From Marsupella aquatica (lineage: Eukaryota > Plantae > Marchantiophyta), in contig OZ316891.1 of NCBI GenBank assembly GCA_973895155.1, positions 12,274,771 through 12,338,770 on the forward strand: a stretch of DNA of 64,000 nt, given 5' to 3'. The position numbers were made by a program, and so were the translations under genes. This document shows, in pieces, positions 1-64,000 of the stretch. Under the pieces are notes generated by a model. The model did no database searches, was not told where the DNA came from, and saw only the letters and a list, made by a program, of their open reading frames with translations. Numbering within the stretch: the first letter of the stretch is position 1; each line of letters opens with the position of its first letter.

Positions 1-366
1 TGTGTTCGGGGATGTCGCTGTGTTCGGGGGACCGTTCATGTTGAGTGAGGGACTAAGTTGCATGTTCGAGTGAGGGACCGTTTTTGCGTGTTCCTTTACA
101 ATCAAAGTGTTCATAGTGGACAGGATGTTTGAGTGAGGGCACTGTGACAGCAACAAAAACGTCTCGACAGTTAGGGCGCTGTGGAAGCAAATAGAAGCTC
201 TCGACAACTCTCACAGCTTTTCTAGAATGTTGCGAATGACAGTATGGCCCAGACATACTCCATTAAATTAAATGGCACTTTGGAACTTTATATAGGTGTG
301 CAAATCAATACATCCAGGCGCAATCGCACTGAGCACAAATCAAACTATGATCCTCAATCTCAACTC

Positions 367-1029
367 CTACTGTAACTTATCTCCTGCAAAGCGATTCACC
401 AAATTTGTGATAGCCTTGCCTTTTGGCAATAGAACATTGATTCTCCTGGCTTTCTTGGCTGGCTGTGGTGATGGAGAGAAGTCCGTGAAGCTATCCAAAA
501 GATACAAATCAAAATCTTCTGTGGGTACCGGCTTCCTCACAGAGAGACATGCACTGACCCAATTAAAGCTGACGAACTTCACTCTCCCACTCCAGTAGTA
601 AAACTCCACAGTCCCCCATTCATACTTTGCCAAAATCGTCTGCCAATTCTTGGCAATCACATGAGTCGTCATTGAACTAAACCGGTAACAAATTGAACCT
701 CCACACTGGACAAATCGTCGCTTCAATAAATCAAATCGGCCTGGGCTGAATTCATCAGGAATCAGCAGTGCATACATGCCCTTGAATGTGTCTCGAGTCT
801 TGGCAAGTGCATGAGCCAGTGCATCCATCTCAGCTTTGACGTCTGTCTCAGCGTTTGGCTCCAGCTTAGTGCAATTTGCCTCCATCGCAGCATTTGCCTC
901 CATTTGAGTGGTCGCCTCAATCGCATTCTCATGAATGGACTCAATGTCTGCAACCAATGACTCTATGGCTGCCGCAGACTCCATCTCTGCCACCACATCA
1001 ATCCCTGCATTTGAACTCTTCTCTGCCAT
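367..1029 (-). CDS. BRCT-domain protein (acidic Ala/Glu-rich N-part, BRCT, basic NLS-like tail) inside the transposon
   Basis: Uninterrupted ORF, first ATG at 1029. FKGMYALL...FVQCGGSI...THVI...VSFNWVSACLSVRKPVPTEDFDL fits BRCT hallmarks (GG, THV, WxxxC). PAKKARR follows. Possible upstream exons at ~1370-1470 and ~1200-1290. Confidence 0.7.
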   Translation of the reverse strand: MAEKSSNAGIDVVAEMESAAAIESLVADIESIHENAIEATTQMEANAAMEANCTKLEPNAETDVKAEMDALAHALAKTRDTFKGMYALLIPDEFSPGRFDLLKRRFVQCGGSICYRFSSMTTHVIAKNWQTILAKYEWGTVEFYYWSGRVKFVSFNWVSACLSVRKPVPTEDFDLYLLDSFTDFSPSPQPAKKARRINVLLPKGKAITNLVNRFAGDKLQ

Positions 1030-1849
1030 CGCTACCAGCAAGCAAGAAAGCCTTACAAAAGATGAGAAATGAACAATGAGGCGCCTTGCACAATTGTCCC
1101 CGCCACTTTGAGAAGGGGCGTTGTGATCGATTTATGCTACAAATTAGGAAATTGCTCCAAAAGAGACAAAGTATGAAAACAGACAAAACATCCCACCATT
1201 CTCGGTCCATCACAAAATCGAGTTGGTGCCTTGAGCAAACATTGGGAACTCGGGAGGCTTTGGCTATGGACAGAAGGCAAACCAAAGAGCTGCAACGGGA
1301 GGGGTAAGTGAAGAAACTTCAGTCAATTGGAAACGGACTGTCAATCGTTAGCTCACTCATGTTAAGGTTACTTGATTGAGACTAATGCCTCCGTGAATTG
1401 CTTTGTTGCAGCAAGGATCAGAGGCCTTGAGGTCCTTGTCGTTGGCTCCTCGCGCGTTCGACTTCCTCCTTCCTGGCTCAGAACAGTACTAAGAGTGAAG
1501 GACGAAAACGGGTCAGTGCACGACAACTCATTCTTGTGCAAAGTTTCAATTCTATTGAATCATACTCATTGATGTCGACTCTGCCACTTTCTTACATTCG
1601 TTTCTCTTCATGGTCAACAGCCCACAATCGATAGTCGATAGTATATGATGAACTCGAGCGATTCTGGATGACAATAGTATTCCATAGTAACTCCTGATAT
1701 GCTTATGGCGATTTGCTTTCTTTCCAGCTTTATGAGTGACAGGAAACTAGATTCCAGAAAAAACCTTTTGTGATCGATGCTGTCTTGCACGAAGTGCTCA
1801 CATCAAACTGATACTCTGGGAAGAACGTTAATTTAAGTTTTCTCCTCCA

Positions 1850-2481
1850 TTACAAGTCATACTTCGGGATGAAACCTATACCAATAGAATTCTGGTCTCG
1901 TGCCAGGAGAAATTGACAGATTTTTCTTCACAGAAGGCAACTCACACGTGCAGCGATTGCTTCCTCAGCCTTCAACACTGCTGCCAAAATTGTGTCTTCC
2001 GGAATTTCATTGGACTTCGGATGCCTTCTGGCAACGTGAAGATCCTGTTACTGGATAATGATAATGAGTAAAGCCAGCTTCTCTAACAACTGCTAAAATG
2101 TGCATCCTTTGTTGGATCCTTATACTTTTCTTGTAACAAAATTCTTTTTCGTTAGACTTCTGCATCTGAAATAGAAACAAAATCCATGATAAAATCCTTT
2201 TGAGAGGCTTCGATTGAAGAATGAGTACTCACAAGGTAGTAGGCTGACTTGAACAGTTTATCACAGAGTGGACAGCATCAAACCTTCACAAGCTCAAAAC
2301 CAGTAACTCAGTACTGTAAGTACTCAGCTACTCCGTGACTTAGGATAAACAAAGTTGATGAGAAGTAGCTGCTCGTCATGCTCTTACCGTCTGTGCTTTG
2401 ACGGACTGCTGCACTTGAAGTTGTTGCTTGCGCTGAGATTGGTGAAGCTTTTGCTGTCGATGTTGGACTTTGCTTTGAACC
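1850..2481 (-). pseudogene. Captured multi-exon 3' fragment of a host gene (…CRSLTKKNFVTRK|DLHVARRHPKSNEIPEDTILAAVLKAEEAIA|ARDQNSIGIGFIPKYDL*)
   Basis: Short AG..GT-bounded exons at about 2388-2481, 2253-2303, 2127-2166 and 1952-2044 join in frame. The last acceptor appears mutated (CTG instead of CAG). Family not confidently named. Confidence 0.55.
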
Positions 2482-2713
2482 TACAACATAATCTCATAGG
2501 TGTGGATGGTCTGTAAGATAGCAAATTATTGTAAACAGAGCTAATTAACCATCTCGGAACTTCGCAGCAGGGAAACATGTGTCCTGATTTTACAAAGATT
2601 GGCCATCATAACTGGAGATTGGAGATGAGGGTTGTCCATTTTCTCGAGGGTTATTGTAATCCCTGGATTCCAGAAAAAACCACTTGTGATCGATGCTGTC
2701 TTGCACGAAGTGC

Positions 2714-3092
2714 TCACATCAAATTGATCATTTTTTTCAGAATTTTCCGCTTTTGTCGATCTTCCACCTGCAACGCTCTTTCTGTAAGGACTTGTTTCAA
2801 ACGGCACATTGACTTACGCAACTGGAAACAGACAGACATTGTAAGGTGAGTCCACATTCCCAAATTATCTATATCCAAGATTCTACACAAGAAATTATTC
2901 CACGAACTACTCCGATGAACAGGAAGACCGTTACCTTTGACATCCGTTCTGAATTTGGCATTCGGAGGCTTTGCGACAGCAACATCTGTTTTTGTGAAAG
3001 TAGCATGTTCTTTTCCTTTAGAAACACATACCACAGCTTGTGCAGGTCGTCCCACGACTTTAGTCTCAGTTCAGATGCTTTCCAGCCTCTGC
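2714..3092 (-). pseudogene. MRPL47: Captured C-terminal two exons of mitochondrial ribosomal protein L47 (uL29m)
   Basis: Exon 3092-2935 [37 protein letters not shown]...[12 protein letters not shown] intron, exon 2821-2714 LRKSMCRLKQVLTERA...KKMINLM*. This is the MRP-L47 signature. No N-terminal transit-peptide exon was recognised. Confidence 0.85.
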
Positions 3093-3548
3093 CTGCAAAA
3101 AAACACACATCGGACATGACCAAACACGATGATCTGACCCAGAAAATAACTCAATTGATCATACAGTTCATGGAGTCCATAGCACAAGCATTACACGAAG
3201 ACATTCAGCTCTCCCTAACAGAATTGTTGTCCGTCCGGCAGCAGGAGAAATTGCAACGGACATAGTAGGAAACCGGGCGAGGTAAAAAACCCTAATTTTG
3301 TGAAGTTGCTTGTTTGACCATTGAAACCGGGAGTCCTGATTGCTGTAGAGAGGTTCAAGGCCCCTGCCTCTTCTTCTATGGTCGCAACCAGGGTCGACCA
3401 TTCCCACCTTTCATTTCATGCCTTTTTTGAGTGTTTTGTTGTAGGCAGCCAGGGTTAAAAGTGCTATGTGAAGGAGGTTGCTACCCCTGGCATTGACAGA
3501 CCGTATTCATTGACAGACCGTATTCTCCTTTGTAGGAATTAGAGAGCT

Positions 3549-5547
3549 ATGGCAAGACATCCTCGTGGGACAGCTAATGGGAAGCGATGGACTTACTCTC
3601 TTAAGTTCAAGCTGGACGTGATTCGGGAATACAACCCCAACATCAAAGGGCAAGGCTTTGTGGCACTCAGCAAAAAATTTGGAGTGCCCCGGTCTGCTTT
3701 GAGAGGGTGGTACGAGAAGAGGGCAGAGTTGCAAGCCTCTCTTAAGGACGATAAGATCTTAACACGGAAATCACGCCGGTTAAGGGGAGGTGGACGGAGA
3801 CCATTGCTGCCCGGAATGGAGGAGGAGCTCCACACTTGGATCCTGGCACGGAATGAGAAGGGATTGAGGGTGAAGGACATGTACATTGCCAAGATGGCCT
3901 TGAAGATTGCAGAGAGGATGGCTACCAGCACAACAAATGAGGAGCTCGCGACATTTAAAGCGTCAACAGGTTGGTTGGATAGGTTCAAGAAGCGACACAA
4001 CCTGGTGTCAAGGAGACACACAACAGATCGCAAGCTACCAGAGAATGCTGTTGATTTGTGTCGGGCATTCATTCAAGAGTGCCAAGAATTGATTGACACT
4101 AACAAAATTAAGCCCAAAAACATTATCAACATGGATCAAGTTCCGCGGTACTATGAGACTAAGCCAAAGTCAACTATTGCTACCAGAGGCATTCAGACGG
4201 TGATGATGACAAAGGGTGGTACCAGCCATAAACGATTCACCATAGCTTTTTCCATCACAGGAGAAGGCAAGCATTTGAGACCACACATCCTCATCTCAAA
4301 AAGGAAGAATAAACCTGAAGTCCCGTTGGGCGTGTTTGTCGATGTGAACCAGACAAGTATATTTTTTTCAATATCTATTACTTGCAAACTAAGCTTCTCT
4401 TTTGTAATTTTCATGACTTTTTTAGGGTTGCCAGTAAACAAACTCTTTTCTAATTATTGACTGTGGGTTTTATACTATGCAGGTATGTGGAATGAACGGA
4501 TATGTTGGGAACACTTCAATGAAATAGTGATGAAGCGAGGTGAGACCCAATTCTACCGGGAGCCCACTCTATACATCATTGACGCATATGGACCCCACTT
4601 GAAGTGGCCCAAGGCACATGCAAAGGTACTGGAGGACTACAATGTGTTTGTGCGGATTGTGCCGGCGAATTTGACCTCCCTCTTGCAGCCTCTTGATGTT
4701 GCAATGAACCGGAGCTATCAGGCAGATTATGCAACACAATATGACACTTACATTGCAGATGCCTTAATTGATCCAAATTTGCAGACAACTGCAGGAAACC
4801 CTAAAGTTCCGGCTGCCAAAATGGTGGCAGAATGGGCACTTTCATGGATTGGAAATTGTCAAAAACAGGACGTGGCAAATGCATTTAGGGTAAGGTGGAG
4901 AAGTTTTGACATTATTTGTAAGTACAAACATTTTATGTGGAAACATTTGGCAAATATTTTCTAGTGAATCCTAATTAAGTTGATGCTTCTTGTGTTGTCA
5001 GGTTTGTGGCTTGGTGCCCAGCTCACAATTTGCAGTGGAAAACCTACATCTGCCACTAAGAGCTTTGTATGCAACAGACTTGGACTTGGCTGAATGGAAT
5101 GAACAGTATGGGCATGTACTTCACGAGAGTGAAGAATTGCGTCCCACTCTCGTCATCGAGCCGCCTACATGGTTTTGTCCTGAAGAGGATTACTCTTTGT
5201 TCAGATGCCTTCTTCGTTGCAAGGGTATACACGGAAGTGATGTGGACGAATACCTTGACACCTATGTCATAAAGCTGGTGGTGCACATGTCAATGTGTCC
5301 TGATCTTGATGACATTTTTGATGATGACGCTGCAGCTGACATGGTAAGTGGAGAAATGGTGGCAGGTACCTTGGCAGTGTTTGCAGCTTCAAACTTGGAG
5401 GAGTGGGAGATTGAGCTCACGGAAGTGAACCTTGACAACAAGATCATCCAAAATTTTGTGTACAAGGCGGAGGATCCTGTCAAGCGAGTTCATTTAGCAC
5501 GAACAGGGAATTACTTTTGTGTTCAGCTGAATGAAGGATTGATGTAG
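3549..5547 (+). CDS. pogo-family transposase (Brinker-like HTH + CENP-B/Tc5 HTH + DDE_1) with OTU-like C-terminal extension; exons 3549-4356, 4483-4889, 5002-5547, ~586 aa
   Basis: YSLKFKLDVI..KFGVPRSALRGW, FKASTGWLDRFKKRH, catalytic NMDQ / IIDAYGPH / LQPLD with DD37D spacing, and AFR|VCGL. Two GT-AG introns join the three ORFs in frame without stops. Confidence 0.92.
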
Positions 5548-6070
5548 TGCATGCACATCATCCTTCTTGGGTGACAACCATCTTGGGCATGTGTTCCTTG
5601 TGTCACTATGAGAGTTATGAGATCGATATTAGGACTGATTCTTCAATGAGAGTAAAATTTTGTAACTCTCATAGGTACACAAGGTGAACTTGTCCAAGCA
5701 TTTTGACTTCATTTTATGTGTTCATGATGCTTCCATACAAAAATGTTTCTCTTTTGAGGCAATTGAACACTTGTGTTTATGTTTTAAATTATGTTGTTCA
5801 CAATAGTGACCTTTTGGAACTACAAATATGTCATAATTAAATATGTTTTACATAATTATATGTTTACCAAGTGATAATGACTTGGTATATTTTTTGCATG
5901 GTTTGTAAGGTCTTATTTTGTGCAACAAATTAATTTGTTCTAGACTACTCATGACTTGTTGCATTTCAGTGTTTAAAGTAGCTACATTTTCCCAATTTAA
6001 CACTTATCTCTAACACATTGGTTGTATCCTATAATTCCAGCTTGTACCCCAAATTCATATAATGCCTAAA

Positions 6071-6233
6071 TTCGAACACAACGCCACAATTCGAACACAA
6101 CGCCACATGCTAAAAAATCATAAACAGAGTCTCAAAACTCGAACACAACGCCCTGGGCTCACTATTCGAATATAGCGCCCCTTGGCCCACTATTCGAATA
6201 TAGCGCCCGGGCGCTGTGTTCGGGGGAAGACGG
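6071..6233. repeat. Right TIR and subterminal transposase-binding-like repeats
   Basis: TCGAACACAACGCC x3, ACTATTCGAATATAGCGCCC x2, palindrome GCGCCCGGGCGC, then the terminal GCGCTGTGTTCGGGGGAAGACGG|TA. Confidence 0.85.
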
Positions 6234-8799
6234 TAGGGCTAGAAAACTTTCTTTGCAACCAAAAGAAGGGGCAGACAGGATCCACTGCAATAATACTGAC
6301 ACCAGAGAACCCATGAAAGCTTATTGCTCGTTGTAGGTGTTGTCCTCCATCTATATACTTTTCTTGTGAGTCAAATGCTCTGTTGAAAGAAAGGGGGGGG
6401 GAGGGGAGCAGAGCCCCAAATTCAAAATTACATGGCTAAGGACTGGAGCCGTGTCAAGTGATACCTACTCACAGTTAAAATGATCCAAGGCGGCTGATTT
6501 TAAGTCATGTTGCATGCCAACTGATCCCGCAACTGAGCGAAAGTCGCTGAGGACCTCAACAACTCGCTGCATGTCCTTGCGCTTAATGGTTGCCTCAATC
6601 ACCTAGCACTTTGACGATTCTCCTGTGCAGACCTTGGAGACTTGATCCAACATAATTTTCTGGTTCTAGTTTTTGCTGCTCTTTCCACCTGAATGCCCTC
6701 AGCAGATTTTCTATTACAGACACAATTTTGAATCTGGCATATTCATAGAACACTATCTGGCATTTTGAATTCCCAGTTGTGTGTCAGTTCCAGCACTTCT
6801 GTTCTCATTGCTTCAATTTCAGCACTTCTATTTTCATTGCTTCAATTTCAGCACTGTCTTTACAAAGACTTCCTGCATTGGCGGATGTGTACTTTGCTCA
6901 AGAGAATGCAAGGATGGAGTTTTGTCTAATCAATCCTTATCCTGCTGGCTCTGTTTAGATATATCCAGCAAAGCTCAGTGTCTCAGTCTCATTTCCCTCC
7001 TCTCTAAATGGGCAGTTCACCATTGCAATTGCAGAGCACACTCTAAGTAGCTATGGATAAAGGCAAAGGTTCACTGCAGCTGGATTAGGAGATAGCAAAC
7101 ATTATTGGACTAGCAACTCAATGATTGAAATGTGTCATGCCATTGAGAGTATACTTTAGTATATCGTACATCTAGGTATTGAAGTTTTGTATGTGTGCTA
7201 TATGAGCATTAAGTATTTAGTTTGAGTTTGTGCAAGGGATAGTTATCCCCTTGTGTTGGCTCAAAGGCCCCATCTTTCAATGTTGAGCCTTTGAACACAA
7301 GCTCAGGTGGCTATGGTGTGGCTGACCAAGTTGTGTGCATGTAACGTGGATTTCTTGAAGCACAAGGATCGCATCAGGTAGGATTGTTGTTGGGTTGACA
7401 TTGATCGTTGTTTGATTTGCAATATTGAAGATTATTCTGGGTTCCATTTGTACTCCATTCTCTTATGTTTGTGTTGTTGGATTATGACTATGCTTGGATT
7501 ATTATGTGTGACAAACAATGCATGTTGTGTAGTGATATGTATGCGCACAACAAATGCTCTACTCAATCTTCCACTCGGTTTTGCAGATTGATGGTTTGAA
7601 ATAGTTCATAGCAAGGTACTGCACAGGAAAGTGAGTATTGCTCGATGGATTTCTGTCATTGTGCATTTGTGCCAGCCTAACGCCTGGCCTCCATTTGTAT
7701 CTTTTGCCAGTTGAATGCATGTTTTCTTTTTTAGCCAATTTGCAATTGTCATTGTAAGAGGAAAATGTTAGATCTAGCATGTCAGAAAGGTTCAATTTTG
7801 TTTGATGAAATGATTTTCTCGCTTCCTCCTGCTGCATCTGTTCAGTGTGACTTTCATTCAATTGCAGACACACCCTCAACATCATTCTTAAAAGTTCTTC
7901 AGATTGACCAGGGATGCTAACAATATTGTTGGAGCCTGTTACATAATGTCAAGGGATTGCACAGAGCTATTACATGTTTCTTTGTAGAAATGGTCAGTTT
8001 GTGGTAGTGTTTGTTTTGGAGAAATTTCTGGCCTGCGTAATTTACTTGCTGGCTGGTTTCCTATGGTGGAGTGGTACATGTTGTGTATAATGTTTGTTAG
8101 AATGTTGAAGGACCCCTGCATCTGGAAGACTCTCATCTCCCAAGGGCCCCAAAAGCTCAGAAAGGGGACACATCACGCGGTTGCATAAACAAGGCACCTT
8201 ATAGAACTGCAAATAAATACCGCAATTTCTTGATCAAAACAATCTTGGCAGAAAAGCCTAATGTGGCAGCCTTTGAATGAAATACAACCAATCATTTGAC
8301 CTTAACAAAAAATGCCTCCATTGAAAAAATAACTTCTATAATACAGGGTTGCACCAAAAATTGCTGTGGTTGTTGTTTAAAAATGCAGGGCCGTTTTGCA
8401 TGAGAACAATACAAACAGGAAAAACCGGAAGGAATAAAGCCTGAAAAAATTCATTCCTACACTAAAGTACTGCAACCCTCACACAGGGCCACGACCATGC
8501 CTCCGCCTGACACCACACAGAATGACATTGGAGGGAAGGAGGCAGGCCCAAGGAGCCCCAACGGGAAGCCAGGCCCGACTAGCAGGAGCAAGGGAGGAGA
8601 TTCAAATTGCGAGTGGGGAGGAAGGAGGCATGACCAACTCGCAAGGGCAGGAGGAGCCAGGCCCAACTCGCAACTAAGGAGCGCTGACTCCCAACGAGGG
8701 TGCTACGACCAGGGAGCAAGGAAGGGAGAGTGACAACCCAATGGCTACCCCCTCGCCTATGACCCTGACCTGCACCCCGCCTTGCCTGACTGCTCTCAC

Positions 8800-9150
8800 C
8801 CAACGACATTCATTTACTTATCTTGACAACCATTTTGAATGTACTTATCGTCTTTTTCCTTAATGACATCTTTTCTCTTAACGTCGTCTTGGGCAAAACA
8901 ACATCTTGGGCGGCACGACATCATTTTGCTTCACAAAATCTTGGGCAACATGACATCTTTTTGCTTAACAACATCTTGGGTGACACGACATCTTTTCTTG
9001 TAACAACATCTTGGGCGACACAATATCTTTAATTTCTCTTAACGACATCTTAATTGGGCCACATGACATCTTTTCTCTTAACAACATCTTGGGCCACACA
9101 ACATCTTTTCTCTTAGTTACGATATATTTTTTCTCCACTACATCTTTTGT
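8800..9150. repeat. Degenerate tandem array of ACATCTTGGGC/ACGACATCTTT units
   Basis: About 7 imperfect ~35-45 bp units, e.g. CAACATCTTGGGCGACACAATATCTTT. Preceded by a purine-rich GC segment at 8500-8790. Confidence 0.7.
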
Positions 9151-9380
9151 GCAACTCATGGTATTGAGCTAGTAAGAAATAATATTGTAGTGTAGTATTG
9201 GTAGGTGGTCTTTGTCCGTCCCATACTACCATATCAAACTGTATAGGATTACAGAGGAAGGATGGGGACGGGGCCCCAGATTTTTTAAGTACCACAACTC
9301 AGATATGGCAAGTGAAGAACACTCAGGCCACGGCTGGCAGCCAAAGTCATGACACAACTTGCAATCTTCACCAAGAGGAA

Positions 9381-10230
9381 TATGCTTGATGGGATCCTTG
9401 CCAAATTAAACAAATTTACGTGGTAGGCCCTTATGAAACTTTTGTTACAAACTAGGCCCCCTCTGACACTTTTGTGTCAAATGTTCTTGTAAAGTTTCTA
9501 TAAAGAGATGTAGCTTGATATTATCATCAATAAGAGCTACTATGCAATTAGAGTCAAATCAATCTGAATGACAAACTGCACCATTGGGGAAGCCGCGGAG
9601 TAATGGCGGCCGTCGTGCAAATTGCGAGTTCCTAACATGTCTTTAGGTTTGAACTGCTACCACGCGGTCCGTGGTTGCTTCGTGCAACTTATACACAGGG
9701 TTTGCATGATGTTTTGACATTTCTTTTGTTATTGTGTCTAAGTATGGAAGGAATCAGGCTCTACTTTTGACCATTGGCCCCTACTACAAAGACGTTCAAA
9801 AGTTGTCCAAGTGTGGAAGGAACCAAGGATCTTTTACTATTGGATGTTTGGCCTTGTTGCAACTTTCAAACATTGTCTAAGTGTGAAACAAAGACAACAT
9901 GGAGTTAATCACAACTGGAAAATTTTGCTAGGCAACCTACAAGAACTAGACTTAATGTTATACAAACCCTCTATCATGTAGCAGCGGATCCCCTAAAACT
10001 CTAATCATGTGAAGACATAAATCATTATGTCTTCAAGCATAGAGGTACAGGCGGTGGACTATGGCGCGGTGCACGATGGAGTGGGATGGGAAATGTATGG
10101 TTGATCATGCAATTAGGCACCACATAAGAACCATGTGTACGGAAACCACATAGGGAGCCAGTTTGTAACAAAAGTTCACTGAAGGCTTATCACGTAAATT
10201 TATTTTGGCAAGGGTTCGATCATATTTATA
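9381..10230 (+). mobile_element. Non-autonomous TIR element, copy 1
   Basis: ~80-bp imperfect inverted ends (TATGCTTGATGGGA..TTGCCAAA..TTTACGTG..TTTTGTTACAAACTAGGC versus its complement). The interior is homologous to 14543-17434. Confidence 0.7.
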
Positions 10231-10389
10231 CCTCCCTTCACCAACAGTGTCCCTCAAGTAGGCTCGTTCATACCCTGTTCAAACTTGGGGCCGTCTGCAA
10301 GGATTTGTTTGGGCCAAGAGGCAGGACCCATCAAGTCTACTTTTCCCTCTAGAGTTGAGGATAATAGTAGGGTGGGCTTTGATCCAAGT

Positions 10390-11479
10390 CTGCGAAAGTG
10401 TATACATGTGCCCTAAAGCACGAAACGAGTGAATTAGGACTTTGGGAGAGAACAACTCAAACTGATCCCCCTCAATGGAAGGCGTGAACTGTACCCGGGC
10501 CAGGATCGACGGCCAGCCTCACCTCTGGAGACATAATAAACGTCGATCATGTTCTATGTTCCTTTATATCCGCGACATAGGACCATCCGTAGATAATTCC
10601 CGCACGAAACCGTACTGGCCTCATCATCCCAACAAGCCAGCAGACAGTTAGGGACACGGCAACGGCCGTCGTCAACTGACAGACACCTAAGGGGCGGTTG
10701 CCATTCCCGGGGTTAGACGGTTGCAATCACCGAAGAAATTTGGTCCCCCTTTTCCGCGTGAATTCCCCGATGGATACCCTGGGCATCCCGGTCCGGAAAT
10801 CCGGACCAGCTCTGCCGTCGACCAAAGAGGGCACGGCACAGTCATATTGGGAGAGTCTTTTACCGGCCCCTAGGTCACGCTATCCACATCCCTTTCCGGC
10901 TTTCCCGCCCCATTTATCGTCCACGTTATACTCACGGTACGCCGGTACCGTCTAGGACATCTTCGTACCCTTAAAGTACGTACTTGGGAGTACGGGAAGG
11001 ACGGGTCGTAGGACACGACACGGGAAGGTCCTTGTCTGGACCGGTACCAGGAAGGTCCTTTCATTGTCGGTGTCGCAGGGACGTACATGACAGTTACTCT
11101 GGTCCTGATCACTTTCTTTGGCCCGTCCCTGCCTTCAAGGAGAACGTAAGGGAGAACGTAAAGAAGAAAAGGAAGGATCGCTGGGTGGGCCTAAACAGAC
11201 AACCTTTCTTGGCTGTCTCACCGAATTACCATTGTGTTTCGTGTAAAGTAAGGTCTGTAAAGTAACGACCATATAAAGTCTTTCTTGTAAAGCAACGACG
11301 AGGATCCGTGTGTGACCGATCACGATACAAAAATCTCTTTCTCCAGCCTACCTTCCATTTAGAATAGTCAGTAAATGTGGGCCCTTAGTGCATTATTTAT
11401 TTATCCCTATATAGCATTATTCAATCAACAAATTGGGGCCCATAGCTGGTAAATTTTCCCTTCAGCGCATTACCATCAG
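10390..11479. mobile_element. Putative 1.09-kb insertion (solo-LTR-like) flanked by CAAGT direct repeat
   Basis: CAAGT at 10385-10389 and 11480-11484, ends CTG...CAG, CpG-rich composition distinct from the flanks, TATA-like CCATATAAAG near 11270. Confidence 0.4.
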
Positions 11480-12685
11480 CAAGTGTGGAGCCTTACCCCA
11501 TTTAATTTTATTTCCTTAACTCGTTTTCCTATCAGCCCTTAATTAAGAAGTTGAGGGCACACAAGCATTATGGAAAACTGCTCCATGAGGTTTGAGGGGA
11601 CCTGTCCTCACACTGCAGTAAGGCGAATAGATCAGGGAGCACATTGGCTGCGGGTTGCCATGAGTAATAGTTTGGATCCACTCCTGATTCTTATTTGAAA
11701 TGATGAATTGGAGTCTCATTAACACTTGCCTGTGTTGTTGACTTGTAGACCATATCAATATTTTACCAATTTGCAACGCAAAGAGAGAGAGAGCATCCTA
11801 TCTCCTGATCGTCTATTCCTCATTCTAATTCTAAATGAATAACTAATCCAGTTCTTAGTCATCTGAACAAACTACTCTTGTCATGATGCTCAACAAAGTC
11901 ATTTCTTCAAATAGGAGGATGGACAACAGGGAGAATGTCCTAAGATCAACCTTGCGTTCAAGATTTCTTTCAAAGTGGGACGTATATTGTTAATATTGTG
12001 TCTAACTAAATGATGGTTGTTTACAAAATCAAGCTGAGAACTAGTCAGCGGGCTAGTCAGTACAGAATATTAATAAGTCTGGCATAATGGTTCTCCCATT
12101 CCAGTCATGTTCTTAGTGCTTTGAGACAAACAAATTTCCCTTTGTCACCTTTTAAAAACTTGGGTGTTTGTTGGGCAAAGTGAGACACTGTCCCTCAATT
12201 GTGGCACAATGTTTGCTTCATGCTCCTTAATAAAAATAAATGTTGCCCACTCTCAAGACTTCAGCTCAACTTTGGTCTCTATCATGTCTATCTCTTGTCT
12301 ACTTCTTGTTTTTGGTCACATAAAGGGCAGAAATACTGAGCCTGGGCACATCCAAAACAAAGTGAAGAAACCCTAACCAAGAACACCCACAATTGACCAC
12401 AAAAAATGCTCAAAAGTTTGCCCACAATGTCTTGGCAGAAATGTGGCCTTGAATTTGCTCATAAACTGTCATTGACCCCAGCAACTAGGCTCCCTCAAAC
12501 TAATGCAGCCCAGCAAAAGATTGGAAACCCTAATTGCACCAATATAGACAAGTAACATGGAGTATGACGATGTACCTCTAGCAGTGATAGCTATTTGTGC
12601 GCTAGACTGCCCTTGCAGGTTTTTTTCACAAAACACATGGCCATGTTTCTTCAGTAAATTTGGCCGGGTACTTTCTGAATTCTGC

Positions 12686-12898
12686 CTCCTGCTTCTGCAA
12701 AAGCCTTCTGACCTATTTAAAATATACCTATATAAGAAAGACAATATTGTATACTTATTTTTACTCTGAATTTAAAATGATCAATTTAACTTCAGCCTCC
12801 TGCTTCTGCAAAAGCCTGCTGACCTATTTAAAATAGACCAAAGACAATATTGTATAATTATTTCTACTTTTAATTTAAAATGATCAATTTAACTTCAG
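12686..12898. repeat. Tandem duplication of ~105-110 bp
   Basis: CCTCCTGCTTCTGCAAAAGCC...TGATCAATTTAACTTCAG occurs twice back to back. Confidence 0.85.
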
Positions 12899-13145
12899 AA
12901 TATAACAGGCCTATGTTGGTTTTTTTGGACTTAATAGTTTTTCCCAAAGGAGTTGCAAAGGCATGGAATCTAACACTATAATACGCAATCCCGCCCATTT
13001 GGCCACTTTCGTCCGTCATCCCGTTACCAATTCAAATTTCAGCGGGAATCAATCTTAACCGTCAGATACAAGCATCTCATTTTTTGTAGCCATCCGATCG
13101 TGAAACGAGGCATGCACCAGATTGAATGAGGCACTCAGGCACGCG

Positions 13146-13460
13146 CAGCCCCCTCCATAGGGCTTCGCGCCCCTCCTGGCCCCGACACCCCTGCTCCCCG
13201 TCCGTTGCGAATGAAGGAGGCACGAGCCTCACTCGCCCCCCTCCATAGGGCTTCGCGCCCTCTTACCTCGCTCGCTCCCCTCCATAGGGCTTCGTGCCCT
13301 CCTGCCTCGCTCGCCCCCCCATAACATGCGATTGATTGCTCGAGAAGTGAGAAGAAAACTTTCTTTCGAGGCATACATCAGATTCTCCCTATGGGACCGG
13401 CCCTCCTTGCACAGTGCGTTCGGTAATTCTTTCGAGGCATATATCAGATTCTCCCTATAG
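13146..13460. repeat. GC-rich short repeats, likely TE interior
   Basis: CCCCTCCATAGGGCTTCG(C/T)GCCC x3 and TCTTTCGAGGCATA.ATCAGATTCTCCCTAT x2. Confidence 0.7.
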
Positions 13461-14542
13461 AGCTCGTAACACCATAATGAGCCCAACTTAAACACAAATT
13501 GAAGTACAATCAATTCTGGTAACAACTAAAATGTCTTAAACAAAAGTGGGAAAAGGGGGGGCCCCAATGCCGCAACATTTCTCCGTTTCCCGTGAGAAAA
13601 CTCATCGTGCTTACAGGTGTGTATCGTAGCCGTCCATAGAAAATTATGACACTCAAATGAACTTCCATGAAACTCGCAAGACTTAAAAAAAAGAGGAGAA
13701 TCCTCAAACGCGAAGGGCGACAATTATTGCCAAACAAAGATCACTTTATAACCTTATGAGATTCGTTCTTGCCAGAGAAAGAAACGTAATGGCCGTCCCT
13801 GCCGTCTTCAATCGTGAGGTACACTTGGCTTTCTTCAGTTCGCCGGCTGCATCATCCACCTACCCAGCCGGTCATTACCAGTTGCACGTGGTGCGCCCGT
13901 ACGACAAGGTACCGGAAAGGACGGTTGGCGTACTGCTCGTGTACTTCAACCAGTACGGACGGTCCCACCGAGTTCTATCTTTGGGCCCACCATTCCCCAG
14001 ACGCGGCAAAGACGCAGAATAATGTAAATTGGAAAACGGAAATGACCTCTGGAAGACTGGAACTCTGACTCTGGAAGCAATGCAGCATTGACATGGCGTA
14101 ACTTGACATTGCATAGCCGGACAGTCATGATGTCACGCGGTCTCGAGTTGAGCTTCGTTCTGCGGGTCAGCCTATTTCTTTTTTTCAATTTTCGCCCAAT
14201 TCCACCTCCACAAAAAGCGTTCGCCACTTTGGCTAACATTCGTTAGGTTCTTTGTATGTCATGCGCCACTTTCACATCAATCATGGACCCCATTAGCCAA
14301 AATCTAAGGGTCAGTATACAATCCAAGAAAAACGGACAAAGAATACTCCTAGCATCTTCTCCTTTAGAGCTACATTTGCCAAACTAGTTAGAAAAACAAC
14401 AAAAAAAAACCTTAAAAAATAAGCTCCTTTGGGTGACCAACCATCATGCAATCCTGGCACAAAGCAGGGTAATGGGGCTAGTTGCCCTGATCAGGCAACT
14501 ATGGTCTGGTTCCAGGGAGGTTTCCAGATATATATGTATATA

Positions 14543-15409
14543 TATACTTGATGTGACCTTTGCCAAGAGAAATTTGAGTGATGGGCTAATTATGTGTTCA
14601 CATAACTATAAGAGTGGTAAGGGATCTGTCGCTACATCATAATGGGTTTGTACAACATCTAATCTAAACATTTAGTCTAGTTTTTGCAGACTTGTAAACA
14701 TTAAGAGTGTTAGGGGATCTGCCGTTACATGATAATGGGATTGTATAACATTTACTCTAAACATGTAGTGTAATTCTTGTAGACTTGCAAACTTGTTTCA
14801 CATTTGGATAATTTTTGAAAATTGCAACAAGGGCAAATAGCCAAAAATAAAAGATCTTTGGTTCCTTCCATACTAAGACAAATTTGGGGTCTTGATGTGA
14901 GAAGACTACATCCATGTTTTTGTTGTTCCACATTGGACAACTTTTGAACATTACAATGGGGCCCAACGGCCAAAGTAGAGGATTCATTCCATACTTAGAC
15001 ATAAAAACAAAGAGAAATGTCACAACATCATGAAAACCCTATGCATAGGTTGCATGAAAAAAATCCTTTAAAAAATAACAACAATAATATAATATAATAT
15101 AATAATAAATGAAGCAACTTAAAGACGGACCATATGGTCAAAATTCAAACTTGAAGTGATGAACCATATTGTCTTCACTTAGAAACTCTTATTTTGCGCA
15201 ACGGCTGTCACTACTCCGTGGTTCAATTGTCATTCAACACTGCTTGACTCTAAACTTGACTGTAGCTCTTATTAGTGACAGCTAAAATTCCTTATAGGAG
15301 CTGTACAAGAACATTTGACACAAGAGTGTCACAAGGGGCCTAGTTTGTAACAAAAGTTTTGTAAGGGCCTATCACGTAAATACTTTTGGTAGGGGTCCCA
15401 TCAAGCATA
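14543..15409 (-). mobile_element. Non-autonomous TIR element, copy 2 (reverse, partly deleted)
   Basis: Reverse complement of the copy 1 interior. Ends GGCCTAGTTTGTAACAAAAG...CCCATCAAGCATA. Confidence 0.7.
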
Positions 15410-15414
15410 TACTA

Positions 15415-17434
15415 TATACTTGATGGGACCTACCTTTGCCAAAATAATTGACATGATGGGCCCTTATGAGACCTTTCTTACAAACTAGGCCCCATACGTA
15501 GGTTCCCTACACATGGTTCTTATGTGGTGTCTAACTACATGGTCAACCGTACATTTCCCACCGCCCTCCACCGCACGTCGCATCATAGTCCACTGCGTGC
15601 ACATCTATGCTTGAAGACATAATGGATTATAATGTCTTCACACAATCGATTTGTAGCGTTTTAGATGATAGTGGGTTTGTACAACATTAAGTCTAGATCC
15701 TGAAGACTTGCAAACATTTCCTGTTATGCTTGACTTTGTGTTGTCTTTGTCTTTGTTTCACACTTAGACAATTTTTGAAAGTTGCAACTAGGGCAAACAG
15801 CCAAAAGTAAAAGATCTTTGGTTCTTTCCATACTTGGACAAATTTGGGGTCTTGATGTTAGAGGACTACATCCATGTTGTCTTCGTTCCACAATTTATAA
15901 CCGTTGCAATAGGTGTCAATGGCCAAAGTAGAGGATTCATTCCATACCTAGACAAAAGAACAAAGAAAAACATTATGAAGCAACCTAAAGCACTAGTACA
16001 AAAATGACCCCTAAACTGATTTGCTACGCATCGGACGCCTTCGGCAAAATGTTGTGGTTTTTATCGGTGGTCTGATTTTAGTCCAATTGCACTTTCCAAT
16101 GCTCAAACAGTCGGGTAAGCGTGATTGGACCGAGATCGGAAAAGTCCAATTCTTCGGGTATTGGAAATTCGGTTTCAATTCAAAAATGATGGCAAAACCA
16201 TGTCCAATTCTATTAGTATGGCATCATGCGGTCCGAGCACTTTGGAATTGATATGCAATGTGCGATGGGGTAAATTGCAAAAGCTCAACCCGACAACCAT
16301 GGAAAGTGTGGAGCCAATACTTTTTCTCAATCTAGTGGCGGGCTAATTAGTGTGTGTGTGCAGACTTGAACTCCATTGGTTGGCTAGGTTGTGTGTGCAG
16401 ACACCCATCCCAATTGCTATTCCTCCAACATGGAGCTTAACTATGTGGTTATTTACTAGTGCATTGTACATGGAAGCTTGACAATTTTGGTGTTTGATAT
16501 AGACTCTTTGGGACTTTTATACACTTCTAAATCTGTTAAGACGGCCACACTTTGGACCCCATTTCCAATCCTAACTAACATGGATCACTAAGTCCGTTTA
16601 ACTCACAATTGGACCCCAATCCCATTCTAGTTGCATTGCAAATCACACATCCAATTTAATAACGATTGGACATGCTTTTCCAATCCTTGAGTGCTTGGAA
16701 AACTTTACTGATTATTTACGTCACGAGTACAAATTTCTGTTTCCAATTTAATCACTCATCAAAGTTTCCAATTAAATGCGTATTGAAACATCCGATCTTC
16801 ATAGAATTGCAACTAGGAATTCCAGCTCCATCGGAAAAATGGGCTTGAGCTTTTCTTTGGAAAGGCGTTTACGATTTATTTAGAATTGAAACAAAATTGG
16901 ACCATGTGGTCCAATGTTGACTAGCATGGGCAGTGGATCCGTTGTGTCCACAATTGGATACGGTGTCCGTTTGAGGTTTGAATGGAATGGTGTTTGTCCA
17001 ATTCAAGTAGAATGGCAAAGTTCAATTCGTGTTACATCAAAAAGTGCAGTTGGTGATCCAATTGGAATAGAATGGCAACTCTTGGCATAGTTGGAATGCG
17101 AGAATCAGAGTAGGCCCCAAAATGTACTAGTGAAGATGGACAATATGGTAAAAATTCAAACTTAAAGACGTGAATCATATTGTCTTCACTTCAACTTGTA
17201 GTTCATGCGACGGGTGCCACTACTCCACCGTTACCCCATGGTGTATTTGTCATTTGACATGGTTTTCAAACTCTAAACTTGACAATAGCTCTCATTGGTG
17301 ATAATATCAAGCTAAAACTCCTTATAGGAGCTGCACAACAACATCTAACACAATAGTGTCGGAAAGGGCCTGGTTTGTAACAAAAGTTTTGTGAGGGTCT
17401 ATCACGTAAATTTGTTTTGGTCTTGTCAAGCATA
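15415..17434 (-). mobile_element. Non-autonomous TIR element, copy 3 (reverse), interrupted by a CACTA element
   Basis: Starts TATACTTGATGGGACC and ends TTTGTAACAAAAG...TCAAGCATA. The interior aligns with copy 2 once 15991-17135 is removed. Confidence 0.75.
15991..17132. mobile_element. Non-autonomous CACTA (En/Spm) element
   Basis: Termini CACTAGTACA...TGTACTAGTG, 3-bp TSD AAG (15988-15990, 17133-17135). The empty site is visible in the paralogous copy at ~15111-15150. Confidence 0.9.
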
Positions 17435-18485
17435 CACCTCAAGGTTTTCACGTGAGAAAAATCACATCCAAAAGTAACCTTGGGGGTTTCACTTCCACAA
17501 AAATGGCACATCATGTGCGACAAAGTGCGACAAAGGATAGGGTCATTTTATTGGCTCGAAGGGAAGACTTAAGAATGTTCTCAAAAGATCAATAGAGTCT
17601 TTTAAATCCAATTTTGAGACTTATAAGAACATGACTAGGGTCCTTCTAACCAAAATTTTGGAATGTTCTAAGAATGTTCCAACTTTATAGGGGTTGAATT
17701 AGTTTTCTTTACATTTTAGGGGGTCTGAGGCCTAAAATCATTGCAGGTGATGGGGAGACATCCATTTAGTGAGACCCTTGAGGAAGTAACTAGGAGAGAA
17801 TGACAATGGCGTGAGACAAGAGACACCAGATAACTGGAAGCAATTGGCAAAGCCGCAAACTTGGAGTCCTGCTTGGAATTTTTTTTATGTGTGGGTGGGG
17901 AAAGGGGAAGATTTAAACATTTGACACTTGAGAGTGAACATGGAGCATTTCACGAAGGCACTACAAAGTTAAGCTGTTGTAGCACCCCATCTCACTTAGC
18001 TCTATCCTTGCTTGGAATTTGGGTTTGGGAATTGGTTGTTTTGTTATCTACACCAATAAGTCACCAGGCCATTCTTGCACGGGCAAAGAACATTATTTGA
18101 TGGGCAGGGCATTCTTACCTTGTCTGGACACCAAATTTTGGTGTTTTGCAAGGGACCTAATTAAATGAATGTTTTCCCTGTTGGGAGATGCCCAATGAAA
18201 ATAAAAGATCTAGAGGCTTTATTTTAGACAACGCCCTCCAAGGAGGGTTTAGTTAGCACATTTTTGCTTCCACAATACACCCACATGTTCGTTGGTTCTA
18301 ACCTCATGTTCAAGATTTTGGGTAATAAATAACCAAAAGAATTAGTACTTTTTGCCAGTCAGCTTGTAAATGTCAAGGTGGAGCAAAGAATTGCAAGTGA
18401 GGCAAAGAATTATTGTCATACTGACTATGTCATTTGTGCAATCATGTTTGTGGGTATGGAAGCCTCATTGTTTTAGGTAGGTGAT

Positions 18486-18921
18486 TGTTGTTAAAAAAAT
18501 GTTATTATTTTGGTCAATGTTATTGTTGTGAGGGAGTTTGTTGGGGAGTTTGTTGGGGAGGACGAGGGCATGGGTGTTAGGCTAGGGTTACAACTGTAAC
18601 CGTAATTAGGGCTTACCTTAGTCATAGACTAGGTTAGGTTAACTAGGCTGCACACTATATCCCAAGCGGTGTTTTCTTGGATAGCAGGAACTTAGACTCA
18701 TTGTTACGGAACCAGTTGAGAGATAAAAGAGATCTTGTATTGTGGAGACTCGGTATGGCCAACAGACCTAGATTGCAGTAATTAAAACTCTCGTGTGTTC
18801 TCGTGGACGTAGCCTCAACTGAGGTGAACCAAGTATCTCATTGTGTTGATTACTTGTGTGTTGGATGGTTCATGGGCTTGCCTTTATGAATGTCATCTTT
18901 GCTCAACAATGGGGATGAGAG
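18486..18921 (+). mobile_element. Copia-type LTR remnant
   Basis: CTCGTGGACGTAGCC..GGTGAACC U5-type motif shared with the LTRs at 48997 and 54593. Ends CTCAACA, followed by a degenerate PBS-like TGGGGATGAGAG. No TSD found. Confidence 0.45.
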
Positions 18922-21900
18922 ATGGGTGACAAAGTCCACTGCACAACATAAGGGACATTTATTTGTTTTCTTTCTATTGTTTTACTATGCCGAGACTGGG
19001 CCCTCCTCTTGCTCTTGTTTTCTATTGGGCCACTTTTGTTGGACCGCTTGTCAGCATAATTTTAATGTTTTTCCTTTCTTGCTAGTGTTGCAAATGTCAC
19101 CTTGTGTGAAGGAGAATGGCACAATTGCAGAGATGCAAGGAATATTCATGATATAGTTTTTCTACATCAATCAGATCTCCCTAGATTGAAGGATGACTGT
19201 TACAATCTCGCTAAATAATGGGGTTTGTGGTTAGGTGGTAAACTGGCTAATAGGCAGCAAAAAATCTAGTGAATTTGTGCCAAATGTGAAGACTACTTTT
19301 TGGAAAGATAGAATCTAGCAAATTTTCATCACTAAAAGAACTGTTGTTGCTGGTTCCCCCTATCTGTGGGATTAAGGAAGAATAAAATGAAATTAAACCA
19401 AAAACTATCCCCAAAGCAAAACCTGGTCAATCCAGGGTCCCGAAATTAGTCGATAACATTCTTAACAAAGGTTTTAAAAAATGTATTATTTTGTCCTCCC
19501 CAACCTGGTGGACAGTTTTAGAGGCAAAATAGTAAGAGGCAAAATAGTTACAATCATGGTGATAATTTCATGGCCAGTTCAGCCAATGGAAGAACGAAGA
19601 ATAATTGACATCGAAGCCCTCGCCGTCATTCAGGGGTGAGTATCATCAAGGATATTAACGATCTTCAACTGTAGGACTTTATGACGGTGGGGCCTAATAA
19701 CAATCCATTTCATTGGAGTTGCCGTTCAGTAGTTTGGTTTCACTGTTCAAGTTACAGTTTTGTCTCGTGAAATCAAGCTGTCAAGGACCTCATATGTCAT
19801 GATGATGAATTGGGCCACTGGTTGTCACCTTCTTGTCACTGTTTTGGTACTGTTGCTGGTCTGGGCCCAATTCTTTCGCCCATGGTCTAGGTAACAGAGT
19901 TGTATTCCAGCCTTGGGGCGAACAAGAGACTGCCTGGCTTGGTTTTGGTGTTGTAATAACGTGAGCTTGGGACTGTCTCTTTTCCCCCAAAAAGCACTTC
20001 TACATGGGTGATGAACTGCAGAGTATGACCTGGAATTGCTCAATGTAGTGCTTTCGTCCAACTGCAGCTTCTAGTAAAACAAAACCCAGAATGGGAAGCA
20101 CTGCAAAATCTTAAAGAAAGCAATATGTCGATCGCCACATGCTGACAGCTGGACACTTCGGGGGCAACACTAAACTACACGACTGCAAAGTGCAAACCCA
20201 CATCAAGGTACGCTAGGGAGCATTCACTATTGGAGGAGGGGCATTGCTATGGTGGCAAGCATTCTACATGGGCAACCAGTAAACAACTCAGAGAGCAAAC
20301 CATAACTTTATAAACCGCAACTAAAACAGGAATAGAGAGAGGGCGGTCCAGGGAGTTTTTAAGGCAATTTTCTTTTGTGTAAACTCTAGAGGGCGTCTAT
20401 CTGCTATCCAAAATTTACTTATGCTGCTTTTTCAATTGCTTCCACATCCAAGGATTGTGATAACAGAGTACCTTGAAGATATCAATTTCCTAGCTGCTGA
20501 TTGTGTTCTGTATTGAAGGACTGAATTAAAGGAGCCAATAGCTGGTTTACGCAAATCTGTTGTTCTTGGGCATCCCTGAATCCAAGTCAGCTCGCTCCCT
20601 TTCTCCTCATTTCACTCTTTAAGGTCGGTCATCAACGAGCCTTTGAAAACAATCCGAATTATAAGGGATTTGATGATGATTAGAGTAGATGTGGTGATCC
20701 TGTGGAGACTGGCAGGACCCTTTTTTGGAGTCCAGTTTCTGTAAAAAGCTCTGCGACAACTTATAGAGTTGAGAATATGTTGGCACTGCAGAGTTGTCCC
20801 ATTTGTGTTCCCTTTCTCCCATACACATTCCCTTTGTGAAAATTGATACCTGCTAGGAAGTGGAGCTGTTGTCTCTTTGTGCCATTCTGCAGTGAAAATC
20901 CAGTCCTACTATGTGAGGAGCACACGGTTAGTGGATAGGTTCACAATGCAAATGTCCCTTACCGTGCATTCTGTCGGTCTTTGAAGTAAAACATCCAGGC
21001 CTACCAGCCCTCGTGTGTTTAAATTCCATAAGAAACAGTCCTGTCTCGATGTTTTCGCGGTTCTCTGCGATCTGCAGAGGAGCATGACCTGTCCCTATTT
21101 AGTAAAATGATAAGGGAGGTGCCAAAAGGTTAGTACACCTATAAGGGGCACATATATTCTGCCCTGATGCTGGTGACCTCATCTGCAAGGCTAGTAAACA
21201 TTGTCTTGTTGATTTACAGCCGACCAAAGGCTTTTTAGCTTTTGTCATATGGTATGCGTCATTATCTGGAGCTCACGATGGCCAAGTTGCCCTCGGAGAC
21301 CACGACATTGAAGGAGCAGGTTGCCGAAAGGGCAACTTCTCAGAGGCACATGCAACACAGAATGTAAGTCGTGGCCTTGGGGGCTGATTCTGACGTGGGG
21401 CAGTTCGTTACTGCAGATATGTCACCGGTGGGGTATTCGCAATCAGTATGCTTACAACAAAGTATTCTGCTTTTAGATCAAGACACTTCCTCGAGACCAA
21501 AGGAGACGAGGTATTTCTCTTATGGTGTTCATATATCTTCGTCTGAACCTCATGATGGCCAAATGGGGACATCATGACACGGAAAGAGTGGCTTGGGTAG
21601 CAACTAACTCTTCAGAGGCAAAAGCAAAGTGCGATCTGGATCTCAAGCTTGGGATGATTCGGATTTCGGTCAGTTCTCAGAGTTACGTTCAAGGTTGGTA
21701 GCATATTCTCCACAAGATGTCAAGACCAAGAACACGTCAATGGGGGATCTGTTGGTCAGCCTGCAAGAGCCAAGTGCTGGGCACATGACATTCAAAGGAC
21801 AAGGTTTCTGTTACATCATGAACGAGCGTCCAGCTGAGCACTGACATTGAAATAAGCCTAGAAAGATCTTGCAGCTCACACACGGGTCCAGCACTGGTGA

Positions 21901-23317
21901 GAAAACATGGGAGGGCGTCCAGTTGGGCACTGACATTGAAATAAGCCAAGAATTTCTTGGAGCTCACAGATGAGTCCAGCACTGCTGAGCGCAGATAGAA
22001 TGAAAAGAGGCATGGCTCAGCTGGAAATGTTGTACACGGCCCAAAGTCTTGAGAATTCAAGCTGCTTTCCAAAGGCCGCTGCTGAAGGATCTAGAAGAAG
22101 TGGAGGTGCCCAGCTGACCTTTCAAATGCAAATCCCTCGAACTAAATAATCCCCTGCACATGTTCGGCGCGAGTGTTTTTCGTGTCACATTTATGCAGTT
22201 CATCGCCTATTAATATTTGTACATTTCGACATGGAAAAGGGCAAACGCTTCTGAGGAGATATGTGGACGGAGAACGAGCAGACACTGTCCATTCGACCTG
22301 GGAAAGAGATTGCCTCATTATGACCCTAATGCTTCACAAGAAGTTTGGTCGAGGTTGATATAGATTCACGGATCATCTTCTCCCAGTACCTGTTCACACT
22401 CGTCTACTTCTTTACAGCGTTGAAAATTTCCTTTGATAGTGAAGGGAACCAGTACTAACCATTTCAGTCACTGAGATTGACCACTCGGCTAGTTCTTGCG
22501 TTTAGTTGCTCTAAGGAAAAAAGACACGTGAGCAGGTCATGACTTGAAAATCGGTACTACAAATGAGACCTGGAGGAAAATTCCGACAGTTTTCACGAGT
22601 TCACGGCTGTACCTTGACCTCCTCCCTCAAGAAAATTGGCAATCTTCAGTAACTGCAAGCTATATAAGAAAAGTGGACCAAACCATCCTTTGCTCCAAAT
22701 AAGCAAGTCCTCGGTGTTGTACGTCCGCAGTATTCCACTGCCCACATCCATCATTTTCTTAATTCTCAGAATGTTTTTTTTGTGTCCTGTCGTATTATCA
22801 GGACAAAAACTTGGAAGCATAGAAAGGAACCTCATCCTTTGTTAAAACTTGATTTCAAGTTACCGGGCGATATTGCACAAACTATCCTCCGAAAATTGGC
22901 TGATCGAGTACCTCAGTGATGAACAAAGATCTCATCAAGTCCTCCAGCAGCCAAGAGATTGGAGGGTACGTACACAGCTCAGGATGCTTTATTGAAATCA
23001 GCACAAGGCTACTGTCTCGTCTTGCATTGACAGTAGCCCAATGGTATACGAACTCCGAATTGATTGCCCCCGCCCTGTATGCTGAGTCTGATTTATCCTT
23101 CCTGTCAAAATTGCGAACAGTCGAGTCGTTCATCACAAAGTAGCAGAAATTCGTCACGTACCTGTCTTCACAGACTCTGACTACTACACCAGGGCCGGTA
23201 ACGCTCCAATGCCTAAGAAGTATTCTGTAATAAAAATCAGCCCCTTAACCGAGGGAGGTTTCACTCTACTGTATAGGGAAGGCCCCTTGAGCGTATGATA
23301 CATGCTGGAGTATCCGT

Positions 23318-23570
23318 GAAGATGGAGACTGGCAACTACGAACCTGTACACATCCTCTCCCGTTTGCAAACTTCTAGTATATAAGATAAGAAACAATTAT
23401 GGGTCAAGATGGAGACTGGCAGTTACAACCCTGCATGCATCCTCTCCCGTTTGCAAGCTTCTAGCATATGAGAACCAATTATGGGTGAAGATGAAGACTG
23501 GCATATTACACTCCTGTACATATCTTCTCCAGTTCGCACATCTATAGCATATGACAGACAATTATGGGCA
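23318..23570. repeat. Three tandem ~82-87 bp units
   Basis: AAGATGGAGACTGGCA...CATCCTCTCCCGTTTGCA...CAATTATGGG x3. Confidence 0.85.
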
Positions 23571-24277
23571 ACACGGAAGGACCACTCTAATTTAATACAG
23601 TAACCCTAGGGTTCATTGTCACTCCAGGGAGAGAGATCCAGACAATTCAGACCAGACAATTACTTTAGAGCTCAAGGTGAGGTAGCTCTAAAACAGGTAC
23701 AGTAAACAGGTCAAAGTCGCCAACATCCTTTCAGTCTTTACCTTCAAAATATAGATTCAACTCCTGGGAAGAAGACGCAAGCGAGAGGACAAGCACCGTT
23801 ACGATTTACAGTCACATGGACTGATCACAACTATACACTTGCACACGGCAACTTCTATTGCCATGAAGACAAAATTAAACTTAGAGGTCATCCACCTTCA
23901 AATATAAATGAAATTACAACTGTCCTGTATGTCAATAGCCACTCGAGGAATTATTAGCGAAATGAGGAGGATATGATGTGACTCCAGATTTTCAATAGCC
24001 GTGCTTCTAAACCAGGTTCTTTTTGACCAATGATCAGGTCAGGGCTTACAAACAGCCAATCGTCCATAATTTATAATGACACAGATGTCTTATTAAAGAA
24101 TGCAAGGAACCAGCCTTCTCATCTTATGCACAAACCAGGGCTAGTTCGCAGGAGGGATAGTATTAGTCAGTCCACAGATAAGTCTGTAGTGATCTTGACT
24201 TGTAGGAACGTAACCTCCACAATCGAGGAAAACATACATTAAACATAGAATCTACAGAGACACCGGACAACAAAACA

Positions 24278-27200
24278 CTAGCCTGAGAAAAAGAATTGAA
24301 TTCCCCGGCCCACATTTAGTTTCTCTACATAGCTGCTCTCTCCACCAGTGGTAAGCGGACCAGCTCCACTGATTAATTCAGTGACATTAGCACCAGTCAA
24401 GTCAATAACACCATTGGATCCATTTATTCCATTGCGCCTCTTCGTTGAGGACTTCCCCCCCTCCAAATGCCATCCCACTGGAGCTTCCACCGTGTAAGAT
24501 GTTTTGGACACTTGGCCACCAGCACCATACCTGTGTTCCTGAGAGACAGTGTACTGAGCTGTCATGAATGCAGCTTGCTCCCCAGTAGAATTCTTTATCT
24601 GCTGCTTGGCAATTCTTAAAGCCTTCAGCACCTCACCAGCTTCGCCCGCTGGAAGAGCATCGTCTGACACTCCCCCAACAGGTGCATTTCTATCCTCACG
24701 CCCTCCACTACCATCCCAACCAGCATAACCACCTTGGCTTGTAGGGGGTTGGCGATCTGGTGGCACATAGCCATTCATGGGAGGAGCTCTGGGTCCAGGC
24801 ATCCCACTACCATAGGAGTAATAATCAGGCCTCGAATTGTGAGCCCCATGCGACATGTACTGCATGTCTCGTCGATTACTATAGCTACCTGTCTCAGGAT
24901 ACAGACCTGGCTGCACATATGGAGGTTGTTGAGGCTCTTCAACTCCATACGTGGGAGGATATCCATAAGGAGGGTGACTGATTCCCCTGTTCCTCGAACC
25001 AGGATCTCCGCTTTCCTGCCAACCTCCTGGCATACCTCTGTGACCATCCTCTCTTTGCCTATAAGAGGAGGCAGCTCTATGTGGCAAATCCTGTTCAGGA
25101 TGGTCTCTGTGGTACCCATATGACATGCCTGGGGTTTCTTCATAGTGATTGGCAGGTACTCTTCGAACATCATCTGGCCTCATGCCAGGAATTTCTCGCC
25201 AGGGTCCACTTCTGTGCATGTCATCTGTCACTCTTTCTGGCATTGGCTTTGATCTGTGGTGGAATTCACGATCAGAGTTACTGTAAGGGATATCAACTCT
25301 CGCACCACCTCTACTATTATTTATAACGGGGTCATAATACATGTCACGTGAGGCCCTCTCCTGGACCTCCCTCACAGGCCAACCTTGCTGTTCCACCTCA
25401 CCTCCATGGGAGTCTGTGCGAGAAAATCTTTCCCTACTGTGGTGTCCTGCTTTGCGAGGAGAATGCATACCATTGCTTCCTGCTCTTTCTGTACTCCTTC
25501 TATACATAGCATCCTTTGAGACTCTCTTATAAGAAGAACCGACTTCTTCTCGGGAATGATGGAGGTAAATCCCATTTGGCAACTCTTCAGCAACCTCTGT
25601 TTCAGGATCGAAGAGCAGCTCCTCTTCCGGGCCACCTCTACTTTCTTCGATGGGACTGTCGTCAAGAATCTCTATTCTTCCACTCGAGCTTTCCTTAAGA
25701 GAAATTGTTCTTCGACCGGACACTCCCTGCTGCGAAGGTAAGAATCCCATAGATTTTGATCTAGAGATGCGTTCAGCATGCACATCCGGATTTCTCTCCC
25801 CTTCGCTCTGGGAGCGGGTAATACCTCTCTTTGCACTGGGACCTGATGTACCCTCTGTAACAACATCCCCGTCTGCAGTGACAAGTGCTGGTGGCTCGCC
25901 CTGCACAAACAACCAGAGGTAACTACGATCAGTACCGTGAGTACTGTATCCAATAAATTAATTAATCGAAAAAACCTGAGTGAAGGTATGAAATATCTGC
26001 AAGCATGTTTTACTTAAGTAAAATTTGTACTTTTATAGGTCACAAATAGGATCTGGTCTATTAGCACGCACACAAGTTAAATGTACAGCAGATAAACCTG
26101 AAACTCATCAAATACGGTAAGAATATGTTTTCCATAGAGGATATCCGTAATTGAACATGGGTGTTATCTCACATTAGATCCGGCTGTTTGCAGGGTTTCT
26201 AGAAGCCTATGAGGGCACTCATCCTACATATGATTAGAACACATTGTAGGCATGAAAAAAGAAACTCAGTTGCAGCTATGCACCAGAGATAAATTGCTTC
26301 TCACCTCCTTTTGTTCGAGGGTTTGCTGCGCTTCAAAATTCTCCTCCCATTCTCTTTGTGCAGTTTCCTGCAACTCGTACTGTTCAACCAATTTGGCCAC
26401 ATTCTTGGCTAGTGAAGCATTCCGCTTAAAGCTACTACGCTTCTCTGCCATAGCTTTCTTTGAAGCTTGATCTTGCTTTGGTTTATCGTTAAAATGCACT
26501 GTTTCTGTCTGCTCGCTGTCACCCTCTGATGAAACAACTTGCTGACTGTTCGGTGCTCGTCCTGAATCTCCAGAAGATTGCTTCTCTTGGAGTAGGCTTG
26601 GAAGTTGGCCCACCCATCCCGTCGGATCTTTTGATACAGACTCCTGATCTCCTCGCACTTCAGCAAGGGCAGCCATGTCCTCCCCTATTTTGGCCCACAT
26701 AGATCGTAGCCTCTCCTCAATTACGGCCCTGATCTCAGAATGAACGCCAAAGAATGAGATCAGTGGAAGCTACAGCCACCTTCTATTTTGAGTTGTAGCG
26801 ACAACAATAGATTTTCTGCCGAAAAACGTGCAATCCCAGTAGATCTGGGGGTCATTCTTATTATAAATGAACTTGTTCATGTTAGGTTCTTTTTGAAATA
26901 ATTAAGACCCACTCTCCAAAAGGGACACAATCCTGCAGGCACTTACACAAACACCGGCACTACTGACAGGAATACCACGATCACTGCACATGTAGCTGGC
27001 ACAACAAGGAACATTCGGTTCGTCTGCAGGTCTTCATTTGACATTCCGACTCGATTTCATTGTCCAAAGCCCAGCTACTGAGATTATGGGCTTCCGCGTC
27101 CGTCTGTCAAGATAATTTGCTTGATGATCGTTTGTTCGTGCGACTTGAAACCCTCATGTGCCCAAGATGGGTCTTATAGCTCAAAGCTCTATCTGATCTT

Positions 27201-30200
27201 TGACGGTCAAGTCAACCATCGAAATTAGGAATCCTGACCAGGAAAGAGTTAAGAAGGCGACCTTCTCTCGTCATCCTGTTCCGCGGAAGTTGAAGATACA
27301 AATCAGGACAACTTGTGTATTCTTCTCCAGCTCAATATTAGAAAGACGATACGGATTCTTCAATCTACGATCGGTAGATTGAAATTCTGACTATCGACCT
27401 CAGATTACGAGAAAGCCCATCTACATTTACAATTTGCTCTCTACAGATGAGTTGAGCACACATCCAGTCAGATAACTAGGAAGTCATTCACATGTGGCTT
27501 TGCTTTCTTCCAAAGATTTGGCTTGGGACCCCTAATCTTCTGAATTTTTAAGAAGATTGTAGATTAATACATTTGTTCGTCTTCAAAGTCGTGTGGTACT
27601 CTCCTCTCTTGCTAATTCCTCCACATCGTATGTCGGCCACAACGGTTCTGTTTCCTTATCTAGCTTAGAATTCAAACAGACGACACATGCTCGTTTATTG
27701 ACGGTCCAGTAGGTTCGGATTCTGTTATCGCTCCAAGAGTTGAATAAAGAGCACTGACTCAATCAGATAAATCAGAAATCATCTAAACGAATCGTCGCAA
27801 TTCAGAGAAGATTTGTTCGTCCTCAGGGTTGATTTGACGGTCCCTACCACTCATCTTGTGACTAATACTTCCGTCGATCGCAATACTCACAACATCACCA
27901 GTCAACTGCCATCTGCCGTGGCCTCCACCCCTTTTTAGATTTCAATTGCGGGCAAACCAATTTGAATATACTGTTCACTTCACGGCTGACTTCTGACCAG
28001 AATGCACACGGATCCACAAAGAAGCAAGCAAAGCTATTTACACTCCCATTACGGCCCTGTCAATTTCCCTTGCAAACGACTTAAAAAATGAAGATCCTGG
28101 AGGTTTCATGTTCCTCTCAAACGTACCCCTTGTCTTGCTTCTGCTTGGCGGGGCTGAGCGCTCTCTCCGGGCTCGATCCAGAGCTCGATTCTTGAGCCAC
28201 CTTTGAAGCACTCTTCTTTTCTCCTCCATTTACACCGACTCCTTGAACAGAAGCGGAAGGATACGTAGAGACAGAACGGTCCCTCCATAAACCCTCTCCA
28301 CTCACATCTCCATCTACCGTTGCAGCACTATCCTCATTAGCATGCTCAAGAACTCCTGGCTCCTTCTTTTCCTTCAAAGGAATATTTGTTGACAGAGGGA
28401 TCTCACCAGAGACTACCGTTTTCGGTGGAGAAAAATCAGCCTTTGACCCTACATCATCTCTTTGGATAGTTTTTATGGTGTCCTTTGGTACAGTGACGGC
28501 CACCTTTTGTGAGCTAGAGGCAGGAGTTGGACTCCCTTGTGGAACAGCTTGCTTCAGCTTTGTCAAAGCATCCTGCAGAGCACCTTCAGCAGATTTTCTG
28601 AGCTCTATTTCAGCCAATAATCTGCTTTCAAGCTCCACAACCTGCAGGACAGGAAAGAAGATTATCAATCCTGAAACGTATCAGCCTGCAATCCCGCAGC
28701 GAATCCTCGAACCAGGACAAAGTCACTACACAAGAAACGAATTGACGGCAGGAACAAAGCCCATCCCGTGCTTGTGATATGACTAAATTTGGCAACCCGC
28801 AGAAATGTACAGTTTGTGTATCCATATGACCCGAAAACAGGTTTAAGGTTTCCGATCCACCTCACATCTGACAATCAAACCGGCGAATGCGAGGCGAGTC
28901 TAAGCAGGTCCTCCCTTTGTGTCAACCCAATCAATATTCAAGAATGACATACCTTCTTTGACAAGCTCTCCAATTTCAGCTTCACAGTTTTGGAGGCAGA
29001 GCGCTCTGCCTGCAGTCGTGCTCGAAGGAACTCAATAGTCATGGAAGCTGACTCCTCACCCACAGGTCCTTTCCTGCAAGTCCGACGAAATCCGACTAAA
29101 TCCGACTAAATCCGACGAACATCAATGATGGCTGGTATAAACACATCCAATACAATACTGCTTACTTGCAATGAAACTTTTCTCAAAAGTGCTTAATAGA
29201 ACGACCATCACAACCACTCTTTGCAAACAAGCTTGGAAACAGTCCCAAGGACGAATTCATAAACTTTGCTCGTGATTCATTCGAGACACAGGAGCTGAAA
29301 AACACAATGATGTCGACAATCTGTTAGAACTTTAACAATCTCATCAGATACAGGTCTCCACAATGTACCTGCCATTCAGTGCTGGGGAGCCTGGATTGTT
29401 GAGCAGGGCCTCCTCTCTATTCTGAATTTTCGCAGCGGTGACATGTCTTACCAGCTCCTTCTCACGATACTTTTTGTCTAAGTCCACTGGTCGAAACACT
29501 ACCTCCTCCGGAAGGTCTACATGGGTTGGTATAACTGGCACTGGCTTCTCTGGGTTCTTTAGCACTCCATTAGTTCCGATCCCTGAGACTGGTATAACTG
29601 GTACTGGCTTCTCTGGGTTCTTTAGCACTCCATTAGTTCCGTTCCCTGAGGCAACGTCTCGTCTATCAGGGGCGATCTTCAGCGGCTCCTCTTGCCTACG
29701 TGGTCGAACAATTTTTCCTTCATGGTTTCCTTCATGGCTCTCAGAAGGATTCTCGGGAAATAGCTCTGTTCTTACAGTGGTGTTTGTAGTTTCCACCGGT
29801 TTAGCTGAACTCGGAGATCCTTCCTTTCCGGGGTTAAGCTCGCTATCAACAGGTATATTTCCGGATTCTCCGGGCAGGGCAAGATTCACTCCCCGTTGTA
29901 CTTGTTGGGCACTATCACTCACCTTCTCCACTGAAAGGGAATTCATCACTTGTGCTCTAAGCTGGGCTTGGCTCGGTCTCTTTACCAATTGAGGTTGCTT
30001 CACCTCAGGTGGTTGAGCAGAGGAACCGGGTGGGCTTTTGGTTAATTCTTCTGCTGACTGGGCGGCGGAGCCCGCCACCTCGTGGGAGCCACTGAGCTCC
30101 TTCATGGACGTCGATCTCCACCTTAAAGGAGTCAACTTGGGAGGATTCACTCCAACTGATTTGACCGGAGATTCCTTCTCTTGAGCCTCGTCCTGCTGCT

Positions 30201-30210
30201 CTGCCTTCAT
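24278..30210 (-). CDS. Plant coiled-coil/disordered protein of the 'MTIEFLRARL' family (Arabidopsis AT3G52240-like, from memory); exons 30210-29369, 29073-28953, 28641-28127, 26728-26305, 25900-24278, ~1174 aa
   Basis: Four GT-AG introns give one continuous frame. Conserved blocks MTIEFLRARLQAERSAS..VVELE, KLVEQYELQETAQREWEENF and EVLKALRIAKQQI. The start codon is uncertain because the frame is open to ~30327. Confidence 0.8.
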
Positions 30211-33200
30211 AGAATCCTCAATCCCATTCAGAGCACATTGCTGCAGCTCCTCCTCCTGCTCCTTAGTAAAGAGCTCACTGGGAGACCGCCTGCAAGATTT
30301 GTATCTTCCTGGGAAACACACACGCAAACCCCTCCCTTGTTAAAACTTCTTCCAAAAGCAGGAATGTTCTCCGAATGGTTCATTCCAATATGTGATACAT
30401 TCAAGAAACACATTTTGAGGCTCACATTGTGACGACAAGATCTGAATGGGAAGTGCAAAGGAAGAAAACCAGCGGGGCTCGCTTGCGATTCCAATGCCAT
30501 GAGGTCCCCAAGTTTCTGTACGCCAGTCATCGGACAAGGGGAATACCTCTTTGACTTGTCCTAAATGTACTTTCTGAACTGATGTGTCGTTCGCTAGTCT
30601 TTGACATACAGACACCAAAAAGTCTGTGAAATCTGGTCTAGTTCGGGGCCTCCTTATGCCGTACTTAATGCTAAATCGAAAAGCCTACATTCACCCCAAA
30701 CCGGGAGAGGTAGATGCAAGATAAAGGCCACTTTCCTGAAACTTGCTGTGATGAATTGCACTGAAAGTGATAGGATTAAAGCAAACCGCCTGAGTTGTAC
30801 TAGACAGCTTCTCTAGAAGAAACAGGGCTAGATAGGCTCTGGGGAGAAACCTAGCCTTTCCAGCAAAATCGTGCAATTGAATACACTATAACGTCCCAGA
30901 GAGAATCCACGCCCCAAGGTGCAGAGTCAAGAGTACAGTAACCGCCTAACGACTAGAGCGATCGGCTATGCTCACGAACGATCGACAATCGAATGTTCTA
31001 CTGATGATCTAAACTGCGAGCTTTGCCATCTGTCCCCACCCTGCTCTTGGGAGGCTTGCCGGCCCATCCCACTCACGTCATGTTCCCAATTCCACCACCA
31101 GAAATTGCCTCTTCCCGGAGCCTCGCATATCATCTACACGAGGAATTGAAGGAACTCTATTTGGGTGTGAAGCGTACACGCGGATGAAGTCACGACAGGT
31201 CTGCCAGTCAAAAGACCAGGGACCTTCCGAAATCCATCTGGTATGACATTCTCATACTCTCGTGGACGGTGCGGTTGTTGGTCCGTTGAGAATGATCCTA
31301 CCCCGCTGTTAATTTTCCTTGCCTCACTAAGTGATCTGTCCTAACTTGGTAAAGCAACTGTACATGTGCCACTGTGCCACTCGTGAGGTATGATCAAAGC
31401 AATTACTTCCGAGCAATCAACGCATCCCCTTCCAATCGTCTGACGATAACCGATGCAAGTTCCTGCCGGGTATGCTTGTCAACTAGGCGGAAAAAGCCGA
31501 AGACATTTTGAGACTCCTAATTCAAGGAGAAGGGATGAGGCAGTCCCTCTCATGGTAGCTAGATGTGCCGCAAAGCCCCAACAGATGCCTTCTGCCTTCA
31601 CCTACAAAATCGAGAACCCTGCAACGCCATTGTTCATTGACACCCCCTGGCGGGCTGCCTCTCAGTTCCATCCCTGAACCATACCCCTGGCCTACATTTG
31701 TCTGGGCTTGTATATCAGCATCTACATTGTGCTCCCATGTGCTCTCCAACGGATATTGCAAGACCGCCTGTGCGTCTTATGGCCACTAAAATTTCGTTTG
31801 TGACAGGTTTATGCAAGGGTGGATGGGTCTAACTACAACATTATGCAGACCGGGTGGTGGGTAAGTGGCAAAATTGAAGGGCTACTTCCTGACTTGATGA
31901 CAAGCATGGACACATTCCACAAGGTCACCAGCAAAGCAGCCCAGCAATCCATTCATACCTGGCATTGAGATGGCTACCGGAGTCCTCGGGTCAATAGAAG
32001 TAATCGAACGCATTTTGGGAAGCTCTCACAAACATTTGATCGCAGGATCAAAGTTTTCGTCCCTGCGCATTGCGCTGCCTGTCCGGCCTTGGATTGGAAA
32101 ATGTCTAATACTCACGCGCTCAACCCAGCAGGGGGTGATAATGTGAAAGGTTAAAAAAATCGGAGAATGAAATCACTCTATCTCCCTCTCTCCCTGCTGG
32201 TCTTCACTACATGTGTCTCGACTGCAACGCCCCACACCTCGCAACTCAGAGCTTCCCACCCTCCTCTGTGCTTTCCTGACAGATATGTTCTGGAATGTCA
32301 TTGAGCTACTCCGACCTCGAGCAGAAACAATCTCACAGGTGGCACCCACCCACATTCTGTTACTCCTCCCTTCCCTTCATAGAATCGTGAACATTCAGGA
32401 GATCGAAATCCACATTTCCTTTTACCCATTCGAAAACTCGCGAACGACTACTCTACTACCCCTCCCTCATTCCCCCTTCGTCCAACGAAAAGAGCAACAA
32501 GAACGGAAAAATCCTCACGCATTCCCCAATCCCATCATCCCCCTACCCAACCTCCAGTGCACTTCTGACTGCTACTTCTTTGCTCTCCCCTCCCTCTCTC
32601 CGACAGAAATGTGATTTCGGTGGTGGTGGCCAGAATGAGCCCACACTAGAGCACTCAGACAGGCCACTCCAGACCCCCTTCAGAATCTGTCTCTCACTCA
32701 GCCTGCCCCTCACCACTCATGGATCCCACCATCTGGACACTGCCAAATGCCAGCGAAGAGGAAACCAAAAGTAAAAACTCTCCCCCACATAACCAAACCA
32801 CCCGCATTATTACACCCCTACTCCTGTTCCCCCTCCTGCTGGACGAACGACCCCCAGACCTCCTCTGTGGATCATAACAGCAGAAGAAGACGCACGGGAA
32901 ACACCACCAGTCATCAGCATTACCGTAATACTGTACAACAACACCGCACTATAGACCGTATAATGCCTCGTGACCGCCTGCCCCATTTTCTCCCGCTATC
33001 TCTCTTCTTCCTTCCTTGCTTCTCTGATAAATGGATTCATTATAAGCGCTACATCACTCTCTGAACTCTGAACTCTGAACTCTACATTACCTGTTGTAAG
33101 TATACCCCGTATTTAACTCCGCACTGCTGCGCACACAGCAAAACTTTGGCGAGACGCATCGTCCTTCCGTCCCCTGCCGTCGCAGATCAAACAGAGCAGT

Positions 33201-33337
33201 ACACACGGAGCAGAGGAGGCAGACGAGATGCCAGACTGGGCCAAAAAGTAGCCAAAAAGTAGCCACCAATCTGTATTGTTCGTTCCATCCTTCGTTCCGC
33301 CTGTCTGTCAGCCATCAGTCACCTTTGTCGGTCCGCC

Positions 33338-33372
33338 ACCTCCTCCTCCTCCTCCTCCTCCTCCACTCCTCC
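33338..33372. repeat. (CCT)n microsatellite
   Basis: CCTCCTCCT run of about 9-11 units. Confidence 0.9.
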
Positions 33373-35377
33373 CGCAGGGGCTGGGCTTGCTTGACTGCCC
33401 CAATTCGCTCCACCCACGATCACTCGTCCTCTGTTTTCATGCAGACTGTCCAAACTCCAAACCTTGGTTATGGCATGGCTCTGTTCCTCTGCTCCGCCTC
33501 CGCATTTGTCGAGCCCATCACCAAATCATGTCTCTCTCCAGACTATTTCGTGACCCCCCTTCCCTCCTCCCCCGCCCCTGCTAACCACGACATGAAATGA
33601 AATGTATATCTATACGACTACAACAACGTTCACTTCCTGTGGAGTGACTAGTACCAAACTTCTACCCATACAATAGTGGTGCTCGCTCGGCGAAGCCTTT
33701 GCTGCTGTTGTCTCGACTCTCGCCGTTCCGTGCACCGGCGAGTTTTGTCAGGAAAAATTGCCGCTAAAGCCCCGGCCAAATTGGCCGAACTATCGACGCC
33801 TGTACAGCAGAGTGGACGTCGAAACACGTCACCAGTTTTGGAGTCGCCCTAATCGCAGAGTAGGCTAGTGAGCACTCATTGTGTTTGGACTGTACGCCAA
33901 ATTCCCCAAATCTAACATTGATTAGCTCTAATAAACCAAAGCTATTCATCGGCCCCAGTTCTGACAGCTCATTGGTAGCGGCCTCTGAAATATTCCGGGC
34001 TACGATGAGCTCTAACGGCTAGCCTCTGCGACGGTGCAGTCAATGTTTTCAGGGAAGTTTTCCTTTCGTTACAATAATTCTGAGGAAATTAATCACAAAT
34101 GTTATTCAAGCCGTTGGTAATTTACATCCACGGCTCATATAATTTCTCGGTAGATCTATTAACAGAGAGAAATCTCCTGTGCAGGTTTAAGTGGTCGGCC
34201 AATTGATTGAGGGGAGCACGGTGGGTCAGATAAAGGCAAAACAGCCGTCCGTCATTGATGGGGGGAAAATTCTAACCCTAAGCTATGCTGACCCAGCACG
34301 GTGACTTTTGCAGACTCTATTCCTCCTTGAGTGGGGTGCCGTTCGGTGGGCCCCACCGGTTATTGGTCAGAATCCTCAGTCCATCTTTCCGAAACCTTTC
34401 TGGTCGCTGGTTGTGTCTTTGTTACGTTGATTGCCTTTTCCTTCTGTCCTTCGAGAATGGGAGTAATGTTAGATCCCCGATGGTTGGCTTGTTGGTACGA
34501 TCGAGGTACGTAAACTATCTGAGTGAATTACGGTAATTAATCCGATAAGCTGACCATATGATTAGGCAAGAATGATGCCGTTGTAGTTACTGTACCGTAA
34601 TACGTCCATTTGCTTCCGCGGTTCCTTGTGTAAACTTATTTACTGTGTCACTGTTGTCAGTTCAACAATTTAGTTTTTTGTCTCTTACTATTGTGATAAT
34701 CGTGCTTCGTGCGTAACATTACGGTAGTCAATTCATTAAATTTCGCCACACGATTTGCCACGATGAAAATGGATACAATAGGGGCTCTCAAACCTCAAAA
34801 CTTGACCTACCTCAAACTTGACCGACTTTAAGTACTAAGTTAAGATTTGGACTACCAGCAGTAAAGTATGATCACATGTCATGACAATAATTCAATGTAG
34901 AGCTAGTGAAAAAACAATTATACAAGCATGTGCAAAAAGTTTGATCCATTCTTTAAAAGGCCATACCCCAGTATGATGAAGCTTTGGACACCCTAATGGA
35001 TTAGGCCCTGAACTATTGCCTACTGGATACGAAATCAATGAGAATTTGAGATGGACTACAATTTTTGACAAATAATTGAACTGGCCGATTGTGATAGGGA
35101 CGGATCATTTTACCTTCAACTCCAATAGGACCTTTCTTTTGAATATAATGGTACACTTTTGGATTTCACAAGTTTCAGGATCTATCTACTTCCCCAATCA
35201 TACAAGGAGGCTGCCAGGAACTGAGTTCCATAAAGTCATGAGACAACAAATAGGTAGTGCAAATTGCCTCACCAAGACAATTAATCCAGGACAGCCCCTA
35301 AAACTCCAAAAGACCTCTCAGGTTCTGTAGTGGCATATGCATCCCTGTAGGAGGTATTGTATGACGCAAGCGTGCCC

Positions 35378-35533
35378 AAGCCTTGCCCAAGCCTTGACTG
35401 TAGACTAACCAAGATTAGTTTCAAACTCTATTCATGAAATAGCAAAGGCCACTAACCATGCGCCCAACCCTTGACTGTAGACTAGACTAAATTAGTTCTT
35501 GATTCATGAAATAACAAAGGCCACTAACCATGC
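35378..35533. repeat. Tandem duplication of ~75 bp
   Basis: CCTTGACTGTAGACTA...ATTCATGAAATA.CAAAGGCCACTAACCATGC twice. Confidence 0.8.
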
Positions 35534-37505
35534 TCACGTACATGGAATATAGTCAGCCATCATAAAGTTTTGAGAACTTTTTGGACTTTGTCTCTGAAGT
35601 GCATCTACTCAACTCATCTATACTATAATTTGCAATCAAAATCTATTGTATGTGACCTACTTCACCGAGTGAAGCAGGAGGCCATAATTTATCTGGTAAC
35701 AACAACTCTTGATATTAGACTAGGCAGATGAGTCGGGATACACAAGGGAGTCTGAGTATTGGGAGCCCTGTCTGTGCATATGTAGGGGTCTTTGGGCTAG
35801 TAGGAGTGCGGGCATTTGTGCTAGTTGTAGCAAGTGGTGGAAAGTCTTAGGCAACTTCACCAACAACTATATTTGGCTTCATACTTAGGCTGGATTCACT
35901 ATTCCATTCATTTGCTTGGCGGACTGAACTCCCAAAAGGACAGATTTGAACAATCAAGTTAGTGTATCTTGTGACCCACTCCCCAATAATACAATATGTA
36001 ACGTCACCATGCCTAGCTTTTGAGACTTCCGAGTACTTACATGCTGAGAAGAAATGTGCGGGCCAGCTTGGATGTTCGTCATCCAAGGAGTGCTCTTCGT
36101 GATCTGATAGTGTTAAAGTTGATTTTTGTGTGGACAATGTAGGTTATTAATTTTAAACGAATAGGAGGCCTATTCTTGCGAGCCATTTCGTGACATGAGA
36201 GGCCATAATTTGTTCGATCAAGAAAATCTTCAACGGCATGTTCATTGTGCTAGGTCCAAATGCTATCACAATAATTAGCTCTTGCCATGGGCCAGATGTG
36301 ACTTGGTCTTTTGTGCGCCTCGGCTGTTAGCCCAGTTGTGGGTCCGCTCGTTTCTTATTTGCTGTTAACTGGTGAGTAAAAAGTACATAAATATAACAAC
36401 ATTTTGTACACTGCCAAGAACAAAAAGTGTCTAGACAAGATTCCAAAGGCCAGAGATCCAATAAAAAGGAGAGTACAAAGTGAAACACCATGAAGACCAA
36501 ACAGCCAAAAAGCCACGTCCCCCTAGTCAAACAGTCATAGTTGTACATGAATATCTCTATCTCGAAAGACTTAGAGAGTAGGGAAACTAAAACCTGGATG
36601 GACCTCCACTTTGTCTATGAAGCCCAGATGGACTGGCAAAGCTTGGATAGACTTAAACTGACTCAGATAACATTCTTTACACTTTTGACTAAAATGTGAC
36701 TTGTAAACCATCTCCTTACAGTTTGCAGCCGGTTTCCATTACATTACCAAACCAATTTCCTTGGTAACTTGACAACTTGACCACCTTCAACTGAAAGACA
36801 TCAAGACGTCATACCAGTAGTCAGGTTTGCCATGACATCTTGCCTACTTTTTTTCTGCAAGGCAGTCAAAGTTGTCACCTGGAATCCATGACCAGTTCTT
36901 TTTTGGGGTGTAAAAGCAACAATTGCTTTACGCAGTCCATGGGGATGGGCAGGGACAATGTCTTGGTCCATCCAGGATTTTGTTTCTACAATAAGTCAAT
37001 TCCAAAGAATTAGATTAATCGGCCAAAATCCCAGATAATTGGAGCTGGAAGCATGTCAACATAAAACTACTCTGTCCATTCACTCTAGGTTGCAAAGAAT
37101 GAACTACTCCATCAAAGGTCCCTCCAGACTACCACAGAAATTACTGAACCAACTTTGAAAGCAAAATATATGTAAAGCTACCATATTTAACGTTGGGCAT
37201 CAGGCAGTATAGTAACTTCATCGTCATGGGGACATAAACATAGTGTTCGAGTACTTCACTAATTCAAAGTCTTTATTTCCTCTTCCAAACAGCTTTTGAA
37301 CTTGAAAATGACAAATTCTTTGTGCAGCATAGCATTGGACTCTACTTTTTTCCCCTTTTTCCTTAGTTTCATTATGCCCTACTTGAAATAATTGGGAGTA
37401 GGCACGACTGGCCCTGAATGCTTGAGCTTTGCTCAGGAATTGATGGCGAGTTCCCAATTGTAGATGTGCTCCTAGAATCACAGTCTATAGATTTCACTCT
37501 AAAGG

Positions 37506-37840
37506 TAGGCCCTTATTCTAGCTTTTCATTAGGCTATATTAGATAGATATTCTTATGTATGCCATTATTGTATATATATGTCACACTGCACAAAGACAGA
37601 AAACGTCAAACCGGGAGCATGATCCCAAAGGCAAAGAACCCAATGAAGGGGAGAAAAAGAGGAGAAAGGGCCCCAAGAAAAACAAGGCCCTTATTGTAGC
37701 TTTTCAGTGGGCTTTATGAAATAGATATCATATGTAGGCCCTTGTTATAGCTCTTCATTGGGCTTTATTAAATAGATATCATATATAAGCTCTCAATATA
37801 GTTTATCATTGGCCTTTATTATTGTATAGATATAGATAGA
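37506..37840. repeat. Degenerate ~52-bp repeats (about 4 copies)
   Basis: AGGCCCTT.TT.TAGCT.TTCA.TGGGCTTTAT..AATAGATAT recurring. Confidence 0.65.
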
Positions 37841-39112
37841 TAGATGAATGAATTTCCAGGCAAGTGCCAAACTTAAGCTTGAGGAAGAAGAAAGCTCGTA
37901 TCGAAGGGCTAGGGAATTGTTAACAATTGAAAAAAAACCTTGTCCCGCATCGAATCCGTCTGGACCCAAACATCGCAGCGCTGTAAAGCAGGATACCACA
38001 AACCGATCATTTCCAGTTTCGACTGGTTTATATGCAACGGGTCCTGTTTGGCATGATATCCGTGGCATCTGACGTCAGACTTACCCAGCAGAGCCCTTAA
38101 AAACGAAAAGTCCCTCGCCCCAGTCTGTTCCCATACTTTATGAAGCTTCTTTTGAACGCAGATCCCTTTCTTTCCCTGACCTTGTACCACATACGGAAAG
38201 GGCATCTTACTGCAACGTACTTACGAAACTGTGACATAATAATTATTGTAAACAGAGACCATATCGTAATCAACAGGCGCATCGTACACGCAGAACATAA
38301 CGTATACATATACGGAAAAGGTTGCCCTGGGTGAGTTGTACATGGTGTTTATACGTGTGATGATACGTAAAAAATGATGGGCTGCCATATGATGAGTTTC
38401 ACCATGGCATATGAGAAACGGACGGCCCAGTCAAATGTTCCTGTTGACTGCTACGGCGGACTTCGGCTGCCGTAACTCTTGCTCAGAATGTAATCTTTAA
38501 TTAGTAAGATCGATTCAGTATTGTGGCCGTTACACTAGATTGTCATCCTGTAGTACGGTTGTTAACCTTACTAGTGCTTCTGGGGTTTCAGGTTTGGAAA
38601 ATGTGGACGTTTTAAGTTCAGTCAGATTCCTAGCATTGTTTGAGAAACACAAACTTACAAGAAAGAGTTATGGTAATGAAAATCCTACATTAGTGTTTTA
38701 TTTGCAGAATCCCTTTCATTGTCAGACTCGACAAAGTCTTGGCACTGCTATTTGAGGGAAGAAGATAAGGAAAGGGCAAAAACACAAGGCCAATCTTCTT
38801 TTATCAAATACAATTCTTAGGGTTTAGTGTCCACTATCTGACTGATTTTGCAGAGTGCTTAAGCTTGAACCATCCCATGGTAAATCTCTGGCCGTGGGTA
38901 TGAGTGCACCTCAGCAGAACCTGCCCTCTTAGGGGACATCCATGACTTTGTTATGAAACTAGATGTGTACCTTAAATCATAACATGAAGCAAGTGGTAGT
39001 TCTTGATCTCTTGCTTTTATCTCTTTAGGGGTTTGCATTTGCACTTTTCTTTTGAGTTTGATGTCTGTCCTCTATGGATCTATTTTGCTTTTATTACATA
39101 GTACTATGTTTG

Positions 39113-42100
39113 TATTCAGAGACAAGAAGATGAAAGTAGAACATTCGCCAACAACTGGAGGTTCCCTCCAACTTCCATTACCTTATAGAGTCCCTAAGGA
39201 CTCGATCTATTACATGCGGTTAGGTTGTTAGTAACAACCTAAGCTTCGGTTAGTTAGGACTAACTAACCCTACTACCATGACTTGGGTTAGTGTTAACTC
39301 CATATTACAACACTCCCCCTTGGTTACTTGAATAGCATAATAAAGTAACCATCTTAAGGAGTAATACTAACCCTAGGTGGATTATTTTGGTACCCATAAG
39401 GAGAGTGTGGTCTCATTAAACCCCCCCCCCCCCCGCTTTCTTCTGGGGGAAAGAGTACCACCACTTTGTACATTGCATGGGTCCGTATTGAAATGCAGAT
39501 GCAGAGTAGAAAAGAAAACTAAGAGTATTGCGCTGCAGCATTCCTAATAAGGTATGTGACCTAAAACTGGCTTATGTTACGTCTTTTTACGAAGGGAAGG
39601 AGTTTAGCATGGAGATGACGGGTCGCTGCGTCTCCATGTGTAATGCTTCGTTATTTTCGTATAGACGGTGAAGGTAAATGGCTGCTGTGTCTTCTATAAT
39701 CGTGCAGAAGATGGAGGCGGATCGCAATGGTCATGTCTGCTCTGTGTGCAGTGTGGATAGGCTTCTCATGCCAATGCCGTATGAATGTTCCTTATGCAAA
39801 ATTGGTGGTAATGGCTTTGTGAATAAGTCTGCTCGGTTGTCTCGGCTGGGTATCCATTCGACCTGAATTTGATCACCGTGCTGTTCATGTGTATAAAAGA
39901 ATTTCGGTGAGATGTGTTTAATTCTGTCACCTTTTATGAAGCCATGAGCAATTTGATCCACACAGGGGCGGTTGTCTTCGTAAATAGTAGTGGGCTTTTG
40001 AAATTGTTGGCGACCAGTGTGCTTGTGGATGTGATGGAGCATGCTGTGTAACCATACACATTCTCTGCAGGCTTCATACAGAGCTATGATTTCCGCATGA
40101 TTAGAGGATGTTGTGGTTAGTGTTTGCTTGGAGCTTCGCCATGAAATTGCAGTGCCACCTTGAAGAAAAACGTACCCTGTTTGTGATTTGGCATCTCCAG
40201 GGTCAGAGAGGTAGCCGGCATCTGCAAATCCAATCAATTTGTCTTCAGCATCTTTCGGAAAAAATAGACCAACGTCGACTGTGCCCTTCAGGTATCGAAA
40301 AATCCTTTTCAGCCCATTCCAATGGCGGATGGTTGGCTGAGAACTATGTCTGGCCAATAAGTTGACAGCAAAAGAGATGTCGGGACGAGTCTGATTAGCC
40401 AAATACATAAGGGCGCCAATGGCATTGGTGTGTTGACAGGGTGAGCTGCTTGCATATTGAACTGTCGTAAAATCTTCTCTGTGTAGGTAGATTGACTAAT
40501 CAGAATACCATTGTGCAGGTAGTCGAACTGAATGCCGAGGCAGAAGTTAGGTGGACCAAGGTCCCTCATTTCGAATGTGCCCTTCAGAATACTGAGTGTA
40601 TGGGCTGTGAGTTGTGGTGTCCCGAATATATTCAGGTCATCTACATAGATAGCTATTATGACAAATTCCTCTGCCTGAGATTTTAGAAATAGACAGGGTG
40701 CTAGCTCATCATTTATAAATCCCAAAGCTAACATTTCAGCTTGGAATCGTTTATACCACATCCGGCCACTTTGCTTTAGGCCGTACATTGAACGCAAGAT
40801 TTGTACGGCATATTCCATTTGAGGTCTCTTGCTACGTGCAATAGGCACTTGTTGTGTAGTATGTGGTGGGTATAGCCCACCAGAGCAGACAGTAGGTCCT
40901 GAATTTGTAATTTGCGCAATTAAGGGCTCAGTAGGAGCCATCTGGATCATACCAGATCGTAGTGATTGGACTGATATGCCTGACTTCTCCCCCTGAATGT
41001 GGAAAGATAATCTATTAAGAAGCTCTGGAGGAGCTTTCATGTAAATTTTGGTATCTAGCATGCCATACAGGTAGGCTGTTATTACATCCAGGATGTGCAT
41101 GACTAGCTTGTGTAGTAAAGCAAACGCTATCATGTAGCGGTATGTAATGGAGTCCATCACTAGGGAATGTGTCAGGTCATAGTCTTGACCTGGGATTTGG
41201 GTGTAGCCCTTCGCCACTGGCCTTATATCTAACTACTTCGCCCTTGGCATTTCTCTTTCGGATGAAGATGAATCTGTAGCCGGTCAGATGGCTGTGGGTG
41301 GGAGCTGGAGTGATTGGTCCAAAAACCTGGCGTTTGATCAAAGAGTCAAGTTCAGAGTTAATAGCCGCTTCCCATTGGGGCCAGTCTGGACGAGATTGAC
41401 ATTCTGTTACTGTCAATGGATCTGGAGTATCATTGGTTATCTCTTCTGATATCAGATATGCAAATGCATAATCTATGGTAGTGGTTTCTCGTTTCCAGAC
41501 TTTGCCTGAATGCATATATTGGATGGCTATTTCGTCATTGTCGTTAACTAAAGTTGGTTGGGGTCCAGGGGATGCAGGTGTGGGTCTTAGGGCTATAGGT
41601 ACAACAGCTGTGGTCTGGCGTTGCCTGGGTTGGCTATCTTTCGAGCCTAGTGGTCTGCCCCTTTTTGCCTTAGGGGGGGCTTCGGTAGCTAGTCGAGTGG
41701 GTTGGATTCGTGCTGGTGCATTGGCAGCTGGTATTAAGGACCGAGTGACATTTGCTGCATCATTAAAGGCGTCTGGGAGTTTCTCTAACATTTGTTGAAG
41801 GTGGAGGATTTTCTGTACTTCTGCTTCGGTTTGGACTGTCCGTGGGTCATGCTGGAAAGGGGGTTTTAACTGCCATTGTAATTCCGGAGTATGGACAAGG
41901 GGACTTGATGTCTGGTTCTCCATTAATTTGGGGAAATCGTCTTCAATAAAATCACAATCAAGGAACCGTGCCTTGAATAGATCTGCTGTAGATGGTTCTA
42001 AGTATCGAATAATCGATGGTGAGTTGAATCCTACATATATCCCCTGTTGTCTCTGTGGGCCCATCTTGGTGCGTTTGGGTCCCAAAATGGGGACCAGTAC

Positions 42101-44894
42101 CAAGCAGCCGAAGATGCAAAGGTGAGAGACATCAGGTGGGATCCCGAACAATAAATGGTGTGGGGTGTACTTGTTATAGGCAGATGGTTTGTATCTGATG
42201 AGGGAGGAGGCTTGTATGATGGCATGACCCCATGCTGATATAGGTAAATTGGTCTATAGCAGTAAAGGTCTGGCTATCATCTACAGTCGCTTGATTAAGG
42301 ACTCAGCTATTCCATTCTGGCAGTGTACATGGGGGACAGGATACTGAACATCGACCCCTGCAGTTTCGCAGTATGTGTCGAATGTCCGGGATGTGAATTC
42401 ACCGGCATTATCGACTCGCAGGGTGCGGATTGGATGATCTGGAAATTGTGATCTTAGTTTCAGTATGTTGGACAATATCCGAGAAAATACAAGGTTTCTG
42501 GTTGATAGCAAGGAGACTTGGGACCATTTGGAGGAAGCATCAATGAGTACTAGGAAGTATCGGAAGGGGCCTGATGGGGGGTCTATAGGGCCGCACACAT
42601 CGGCATGTAGGCGTTCAAGGAATCGGGGTATAGAATATATATGGTTTTGTCAATGGAGGGGCGGATGACAAGTTTACCCTGGGAACATGCTGTGCAGATT
42701 TGTTTACTTTGGGACGGGTGTACGCCAAGTGGGATGCCAACTGTGTCCTGAATGATTCTGTGGTACATGGTGGTGCCCGGATGACCAAGGCGGAGATGCC
42801 ATTGGTCTGTGAGTGTTCTGGTTGCCTTTTCTGTGTGATATGAATATATGTGAGGGATATAGAGGCCAGGAGGATGGTTTAACAGGGTCTCTTTGATTAT
42901 GAGTCCTATATTAGTTTCGACCAAAATGTGCAGTACCTCCTGTCGATCTTGTTTGCTGGTATGGATGTGTAGGTTGTTGTCCCATATATCACGAAAACTT
43001 ATCAAGTTGCGGGTGGCTGTAGGGGCGTATATGGCTGATCGAATGCGGATGGTTGTTCCTCCAGGAAATCGGACTATGGCTGGGCCATTGCCCTCTTCAA
43101 TGTGATTCTGTCCAGTGATGGTTGTGACAGGGCGATTGGATCGAATGATCTTGGTGAAGTATTTCTTGTGGCGTAGTATTGAGTGGGATGTTCCGCTGTC
43201 CACAATACAATATGTGGGAGCAGGATCGGCAGGGAGGTCGCTTTGTAAACTAACAGTATGAACCTCAGGTAAAGGTGAAGAGACTACGTACTGGTCAATT
43301 TCATTGGGTGCCTCTAGGAAATTGCCGTGACGTCCGGGGCCTAGTTGATGCAAATTATCTTGATATAGCTTCACTAAGTGGGCAGGGGCACGACAATCTT
43401 TTTGTGTGTGACCTTTAGTTCCACATCTAAAACAGGTGGGAGTGTCAGACTTATCTTTGTTGTAGGTGAGGTAGCCTCGACCTCTGCCGCGGCCGAAGCT
43501 GCGGCCTTGTCCTCTGTTGCCTATCCGGTTCCAGGTTCGCCTCGGTGATGTTTGCCAGTCGTTGCTCCTGCCCATGTCCCGGTCAAAGCGGCCTCGTCCT
43601 CTTCCTGTCGAACGTCCTCTGCCGCCATAGAAACTTCTGCCTCTGCCTCTAGTGCTGCCTTCTCCTCTGTTGAAGTGGGTCTCGGTCTTGGTTGGTGGTG
43701 CAGCACTGCCGGGTGGTCGAGTTTTGGCATTTTCAAGGAGCAAGATCTGGTGCTTTTCTGCTAATAGCATGTAAGCGATTAGTTCAGAATATCTGGTAAA
43801 GTTCATGTTACGGTATTGTGCCGAGAGTACCAGGTTTGTAGCATGAAATGTCGATAGCGTCTTCTCGATTTGTTCTTCGTCTGTTACAGGGTGATCGCAT
43901 ACTGCTAGCTGTGAGGTGATACGAAATAACTCGCTGTTGTAGTTGGCAATTGTAGCATGGTCTTGAACTCGTAAATTGATCCAATCGTGGCGTGCTGCAG
44001 GGAGTGATATAGTTTTCATGTGATCAAAGCGAGATTGTAGGTCCTCCCAGAGTAAACGTGGGTTATATTGATTCAAGTACTGTCGCTTCAATGGGGCTGC
44101 CAAGTGATGACGAATGAGGATGAGGGCCTTCGCCTTCTCTTGAAGAGTGCATCCAGCGTCTGTGGTGATCGTATCTTGGAGAGATTTGGAGCTGAGATTG
44201 CTTCAATATCCAGGGACCACGATAAGTAGTTGGCCCCATCGATTGACAGTGCCTCAAATAAAAGTTTCTCTATGGTGGTCATTGTGTCTATCTGGGGTAG
44301 TCTATGAATGTGAACTGTTGGAAATCAATGTCGAATGTTCAGAATGCTATAACTGTCGGATTTAGATGCCTTGAATATTTTCGTGTGGATTTCGTGGATG
44401 GATGACTGTGGCGCTCTTCCTTCGTAAAAGAGAATGTGGGCAATTTGATGGAATGCGAAGTCTCGCTGCAGGAATGATCGCTGATCTCTGGTGGGGGTCA
44501 ATTAATCTCAAGTGTTGGGTGACGCTTCACAGAGTTCGGAAGAAAATCACAAAGATGAGTCGTGGATACAATCGCTTTTTGGGTAGTGCGCAGTATGGCA
44601 TTGATGGCTTGTGATTCGTGGACAGTCAGTTCATGCGCCAGTGTATGAGAAAAAAAATTTCTATGCTCAGCTTTGGCAGCTCGTGCTGATAACGTATTCA
44701 GAGACAAGAAGATGAAAGTAGAACATACGCCAACAACTGGAGGTTCCCTCCAACTTCCATTACCTTATAGAGTCCCTAAGGACTCGATCTATTACATGCG
44801 GTTAGGTTGTTAGTTACAACCTAAGCTTTGGTTAGTTAGGACTAACTAACCCTACTACCATGACTTGGGTTAGTGTTAACTCCATATTACAACA
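39113..44894 (-). mobile_element. Full-length Ty1/Copia LTR retrotransposon, Bianca-like, frameshifted
   Basis: 200-bp LTRs at 39113-39312 and 44695-44894 with 3 mismatches. TG...TA ends on the minus strand, TSD GTTTG (39108-39112, 44895-44899), PBS CGTTATCAGCACGA (44694-44681), PPT AGGGGGAG (39320-39313). Confidence 0.95.
39731..44282 (-). pseudogene. gag-PR-IN-RT-RNaseH polyprotein of the Bianca-like element, broken into at least 6 ORFs
   Basis: NYLSWSLD, CFRCGTKGHTQKDC zinc knuckle, CIVDSGTSH protease, WHLRLGHPG, RVDNAGEF integrase, YGLKQSG/YVDD RT, FADAGY/YEDN/ADLFTK RNase H. Confidence 0.93.
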
Positions 44895-47800
44895 GTTTGG
44901 ACCTTTTTTAACAAATTTGTCCTTTTTTTTGCTTTATACACAGTTTGCAGATCCTTCCCTAAAACTCACAGTGGTAGGGAAGAGTCCATCCACATCCAGA
45001 GTAAGGCCATTTGATTCAGCACCGGTGATTGCTTTTCACTGATTTGAAACTCAAGCAATTCCCATCTGAAGCAATGTGCACCAGTGAAGCAGTGTGGCCA
45101 ACATACGACTTGCTGAATTGCTTGTACAAATACCGAGTCAACTTTGTCGAGCAATTGAACACCTTGTGTGGTTGGGGAGATTTCCAGCAATTGCAAAACT
45201 TGGGAAGCAATTGAATGATTTCTTAGACCCCAACAGTCTGCCCAAAAAGTGGCACAGTACACTATTGTGAGTAAATCTTGTGATGCAAAGATGTAAGTTA
45301 CTACAATTTACCACCAGAGCTATTTGCAATCCAATAAATTTTGACATTGCTATAAGGCCAATGCACCTTTTGGTCTTTTGCCTTACTAAGATTTTTTGTT
45401 ATATATTTTTATTTCAATGTGCCATCACAAGGTGCATCCCTTGTATGATTTAGATTTAAATTATTTTAGCACCCCTCTAAGTGTTTTTTAATCTTTCCCA
45501 CTACATTTAGTTATCAATACACTTCGAATTTTATGGAAATTCTTTCAATTCTAGTGAATGAGAAAGAGAATTGAAACTTTGGTATGTGTACACCTCCTGC
45601 TCTAAGTCCTCCTCATACGATTATTTGTTAAGCTTATGTTTTTGTTGTCATTACCTAAGGCAAGGGAGGATCTTCTGTAAATTATGCTTATCAGTTTTGA
45701 CTGATTTGAGTGTCATTAGGGCAAGTTAGAAAATGTACCTTATGTGCAATACTTTTCAATATTTATGCACTTATAATTATACTCGTTATTATGTGAATTG
45801 TAACTTTTTTAGCATGTGCTGTACTTATAACACTCATTCCTATCAAATATTATCCAATAGTCCTTTACAGGCCAAAATAAATGAAGTATATTCCAAGATG
45901 AAAATGCTATTATGCAAAGTCTTGAGGTTTCTTTCGTTTGACTACATACTAAAAGTGTACGGATAATGTCTCTCTACCCTCAATTAACTTGACTCTAAGC
46001 TTATAAAGATATAACCACATATTCATGCTTGCATGGACCGCAACAATTGACCTCATGACTACTGACGAAATCCTTTTTGAAGTACAAAGGTGAATATTTA
46101 TGCAAAGGAAAGATTTAAGTAACTTTTCACACTGATCCATGCCCGTTGGAGCTGTCAATAGCTACTTTCTATAGACTGTGATCTATAGAAACCTCAATTT
46201 CTGTGCAACCACAATAAAAATAATGCTAAGAAAAGTATCCTAATGCTCCACGACTCAAAACATTGATAAGAAAGTTTAACACAATCCCAGAAAAGTTCAT
46301 TAAAAATATATATAGAAATGGCGACTTTACATTCCAATTTATTACCTCTGTTACAGAAACTGGGCTTCCTTGCCACACTTAGCGTAAACCAATCCTTCAC
46401 TCTGCTTGTGCTTTGGACTTTTGTGTTCATAAAAGGTTTCCCTCAATCACCCCTTCTGTTCCTTCCCCAAGCAGAAATAAATATGGAAAAAAATGTGGAA
46501 TTTGTATAAGCAATGAAGCCAGGATGGACCGCCAGCTTTGTCAAAATGGTCACATGGATTCACTAACTCAGATGGACCCCATTTTACTCACAATGGCACC
46601 ACAATATCCTTAAAAAGTACATCTCAATTTCCTGGTTTCGATCAAAGGGTCAATAGGTGGATCAAAATGAGTTTAGTTCTCCTAATAAGGAAAGTATTGT
46701 GTTCAAGATAAAAATTTAACAAAAAAAATTCAAAAATCGAGCTAGCAATTATATATATACGCATTGTATACCAGATGTACATGTACGGAAATTAGATTTT
46801 CTGACTACGTATCCGGGGTACAGTATTTCTTTTGCTTTATCTGTACCGTAACCTCTGACTGCCAGGCTGCCGGTACTTTTTACCTTACATGTAAGTGTCA
46901 GAAGAGACACGTACATGTACAGAATACCGTACGTATACTGAGTGGGCTGACCGGCCGGCTGGGCGCCATTTTGCTGCATGGTAAAAGCGGCGAAGAACAT
47001 GAGGACAGCGTCATAAAGGACCTGCCAATCTGCCATGGTGTCACTGGATCCCTTGCGACCTCTATAGTAGGCTGTCCTCTTGACCTTGGGCAAAGGGCAC
47101 TAACGACAGTCATTGGACTCATGGACTGACTTTCCGCTTTCGTGTGAGAGACTCAGTTACTCTTCTTCAGCGTATTTTTTAAGGATTTTACTTTTTCGTC
47201 AGAGTGGTGAATGCACAGTGTGTGAAGGAGAAGATGCTTACAAGATTCCCCATTCAATTATTTTCCTGACCATCAGATCTCCCCATCAGATCTCCCTAGA
47301 TTTAAGGCTGACCGTTAGATTCTGGCTAAAGGGGCCTGGGATTAGGTGAACACTGGCTCATGAGATAGCAAATTAGTAGCCAATTTTCGCCAAAAGTGGT
47401 TAAAGATTTTAGGGGAGGTGGAATTTGGTGAATTTTGGCCACAAGAAACAACATTGCTCTTCTTGCCCATGGAGTTTCACCATTCAATGTTTTCCGCTGT
47501 GTTGCCCATAGCGCACAAAAGGGCAAAGGGCACACTAACAACAGTAGTGCTGGTGACTGTGTGTAACAACCCACAGATGGTCCCCTTGGGTTGTGACATG
47601 CATGTGTAGTGTGTTAGGACAGAAATGAAAAGGTCTCACTTGGCAAGATGCCTAGAAATGATGCTACAATGTAAAAGAGTATAAACTCCAGTTCAATTGC
47701 ATGTGTGGAGGGGCTGTTTTTTGGGAAGTTAGGGTGTTTGGAAAACCTCATGAAAAAATGAGCTGGGCAGTTGCATGGTGCGGAGTCGTGGAGCATTGAA

Positions 47801-48996
47801 ATTTCCTGGGAAGCTCATTTATTGTTGCTCATTTGGTCATGCCATTCAATGCTGCCCGTTCTCTCAGACTCAAAAGTGAAGATATGAGGGTGTATATAGT
47901 CACATTCTAAATTGAAAACCATGTGCAAATCCATGTAAGTGCAGAGTTTTCTCAATATAAGTCATTCGCTTCATGAGTCAACTGGCTTGCGTACAAACAC
48001 CCAACTCAAGTGGAAAGGTTGACACTTAAAATTTTGGAGCTCACTCTCTTAGCAGCTCAATGAGCAGGGTAACATGTGGGAATGAGACCTTAGGAGTTGT
48101 AATAAATGAGTTTCCCATGAACAGTGTACCTGAACACCTACAGTAGGTTGGTAGATTCACAAAGATGAGGGGCAACAGGTCCTCACCAACTAGACATTTT
48201 CTTTCCTCATTATGGGAAAGGTGTGTGAGTGGTAACTTCTATCCTTCTCCAGGAAATAGTGTTTGACATAAAACATTATGATGCATGCATGTGAACCATT
48301 TTTTCCTCTAGATCTAAAGAGAATTGTTAGATCTTGCAACTACCCCTAAGGATGGTTTTACAAGACATTGGGGGCACATTGCCTGTGTTTTCTGCTTGGA
48401 GATTAGAGACAAAAGTACAAGTGGCAATGGCTGCAGTGGGCCCAAAGAAATGCTGATGTGGAGTGTTTCTTTTGTCTAGATTGTTAGATCACCTCCCTAG
48501 GTGGTCCAAACATTTTCAAACTTTGGCTCTTTCATTCAAGTGATTTGCATTTATTGCACTTCATTTCAAAAGATGTTTGATCTATCTTTATAACAAGAAG
48601 TGCACCCCCCCATCTTGTAAAGCCACCCAAACCCTCCTGTAGAAAAGGGTTCAGGACCCCAATCCTATTCCCCTCCCATATAAGTTCCAAACATAGAAAG
48701 TGTTCTTCAAATGAGCTCCAAACCTTGGAGCAAAAAAGGATTCCAAGATTTTACATCTCACTCAATGTGAAGGCTAAGTTTTAATTTGACTTGATGGGGT
48801 CAAAGAAGCCTATTTCAGTCTTGTTTAGTGAATTATGGAAGAATTTAAAGACCCCATCAAGTGAATTTAAATGTTATCCCCCTCATCAAGCAACGTGTTT
48901 CAGATTACACCTCCATCAAAATCATCAAAGAGAACTGCCTCTCCAAACATTAAGGCAAAGAACTTGTTCCCAAGAGAAAGCTCCAAAGCAGCAAAG

Positions 48997-51900
48997 TGTT
49001 GAGTATTGCTCTTAGTCTTGTGACTCTAGAGCTAATCGCAGTTAGGCTAACTCAGGTTAGGACTTAGCTTAGGTTAGCAGTGATGCATGCTGTATATAAC
49101 CAGGGCTGATGCCAGCCCTTGGTGGATCTTCAGTTCATTGTTGGAGTTGGGCAAGAGAGAGTAAAGGTCTCTTGCTTTCCCGTGGATGTAGCCTGAGTCG
49201 TGAGGGGTGAACCACATACTCGCTGTATCGACTACTTTGTATGGTGTGTACATGTGCATGGTGTCTTGGGATAAGATTATCCCCAACAAGTGGTATCAGA
49301 GCAGGTCTGGGAGGTGACATTGTGGTGACAAGAATTTCTTGTGTAGTTGACGGTTTGAAGATCCCAAAAGTTTTTTGTTGCATGCAACTTGTTGGTGGTG
49401 GGCTCATCAGATAGATCGTTGAGAGGGATTTCTAACGGCGGTTAGAAATCATTGATCGGATTTTTGAGTGAGGAGTAATCGCAGAAAAAGTTTGTTTGTG
49501 GAGTTTCATGTTTGACGGTTTTTGTGAGAGGGACCAGAGTTCATTTTTGCAATGGTGTGAGTTATGCGGTGCGCAAGGCATTGCTTGTTATAGCTCAAGT
49601 TGTAGGTTGAGGCAAGCTGGTCGTATTGGTACATGGTTTGCTGGCATTTGCGTTACGAGTGCAACGTGACGAGTAGGTGTTGAGTTCTGGTTTTTTGACA
49701 AGCTATGGTGCTTGTTTTTCCTTGAACCGGGTTACTCGTCGTGAGGGTCGACTTGAAGAAGCAAACACAAAGTGCTAGGGCTCAACAGAGAGATCGCGAT
49801 GAAGCGGTCATTTTCAGTCTGGGATTGGCACTTGACGTGGAGAGAGTGTGACATGACGGAAGGATTTTACTCAGCTGAGCTTGCAGACTGTGCCGGTGTA
49901 ATTTGACAACATTTCCCGTCGGCGGTCGTCTCTTTTCCTCATGTCTCTTTTCCTCATGTAATCAACAGCTGTTACTATGAGTAATCGGGTTTTTGTCACT
50001 TAAGGGTTATTTTTTGTGTTTTAAGGGGGGACTTAGGGGCCTTGTGTGTGTATACACACACCCGACCCCGCTCTTCCCCTCCTTATACCTGGCGACCCCC
50101 TTCCAACTGCCGTGTACAGCCGTGACCGCGGCCAAGGCGCAATGCGCAGCGTCAGCCGCCACCCTTTGCGCCGTCTCCCATCCTCCCTCCCTCTTTGCCT
50201 CCCGCCGGTTGCTTCCTTGCACCCCGCCCATGAGCCCTTGTTTTCCCCCGGCCGGCCCCTCCCAGGACCCTACAATCGCGAATACGCAACTGTGTAAGCA
50301 GCCATGATCCGGCTGCCACTCTGCCTGGGCGACTCCCTCAGCCCGACCATTTTACTCTACATGTGGCTGTGTACAGTCGCTTGGATTTATGCCCTCGGCC
50401 CCGTACCCGCGTCCCTATATGTTGTGTATACCCCTGGCCCAACACGCATCATGCATACGCTTGTGCGCGTTTTAGGGTGTATTTTTGTTAAGGGGCCTTA
50501 AAACCCCAATTTTTTGTTTTTTCCTCTCGGCTCTCCTAATTGGTTGCCCCGGGCCCGGTGACCCTCCGTTTTAACCGCTCCAACAAGGGAACGACCCCCT
50601 ATGAGCCCTGTTGTATTGTGCAAGGAATATTCTGAAAAAATAGAGAGCATGTTTTTGGCCGGTAGTCAAAGATTCCAAGGTCCGAATGGTAACTTTTTTG
50701 GATTTTTTTTTGGCGAGGTCATAGACACTTAAGTTAGCAACACGACGCACCAACCAAATCATGATTCCAACAACAGGTGGTACTTGGCATTTTGGTTATT
50801 CCCTAAGGTGGTCAAAATGGGGGAGTTTCCCAAGGTTTTACCCACCCCGATCAAAATTTGAATAACTTTTTTGTTGGATTTTGGTTTTGATTTTTCTTTT
50901 TAGTGTTGGACCCCTAGCTTCATGGGCTACACGGCGGTGTTGAGATTTGAGTTTTTTGAGAAGTTGCAAAAAATGATATTTTTTCATGATTTTCTCACAT
51001 GAGTGACTGGGAGGAGATTGAGAGAATCAATGTTGGTGAAGCTTCAGATTTGCGTTGGTAAAACATAGTATTTGAGGAAGAGCTTGTACCATTTGAGGAG
51101 GAAGGAGTGTCACCGGTACGATCATCGGTGTAGCGAGTAGAGGTTGAGGCTCAAATAGGGGATTGAACAAGATTTAGGATCACTTGGATAAATTTGACAT
51201 CCTAGCTGTTGACTTGTCTAATCTTGGTAAAGGCATTGAAGAAGAGGACAAGGCCTTGCTTCTTTTCAGCTCTTTACCCCCATCTTATCAGGGTTTGAAG
51301 CAGGTTTTCTTGTATCTACCTGAAGTTTATTTCATATAATGAGGTGGTAAGCTCGTTGCTGTCAGATGATGCACAAAAGAAATTGGGTCAAGCCTAAACA
51401 CCATCTTCATCCGATACTATGTTGAATGTGAACCGTGGGAGGTCTACGCAATGGACGAATGGAGAAAATAGGTTTAGATCTAAGTCAAGGGAGATATCTA
51501 AATCTAGAGGGACATCACAAGAGAAGAAGTCTCTCGCATGTTGGAGATGTGGCAAGCCTAGCACATAAAGAGGGATTATTGGGTAAAGGAGTTTACCGCA
51601 TCAGCTAATGCGACATCAAGCGCACATAAGGTAGATTTACTCGATGATGACATTTTATGATGCCGAGGTTTTTCTCTCAACATAGTGTCACATCCAGGTG
51701 ATGATGACTGAATACTAGATTTAGTGCATGTACCTTTCACATTTGCTATAGGAGAGATTTTTTTTGTTCTTACATGGTTTCCAACAATTCAGTGTTGATG
51801 GGAAATGAAATCTCATGTCAATTGGTTGGACTTGGATCTGTGAGATTTCAGATGTTTGATGGTGTTGTGAGAACATTGAGGAATGTGAGACATATTCCCA

Positions 51901-54883
51901 GCATGATGAAAAATCTAATTTCACTTGGAGTACTAGAAGCAAATGACCATCGGTGGAGTTCTACTAAATAATGGTGTTCTTTAGGTTTCAACTAGTACTA
52001 AAGTTGTGTTGAAGGGAAAGAGGCATAAAAATCTATACATTTTGGAGGGCAATATAGTCTATGATGAAGCCAATATAATCTTATCTCATGAGGAGACGGC
52101 CCGACTATGACACTTCAGATTGGGTCACATGAGCGAAAAAGGTTTGGTTGTTCTTCAGAAAAAGAGATTACTTTCTAATTTGCAATCTTGTAAGTTGAAA
52201 TTCTATGAGCATTGTGTGCTTGGAAAGCAACAAAGAAAATTCTTTGGAGTTGGAACTCACACCAACAATGAGGTACTTGAGTATGTACATAGTGATGTGT
52301 GGGGACTAGCCCATACTCCCTGACATTCTAGAAGAGTTTACTATGTCACGTTCATTGATGATTACTCAAGGTATGTGTTCACGAATATACTTTCTACACA
52401 ATAAGTCTAATGTTTTTGCCACTTTTAAGGAGTGGAGCCCAAGTTAAGAATCAGACTGGTAACAATGTGAGATATCTTTGATCGGATAATAGTGGTGAAT
52501 ACAGTTCTGGTGAATTTGGAACGTATTGTAAGGAGCACAAGATTACACGCCATCTCACACCAAGTTATACTCCTCAGCAAAATGGTGTTTCTGAGAGGCT
52601 CAATCAAATACTATTGGAGTGCTCAAGGAGTATGTTGAGCCAATCATGCTTATCACATGAATTTTGGGCAGAAGCTGTCAACACTACAACTTACTTGGTA
52701 AAAATTTCTCCATCCAGTGCAATTGGATTCAAGACGTCATTTGAAATGAGGTACGGACATTAAGCAAATTATTCACATCTGAGGGTTTTTGGATGTGATG
52801 TTTATGTGCTTACACCTTCCCAGCTTTGGTCTAAGTTGGAGTCCAAGCTGAGGAAGTGCATTTTCCTTGGATATCATAAAGGTGTAAAAGATTATAGGTT
52901 ATGGGATCCAGTAACCTCTAAGTTAATTGTCAGATATTTCCTTTAATGAATCTAGATCATCAAAGGAGGGGGAGAGTTTTCAGGGCTCCCATACTGACAA
53001 GAGAAAATCTCCTATCCCGGACCCAGTTGGGGGGGGGGAGATAAATTATGATGATGTTCATGATAGGAGAGAAAGAGATGCTCCGGGTATGGAGCTAGTT
53101 CCTGTGATGGAACAAGAGAAGCAGATTGATGTTACAATGGGCAGGGCAATGGGCAGATTCATCTAACTAGATGATGTTGATATTACGCCTGACGATGATC
53201 ATATGGCTTTGATCTTGGAAGAAGGAGAGCCTTCTTCATATCACGAGGCAAAAGCTTCAAAGCATAAGCAAGAGTGGACTGCAACAATGCAAATGGAGAT
53301 GCAGTCACTGAAGGACAACAAGACTTGGGAGTTGGTCAAGCTTCCTAAAGGCCAACAAGTGGTGGACAACAAGTGGATTTACAAGCTGAAGGATTAGTCC
53401 ACGGGAGGTGGATCAAAGGTCTACAAGGCTAGGTTGGTAGCCAAGGGATTCACACAAGAAAAAAATGTGGATTACAATGAGGTCTTCTCACCAGATGCTA
53501 AGTACTCTACAATACAACTATTGTGTGTACTTGTTGTTTTAATTGGTCTACTGCTAGAGTAGATGGATGTTGACAAAGCTTTTCTCTATGACACCTTGGA
53601 AGAGGTCATCTTCATGAGATAGCCGCTAGGTTCTGTGAAAAAAGGGCAAGAGGCTTTGGATTGTAGATTGCTGAGATCAGCTTTTTGTCCGATGGATGAG
53701 ACAGAGAAGGGGTTGATATCAAAGGTTCCTTATGACAAGGCAGTGGGGAGTCTCATATATTTGATGACCTGTGCTATATCTGATCTTGTCGTGGCTATGG
53801 GCAAGGTGAGCAGGTACAAATCAAATCCAAGGAAGGTACACTAGGAAGTAGTGAAGTTGATTTTTTTGTACTTAAAGGGTACCGTGGATCATGGTCTTTT
53901 GTATGATGCACATGTTGATAATGTGAGATCATTGATGGGATATGTAGATGCTGACTATGCACAAGATCTGGATCGTAAGAGGTCAACAATTGGGTATGTG
54001 TTCACACTTTTGGATGCATAAGTTGGAGGTATACTTTGCAAAAGTGTATTGCTCAGTTCACTACAAAAGCTGAGTATGTTGCAGCAACCAAAGCAGCAAA
54101 GGAAGCTATTTGGTTGGATAAACTTATCACTTAGATGGGATTGCCACAAGGGAATGTGAAGCTCCATTGTGATAGTCAAAGTGCTCTTCACCTTGCTGTG
54201 AACCAAGTGATGGATAACAGAGTGAAGCACATCAACGTCAGGTACCATTTTATCAGACAGACTATATCTAATAATCAATTTGAGTCAAGATTGGCGGTAA
54301 ACTCAACCCAACATTTACCAAAGTGATTTCTTTGGAGAGTTTCTCAAGACACTGTGCTACTTTGCAGGTTTTACAATTGAAGCACAAGTAGATCTACTTA
54401 GTAGTTTTTTGTGACTTATTGTATATGGATTTCTTGATCCTGTTAGGCTACGACTTAATTCTAGTTAGCCCTTAGTTAACCCATGGTGGTTTTAGGGGGA
54501 GACCTATTTAGGTGATTGTCTAGAATTTCCCGCTGAGGATACCATATGGTAGCAATTAGTCCAGTCCCCAAGACTAGAGTCAAGGGGGAGTTTGTTGAGT
54601 ATTGCTGTTAGTCTTGTGACTCTAGAGCTAACCGCAGTTAGGCTAACTCAGGTTAAGACTTAGCTTAGGTTAGCAATGATGCATGCTGTATATAACCAGG
54701 GTGATGCCAGCCCCTGGTGGATCTTCAGTTCATTGTTGGAGTTCGGCAAGAGGAAAGTAAAGGTCTCTTGCTTTCCCATGGACGTAGCCTTAGTCGTGGG
54801 GTGAATCACGTACTCATTGTGTCGACTAATTTGTATGGTGTTCACATGTGCATGGTGTCTTGGGATAAAGATTATCCCCAACA
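48997..54883 (+). mobile_element. Decayed Ty1/Copia LTR retrotransposon (Tork/Tnt1-like)
   Basis: LTRs 48997-49288 and 54593-54883 (TG..CA, visibly diverged), TSD CAAAG (48992-48996, 54884-54888), PBS TGGTATCAGAGC (tRNA-iMet) at 49291, PPT AAGGGGGAG at 54582. Confidence 0.95.
51150..54380 (+). pseudogene. Degenerate gag-pol of the Tork-like element
   Basis: Fragments LRNVRHIPSMMKNLISLG, GHMSEKG, YVHSDVWG, DNKTWELV, VPYDKAVGSL and LHCDSQSA..KHINVRYHFIR with many stops and frameshifts. The RT core is deleted near 53680. Confidence 0.9.
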
Positions 54884-57800
54884 CAAAGGAGGTGTTGGGT
54901 TACATTAACTCTTGATTGCAGGTTATGCATTAAACCTAACTTTAATCAAGTCCTCTTAGCACGGTTGCAGATGAAATTCTCCTCCTACATTATACACTTA
55001 GAAAATAGATCCTTGGCAGAAACTCTCCATTTCACCAAAAGAGTACATGTTCAAAGCTCTGATGGGTGTTTTTGGTCTGTCAGCTTGCCCAGCCCTCTGG
55101 TGCTTTGCACTATCTGTTCCCTTTGCGTGGACAGCTTTTGTCTCCTTACGTGGTTTTGACAGGCCCTTGCATCCTTTTCTTTTTCAAAAAACAAAAACAA
55201 AAAATGGAGAATTTCAAGATCTCAAGTGACTGGTGGGGATGACATCCATCATCTAAGAATCAATTAAGTTATTGGACTCATGGCCTCATGTCATCACTTT
55301 GTGAGGTGGCTGACCCTGATTTACTCCAGCCAAAGGTGAATAATGGTGATCCGGGGGTCGTTTGGGCTGTTTGGCAGTTCCCACAGTTGTGGCTCTTGAT
55401 TGACATGTGGTCTGGTCCTTTGGATCTGCTTTCTTTGGTGCCCCACTGGTCTTTACTGCAATAACCATTGCATTGCATTGGGTGCATTGTCACTCTTTAA
55501 AATTGAAAAAGAGTAAAAGATTGAATTCTTCATCAAAGCCAGCCATTTCAGTACAGCAAACAGACACGGGCATGAACTTGTCTGCCAGCACAGATTCCCC
55601 ATCCAGAGTCTCACCTCTCAGTTGTGACGACAAGATCGAAGATCACTTCAGGACAGCAGCTACTTTACAAGCATTTTCTCTGCTAGTTGTACATCAACGT
55701 CATATCACTTGAGTGTAAATATGCAGAAAAGATGTACTGCAAAACTGAGAGCATTCATCCTCGGTTCCCAAGGAATTCCATTCCTTGACGCTTCAGCAAG
55801 CCACTTTTCTGATATGCATTCAACATGAAAGCATAGACCACTCCAGAAAATATTGCACAATAATGGTTGCACATGCAAATATATGATATATTGCTCCCAA
55901 TCATACAAGTCAATGATATTGATGTACTACCACTCTGCCTGGTTGAATCAATCAATGCACTTGCTGCCTATTGAAAATCAAAGCCTCCCATAACGGATGA
56001 GATGGCATGTTTGAGAGGAGCCAGGAATTTGATTCAACGCTGAATTTCTACAGTTTCTATTCCAAAATTCAGAGTAGCCAACCTTTGATTAAGGTTAAAT
56101 GTCTGCATCCTTCTATGTCAGAAATTTGATTCATATGTGATTAAATGTTCAAGTTTATTGGGTTGTGAAAATCTATGGTACCATCTTGTCCATGTAGAGG
56201 ACCATATGGGGCTTTGTTTTCCAAGAATTATGTTCTCCTGGTTTCACTTTTTAATTCAAAAAACAATGTACAGGCTATCGTGCAAAGTGAGATGACATTA
56301 CCTACTAAGAAACGCAGACAAGTAATTCACAAGCCACTACACAACAAAATCATCCATGACAAACGTGCCAGCTACTATTTTGTTTTAATGCAAAACCTTC
56401 CTTGTTATTCTCTCCAGGGCATTTTTTGGAGCTAAGAAAATGTGTCGGTGAACTTCTAGGAGACTGTGTTGATTAACTTGTTGAGTGTGCAAGGGGAACA
56501 TTCCAAAGGCTGGAAGTTCATCCAGACTTTGGTTTTCACCTTTACATTTTCCGGATTCCATTGGAGTATCTACTGCATGGTGAAGTGCACTGTCACAAGG
56601 GAATGATGAGAAGGATGAATGTAAAGCACAATCATCAATGCAAACACGTACAGCACATTAACTCGCTTTCATAAACACATACTATGCCATAAGCACATTG
56701 GTTGTACGGTGTTGACGTTGTGTTGGAGTATAATAATCAGTCACAACTAAAAAACTCCACTTTTATTTCACGCTGATCCCATGCGGGCATGAGGCCATGA
56801 CCCTAAACTTTATACTGGTATTTTATCAGTCGCCACGCCCACGCAAACTGAGTGGGGCAAACTCATCCTTGGGATTGCAAATCTGCTAGGTCTGAAAGGC
56901 TGTAACACTGAAGACCTAATGGCCCACTGGTCATCATGACTCCACAAATCTATGGTGGCATTTGACCTTTGATCTTCTCACAAATAAATTGAAGTTTTTT
57001 TCTCCCATTATGACTACGACATTCTAATGTGGAGGAGAGTAGACGAGTAGTGACTTGGTAGTGCGAAATTTGGGGAGTACATTAAGATAGTCATGACATT
57101 TAATGGGAAGTGCTTATATAGTACTTTAGATGTCGGGATGACTTCAGAGTCTGTACTAGACAAACTAATACACTATACCAAGGGTTCTGACCTTGAAGGA
57201 ATCTTGACTCGAAGGACACTTGTAAGCATCCGCAAAAGGGAGCAGGTTGCCAGACACCAAAGAACACACTCATATATAGTAGTGCCAACTAACTAAATTG
57301 TGGCTTGCCAAGACTAGGGGCACTTGTGACTTTTCTCACCAAAACAAACCACTGGGACAATTCCTATTTCAAACATAGACTCCACACCCAAAATCTCTTG
57401 AAATAAACCTCAATAAATATAAATTCCTTGAATGAAGTAGCCAACGTTAGGAAATGTTTGGATCACCTGGGCGTGGTCTAATTCTAGAAAAAAATATCAC
57501 TCCATCTCAGCAGCTACTTGGGCCACTACTTGCCACATAGGATCAGTAGATACCATACCTGAATACCCCCCCAAGTTATTGTAAAGTTATCTGTAGCGGT
57601 GTCCCCCCATTATAGTGTACACATTTAATTTTAAACAATGAAAAAGACATTGGCCCAACGTCTTGTACAGCCACCCTAAGGGCCAAAAGTCAGTTGTCTG
57701 GTTGGCCTCAATATTTTCTCTTTGTTCTGTATTTGCTCTTTGGGTATGTGTCCTTAATCCCCTGCTGGTTTTCACCACGGGTGGCCTGAACTGTATTTGG

Positions 57801-58593
57801 CGAACCTTGGCGTTCTTTAAAAAACCTAACGGCCAAGCAAACAATCAACACCAAAGTAACCATTAGACTAAGGGGAGGATGGAGGTACAGTCAACAAAAT
57901 GAGGAAACGAGGTCATATAATGGATCGTGTTGGTAGACAGATTAGAACAGTGAGACGGTGTCTATGGTTTACAAGCTCACAGTTGTGGTCCTCCGGGCCA
58001 GGCTGTGTGCATCAGTTGTTATGTACTCAGTATATCCTAAGGAATCATACAAAACAGCACAGGACATTTTCTCGTCCAAAGGATGGAGGTTTTTGCTACG
58101 AGGGAGAGAGAAGAAAAGGGGGGTACCTAGAAAGAATGGGAGGAGAAAGAAGAGAGGAATCATGATACCCTCCCTACCTCAGCAATTCAGCAGAACCACG
58201 GTAGTTCCACCTCACTTTGGAGAAAAGTTTGTTTTTCTCAGGACTGGGAAGACAATCTTAATGAAGCAATAAAGCCAATAAAGTTCCTGCATATTCGTTG
58301 GGCAAAACCAAACGTGGGTGAAAGCCATACTTGAAGACACATATGCATCCACAACCTCATTAGTAAAGGGGAAAAACCTAGAAATGAAAAGGATGCTGCT
58401 AGCGGAAGCTATGAATGAATATGATTGAGTCGATGCTTTCGTTTCTTTATAGGCACTTTCCATTGTGATGCAGGAAGCCCATTCATATAATTATGAACCA
58501 TCTCCAATAATATGTCCAAGTATCAATGCTGCTGCTTCAAAAGCCAGCCGTCCATCTTTCTTAGCATTCAATGATTGACTGATCCTCCTAAAT

Positions 58594-58786
58594 GGTGAAC
58601 TCACTCTACGTAGACATAACCCTTTTCAGCAGAGAATATGAATCATCTGATCTTAGTCAAAAAATCTTGAGCTATTTTCCACTTGGAAGGGGTGAACTCA
58701 CTTTAGGTAGACATAACCCTTTTCAGCTTACGTTATAAATCATCTGATCTTAGTAAAAACATCTTGAGCTATTTTCCACTTGGAAG
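58594..58786. repeat. Tandem duplication of ~97 bp
   Basis: GGTGAACTCACT...GTAGACATAACCCTTTTCAGC...ATCTTGAGCTATTTTCCACTTGGAAG twice. Confidence 0.85.
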
Positions 58787-60259
58787 CTTTCATGATAACA
58801 AATTCCAGTAGATTCTTGGCTTATTCATAGTATCGTATCGTCCCTATAAACACAGCTCGTTTTGGAGAGCTGAGGTAAACTTTTGACATGTTGACTACAG
58901 TAGTTTTTTCAAATCAAACTAATAATTTGCAATCTAAAGTTACACTCTTGGAGCCTATGGTCTAGAGTAAAGCCTCTATATAGTGATTCTGGATAGTGAC
59001 AAGTTGCAGGGGGAGACAACAAGTGCGTAAAACAAAGCCTGGGCAAAGCAGGCCAGTCCACACAGTAGCTCACGAATTTTAGCAATAGTAACTCTTATAA
59101 CTATGGGGGAGGGATTCCCACAGTATTCCATCATGTGCTCCGTAAAGAAAAGCATTTTCCATCATTTGCTCTTGATGAGAAGTTGAGATTGTACATCAAC
59201 ATGTGAGGAGAATAACAAATTGAACTTCAATCTCTACGGTGTGTGGCTCGTTGAGCGAAATTGTGTTCTGGAAGTACTGTACCTTATCCTTTGCCAAATC
59301 GGCACTTCAGCTGGTCCATCGTCTTCTGTATGTGGGTTGTGCGGTGGTTATGGTTTAGAACCTCCTTAATAAGTGCATGCAATTTGTCCTGGTTGCCGTA
59401 GTTGTCCCAGATTGATTGATTGATTGATTTCTGGGAGAGTCAAAAGGCTTTCTCCCTAAAGAAAACGAATCAATTTCATCATATTGACATATTTACATAC
59501 TTTCCATGAATGTGTACTATCTTTGACACTGTGTGTGTCTTCCTTGAGAGGGACCACCGCCCAAAATAATTCCAACCTCATTATACTTGTAGGTAAAGCT
59601 TGCCTTCAAAACCGAACGAATTTGAAAATAACTGTGGCTCCTAATCTGATTGTCCCTACCAGATATGGACATTAGGATAAGATGCACACAACAAGCGCCC
59701 CCCCCCCCCCCCCCCCCTGACCGGCTCAATCCTACATCTCCTTCCAACCTTTCATGGTCAACAAAGTATACAGCAGTCACTACCTATTGTCCCACCAGAG
59801 CCTTGAATAATTCTTCCCACTTTCCATGCAATTCTCGTCGAGTTCCCTTTATGCAATGAAATCTTCATTTTAAAGCTTCCTAGATGAGATTGTCCATGCT
59901 AATTTCTTAGATGTTAGATCATCATGGGACTGTTTCAATGGGGCAAAAGATGGCCTAGGGGAAAGATTGCAAGCAAAGGTGGGAGGAAATGTGCAAGTTG
60001 GATGAATGGCAAGCCAAGAATAAAGAAAAGCCCATGTTGTGCGTGTGAATATGGGCACTGTGGAAGATTGCAAGCAGAAACTAGGTCTGAAAGAAAATGT
60101 AGGAGTGAGCTGGTCAGGCATGACATTGCAAAAGGTGTTGATATTACATAAGTGTTCTGATTGGACTGCATGGCCACTATTACAAAAGATGTCGATGTTA
60201 CAGAAGTGATTCTATCAAGTACCCATGCATGCTCGGAGTCCATATTGTACCTTTCTGGC

Positions 60260-60780
60260 AAATGCCCACACCTTGGACAGATTTTCCAGATTATGACAAC
60301 TTGATTGTTCTTTTTATATCACCAAATGTTGTTCCTTCTATGTAGCTGGATGCTGCTTCTTGTTGTGTAGTTATTGGGATGCCATGTTGCTAGTGTAGAA
60401 TATAGTTGGTGCAAATTGCAGGTGAAGGTGCACATGTCCCCACTTTGAACAGATTTTCCATACCATGATAAACCTGATTCTTATTCTGTATCACCAAGTA
60501 TAATGTATAGTTCCTTCTATGCAGCTGGCTGCTTAGTTATATCATTGAGTATAGTGTATTAGTGTCTTCTCTCTAAGTAACTGTTTGGTGAGAATAGTGT
60601 ACAGTTCCTTCATGATAAATTTGATTGTTCTTTATAATCACTGAGTATATAGTGTATAGTTCCTTCTATGTAGCTGGAGGCTCCTTTATATAATTGTATG
60701 TAGTGTATAGTTCTTGCTGTTTTTTTATGTGCACATTATTATCACTAGTGTATAGTTCCTTCTATGTAGCTTGATGCTTT
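60260..60780. repeat. Degenerate repeat cluster
   Basis: GTATAGTTCCTTCTATG(T/C)AGCT recurring 4-5 times, with TTGATTGTTCTT linkers. Confidence 0.7.
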
Positions 60781-61631
60781 AACGGGTATGGACTGTAGGA
60801 GAGTTAGGGCTAGAGGGGGAAGTTATTACTTATATAAGAGCCATTTGTCTACAGAAGATAACAAGGACTTGTTAAAATTTGACATCAGGGAATGGATGGA
60901 TATCAAGTCAGCCCCATACTACTAAAATCATCCATCTTGCTAATGCATTAGGATCTGAGGGTCTGTCCACAAGCTAAATCAATGGAAGGGCATTGAAGAG
61001 GTTGAATATTGTTGAAGAGGTTGAATATTGTTGATTTCAAGCGTAAATTATTCACCTTGATGTGAGATACCTCATTGTTATGAAAAGGAATCCAAGTGCA
61101 AAATTGAACCTCATCTGTCCATTTTGGAAACTCTTAGTCACTTCAAAGTGTTGAATGATACCAATATATGGGTCCAGCTTAATCCTCTCAGGTAAATCAC
61201 ATTGCCAAAGGTGCATTCAAAGGAGTTGTGCCCTGTAAACAAGACATTACTATACTCATAAGAACAGAGTCCACTAACTAAGCTTTATTGCTAGTCTGAT
61301 TCTTGCTCGACTATGTTGTCCAAAATGAGCAGTTCACCTTCTCAACTTGCCTTCTGTAGCAGAATTATTTTTGGACACAACCATTTTTTTCTGGACACAT
61401 GCATATTCTTGGGAGTTGTTATGTTCACCAGCAACTTTTCAGTGAAGCCCTGTTGGAAGAATGGCTGTAAGTGGAGGACCTTATTGTCTGCTTGATTGTC
61501 TGGGACAGGCCTGACTCATTCTGATATATGCCAAAATAAAGCTAAAGCAACAAAACTCAGAGACTGAAAATTTCCCTCATGTGGAAAGCAAAAACTTTCA
61601 TTCGCCCGTCACCGTACTCGTGGCCGTCTCA

Positions 61632-63928
61632 TCACATGGACACAATTGAGTAATGGCTGGACTTGGCCCCAGATCTCATGCTTGAGACAGACTTGAGAGA
61701 CTTCAAGCTTGAGCGAATGCTCCCCGACTGCTCGCTGGAGCAGTTATTGGAGTGAGGGCTTGGTATGCTTGCATCATCAGAGTGGCTCAGAGACTTCAGA
61801 GATCTAGGTCCTACAGTGTGAGCACTGGGTGCCCGGAATTGGTCTGGACTGTTCCCCATTTCGCATCCAGATTTGATGCTATTGGCAGATGAAAGACTTT
61901 GTCTTGCAAAAAACTTCTCTGAACATGATATGTCTCCTTCGCTCTCAGCAAACTCATCGTAGTCCTGTTGAGTCTTGCTACAAGCATCCCATTTGAGAGC
62001 CTTATTTTCATTGCGGACAGCATTCAACTGCTCCTTAAAGTTTCTATTTGTACTTGTAGAAGATGTTCTTGAATATGGTTTCTCATCCCCCATGCCCAGG
62101 TGTCGTGAAGACCTAGTGGATTCATGACCCTGGCCTTCGAGACGCTCCTTGTCCATGCGTGAGATATTTTTATCTAGTAATTCCATCTGCCTTACTCTCT
62201 GTTCACATCACGTCCAAAAAGCATACATACAGTGAGGTTGATCCATCTCTCGTTACTCAGTGGAGTCTGACCACAATCATAGCTAACTAGCTAAAGCCCA
62301 ATAGTTGACTGCAACACTGATGACCTTGATCTTTAAGAAATTTCTGTAGTTTTAAATGCTTCGTGACAGAGGAGGCCAAATAAGTACCTCCTGGATCTCT
62401 AACCGTATTATTGGCTCGTACTTGGGACCTCTTCCTAGTTCAAACATTCTTTCTAAAAATTGCTTTCTCTCCTCAATCTCCAGTGCAACTGCAAGCCAGC
62501 AAAAGTTCAAATGTTGAAGTTGGCGAAGTATCTTAAGAAGAGATGAATTCTCTTCAAACATGTCATCCTTCATATTGCAATCCTCATTAAATGCTTTGCC
62601 TATGATCTCGTACTCTAAAACCCTCGAGACGTAGTTCTGAACTTGAATTTGCTTTCCAGATGTGGCATATTTAGAGGGCTTACTTGCTTCCATCAGCATT
62701 TCTTGTTCTTCCACAGAACCCCTTGGAGGGGGTGGCTTCCTCGGTGTTTTTGGAACGTTTGATTTAGCCTGGCACATTCCGATTCCCAAAGTTGACCCTC
62801 AGCAGAGAGATCAACCAAGTACAAACTTGGAAATTCTTTTGAGCACCTTCAGTTGTCTGAGCATCATCCTCGACTAGAATGTCTGTCTGTGTTTGTATGA
62901 CAGTAGATGGGATTGGACAGCAATATCCTGCAAGGTGAATTGTGCCAAAGCTATGGACATTTGCAACTACTACGGAATCCTAAATCTAGCACATCAATTC
63001 TGTTGTTCACTATTTTCATTCCTGTGGAAGGACAAGACTACAAGCTCGATGTTAGTAACGTAACTTGCACAAAAAAATCTACCTTGCAGATACTAGGTGA
63101 AGGACATGACACAAGGCAGGGCAAAGATCCCTGGATCAAAGAGGCCTCATAACGCAGATTCAATAAACAGATTATAAATACAAAGGAAAAGTTAGAATGG
63201 ATGTTGCTGGTCCTAGCTCTGTTTGAGCTGCAGTTGGATTGCTCATGTGTCACGCATCACACGTTCAAGCATTTCAATACTCGTGACGGGTTATAGAAAG
63301 CATATGTACTTCCAGAGAAAATGACAAAACAGCATCAAGGGCTCATTCCAGCTGGGCAAAGGGTACATCTTTCATTGTCCCAATGCGCAAAAATGTGACT
63401 CTATATTGCATCAACTACTTATTTTCCTTTCAAGCCTATCATGTTCAATCTGAGTGGATTGGAAATGCTTACTTCTTCCTCATCTTCAACGTCCCGGCCA
63501 CTCCACTCAAAGATTTCTTGAAGTCGGGCCTTTTCCTTCTCATCCAACAAAGGTCCTGCGCATTGAATAAACACTATTCAGCAAGAGTCTTCACTTGGAA
63601 TATCTGCGATCATGTCATGGTATCTGCTCTGAAATTTAGTGGACGGAAAGAGCTTGCATATAAATGAACAGTTGGACTAACTTGCGAGATCCCTACAAAA
63701 ACTAAGTTACTTTTAGGTTGAGGAGGTTGGTCCTTCTGCAAGATATCTTCCTTCAACTGGGTCAGAATGTGGGATCCCTTTCGTCTCCCTCTCATCAGTA
63801 GTACTTGAGGAATTTCATTGATTGTCAGATACTTCTTGCGAAAGCGTGGGACCTTCACAACTGGCTTCTGCAACCATCTAATTCGAGCTGTCAAGCTCTT
63901 ACTGATATCTCTATCATTTGCCTCCAAG
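61632..63928 (-). CDS. UPF0193/EVG1 (C22orf23)-like protein, 5' end beyond the window; exons 63928-63711, 63555-63473, (62885-62826), 62768-62684, 62488-62388, 62198-61632
   Basis: Spliced motifs PKRPLLDEKEKARLQEIFEWSGRD and AIALEIEERKQFLERMFELGRGPKYEPIIRLEIQE|RVRQMELLD match the remembered UPF0193 blocks ([32 protein letters not shown]). GT-AG junctions are in phase. Confidence 0.8.
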
Positions 63929-64000
63929 CTGTAGAGGACGCAAGCAATGTCATGCCATGCCAACTCCCCCTAGGATTGCCTTTGTACAAACAGTCTAGTC

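Follow-up and report, generated by a model that had tools for sequence, protein, structure and literature searches.

In plants, most known cases of gene capture involve elements without a transposase of their own. The first-pass annotation took it to be described mainly for Pack-MULEs, Pack-CACTA/Pack-TIR elements, and Helitrons, a picture that proved too narrow. Published Pack-TYPE elements include Pack-MULE, Pack-CACTA, Pack-hAT, Pack-PIF, and Pack-Mariner (Gisby and Catoni 2022, PMC8903248). They are non-autonomous and lack a transposase; that paper covers rice, maize, and Arabidopsis only, and the word pogo is absent from its main text. Animal Pack-TIRs and Ssk-FB4 acquire their cargo at the DNA level, through template switching (gap filling or FoSTeST), and multi-copy cases have then transposed; the median capture of animal Pack-TIRs is 224 bp (Tan et al. 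2021, PMC8277862). Host-type genes within TIR elements are also found in KI-MULE, a transposase-related Mutator element with a captured gene (PMC8277862), and in ToxhAT, a 14-kb hAT element with a captured gene (PMC12506042). Members of the pogo superfamily measure 1.2 to 5.2 kb. The Passers listed among them have TIRs opening with CCGTA or CCGTC and an HTH_Tnp_Tc5 domain, with or without BrkDBD (Gao et al. 2020, PMC7386202).

The window that we analyzed is a stretch of 64,000 nt from Marsupella aquatica (assembly GCA_973895155.1, contig OZ316891.1, positions 12,274,771 to 12,338,770, forward strand). It begins with what is probably a multi-copy Passer-like pogo cut-and-paste transposon of this leafy liverwort, with an unbroken transposase and likely some 3.5 kb of passengers between the left end and the transposase start (Table 1). 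A right TIR with its TA, mirrored end repeats, a DD37D transposase, and a 5′-truncated, intron-containing copy of MRPL47 are directly seen; with its left end, the unit would measure about 6.3 kb. The reading frame, the end repeats, a TIR scan, and contig joints support the earlier proposal of a pogo element of more than 6.2 kb that holds cargo within its ends beside an unbroken transposase. The proposal also counted three host-gene segments as cargo, and this stood for MRPL47, whose parent was identified; parents of the other two pieces were not found. Rfam gave 0 matches in positions 1 to 8000.

Like Pack-TYPE elements, this one has host coding fragments with an intron between what are probably two TIR ends, several unrelated pieces, and a low copy number (PMC8903248), but it encodes an unbroken transposase of 586 aa. 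It shares DNA-level capture with the animal Pack-TIRs and Ssk-FB4, whereas its own captured DNA, likely some 3.5 kb built up in three or more layers, lies next to that transposase (PMC8277862). In common with KI-MULE and ToxhAT, it is a TIR element with a host-type gene (PMC8277862, PMC12506042). Those two belong to the Mutator and hAT superfamilies, however; in the present element the passenger with an identified parent is a truncated copy, and the sole whole ORF has no close parent among the proteins searched.

Table 1. Features of the element, in window coordinates
Feature	Position	Strand	Remarks
Left subterminal repeats	1..33	+	Core at 1 and 19, 18-base period; window begins within the repeats
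BRCT-like ORF	367..1029	-	Intronless, 220 aa; acidic helical N-terminal part and diverged BRCT-like domain that best matches the Pol lambda/TdT type
Internal subterminal-repeat copy	1116..1136	+	Left-end orientation; 18/21 match; about 90 bases before BRCT-like ORF start
Duplicate of MRPL47 3′ end	1747..1812	-	Last codons, stop, 3′ UTR; 94% identical to 2663-2728
850-base insert	1813..2662	-	Exon-like blocks 2480-2388, 2165-2107, 2044-1946; fewest copies
MRPL47 last exon with stop	2714..2821	-	35 residues; tblastn segment 31/36 identical to C. fissa protein
MRPL47 intron	2822..2934	-	113 bases, GT-AG; capture at DNA level
MRPL47 middle exon	2935..3092	-	Splice reconstruction, protein match
Spacer, cargo to transposase ATG	3093..3548		Telo-box motif at 3287; 17-base tandem duplication 3491-3524; putative promoter
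Transposase exon 1	3549..4356	+	Brinker-like and Tc5 HTH domains, first catalytic D
Transposase exon 2	4483..4889	+	Remaining two catalytic D residues (DD37D)
Transposase exon 3 to stop	5002..5547	+	Spliced translation
Right subterminal repeats	6066..6207	+	Five copies of a 20-base unit
Right terminal inverted repeat	6213..6233	+	CCGTC... read outside in
TA target-site dinucleotide	6234..6235		Many unrelated flanks start just past TA in other copies

Splicing of the three transposase exons across their GT-AG introns gave a protein with zero internal stops, as expected from the earlier call of an intact plus-strand gene. Pfam recognized HTH_Tnp_Tc5 (57.8 bits, E = 1e-15) and DDE_1 (E = 3e-5), and BrkDBD scored 19.1 bits, under its cut-off of 23.4. 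A DDE_1 (DDxD) catalytic domain together with a CENP-B-type HTH DNA-binding domain is a trait of the pogo superfamily. Of a second trait, short TIRs with TA, the right TIR and TA are seen, and the left pair would lie outside the window. Among the listed differences in other transposase copies, 16 of 23 were synonymous (random expectation, 22%), a count taken from the best-supported rows, 40 of 954 differences.

Assignment to Passer held for the TIR opening and the domain set but not for the catalytic spacing. The element has the TA target and the CCGTC opening of Passer, and the first 13 bases of its TIR are identical to the TIR of Phpa-PasserA-1-SAR from Phytophthora parasitica (PMC7386202). 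Its Brinker-like, HTH_Tnp_Tc5, and DDE_1 domains are likewise of Passer type. The catalytic residues D196-D303-D341, in contrast, form a DD37D triad, and "almost all" Passers have DD35D, with one listed Passer also being DD37D (PMC7386202). Given this spacing, we call the element Passer-like and do not file it as Passer. It further differs from the Passers of that survey in having two introns and passengers, and its size exceeds the range reported there.

We then considered the ends. The right TIR and the TA directly after it agree with the first reading, as do left repeats that mirror the right subterminal ones: the 8-base core has six exact copies in the 64-kb window, all of them in the two ends (1, 19, and 6215 on the plus strand; 6073, 6092, and 6140 on the minus strand). 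In one relative (L002), a TIR of this type lies 230 bases ahead of the ATG. In sequencing runs X1 to X4, respectively 16, 38, 54, and 54 contigs diverged from the window just past the TA, where agreement was only 0.36 to 0.41. So many differing flanks, in four runs from two studies, indicate that the right end is mobile. These comparisons covered four of five listed runs, and the window's own source may be among them. The TIR pattern occurred in 0 stretches of JGI metagenomes. We also considered bases 16 to 31 as the right end of another copy; this was rejected, since the core recurs there at 18-base intervals as a mirror image of the right subterminal repeats.

The left end was expected upstream of base 1, and the contigs agree. 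In all four runs they join a right-TIR-like sequence ending at 6222, through 10 letters, to base 1, which extends the 18-base repeat period upstream; the depth of this joint is about 2 to 4.6 times that of the junction and flank contigs. We infer a left TIR about 49 bases upstream of base 1, where it and the left TA fall outside the window. No TIR separates cargo from transposase: positions 1 to 6200 hold no TIR-like sequence at up to 5 mismatches. It is extremely improbable that the assembly itself joined repeats. The region is repetitive, and among the contigs listed for the four runs none spans the element, but the TIR-flank junction was matched with 0 differences in X1, X2, and X4 (the three runs where it is listed), and contigs match 1124-1451, 1810-2327, and 2124-2443 with 0 to 1 differences.

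Summed contig depth, which is no copy number, was 7 to 11 times that of the flank over the BRCT-like ORF, 6 to 8 times over the spacer before the ATG, 3 to 5 times over MRPL47 (where host genes are included), and 1 to 2.6 times over the 850-base insert. Transposase-like depth reached 10 to 24 times the flank, above that of the cargo, pointing to many relatives without this cargo. By depth the cargo appears to be multi-copy, and many right flanks exist, and among the contigs listed none links cargo to a second flank. Of 48 joints, 20 "between" rows, and 954 differences, the listed results comprise 15, 12, and 40, respectively, and the remaining joints could include one that connects the left end with the promoter.

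The rise in depth from cargo to transposase would also fit a composite. In this scenario a non-autonomous Pack element that had captured the cargo (bases 1 to roughly 3100) and a compact autonomous element inserted side by side, both lost their inner ends, and the pair now moves, or stays in place, as a single unit. Neighboring insertions have been proposed as an acquisition route for Pack-TYPE elements (PMC8903248), and the internal repeat at 1116-1136, whose match level was reached by 1 of 500 shuffles, could be a relic of such an end. We regard this as unlikely: the relic is oriented like the left-end repeats and not like an inner right end, the scan of 1 to 6200 at up to 5 mismatches found no TIR-like relic, and depth is about equal over the BRCT-like ORF and over the spacer that precedes the ATG. 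A single Passer-like unit remains the preferred reading.

Among the passengers, MRPL47, a host gene for a component of the mitochondrial ribosome, is the best identified. Homology identified its exons, and the minus-strand exon-intron structure read earlier was recovered. Retention of the intron means that capture occurred at the DNA level. The copy carries residues 46 to 133, that is, the last two exons; the first exon (residues 1 to 45) is absent from the whole 64-kb window. Its nearest relative is in the liverwort Calypogeia fissa (98%), and it is altered at residues common to C. fissa, Riccia, and Marchantia. That this could be the sole host locus was rejected because exon 1 is missing, and C. 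fissa has two full-length MRPL47 genes on record. An in-frame upstream ATG and a donor near 3204-3164 might, speculatively, front the MRPL47 exons. Equally speculative is the first-pass proposal that a bidirectional promoter at about 3130-3548 would yield one chimeric transcript of the cargo.

A host that looks polyploid or duplicated, C. fissa having two MRPL47 genes, and a left boundary outside view would suit a segmental duplication of a host region with an MRPL47 pseudogene, which the pogo element merely adjoins. This is very unlikely, as the right flank is near single-copy with a sharp border at the TIR, repeats of the element's own type occur beyond the cargo as well, and unrelated truncated pieces are juxtaposed. 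Most likely, MRPL47 and the insert pieces ride along in the element as decaying fragments.

The 850-base insert is bracketed by the 66-base duplication. It had been read as a multi-exon fragment, and three exon-like blocks in consistent phase, their borders picked by hand, were retained; a stop and a non-GT donor occur in one of them. The blocks had no matches in PDB and none in Pfam, although the Pfam scan of block A used different frames from the preferred one. Among the 15 joints listed, 1839->2352 (three runs) and 1754->2670 (one run) fit copies with part of the insert or without it; the latter might instead reflect mixing of alleles across the pair of 66-base copies.

For the BRCT-like ORF, the 220-aa open frame on the minus strand stood up better than the name: the Pfam BRCT match scored 21.8 bits, below the cut-off of 27. 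PDB matches were weak (best Pol lambda, E = 0.017; further, E = 0.025), and in a further PDB search all six were Pol lambda, TdT, or CTD-phosphatase chains. Single-sequence folds gave pLDDT values of 38.7 and 34.9, too low to be of use. Searches covering protein lengths of 121 to 385 and 386 to 2000 aa found no homologue at E ≤ 0.001 among 162 near-length candidates and none at E ≤ 1 among 73 longer ones, blanks that carry little weight.

Such an intronless frame, open over 220 codons in a good start context, without a close relative in either length range and with the deepest coverage among the passengers, might be a second gene that the family has long had as its own, with recent capture limited to MRPL47 and the insert. 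This seems rather unlikely. Synonymous changes make up only 2 of its 6 listed differences (P = 0.39 versus random), and at least four joints skip 62 to 112 bases within the ORF in other copies. Moreover, 11 distant related transposase loci, most with short flanks, encode no relative (0/11) and matched the ORF and cargo in just one 21-base hit (E = 0.09). A long-held second gene would alter the status of one part and leave the element unchanged. It is quite unlikely that the transposon, being autonomous, recruited a Pol lambda-type BRCT domain as an accessory gene whose protein engages or jams end-joining at the element's own breaks, leading to template copying and serial capture. BRCT is not mentioned in the available portion of PMC3597677.

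The cargo appears multi-copy and layered in depth, which suggests serial capture at the DNA level. The transposase would bind the TIRs and subterminal repeats and move the whole unit of about 6.3 kb to TA sites. Passengers may have entered successively when repair of breaks within the element switched template. The BRCT-like ORF likely came first, followed by the MRPL47 exons and last by the 850-base insert, whose arrival would have left the 66-base duplication.

Pack-type capture in a transposase-intact, Passer-like pogo element of a land plant is a new form, although the principle of capture itself is not new. A literature search, with most subscription papers beyond reach and Repbase and Dfam outside its scope, found no paper describing a plant pogo element with cargo or a liverwort Passer, and the terms pogo, Mariner, and liverwort are all absent from the accessible text of a 2026 review (PMC13317346). 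Pack-TYPE pipelines skip this class of carrier because the element encodes a transposase. If the left TIR is confirmed, this would be a self-sufficient gene-capturing element with copies differing in cargo layers, so that a single family could reveal capture order and breakpoints, and transposition with cargo could be tested without a helper element. The range of Passer-like pogo elements widens to land plants, where the 2020 survey, in its available text, found only Lemi (PMC7386202). Relatives are present in Riccia and Chara, and in a quick tree of 39 rows, which included no named Passer reference, the nearest by path were a Phytophthora sojae protein and a Riccia protein.

The stretch carries an unbroken enzyme gene, a right end found beside many different flanks, left subterminal repeats that mirror those of the right end, and a single piece of host gene that could be identified, intron included. 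The first-pass annotation had proposed a pogo transposon that keeps its transposase while carrying host-gene cargo, and the feature itself proved real: a 586-aa transposase with no internal stops when spliced, and a right TIR reaching 6233 and followed by TA. Its catalytic triad, D196, D303, and D341, gives DD37D spacing. Pfam recognized HTH_Tnp_Tc5 (E = 1e-15) and DDE_1 (3e-5), with BrkDBD below threshold. Intronless relatives of 567 to 576 aa align with the transposase end to end at 42 to 43%. A quick tree of 39 rows places it, together with relatives from Riccia sorocarpa, Chara braunii, and Phytophthora sojae, in a group of 13 rows (SH-aLRT 98), within which the branching has no resolution. 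A 36-base inverted repeat (5582-5617 and 5663-5698, 81%) lies shortly 3′ of the stop codon. Behind the transposase, at 5548-6060, CpG observed/expected is 0.07 and GC is 32%; CpG in the cargo is 0.5 to 0.8.

Features of the element (window bases)
Feature	Position	Strand	Remarks
Transposase exons	3549-4356, 4483-4889, 5002-5547	+	GT-AG introns of 126 and 112 bases
MRPL47 exons	3092-2935, 2821-2714	-	intron of 113 bases between
Insert	1813-2662	-	flanked on both sides by a 66-base direct repeat (94%)
BRCT-like ORF	1029-367	-	220 aa, open frame, intronless

Contigs of four public sequencing runs (X1 to X4, from 2 studies) were aligned to bases 1-8000 at 85% likeness; the stretch is present in five public runs, none on record as RNA. 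Depths are contig depths summed relative to the flank, and the sums are not copy numbers. Transposase-like depth is 10- to 24-fold, which indicates many relatives without cargo. Of the best 40 of 954 differences from other copies, 23 lie in the transposase CDS, and 16 of these are synonymous. Random changes would give 22% (P of about 1e-6, or 1e-4 at 30%), and the excess among the differences listed shows that the family's transposase has been under selection. A few conserved residues, such as 270, are altered in the window's transposase compared to other copies.

The right end consists of five 20-base subterminal repeats, a palindromic inner part, and the TIR. Past the TA, 16, 38, 54, and 54 contigs (X1 to X4) diverge from the window, with an agreement of 0.36 to 0.41; such flanks are the mark of a mobile right end. 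The window start is a mirror image of the right subterminal core, and all six exact core copies in the 64 kb lie within the two ends. In all four runs, one contig joins a right-end match of unstated length, reaching 6222, through 10 other letters to base 1, and the depth of these contigs is about 2 to 4.6 times that of junction and flank contigs. They would place a third core 18 bases upstream of base 1. If the two ends are symmetrical, the left TIR would begin some 49 bases upstream of the window, giving a predicted length of about 6,280 bases. A scan allowing 5 mismatches found no second TIR in the window, including between cargo and transposase. A distant pogo relative at locus L002 (2151-3066) has the same TIR type (19/30 identical), separated from its ATG by just 230 bases, which makes 3.5 kb upstream of the ATG unusual among the relatives seen. 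Close but broken relatives occur at four other loci (L006, L008, L009, and L010). The left end has a second short repeat within 43-145, in three copies (43, 68, and 131), with no right-end counterpart, and among the joints listed, other copies skip 34-177 or 38-83. An isolated subterminal repeat in left-end orientation lies a short way before the BRCT ORF start (1116-1136, 18/21; 1 of 500 shuffles). It may be a vestige of an earlier left end, or else a site bound by the transposase.

The claim of host-gene cargo held for MRPL47; no parent was found for the other two pieces. The two MRPL47 exons cover residues 46-133 of the Calypogeia fissa protein (133 aa). One exon matches a C. fissa protein at 98% identity and Riccia fluitans at 90%, which makes the host a liverwort near C. 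fissa. This is not the host locus: residues 1-45 are absent throughout the 64-kb window, and C. fissa has two full-length genes on record. The window copy is altered at residues common to C. fissa, Riccia, and Marchantia, and other contigs of three runs have the host residue at one such position. Host genes inflate MRPL47 depth, and one X4 contig spanning the intron has about 4-fold flank depth, more than expected for two host genes. MRPL47 in the window is a duplicate that lacks its 5′ part and was captured as DNA.

The repeat around the insert is the MRPL47 3′ end. The insert comprises three exon-like blocks with mutually fitting phases and borders set by hand, one of which contains a stop and has a donor other than GT; searches of these blocks against PDB and Pfam found no parent. 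Its depth, 1- to 2.6-fold, is the lowest of the cargo pieces. Joints 1754 to 2670 (X3) and 1839 to 2352 (X2, X3, and X4), among those listed, fit copies wholly or partly without the insert, which we read as the latest capture.

The BRCT-like ORF matches Pfam BRCT-type models below cut-off, and PDB gave Pol lambda (E = 0.017) and TdT as top matches. No relative appeared among candidate proteins of near length or longer; since the database covered C. fissa proteins, no annotated host gene has the ORF as a near-identical copy. The ORF's depth, 7- to 11-fold, is comparable to the 6- to 8-fold of the spacer preceding the transposase ATG, which suggests the oldest cargo layer. The BRCT domain of Pol lambda works in end joining, and the ORF might be a recruited accessory gene of this type. 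We consider this quite improbable. There is no evidence of selection on the ORF: 2 of 6 differences listed are synonymous, and four of the joints listed skip 62 to 112 bases within the ORF in other copies.

The Passer assignment stood in part. TIR opening, target, and domains agree, and the 13 terminal bases are those given for a Phytophthora PasserA, but the transposase departs from the DD35D spacing of Passer. We therefore call the element Passer-like. Gao et al. (PMC7386202) record Passer from animals and stramenopiles, with Lemi alone in land plants. Pack-TYPE elements, including Pack-Mariner, are defined as non-autonomous (PMC8903248), so this element functions as a Pack element would but falls outside the definition. 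We found no plant case of a cargo-bearing pogo in literature of incomplete coverage. The whole unit would move by TA-targeted cut-and-paste. Cargo may have been captured serially via template switching in break repair, as proposed for the Pack-TIRs of PMC8277862, and the last event would have left the 66-base duplication as a scar. For the bidirectional promoter and chimeric RNA also proposed, the sole hints are a telo-box motif (3287) and, around 3204-3164, what may be an in-frame ATG with a donor. A 17-base tandem duplication (3491-3524) lies 25 bases ahead of the transposase ATG; an X4 contig steps back from 3524 to 3491 there, suggesting variable copy number.

Elsewhere in the window, large exon-like ORFs of host genes lie at 24278-30339 and 61632-62207 on the minus strand, and Pfam gave no match above cut-off for the four of them that were scanned. 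An LTR retroelement (39112-44894, minus strand), which from its motifs we take to be Copia-like, has a coding region split over four ORFs, and its terminal repeats are 98.5% similar across 201 bases. A very-high-copy repeat of about 380 bases (7170-7553) reaches a summed depth of roughly 90 to 330 times the flank, with loose contig ends at either border.

Follow-up and report, generated by a model that had tools for sequence, protein, structure and literature searches.

Does a DNA transposon of a liverwort carry a BRCT gene of its own, and if so, what might the encoded protein do for the element? The question arises at one edge of a 64,000-nucleotide stretch of the Marsupella aquatica genome (GenBank assembly GCA_973895155.1, contig OZ316891.1, positions 12,274,771 to 12,338,770; the whole stretch is hereafter called the window). 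A first-pass annotation had described there a transposon-borne, intronless BRCT protein resembling X-family DNA polymerases (Pol X), and had proposed that it recruits or competes with host end joining as one half of a two-component transposition system.

The BRCT reading frame lies within a pogo-like transposon

The BRCT open reading frame (ORF) sits inside a pogo-like DNA transposon of about 6.3 kb (Table 1). Five public sequencing runs from three studies, one of which is possibly the source, hold the window stretch, and contigs were compared over positions 1–7500 (runs X1, X2, X3, and X5) and 340–1060 (X2–X5). At the right end of the element, contigs depart at positions 6236–6237 into flanks that are unlike one another (agreement about 0.4): 16 in X1, 38 + 11 in X2, 54 in X3, and 23 in X5. 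The left terminal repeat falls outside the window; what the window shows of the left end is a set of subterminal repeats and a joint bridged by contigs of X1, X2, and X3, in which a copy of the right-end motif at 6222 is linked to position 1 with 10–11 letters between. The repetition of right-end motifs at positions 1–34 and the contigs that bridge to position 1 thus imply that the left end lies a short way outside the window and that the element encloses the ORF. None of the right-end-like motifs joined to position 1 leads on to the terminal bases and TA, and the idea that positions 1–34 are a neighbouring copy's right end was rejected on that ground. The terminal repeat and TA of pogo-like Tc1/mariner elements are therefore seen at the right end, with its many unlike flanks, and are matched on the left by subterminal repeats and the joint. 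The description 'transposon-borne' holds for the window copy, in which the ORF lies between the two ends.

Table 1. Positions of the features of the element, numbered from the first letter of the window.
Feature	Positions	Strand	Details
Left-end subterminal repeats	1..34		Motifs match the right end's inward repeats in reverse complement
BRCT ORF	367..1029	minus	ATG 1029 to TAG 367; 663 nt, 220 aa, stop-free
Basic motif PAKKARR, aa 190–196	442..462	minus	From sequence; in disordered tail, pLDDT <50 over 185–220
BRCT domain, aa 80–177	499..792	minus	Profile and fold; W129 and W138 family-specific
Acidic, Ala-rich helical N-part, aa 1–77	799..1029	minus	AF2 helices aa 11–53 and 59–77
Captured MRPL47 fragment	2714..3093	minus	Last two exons and GT-AG intron, 5' part missing; Pfam MRP-L47 E 5.5e-22
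Pogo/Tc5-type transposase	3549..5547	plus	586 aa, no internal stop; exons 3549–4356, 4483–4889, 5002–5547
Right end	6066..6235		Subterminal repeats (repeat family D13), terminal repeat to 6233, TA 6234–6235

The transposase gene is oriented divergently from the BRCT ORF, and its exons were joined computationally at GT-AG sites predicted from the sequence. The product matches Pfam HTH_Tnp_Tc5 (E = 1e-15) and DDE_1 (E = 3.5e-5) and contains the triad D196, D303, and D341, with 37 residues separating the last two, the combination of helix-turn-helix (HTH) and DDD triad expected of a pogo-like transposase. Between the transposase and the BRCT ORF lies the MRPL47 fragment, which is clearly passive cargo and shows that the element captures host DNA. 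This capture within the same element keeps a passive-cargo reading of the BRCT ORF alive. A 66-nt piece near the end of the fragment is duplicated 916 nt away (1747–1812 and 2663–2728, 94% identity), which suggests a rearrangement inside the cargo. Summed contig depth, which is not copy number, is 5–9 times that of the flank over the BRCT ORF (0.4–0.7 of that over transposase exon 1) and 1.3–2.7 times that of the flank over the middle zone at 1751–2750. A search of positions 1–7000 against Rfam gave no match.

The encoded protein has a BRCT fold

The predicted ORF of about 220 residues is present on the minus strand without an internal stop, and belongs to a stop-to-stop frame of 254 codons (1131–367). 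Among 500 base shuffles of positions 1–3500, a frame of at least 254 codons arose in none and one of at least 220 codons in a single case. The frame is contiguous, and to that extent 'intronless' is apt; an upstream exon lies beyond what that statement covers. The three parts that the first-pass annotation had assigned to the protein were all recovered: an acidic helical N-part (16 Asp/Glu against 4 Lys/Arg over residues 1–77, with helices in the AF2 model), a BRCT domain at about residues 80–177, close to the span of 786–502 given earlier, and the motif PAKKARR, which falls in a low-confidence tail and, judged from its composition, is a possible nuclear localization signal for import into the nucleus. 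A scan against NCBIfam returned a single match, to FlhF, which is compositional and lies on the N-part.

That the ORF contains a BRCT fold is certain on the strength of the modelled structure. Searched alone, the ORF matches Pfam LIG3_BRCT at E = 1.7e-4 and BRCT_2 at E = 0.0068, in both cases below the curated cut-off, with the ORF reaching 22.3 of 27 bits. An AF2 model computed with 16 sequences reaches pLDDT values of 87–97 over residues 81–170, which follow long helices and precede a disordered tail, against 38.7 from the single sequence. The top matches to this model in Foldseek and in the VIA fold search are exclusively BRCT domains, the best of which include PARP4, XRCC1, TopBP1, Lig4, and Fcp1. 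Gly111 and Trp157 correspond to the conserved BRCT Gly turn after helix 1 and the Trp in helix 3. A BRCT domain at this position, as proposed in the first-pass annotation, was thus recovered by profile (sub-threshold in Pfam) and by AF2, Foldseek, and VIA; a fold search against viral proteins gave no match at E = 0.001 or better.

The assignment to Pol X fares less evenly. By sequence, human Pol λ is the best match in the PDB (E = 0.017–0.03), followed by TdT and Fcp1, and in a pairwise alignment Arg98, Leu101, and Leu102 of the ORF correspond to Arg57, Leu60, and Phe61 of human Pol λ. Arg57 and Leu60 are described as the most important residues for Ku binding (PMC12056208), and the Arg and Leu of helix 1 that contact Ku are therefore present in the ORF by alignment. 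By fold, in contrast, Pol λ (VIA Z = 11.2, rmsd 2.2, 94 aligned) ranks below PARP4 (Z = 14.8, rmsd 2.1, 96 aligned), XRCC1 (Z = 13.0), and Lig4 (Z = 12.3), and in Foldseek XRCC1 is at the top (E = 1.3e-6) with Pol μ at rank 18. When Pol X sequences are left out of the family profile, TOPBP1 (3e-8) and Pol λ (3.4e-8) nearly tie, and a tree of 17 BRCT repeats, the phylogenetic comparison suggested earlier, has good support at 2 of 14 branches and settles no subtype. Relative to the BRCT domains of human Pol λ, Pol μ, and TdT, the ORF thus has the same fold, its top PDB sequence match, and the aligned helix 1 residues, but differs in a sequence identity of about 20%, a long acidic helix, tryptophans of its own, and the lack of polymerase, lyase, and HhH domains; no Pfam match to the 8-kDa, fingers, palm, or thumb domains of X-family polymerases was found in it. 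An origin from a Pol λ-type BRCT is plausible from these sequence comparisons. Between the ORF stop codon and the window edge, at which the element ends, there are 366 nt, and the possibility that the ORF is exon 1 of a host Pol λ gene was rejected because the stop codon is followed by only about 0.4 kb of the element.

Most relatives are BRCT proteins without a polymerase

A phmmer search of 1.84 billion representative sequences yielded 13 matches at E = 0.001 or better: one 73-residue piece (P0053, 66% identical), eleven polymerase-less proteins of 111–313 residues, seven with one BRCT and four with two, and one Pol X, which is the weakest match (hhalign probability 96) and the only one with a catalytic domain. 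Twelve of the 13 are thus without a polymerase domain. Apart from P0053, no full-length protein among the 1.84 billion representatives is closer than about 30–34% in the BRCT. The RxxL motif in which the ORF resembles Pol X is present in the ORF itself but is not a family trait: Arg98 and Leu101 are kept together in just 3 of 12 relatives and Arg98 alone in 4 of 12, and P0053, the closest relative, has Leu at the Arg98 position. The single-BRCT relatives nearest to the ORF (P0054, P0056, and P0065) retain RxxL. Trp129 and Trp138 are each found in 10 of the 11 relatives that cover those sites and are absent from the Pol X match.

As a group, P0054–P0063 and P0065–P0068 are single or tandem BRCT proteins with the two conserved Trp residues and, for the most part, 15–40% mutual identity. 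The relatives come from Logan, JGI, ENA, and NCBI as sequences without genomic context, and some of those with a single BRCT may represent exons of longer genes. We found no published description of this polymerase-less BRCT family. Word-based searches for homologues of the ORF found none of near length (162 candidates) or longer (106 candidates), and searches of metagenome contigs (121 pattern matches) and viral contigs (19 pattern matches) gave no locus for it; the relatives P0061 and P0059 and the transposase alignment likewise had no counterpart in viral contigs.

The BRCT domain and tail show an excess of silent differences

In each run, the BRCT ORF is represented by several overlapping versions that are 80–99% identical. 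Among 32 of the 278 pieces, 21 are ungapped (one of them over 303 nt, 565–867, at 80.5% identity), 6 have an in-frame gap, and 5 are frameshifted by two lesions. Versions of the N-part differ by in-frame indels of +3 and +9. A change of Trp146 to stop occurs in X3 and in the sole X5 contig covering the site, and was counted among the replacements; an apparent change of Ser6 to stop was rejected, since neighbouring changes within a single contig replace that codon as a whole. Broken versions of the ORF thus occur alongside those whose frame is kept. No contig spans both the BRCT ORF and the transposase. We infer that all versions lie in the transposon, and some could be host genes: one piece (X2 piece 3) has a depth of 19 where the flank has 16–24, like that of a single-copy flank.

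Selection was assessed on the best-supported 40 of 248 differences in four runs, each compared on its own with the window codon, and the split by domain was introduced once the pattern had been seen. Residues 78–220 show 11 silent and 7 replacement differences (pN/pS 0.18–0.25), a silent excess with p = 0.0004–0.004, depending on transition weight, or 0.002–0.003 with the runs' own change spectrum. Residues 1–77 show 6 silent and 16 replacement differences (pN/pS 0.75–0.99), and the whole ORF accordingly 17 and 23 (pN/pS 0.38–0.52; p = 0.003–0.03). As a control, the transposase has 15 silent and 7 replacement differences (pN/pS 0.16; 22 coding among the best 40 of 960 differences). When the same 18 differences are read in other frames, 2–9 are silent (9 in one antisense frame) against 11 of 18 for the ORF. 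These comparisons give signs of selection on the BRCT domain and tail, whereas the N-part looks fast-evolving and unconstrained. On the question behind the dN/dS comparison proposed for the ORF, the pN/pS values favour selection on the BRCT domain and tail, at about 0.2, and not on the N-part.

The transposase clade does not share the BRCT ORF

Transposase relatives comprise 36 matches, including Phytophthora, Riccia sorocarpa, Chara, and metagenomes, the top 14 of which are 42–51% identical; the nearest are from Phytophthora fragariae (P0073/P0084), Riccia sorocarpa (P0011), and metagenomes. The Riccia sorocarpa transposase loci include KAL3690532.1 and KAL3690641.1. The clade (P0001–P0036) is common to the host, Phytophthora, and Riccia sorocarpa at 45–51%, with a weaker Chara match, and its patchy spread may reflect horizontal transfer. 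Its members have a conserved C-terminal extension of ∼150 residues with a weak resemblance to OTU proteases (E = 0.041 for the profile against OTUD5). Pfam OTU is matched in 2 of 24 clade members (best E = 0.068), and exon 3 of the window transposase (5002–5547) searched alone gave no OTU-type match.

Harbinger, MuDR, and CACTA are obligate two-gene transposon types. In the present case, a second gene is not found throughout the clade. The related loci analysed were the best 80 among 207 metagenome matches that had been confirmed; two of these 80 are both full-length and closely related, many of the contigs are short, and most loci are distant. The BRCT ORF was detected in none of these 80 loci by tblastn (best E = 0.9), and the BRCT family profile matched none of their 4804 peptides. 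At one locus, L002, the complete element measures 2.33 kb, encodes only a transposase (38% identical), and has a terminal repeat that resembles that of the window element. This element (321–2653) is compact and intronless, has perfect 33-nt terminal repeats, and, judged by this architecture, is possibly a minimal active pogo. The transposase-only element and the 80 loci devoid of the ORF indicate that the BRCT ORF is a lineage-specific addition and not an obligate partner. 'Two-component system' was therefore too strong a term, and the co-occurrence with the transposase clade that it predicts was not observed in the best 80 of the 207 matches.

A model in which the BRCT protein is a decoy at Ku

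We consider it probable that the BRCT ORF is a selected, lineage-specific accessory gene. As for its role, we tentatively propose that the protein acts as a decoy at the site on Ku70/80 where Pol λ docks. Beyond the fold, every step of this mechanism is one that we infer. The protein would enter the nucleus through PAKKARR and bind host Ku70/80 by way of Arg98 and Leu101 at the Pol λ docking site, and Pol λ-assisted end joining at the excision break would be blocked. Repair would shift towards the sister or homologue as a template for copying, whereby the donor site would regain the element and a cut-and-paste move would yield a net gain of one copy. The BRCT ORF would be optional, as the wider clade transposes without it.

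Published work offers precedents for individual steps. Catalytically dead Pol λ is reported to be dominant negative in human cells through its Ku contact (PMC12056208), and plant Pol λ is reported to bind Lig4/XRCC4 through its BRCT and to have a role at transposon excision sites (PMC4444747). Excised Tc1 is described as being restored at the donor site by homologous recombination (HR) and not through non-homologous end joining (NHEJ) (PMC13148408). Because HR restores an excised element and NHEJ does not, an element has reason to hinder end joining. Against the decoy stand the fold ranking, in which Pol λ comes after PARP4, XRCC1, and Lig4, the scarcity of the Arg98/Leu101 pair among the relatives, the existence of broken versions, the seemingly unconstrained N-part, and the 80 related loci devoid of the ORF. 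Copy gain by cut-and-paste transposons depends on the host pathway by which the donor break is repaired, and a transposon gene that influences this choice would allow the matter to be tested directly with one small protein and one point mutant. Pogo elements being usually single-gene, a selected second gene made out of a docking domain for DNA repair would add a new type of accessory factor to those of plant DNA transposons, and a natural modulator of NHEJ might be useful for gene targeting in plants. A broader version, in which plant DNA transposons recruited the Ku-binding domain of Pol λ as a stand-alone decoy and the 12 relatives represent a wider family of element-borne repair modulators, is unlikely.

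The ORF could instead be passive cargo that rides along like MRPL47, either a captured host gene or one belonging to a small host family of genes for stand-alone BRCT proteins, and the silent excess would then be due to contigs that derive from host paralogues, or to divergence that preceded the capture. The same element does hold an evident DNA-level capture, exons and intron included, and gene capture by TIR elements including Mariner is reported to be common in plants (PMC12187468). Related complete elements without the ORF, the frameshifted and stop-bearing versions, and diverged pieces at single-copy-like depth, which could be host loci, are also consistent with this reading. We nevertheless regard it as somewhat doubtful: the ORF is whole, with start, stop, and basic tail, rather than a fragment, its best-supported differences occur in many contigs and are as rich in silent changes as those of the transposase, and, P0053 aside, the 1.84 billion representatives searched include no full-length protein closer than about 30–34% in the BRCT.

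Two further readings accept an accessory gene and assign it another role. Its partner may be something other than Ku, reached by a BRCT–BRCT or peptide contact: XRCC1 or a ligase, a checkpoint or replication factor of the TOPBP1 type, chromatin, or the element's own transposase, with a role in targeting, timing to S phase, or anti-silencing. The evidence of selection serves this reading as well as the decoy, the best fold matches point to it, the family keeps its two tryptophans and not the Ku motif, and four relatives have tandem BRCTs, unlike Pol X proteins; yet the ORF is nearest to Pol λ and TdT by sequence among solved structures, and its closest single-BRCT relatives retain RxxL. We hold a partner other than Ku to be just as doubtful as cargo. 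Finally, the protein might bind Ku as a recruiter that helps end joining reach the place of excision or integration and thereby spares the host cell. Ku70 and DNA-PKcs are reported to be needed for Sleeping Beauty transposition, with Ku70 binding that transposase (PMC7827188), and in Paramecium specialised Pol X proteins are reported to repair transposase-made breaks (PMC11997757). According to Pfam, however, the BRCT protein lacks any catalytic or DNA-binding domain that it could deliver, a bare binder of the Ku site is dominant negative in the human-cell study cited above (PMC12056208), and a bridge needs a transposase-binding surface, the sole candidate for which is the N-part, where no constraint is seen. 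A recruiter is accordingly quite improbable.

Comparison with known systems and other features of the window

The element shares with the pogo family of Tc1/mariner the Tc5/CENP-B HTH and DDE_1 domains, the TIR and TA, and the DDD triad, but at about 6.3 kb against about 2.3 kb it adds two introns, the BRCT ORF, and MRPL47 DNA. It is likely a pogo element with an accessory gene of a new domain type; the literature searched, mainly open papers, yielded no eukaryotic DNA transposon with a BRCT gene. Extra ORFs in a Tc1/mariner-type element have a parallel in the TBE/Tec elements of ciliates, for which purifying selection on TBE ORFs is reported (PMC7325037), although families and hosts differ and the extra ORFs there encode a zinc-finger protein, a small unknown ORF, and a recombinase rather than a BRCT. 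The accessory proteins VANB/VANC and TnpA of plants are likewise lineage-specific second genes, often co-opted host domains, that evolve faster than the transposase (PMC13547354). In the main text of that Arabidopsis atlas, BRCT, pogo, and mariner do not occur, and none of the accessory proteins it treats is reported there to act on break repair (PMC13547354). Pack-TYPE (Pack-TIR) elements also carry host gene fragments between TIRs, as MRPL47 is carried here, but are defined as non-autonomous (PMC12187468), whereas the window element has an intact 586-aa transposase and a whole BRCT ORF; it thus resembles them in its captured fragments and not in autonomy. The distinction between accessory and cargo genes is discussed elsewhere (PMC6431247).

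Several other features occur in the window. A copia-type LTR retrotransposon at 39112–44894 has 201-nt LTRs that are 99% identical and a gag-pol region split over several frames, and a second LTR-like pair of direct repeats (48997–49274 and 54593–54868) is about 5.6 kb apart with no long ORFs between. The cluster of dispersed direct and inverted repeats at 9380–17420, which are 77–91% alike, probably consists of old non-autonomous elements. Near the far edge, a minus-strand frame at 62355–62798 matches UPF0193 (E = 1.2e-7).

What the first reader, a model, noticed from the sequence alone, without database searches (positions are those of the whole stretch)
5170..5547. OTU-like pseudo-deubiquitinase domain fused to the transposase C-terminus
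Seen: after AFRVCGL the protein continues ~180 aa, including DYSLFRCL, AGTLAVFAASNLEEWEIEL and VHLARTGNYF. Known: OTU proteases show DGNCLFRA, WGG..EI.A.S......I.V and I.L.Y...HY. Inference: an OTU fold whose catalytic Cys (Ser here) and His (Asn/Tyr here) are lost, which could act as a ubiquitin-binding or chromatin-targeting module. I do not recall this architecture for pogo transposases.
Basis: inference. Interest (0 to 1): 0.72.

Follow-up and report, generated by a model that had tools for sequence, protein, structure and literature searches.

The report
Pogo transposase with dead OTU domain
A multi-copy jumping gene in a plant genome encodes a DNA-cutting enzyme whose tail is predicted to fold like a ubiquitin-removing (OTU) enzyme but lacks its catalytic residues, and relatives in water moulds, an alga and liverworts keep the same tail, so it likely serves as a binding module and not as an enzyme.

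Summary
Observation confirmed; interpretation mostly supported. The window holds a multi-copy pogo (Passer-type) DNA transposon of about 6.26 kb with an open three-exon, 586-aa DD37D transposase gene. Its last ~128 residues (5155-5538) are predicted, from a 30-sequence alignment (pLDDT 91), to form an OTU domain: best match OTUD3, Z 13.6, rmsd 2.5 A; the top 33 rows are OTU-type proteins. The catalytic Cys site is Ser470 and the His site is Tyr576 (not Asn575). This is not decay of one copy. Of 36 relatives found by the N-terminus alone, 29 carry the domain. Ser holds the Cys site in 58 of 69 aligned domains, and none has Cys and His together. Copy variants are mostly synonymous (29 of 40). 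The domain is acidic in 40 of 40 sequences. Residues that grip the ubiquitin tail are mostly lost, so ubiquitin binding is unsupported and untested. OTU tails are known on Ginger1 and Helitron proteins. I found none in print for pogo, although a catalogued Phytophthora Passer element carries this domain unannotated. The element also carries a Pol-lambda-like BRCT ORF. Splicing rests on homology, not RNA.

The parts
1..100 (+). Left subterminal repeats of the element; the left TIR lies about 25 bases outside the window
   Evidence: TGTGTTCGGGG repeats seen in the sequence; contigs of runs X1, X2 and X4 join 6221/6222 to position 1 through 10-11 extra letters (table 5c)
367..1029 (-). Passenger ORF (220 aa from ATG 1029) with a single BRCT-like domain, nearest solved relative DNA polymerase lambda
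   Evidence: Pfam LIG3_BRCT E 1.7e-4, below cut-off; PDB best hits Pol lambda E 0.017 and 0.13, TdT 0.77; covered as deeply as the element; common variant at the stop is TAG to TAA
2714..3096 (-). Host-gene fragment: the last two exons of mitochondrial ribosomal protein L47; no upstream exon seen; likely captured
   Evidence: Pfam MRP-L47 E 5.5e-22; three-frame translation upstream; 66-nt duplicate at 1747-1812
3549..4356 (+). Transposase exon 1: BrkDBD/CENP-B_N-like HTH, HTH_Tnp_Tc5, first catalytic Asp196 (4134-4136)
   Evidence: Pfam HTH_Tnp_Tc5 E 7.7e-16, BrkDBD 0.001; Asp in 33 of 33 homologues
4483..4889 (+). Transposase exon 2: DDE_1 core with Asp303 (4581-4583) and Asp341 (4695-4697), DD37D
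   Evidence: Pfam DDE_1 E 2.7e-5, over cut-off; each Asp in 32 of 33 homologues; spacing 37 in 24, 35 in 14, 38 in 1
4890..5001 (+). GT-AG intron joining the DDE exon to exon 3 (inferred from homology)
5002..5154 (+). Conserved linker, residues 406-456 (CGLV...F...LHxPL...W)
   Evidence: Pro423, Leu424 and Trp437 in 39 of 39 homologues, His421 in 38 of 39
5155..5538 (+). Predicted OTU-fold domain without catalytic triad, residues 457-584, net charge -15
   Evidence: AF2 pLDDT 91; OTUD3 Z 13.6, rmsd 2.5, 119 aligned; Foldseek; charge
5194..5196 (+). Ser470 at the catalytic Cys position
5512..5514 (+). Tyr576 at the catalytic His position
   Evidence: RTGNY lines up with OTUD3 R178YGE plus the next residue at the +11 offset; two homologues have His in this column
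6066..6235 (+). Right subterminal repeats, right TIR ending at 6233 (reads CCGTCTTCCCCCG on the other strand), and TA at 6234-6235
   Evidence: repeat family D3; 62, 48, 21 and 31 contigs in four runs leave the element here into flanks that agree only 0.35-0.41 (table 7)

Best explanation
This is a multi-copy pogo (Passer-type) cut-and-paste transposon whose transposase ends in a predicted OTU domain that lacks the catalytic Cys and His and likely works as an acidic protein-binding module, not as a deubiquitinase. Shown: open HTH-DDD transposase frame, right TIR and TA, many insertion flanks, family-wide retention of the domain, loss of the triad, net negative charge in every sequence. Predicted: the OTU fold. 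Inferred: an ancestor of this clade captured a small OTUD-type deubiquitinase, as Ginger1 and Helitron elements did; activity was lost before the sampled relatives diverged; the fold was kept. Most likely job (inferred, untested): the acidic domain (median net charge -12), held on the core by the invariant LHxPL/W linker, binds a basic surface. The first candidate is the transposase's own basic DNA-binding and catalytic part (medians +16 and +8), which would tune assembly or restrain activity; the second is histones at the target. Odds: identity as a dead OTU kept under selection about 0.85; the non-ubiquitin binding role about 0.5.
For: Fold: AF2 with 30 sequences, pLDDT 91.1, five models 89-91; VIA-align top 33 rows, all with Z>=5, are OTU-type, best OTUD3 Z 13.6; Foldseek PDB rows shown are all OTU proteins, best E 1.5e-4; Pfam OTU in 5 of 59 members, best E 1.4e-4. 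Dead site: among 76 domains the Cys column is Ser in 58 of 69 aligned and Cys in 1 fragment; the His column is His in 2 of 61, both with Ser at the Cys site. Retention: 29 of 36 relatives found by exon 1 carry the domain; 21 of 21 long proteins hit by the domain profile have DDE_1; named hosts are Phytophthora, Chara, Riccia and Calypogeia. Selection: 29 of the 40 listed copy variants in 5170-5530 are synonymous, against 21-28% expected. Co-descent: DDE and OTU distances correlate, rho 0.51, 0 of 2000 permutations as high. Charge: domain negative in 40 of 40, HTH positive in 34 of 34.
Against: No partner was tested; the binding step rests on charge, fold and retention. The domain is the fastest-evolving part (mean pairwise identity 0.20 against 0.43 for DDE), and most of its conserved columns are core residues, which also fits a plain folding constraint. 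The Glu of the WGG..E motif is kept (Glu 30, Asp 5 of 39; Ala in this copy), and an acidic surface would also suit ubiquitin's basic tail (recalled). Only 12 of 21 supported OTU-tree splits are in the DDE tree; 9 conflict. The window's own sequence has no Pfam OTU hit, and sequence profiles found no OTU in the PDB. The 40 variants are the best-supported 40 of 136. 7 of the 36 relatives lack the domain: 4 end early, 2 are fusions with other genes, 1 has a divergent tail.
Confidence: 0.55

Rival explanations
1. The dead OTU is a ubiquitin reader: it binds ubiquitinated histones or repair proteins and steers or shields the transposase.
For: OTU fold closest to small OTUD enzymes; conserved Glu/Asp in 35 of 39 and an acidic helical arm in 39 of 40; Louis et al. 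call ubiquitin reception a likely role of inactive DUBs (PMC4654579, passage); a Pol-lambda-like BRCT ORF in the same element hints at links to DNA repair.
Against: Trp of the WGG motif absent in 39 of 39; the two Gly positions are Gly in only 7 and 6 of 39; the His-loop aromatic that contacts the ubiquitin C terminus (PMC3705208) is Tyr/Phe in 10 of 39 and Ala here; Drosophila CG3251 (Cys-to-Ser) showed no detectable chain binding.
Confidence: 0.2
2. The domain is a relic kept only because the transposase folds or packs against it; it has no partner of its own.
For: Low identity, only 6 of 126 columns conserved at 0.6 or more, mostly core; other Passer elements have shorter transposases, 385-493 aa in 12 of 13 PasserA rows.
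Against: A terminal domain is easily lost by a stop codon, yet 29 of 36 relatives keep it; synonymous excess among copies; conserved negative charge in 40 of 40.
Confidence: 0.15
3. The domain keeps a hidden hydrolase activity, such as cleaving ester-linked ubiquitin, using the conserved Ser.
For: Ser in 58 of 69; weak Ub-Ser esterase activity in the pseudo-DUB OTULINL, and residual esterase activity in a Cys-to-Ser DUB (bioRxiv 10.64898/2026.10.20.760496, sections 9 and 14).
Against: In that study the loss of Cys and His together nearly abolished esterase activity (section 6), and both are lost here; the other residues in this column (Thr, Asp, Asn, Gly, Pro) fit a helix cap (inference); Drosophila Otu and CG3251 were inactive with His retained.
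Confidence: 0.05
4. Exon 3 is a separate gene or a chance frame, not part of the transposase.
For: No direct evidence.
Against: Single-chain homologues of 550-610 aa run straight through this joint; exon 3 lies inside the TIR and is covered like the DDE exon.
Confidence: 0.03

Closest known systems
Passer family of the pogo superfamily (Gao et al. 2020, PMC7386202; passages, section 8 and Table S1 rows seen), above all Phin-PasserA-2-SAR
   Same: BrkDBD/HTH_Tnp_Tc5 plus DDE_1, TA target site, TIR starting CCGTC; the first 13 TIR bases equal those of Phpa-PasserA-1-SAR. The printed part of Phin-PasserA-2-SAR (612 aa), read by eye on the other strand, gives nearly the C-terminal peptide of P0049, a member of this family.
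   Different: The paper lists only HTH_Tnp_Tc5 and DDE_1 and never mentions OTU. This copy is DD37D, about 6.26 kb (pogo range given as 1.2-5.2 kb), has two introns and passenger sequences, and sits in a plant; the Passer range given is animals and stramenopiles.
Ginger1 transposases with C-terminal OTU, and animal Helitron OTU domains (Bao et al. 2010, PMC2836005; passages)
   Same: OTU domain fused to the C terminus of a transposase; proposed link between transposition and the ubiquitin system.
   Different: Different superfamily (Gypsy-integrase-like, or rolling-circle); those domains are recognised as pfam02338, whereas this one is below Pfam detection and lacks the triad across the family.
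OTUD-type deubiquitinases (OTUD3 4BOU, OTUD2, OTUD1, yeast Otu1/Otu2) and nairovirus OTU
   Same: Same minimal fold, 119-123 residues aligned at 2.5-2.8 A; His-loop register matches.
   Different: 9-15% identity; Cys, His and the third triad residue replaced; fused to a transposase.
Inactive OTU proteins: Drosophila Otu/CG3251 (PMC4654579, passages), FAM105A/OTULINL and vertnin (named as inactive in PMC10318531, passages)
   Same: OTU fold kept without canonical activity; the same Cys-to-Ser change as Otu/CG3251.
   Different: Those are host genes; Otu/CG3251 keep Asp and His. Here the pseudo-enzyme rides on a mobile transposase.

Membership tests
pogo superfamily | CENP-B-type HTH domains plus DDE_1 core with DDxD triad | tested here: met
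pogo superfamily | TIRs and TA target-site duplication, multiple insertions | tested here: met
   Right TIR, TA and many flanks; left TIR seen only through contig joints, it lies outside the window
Passer family | BrkDBD/HTH_Tnp_Tc5 DNA-binding domains and CCGTA/CCGTC TIR start | tested here: met
Passer family | DD35D spacing (almost all members) | tested here: inconclusive
   This copy is DD37D; relatives 37 in 24, 35 in 14, 38 in 1; Table S1 has one DD37D Passer
Passer family | Placement inside the Passer clade on a tree with reference transposases | not tested
OTU fold (PF02338 clan) | OTU three-dimensional fold | tested here: met
   Predicted model; Z 13.6, rmsd 2.5, 119 aligned
OTU fold (PF02338 clan) | Pfam OTU score over the curated cut-off (23.3 bits) | tested here: not met
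   Window: no hit; best relative 22.8 bits, E 1.4e-4
Active OTU deubiquitinases | Catalytic Cys-His(-Asp/Asn) triad | tested here: not met
   Ser470, Tyr576, Cys578; no homologue shows Cys and His together
Active OTU deubiquitinases | Cleavage or binding of ubiquitin | not testable with these tools
Ginger1 transposons | Gypsy-integrase-like transposase with YPYY, zinc finger and GPY/F motifs | tested here: not met
   The transposase is HTH_Tnp_Tc5 plus DDE_1

The most novel reading that the evidence does not exclude
A clade of Passer/pogo transposons spanning oomycetes and streptophyte plants carries a repurposed pseudo-deubiquitinase that reads ubiquitinated chromatin or acts as a decoy against ubiquitin-based silencing, and the plant branch has added a Pol-lambda-type BRCT protein that recruits end-joining repair to its own cuts: a cut-and-paste element with a captured kit for steering host repair.
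Probability: 0.15. Interest if true: 0.8.

Novelty: new variant of a known kind. Interest (0 to 1): 0.52.

Why it matters
OTU and Ulp1 proteases recur on unrelated transposons and are assumed to help by cutting ubiquitin or SUMO. Here a widespread clade keeps the OTU fold under selection with the triad gone, so catalysis cannot be the whole reason for these captures. It gives a small, clean test object: an open-frame transposase with a removable terminal domain. It also shows that Pfam-only surveys of pogo miss a conserved domain, and that Passer-type elements reach land plants and can carry passenger ORFs.

Tried and rejected
No whole genome is held. Single-sequence AF2 was useless, pLDDT 38.8. 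Exon 3 alone found no long homologue in the word-seeded search and no meaningful PDB sequence hit; profiles A1, A2 and A3 found no OTU chain in the PDB by sequence, nor did P0037. No RNA holder listed; this says nothing on expression. A profile comparison with one giant-virus OTU-like protein gave probability 0.1 (a single insertion-rich sequence, uninformative). The metagenome DNA scan found no related locus. No variant at the Ser470 or Tyr576 codon was among the 40 listed of 136, a weak test as both lie near the ends of the stretch. Rejected: Asn575 as the His site (register); a domesticated single-copy gene (many flanks); decay of an active OTU in this copy only. Literature searches without a pogo-OTU report; no pogo-BRCT report; vertnin-transposase search empty. 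The FAM105A paper is not held. Repbase and most subscription journals could not be searched, and sequence cells in the Gao supplement are cut at about 400 letters.

Full report
Observation. The frame 4984-5547 is open and holds the peptides quoted. With GT-AG introns at 4357-4482 and 4890-5001 the gene 3549-5547 gives 586 residues, the only one of four combinations tried that reaches the 5547 stop. Pfam finds HTH_Tnp_Tc5 (E 7.7e-16) and DDE_1 (2.7e-5) in exons 1 and 2 and nothing in exon 3. The three catalytic Asp residues (196, 303, 341) are present and conserved in 33, 32 and 32 of 33 homologues; the spacing is DD37D. Both splice joints match contiguous sequence in homologues. No RNA was available, so the splice is inferred.

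The element. Contigs of four public runs laid on 1-7000 drop from a summed depth of several hundred over the transposase to about 75 beyond 6319 in X1. Depth here is not copy number. The clearer sign is that 62, 48, 21 and 31 contigs leave the element behind 6236 into flanks that agree only 0.35-0.41; some of these may be short non-autonomous copies. The right end reads TA-CCGTCTTCCCCCG on the other strand, with subterminal repeats at 6066-6207. Contigs in three runs join this end to window position 1 through 10-11 letters, so the left TIR lies just outside the window and the element is about 6.26 kb. Exon 3 is covered like the DDE exon. The host is a plant by its other genes (my reading), and the nearest named relatives of exon 3 are liverworts.

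The family. Exon 1 found 36 proteins of 474 residues or more. A profile of the C-terminal domain built from other sequences finds it in 29 of them; four of the rest end early, two are fusions to other genes, one has a divergent tail. All 21 long proteins hit by the domain profile carry DDE_1 and none carries PF02338. Named hosts are Phytophthora species, Chara braunii, Riccia sorocarpa and Calypogeia fissa; many are unnamed. Over 40 sequences, DDE and domain distances correlate (rho 0.51, 0 of 2000 permutations), and 12 of 21 supported domain-tree splits recur in the DDE tree while 9 conflict. This fits one old acquisition but does not prove it. Of the 40 best-supported copy variants (of 136) in 5170-5530, 29 are synonymous against 21-28% expected.

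The fold. A single-sequence model failed (pLDDT 38.8). With 30 aligned sequences the model reached 91.1. Against 48,161 solved chains the 33 rows with Z of 5 or more are OTU-type proteins, led by OTUD3 (Z 13.6, rmsd 2.5 A, 119 aligned, model 52-179 on chain 62-190); other papain-like folds score under 5. Foldseek agrees. Independent sequence support is weak but present: Pfam OTU matches 5 of 59 family members, best E 1.4e-4, just under the cut-off. Profile searches of the PDB by sequence found no OTU.

The active site. At the +11 offset of the structural match, model residues RTGNY fall on OTUD3 R178YGE and the residue after it; the paper calls this the His loop, which leads to the catalytic His (PMC3705208, passages). 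So Tyr576, not Asn575, holds the His position, and two homologues do have His in that column. Among 76 domains, the window's included, the Cys column is Ser in 58 of 69 aligned, Cys in one fragment that lacks the His region; the His column is His in 2 of 61, both with Ser at the Cys site. The tools gave ranges, not residue pairs, so the register is inferred from offsets and motifs. The Trp of the WGG..E motif is absent in 39 of 39 homologues, the His-loop aromatic is Tyr/Phe in 10 of 39, and the Glu is kept as Glu/Asp in 35 of 39.

Mechanism. The domain is net negative in 40 of 40 sequences (median -12), the HTH region positive in 34 of 34 (median +16), the DDE region median +8. The linker before it has invariant residues. 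I read it as a captured deubiquitinase fold that lost catalysis early and now binds a basic surface, most likely the transposase's own core, otherwise histones. This last step is inference. Ubiquitin reading remains possible (0.2), but tail-gripping residues are mostly gone, and a Drosophila Cys-to-Ser OTU neither cut nor detectably bound ubiquitin chains (PMC4654579, passages). A hidden esterase is unlikely (0.05): a preprint finds weak activity in OTULINL, but loss of both Cys and His nearly abolished it in the enzyme dissected (bioRxiv 10.64898/2026.10.20.760496, abstract and sections 6, 9, 14).

Comparison with what is known. The element fits Passer in DNA-binding domains, TIR start and TA (PMC7386202, passages and section 8). 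Table S1 lists Phin-PasserA-2-SAR with a 612-aa transposase annotated only as HTH_Tnp_Tc5 and DDE_1; its printed sequence, read by eye, gives nearly the C-terminal peptide of family member P0049. So members are catalogued but the domain was missed. 'OTU' occurs 0 times in that main text and in that table, and 0 times in the main text of PMC7325037. OTU tails are described for Ginger1 and Helitrons (PMC2836005, PMC6431247, passages). Searches showed no pogo-OTU report; Repbase was out of reach. Earlier notes of this scan list OTU fusions on Spy, MULE and Ginger transposases and one pogo-like element of marine microbes; these are unchecked leads, and sequence look-ups found no look-alike.

Passengers. 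On the other strand, 367-1029 encodes a 220-aa protein with one BRCT-like domain, nearest to DNA polymerase lambda (E 0.017; Pfam BRCT families below cut-off). It is covered as deeply as the element, and of 8 listed variants 4 are silent, one of them at the stop. The PolX BRCT binds the end-joining machinery (recalled), so a repair-recruiting role is a lead, not a result. A two-exon piece of the MRPL47 gene lies at 2714-3096 with thinner cover.

Verdict. A real, family-wide pseudo-OTU on a Passer-type pogo transposase: a new variant of a known theme. Interest 0.52.

Noticed in passing
window 367-1029 (-): Passenger ORF inside the transposon with a single BRCT-like domain closest to DNA polymerase lambda (PDB E 0.017); multi-copy with the element, stop codon kept. 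No pogo-BRCT report in searches. May deserve its own follow-up.
   Followed up: partly
window 2714-3096 (-) and 1747-1812: Last two exons and intron of a mitochondrial ribosomal protein L47 gene inside the element, with a 66-nt duplicate of the 3' end upstream; likely host-gene capture in a subset of copies.
   Followed up: partly
window 5002-5154: Linker with invariant LHxPL and Trp437, more conserved than the OTU domain itself; may clamp the domain to the catalytic core.
   Followed up: partly
window 5582-5698: 36-nt inverted repeat (81% complementary, 45-nt loop) just after the transposase stop codon.
   Followed up: no
window 6085-6318: Contig depth several times that of the rest of the element, with other sequences joining at 6163-6204: likely a family of short non-autonomous elements sharing this end.
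   Followed up: no
window 39731-44202 (-): Copia-type LTR retrotransposon remains in four frames (gag, integrase, RT, RNase H by my reading).
   Followed up: no
window 8854-9146 and 9375-10234: 35-nt minisatellite-like array, and a separate element with about 53-nt inverted arms at 9408-9460 and 10153-10205.
   Followed up: no
proteins P0030 and P0037: Two unnamed homologues have Ser at the Cys site and His at the His site, the same state as Drosophila Otu.
   Followed up: partly
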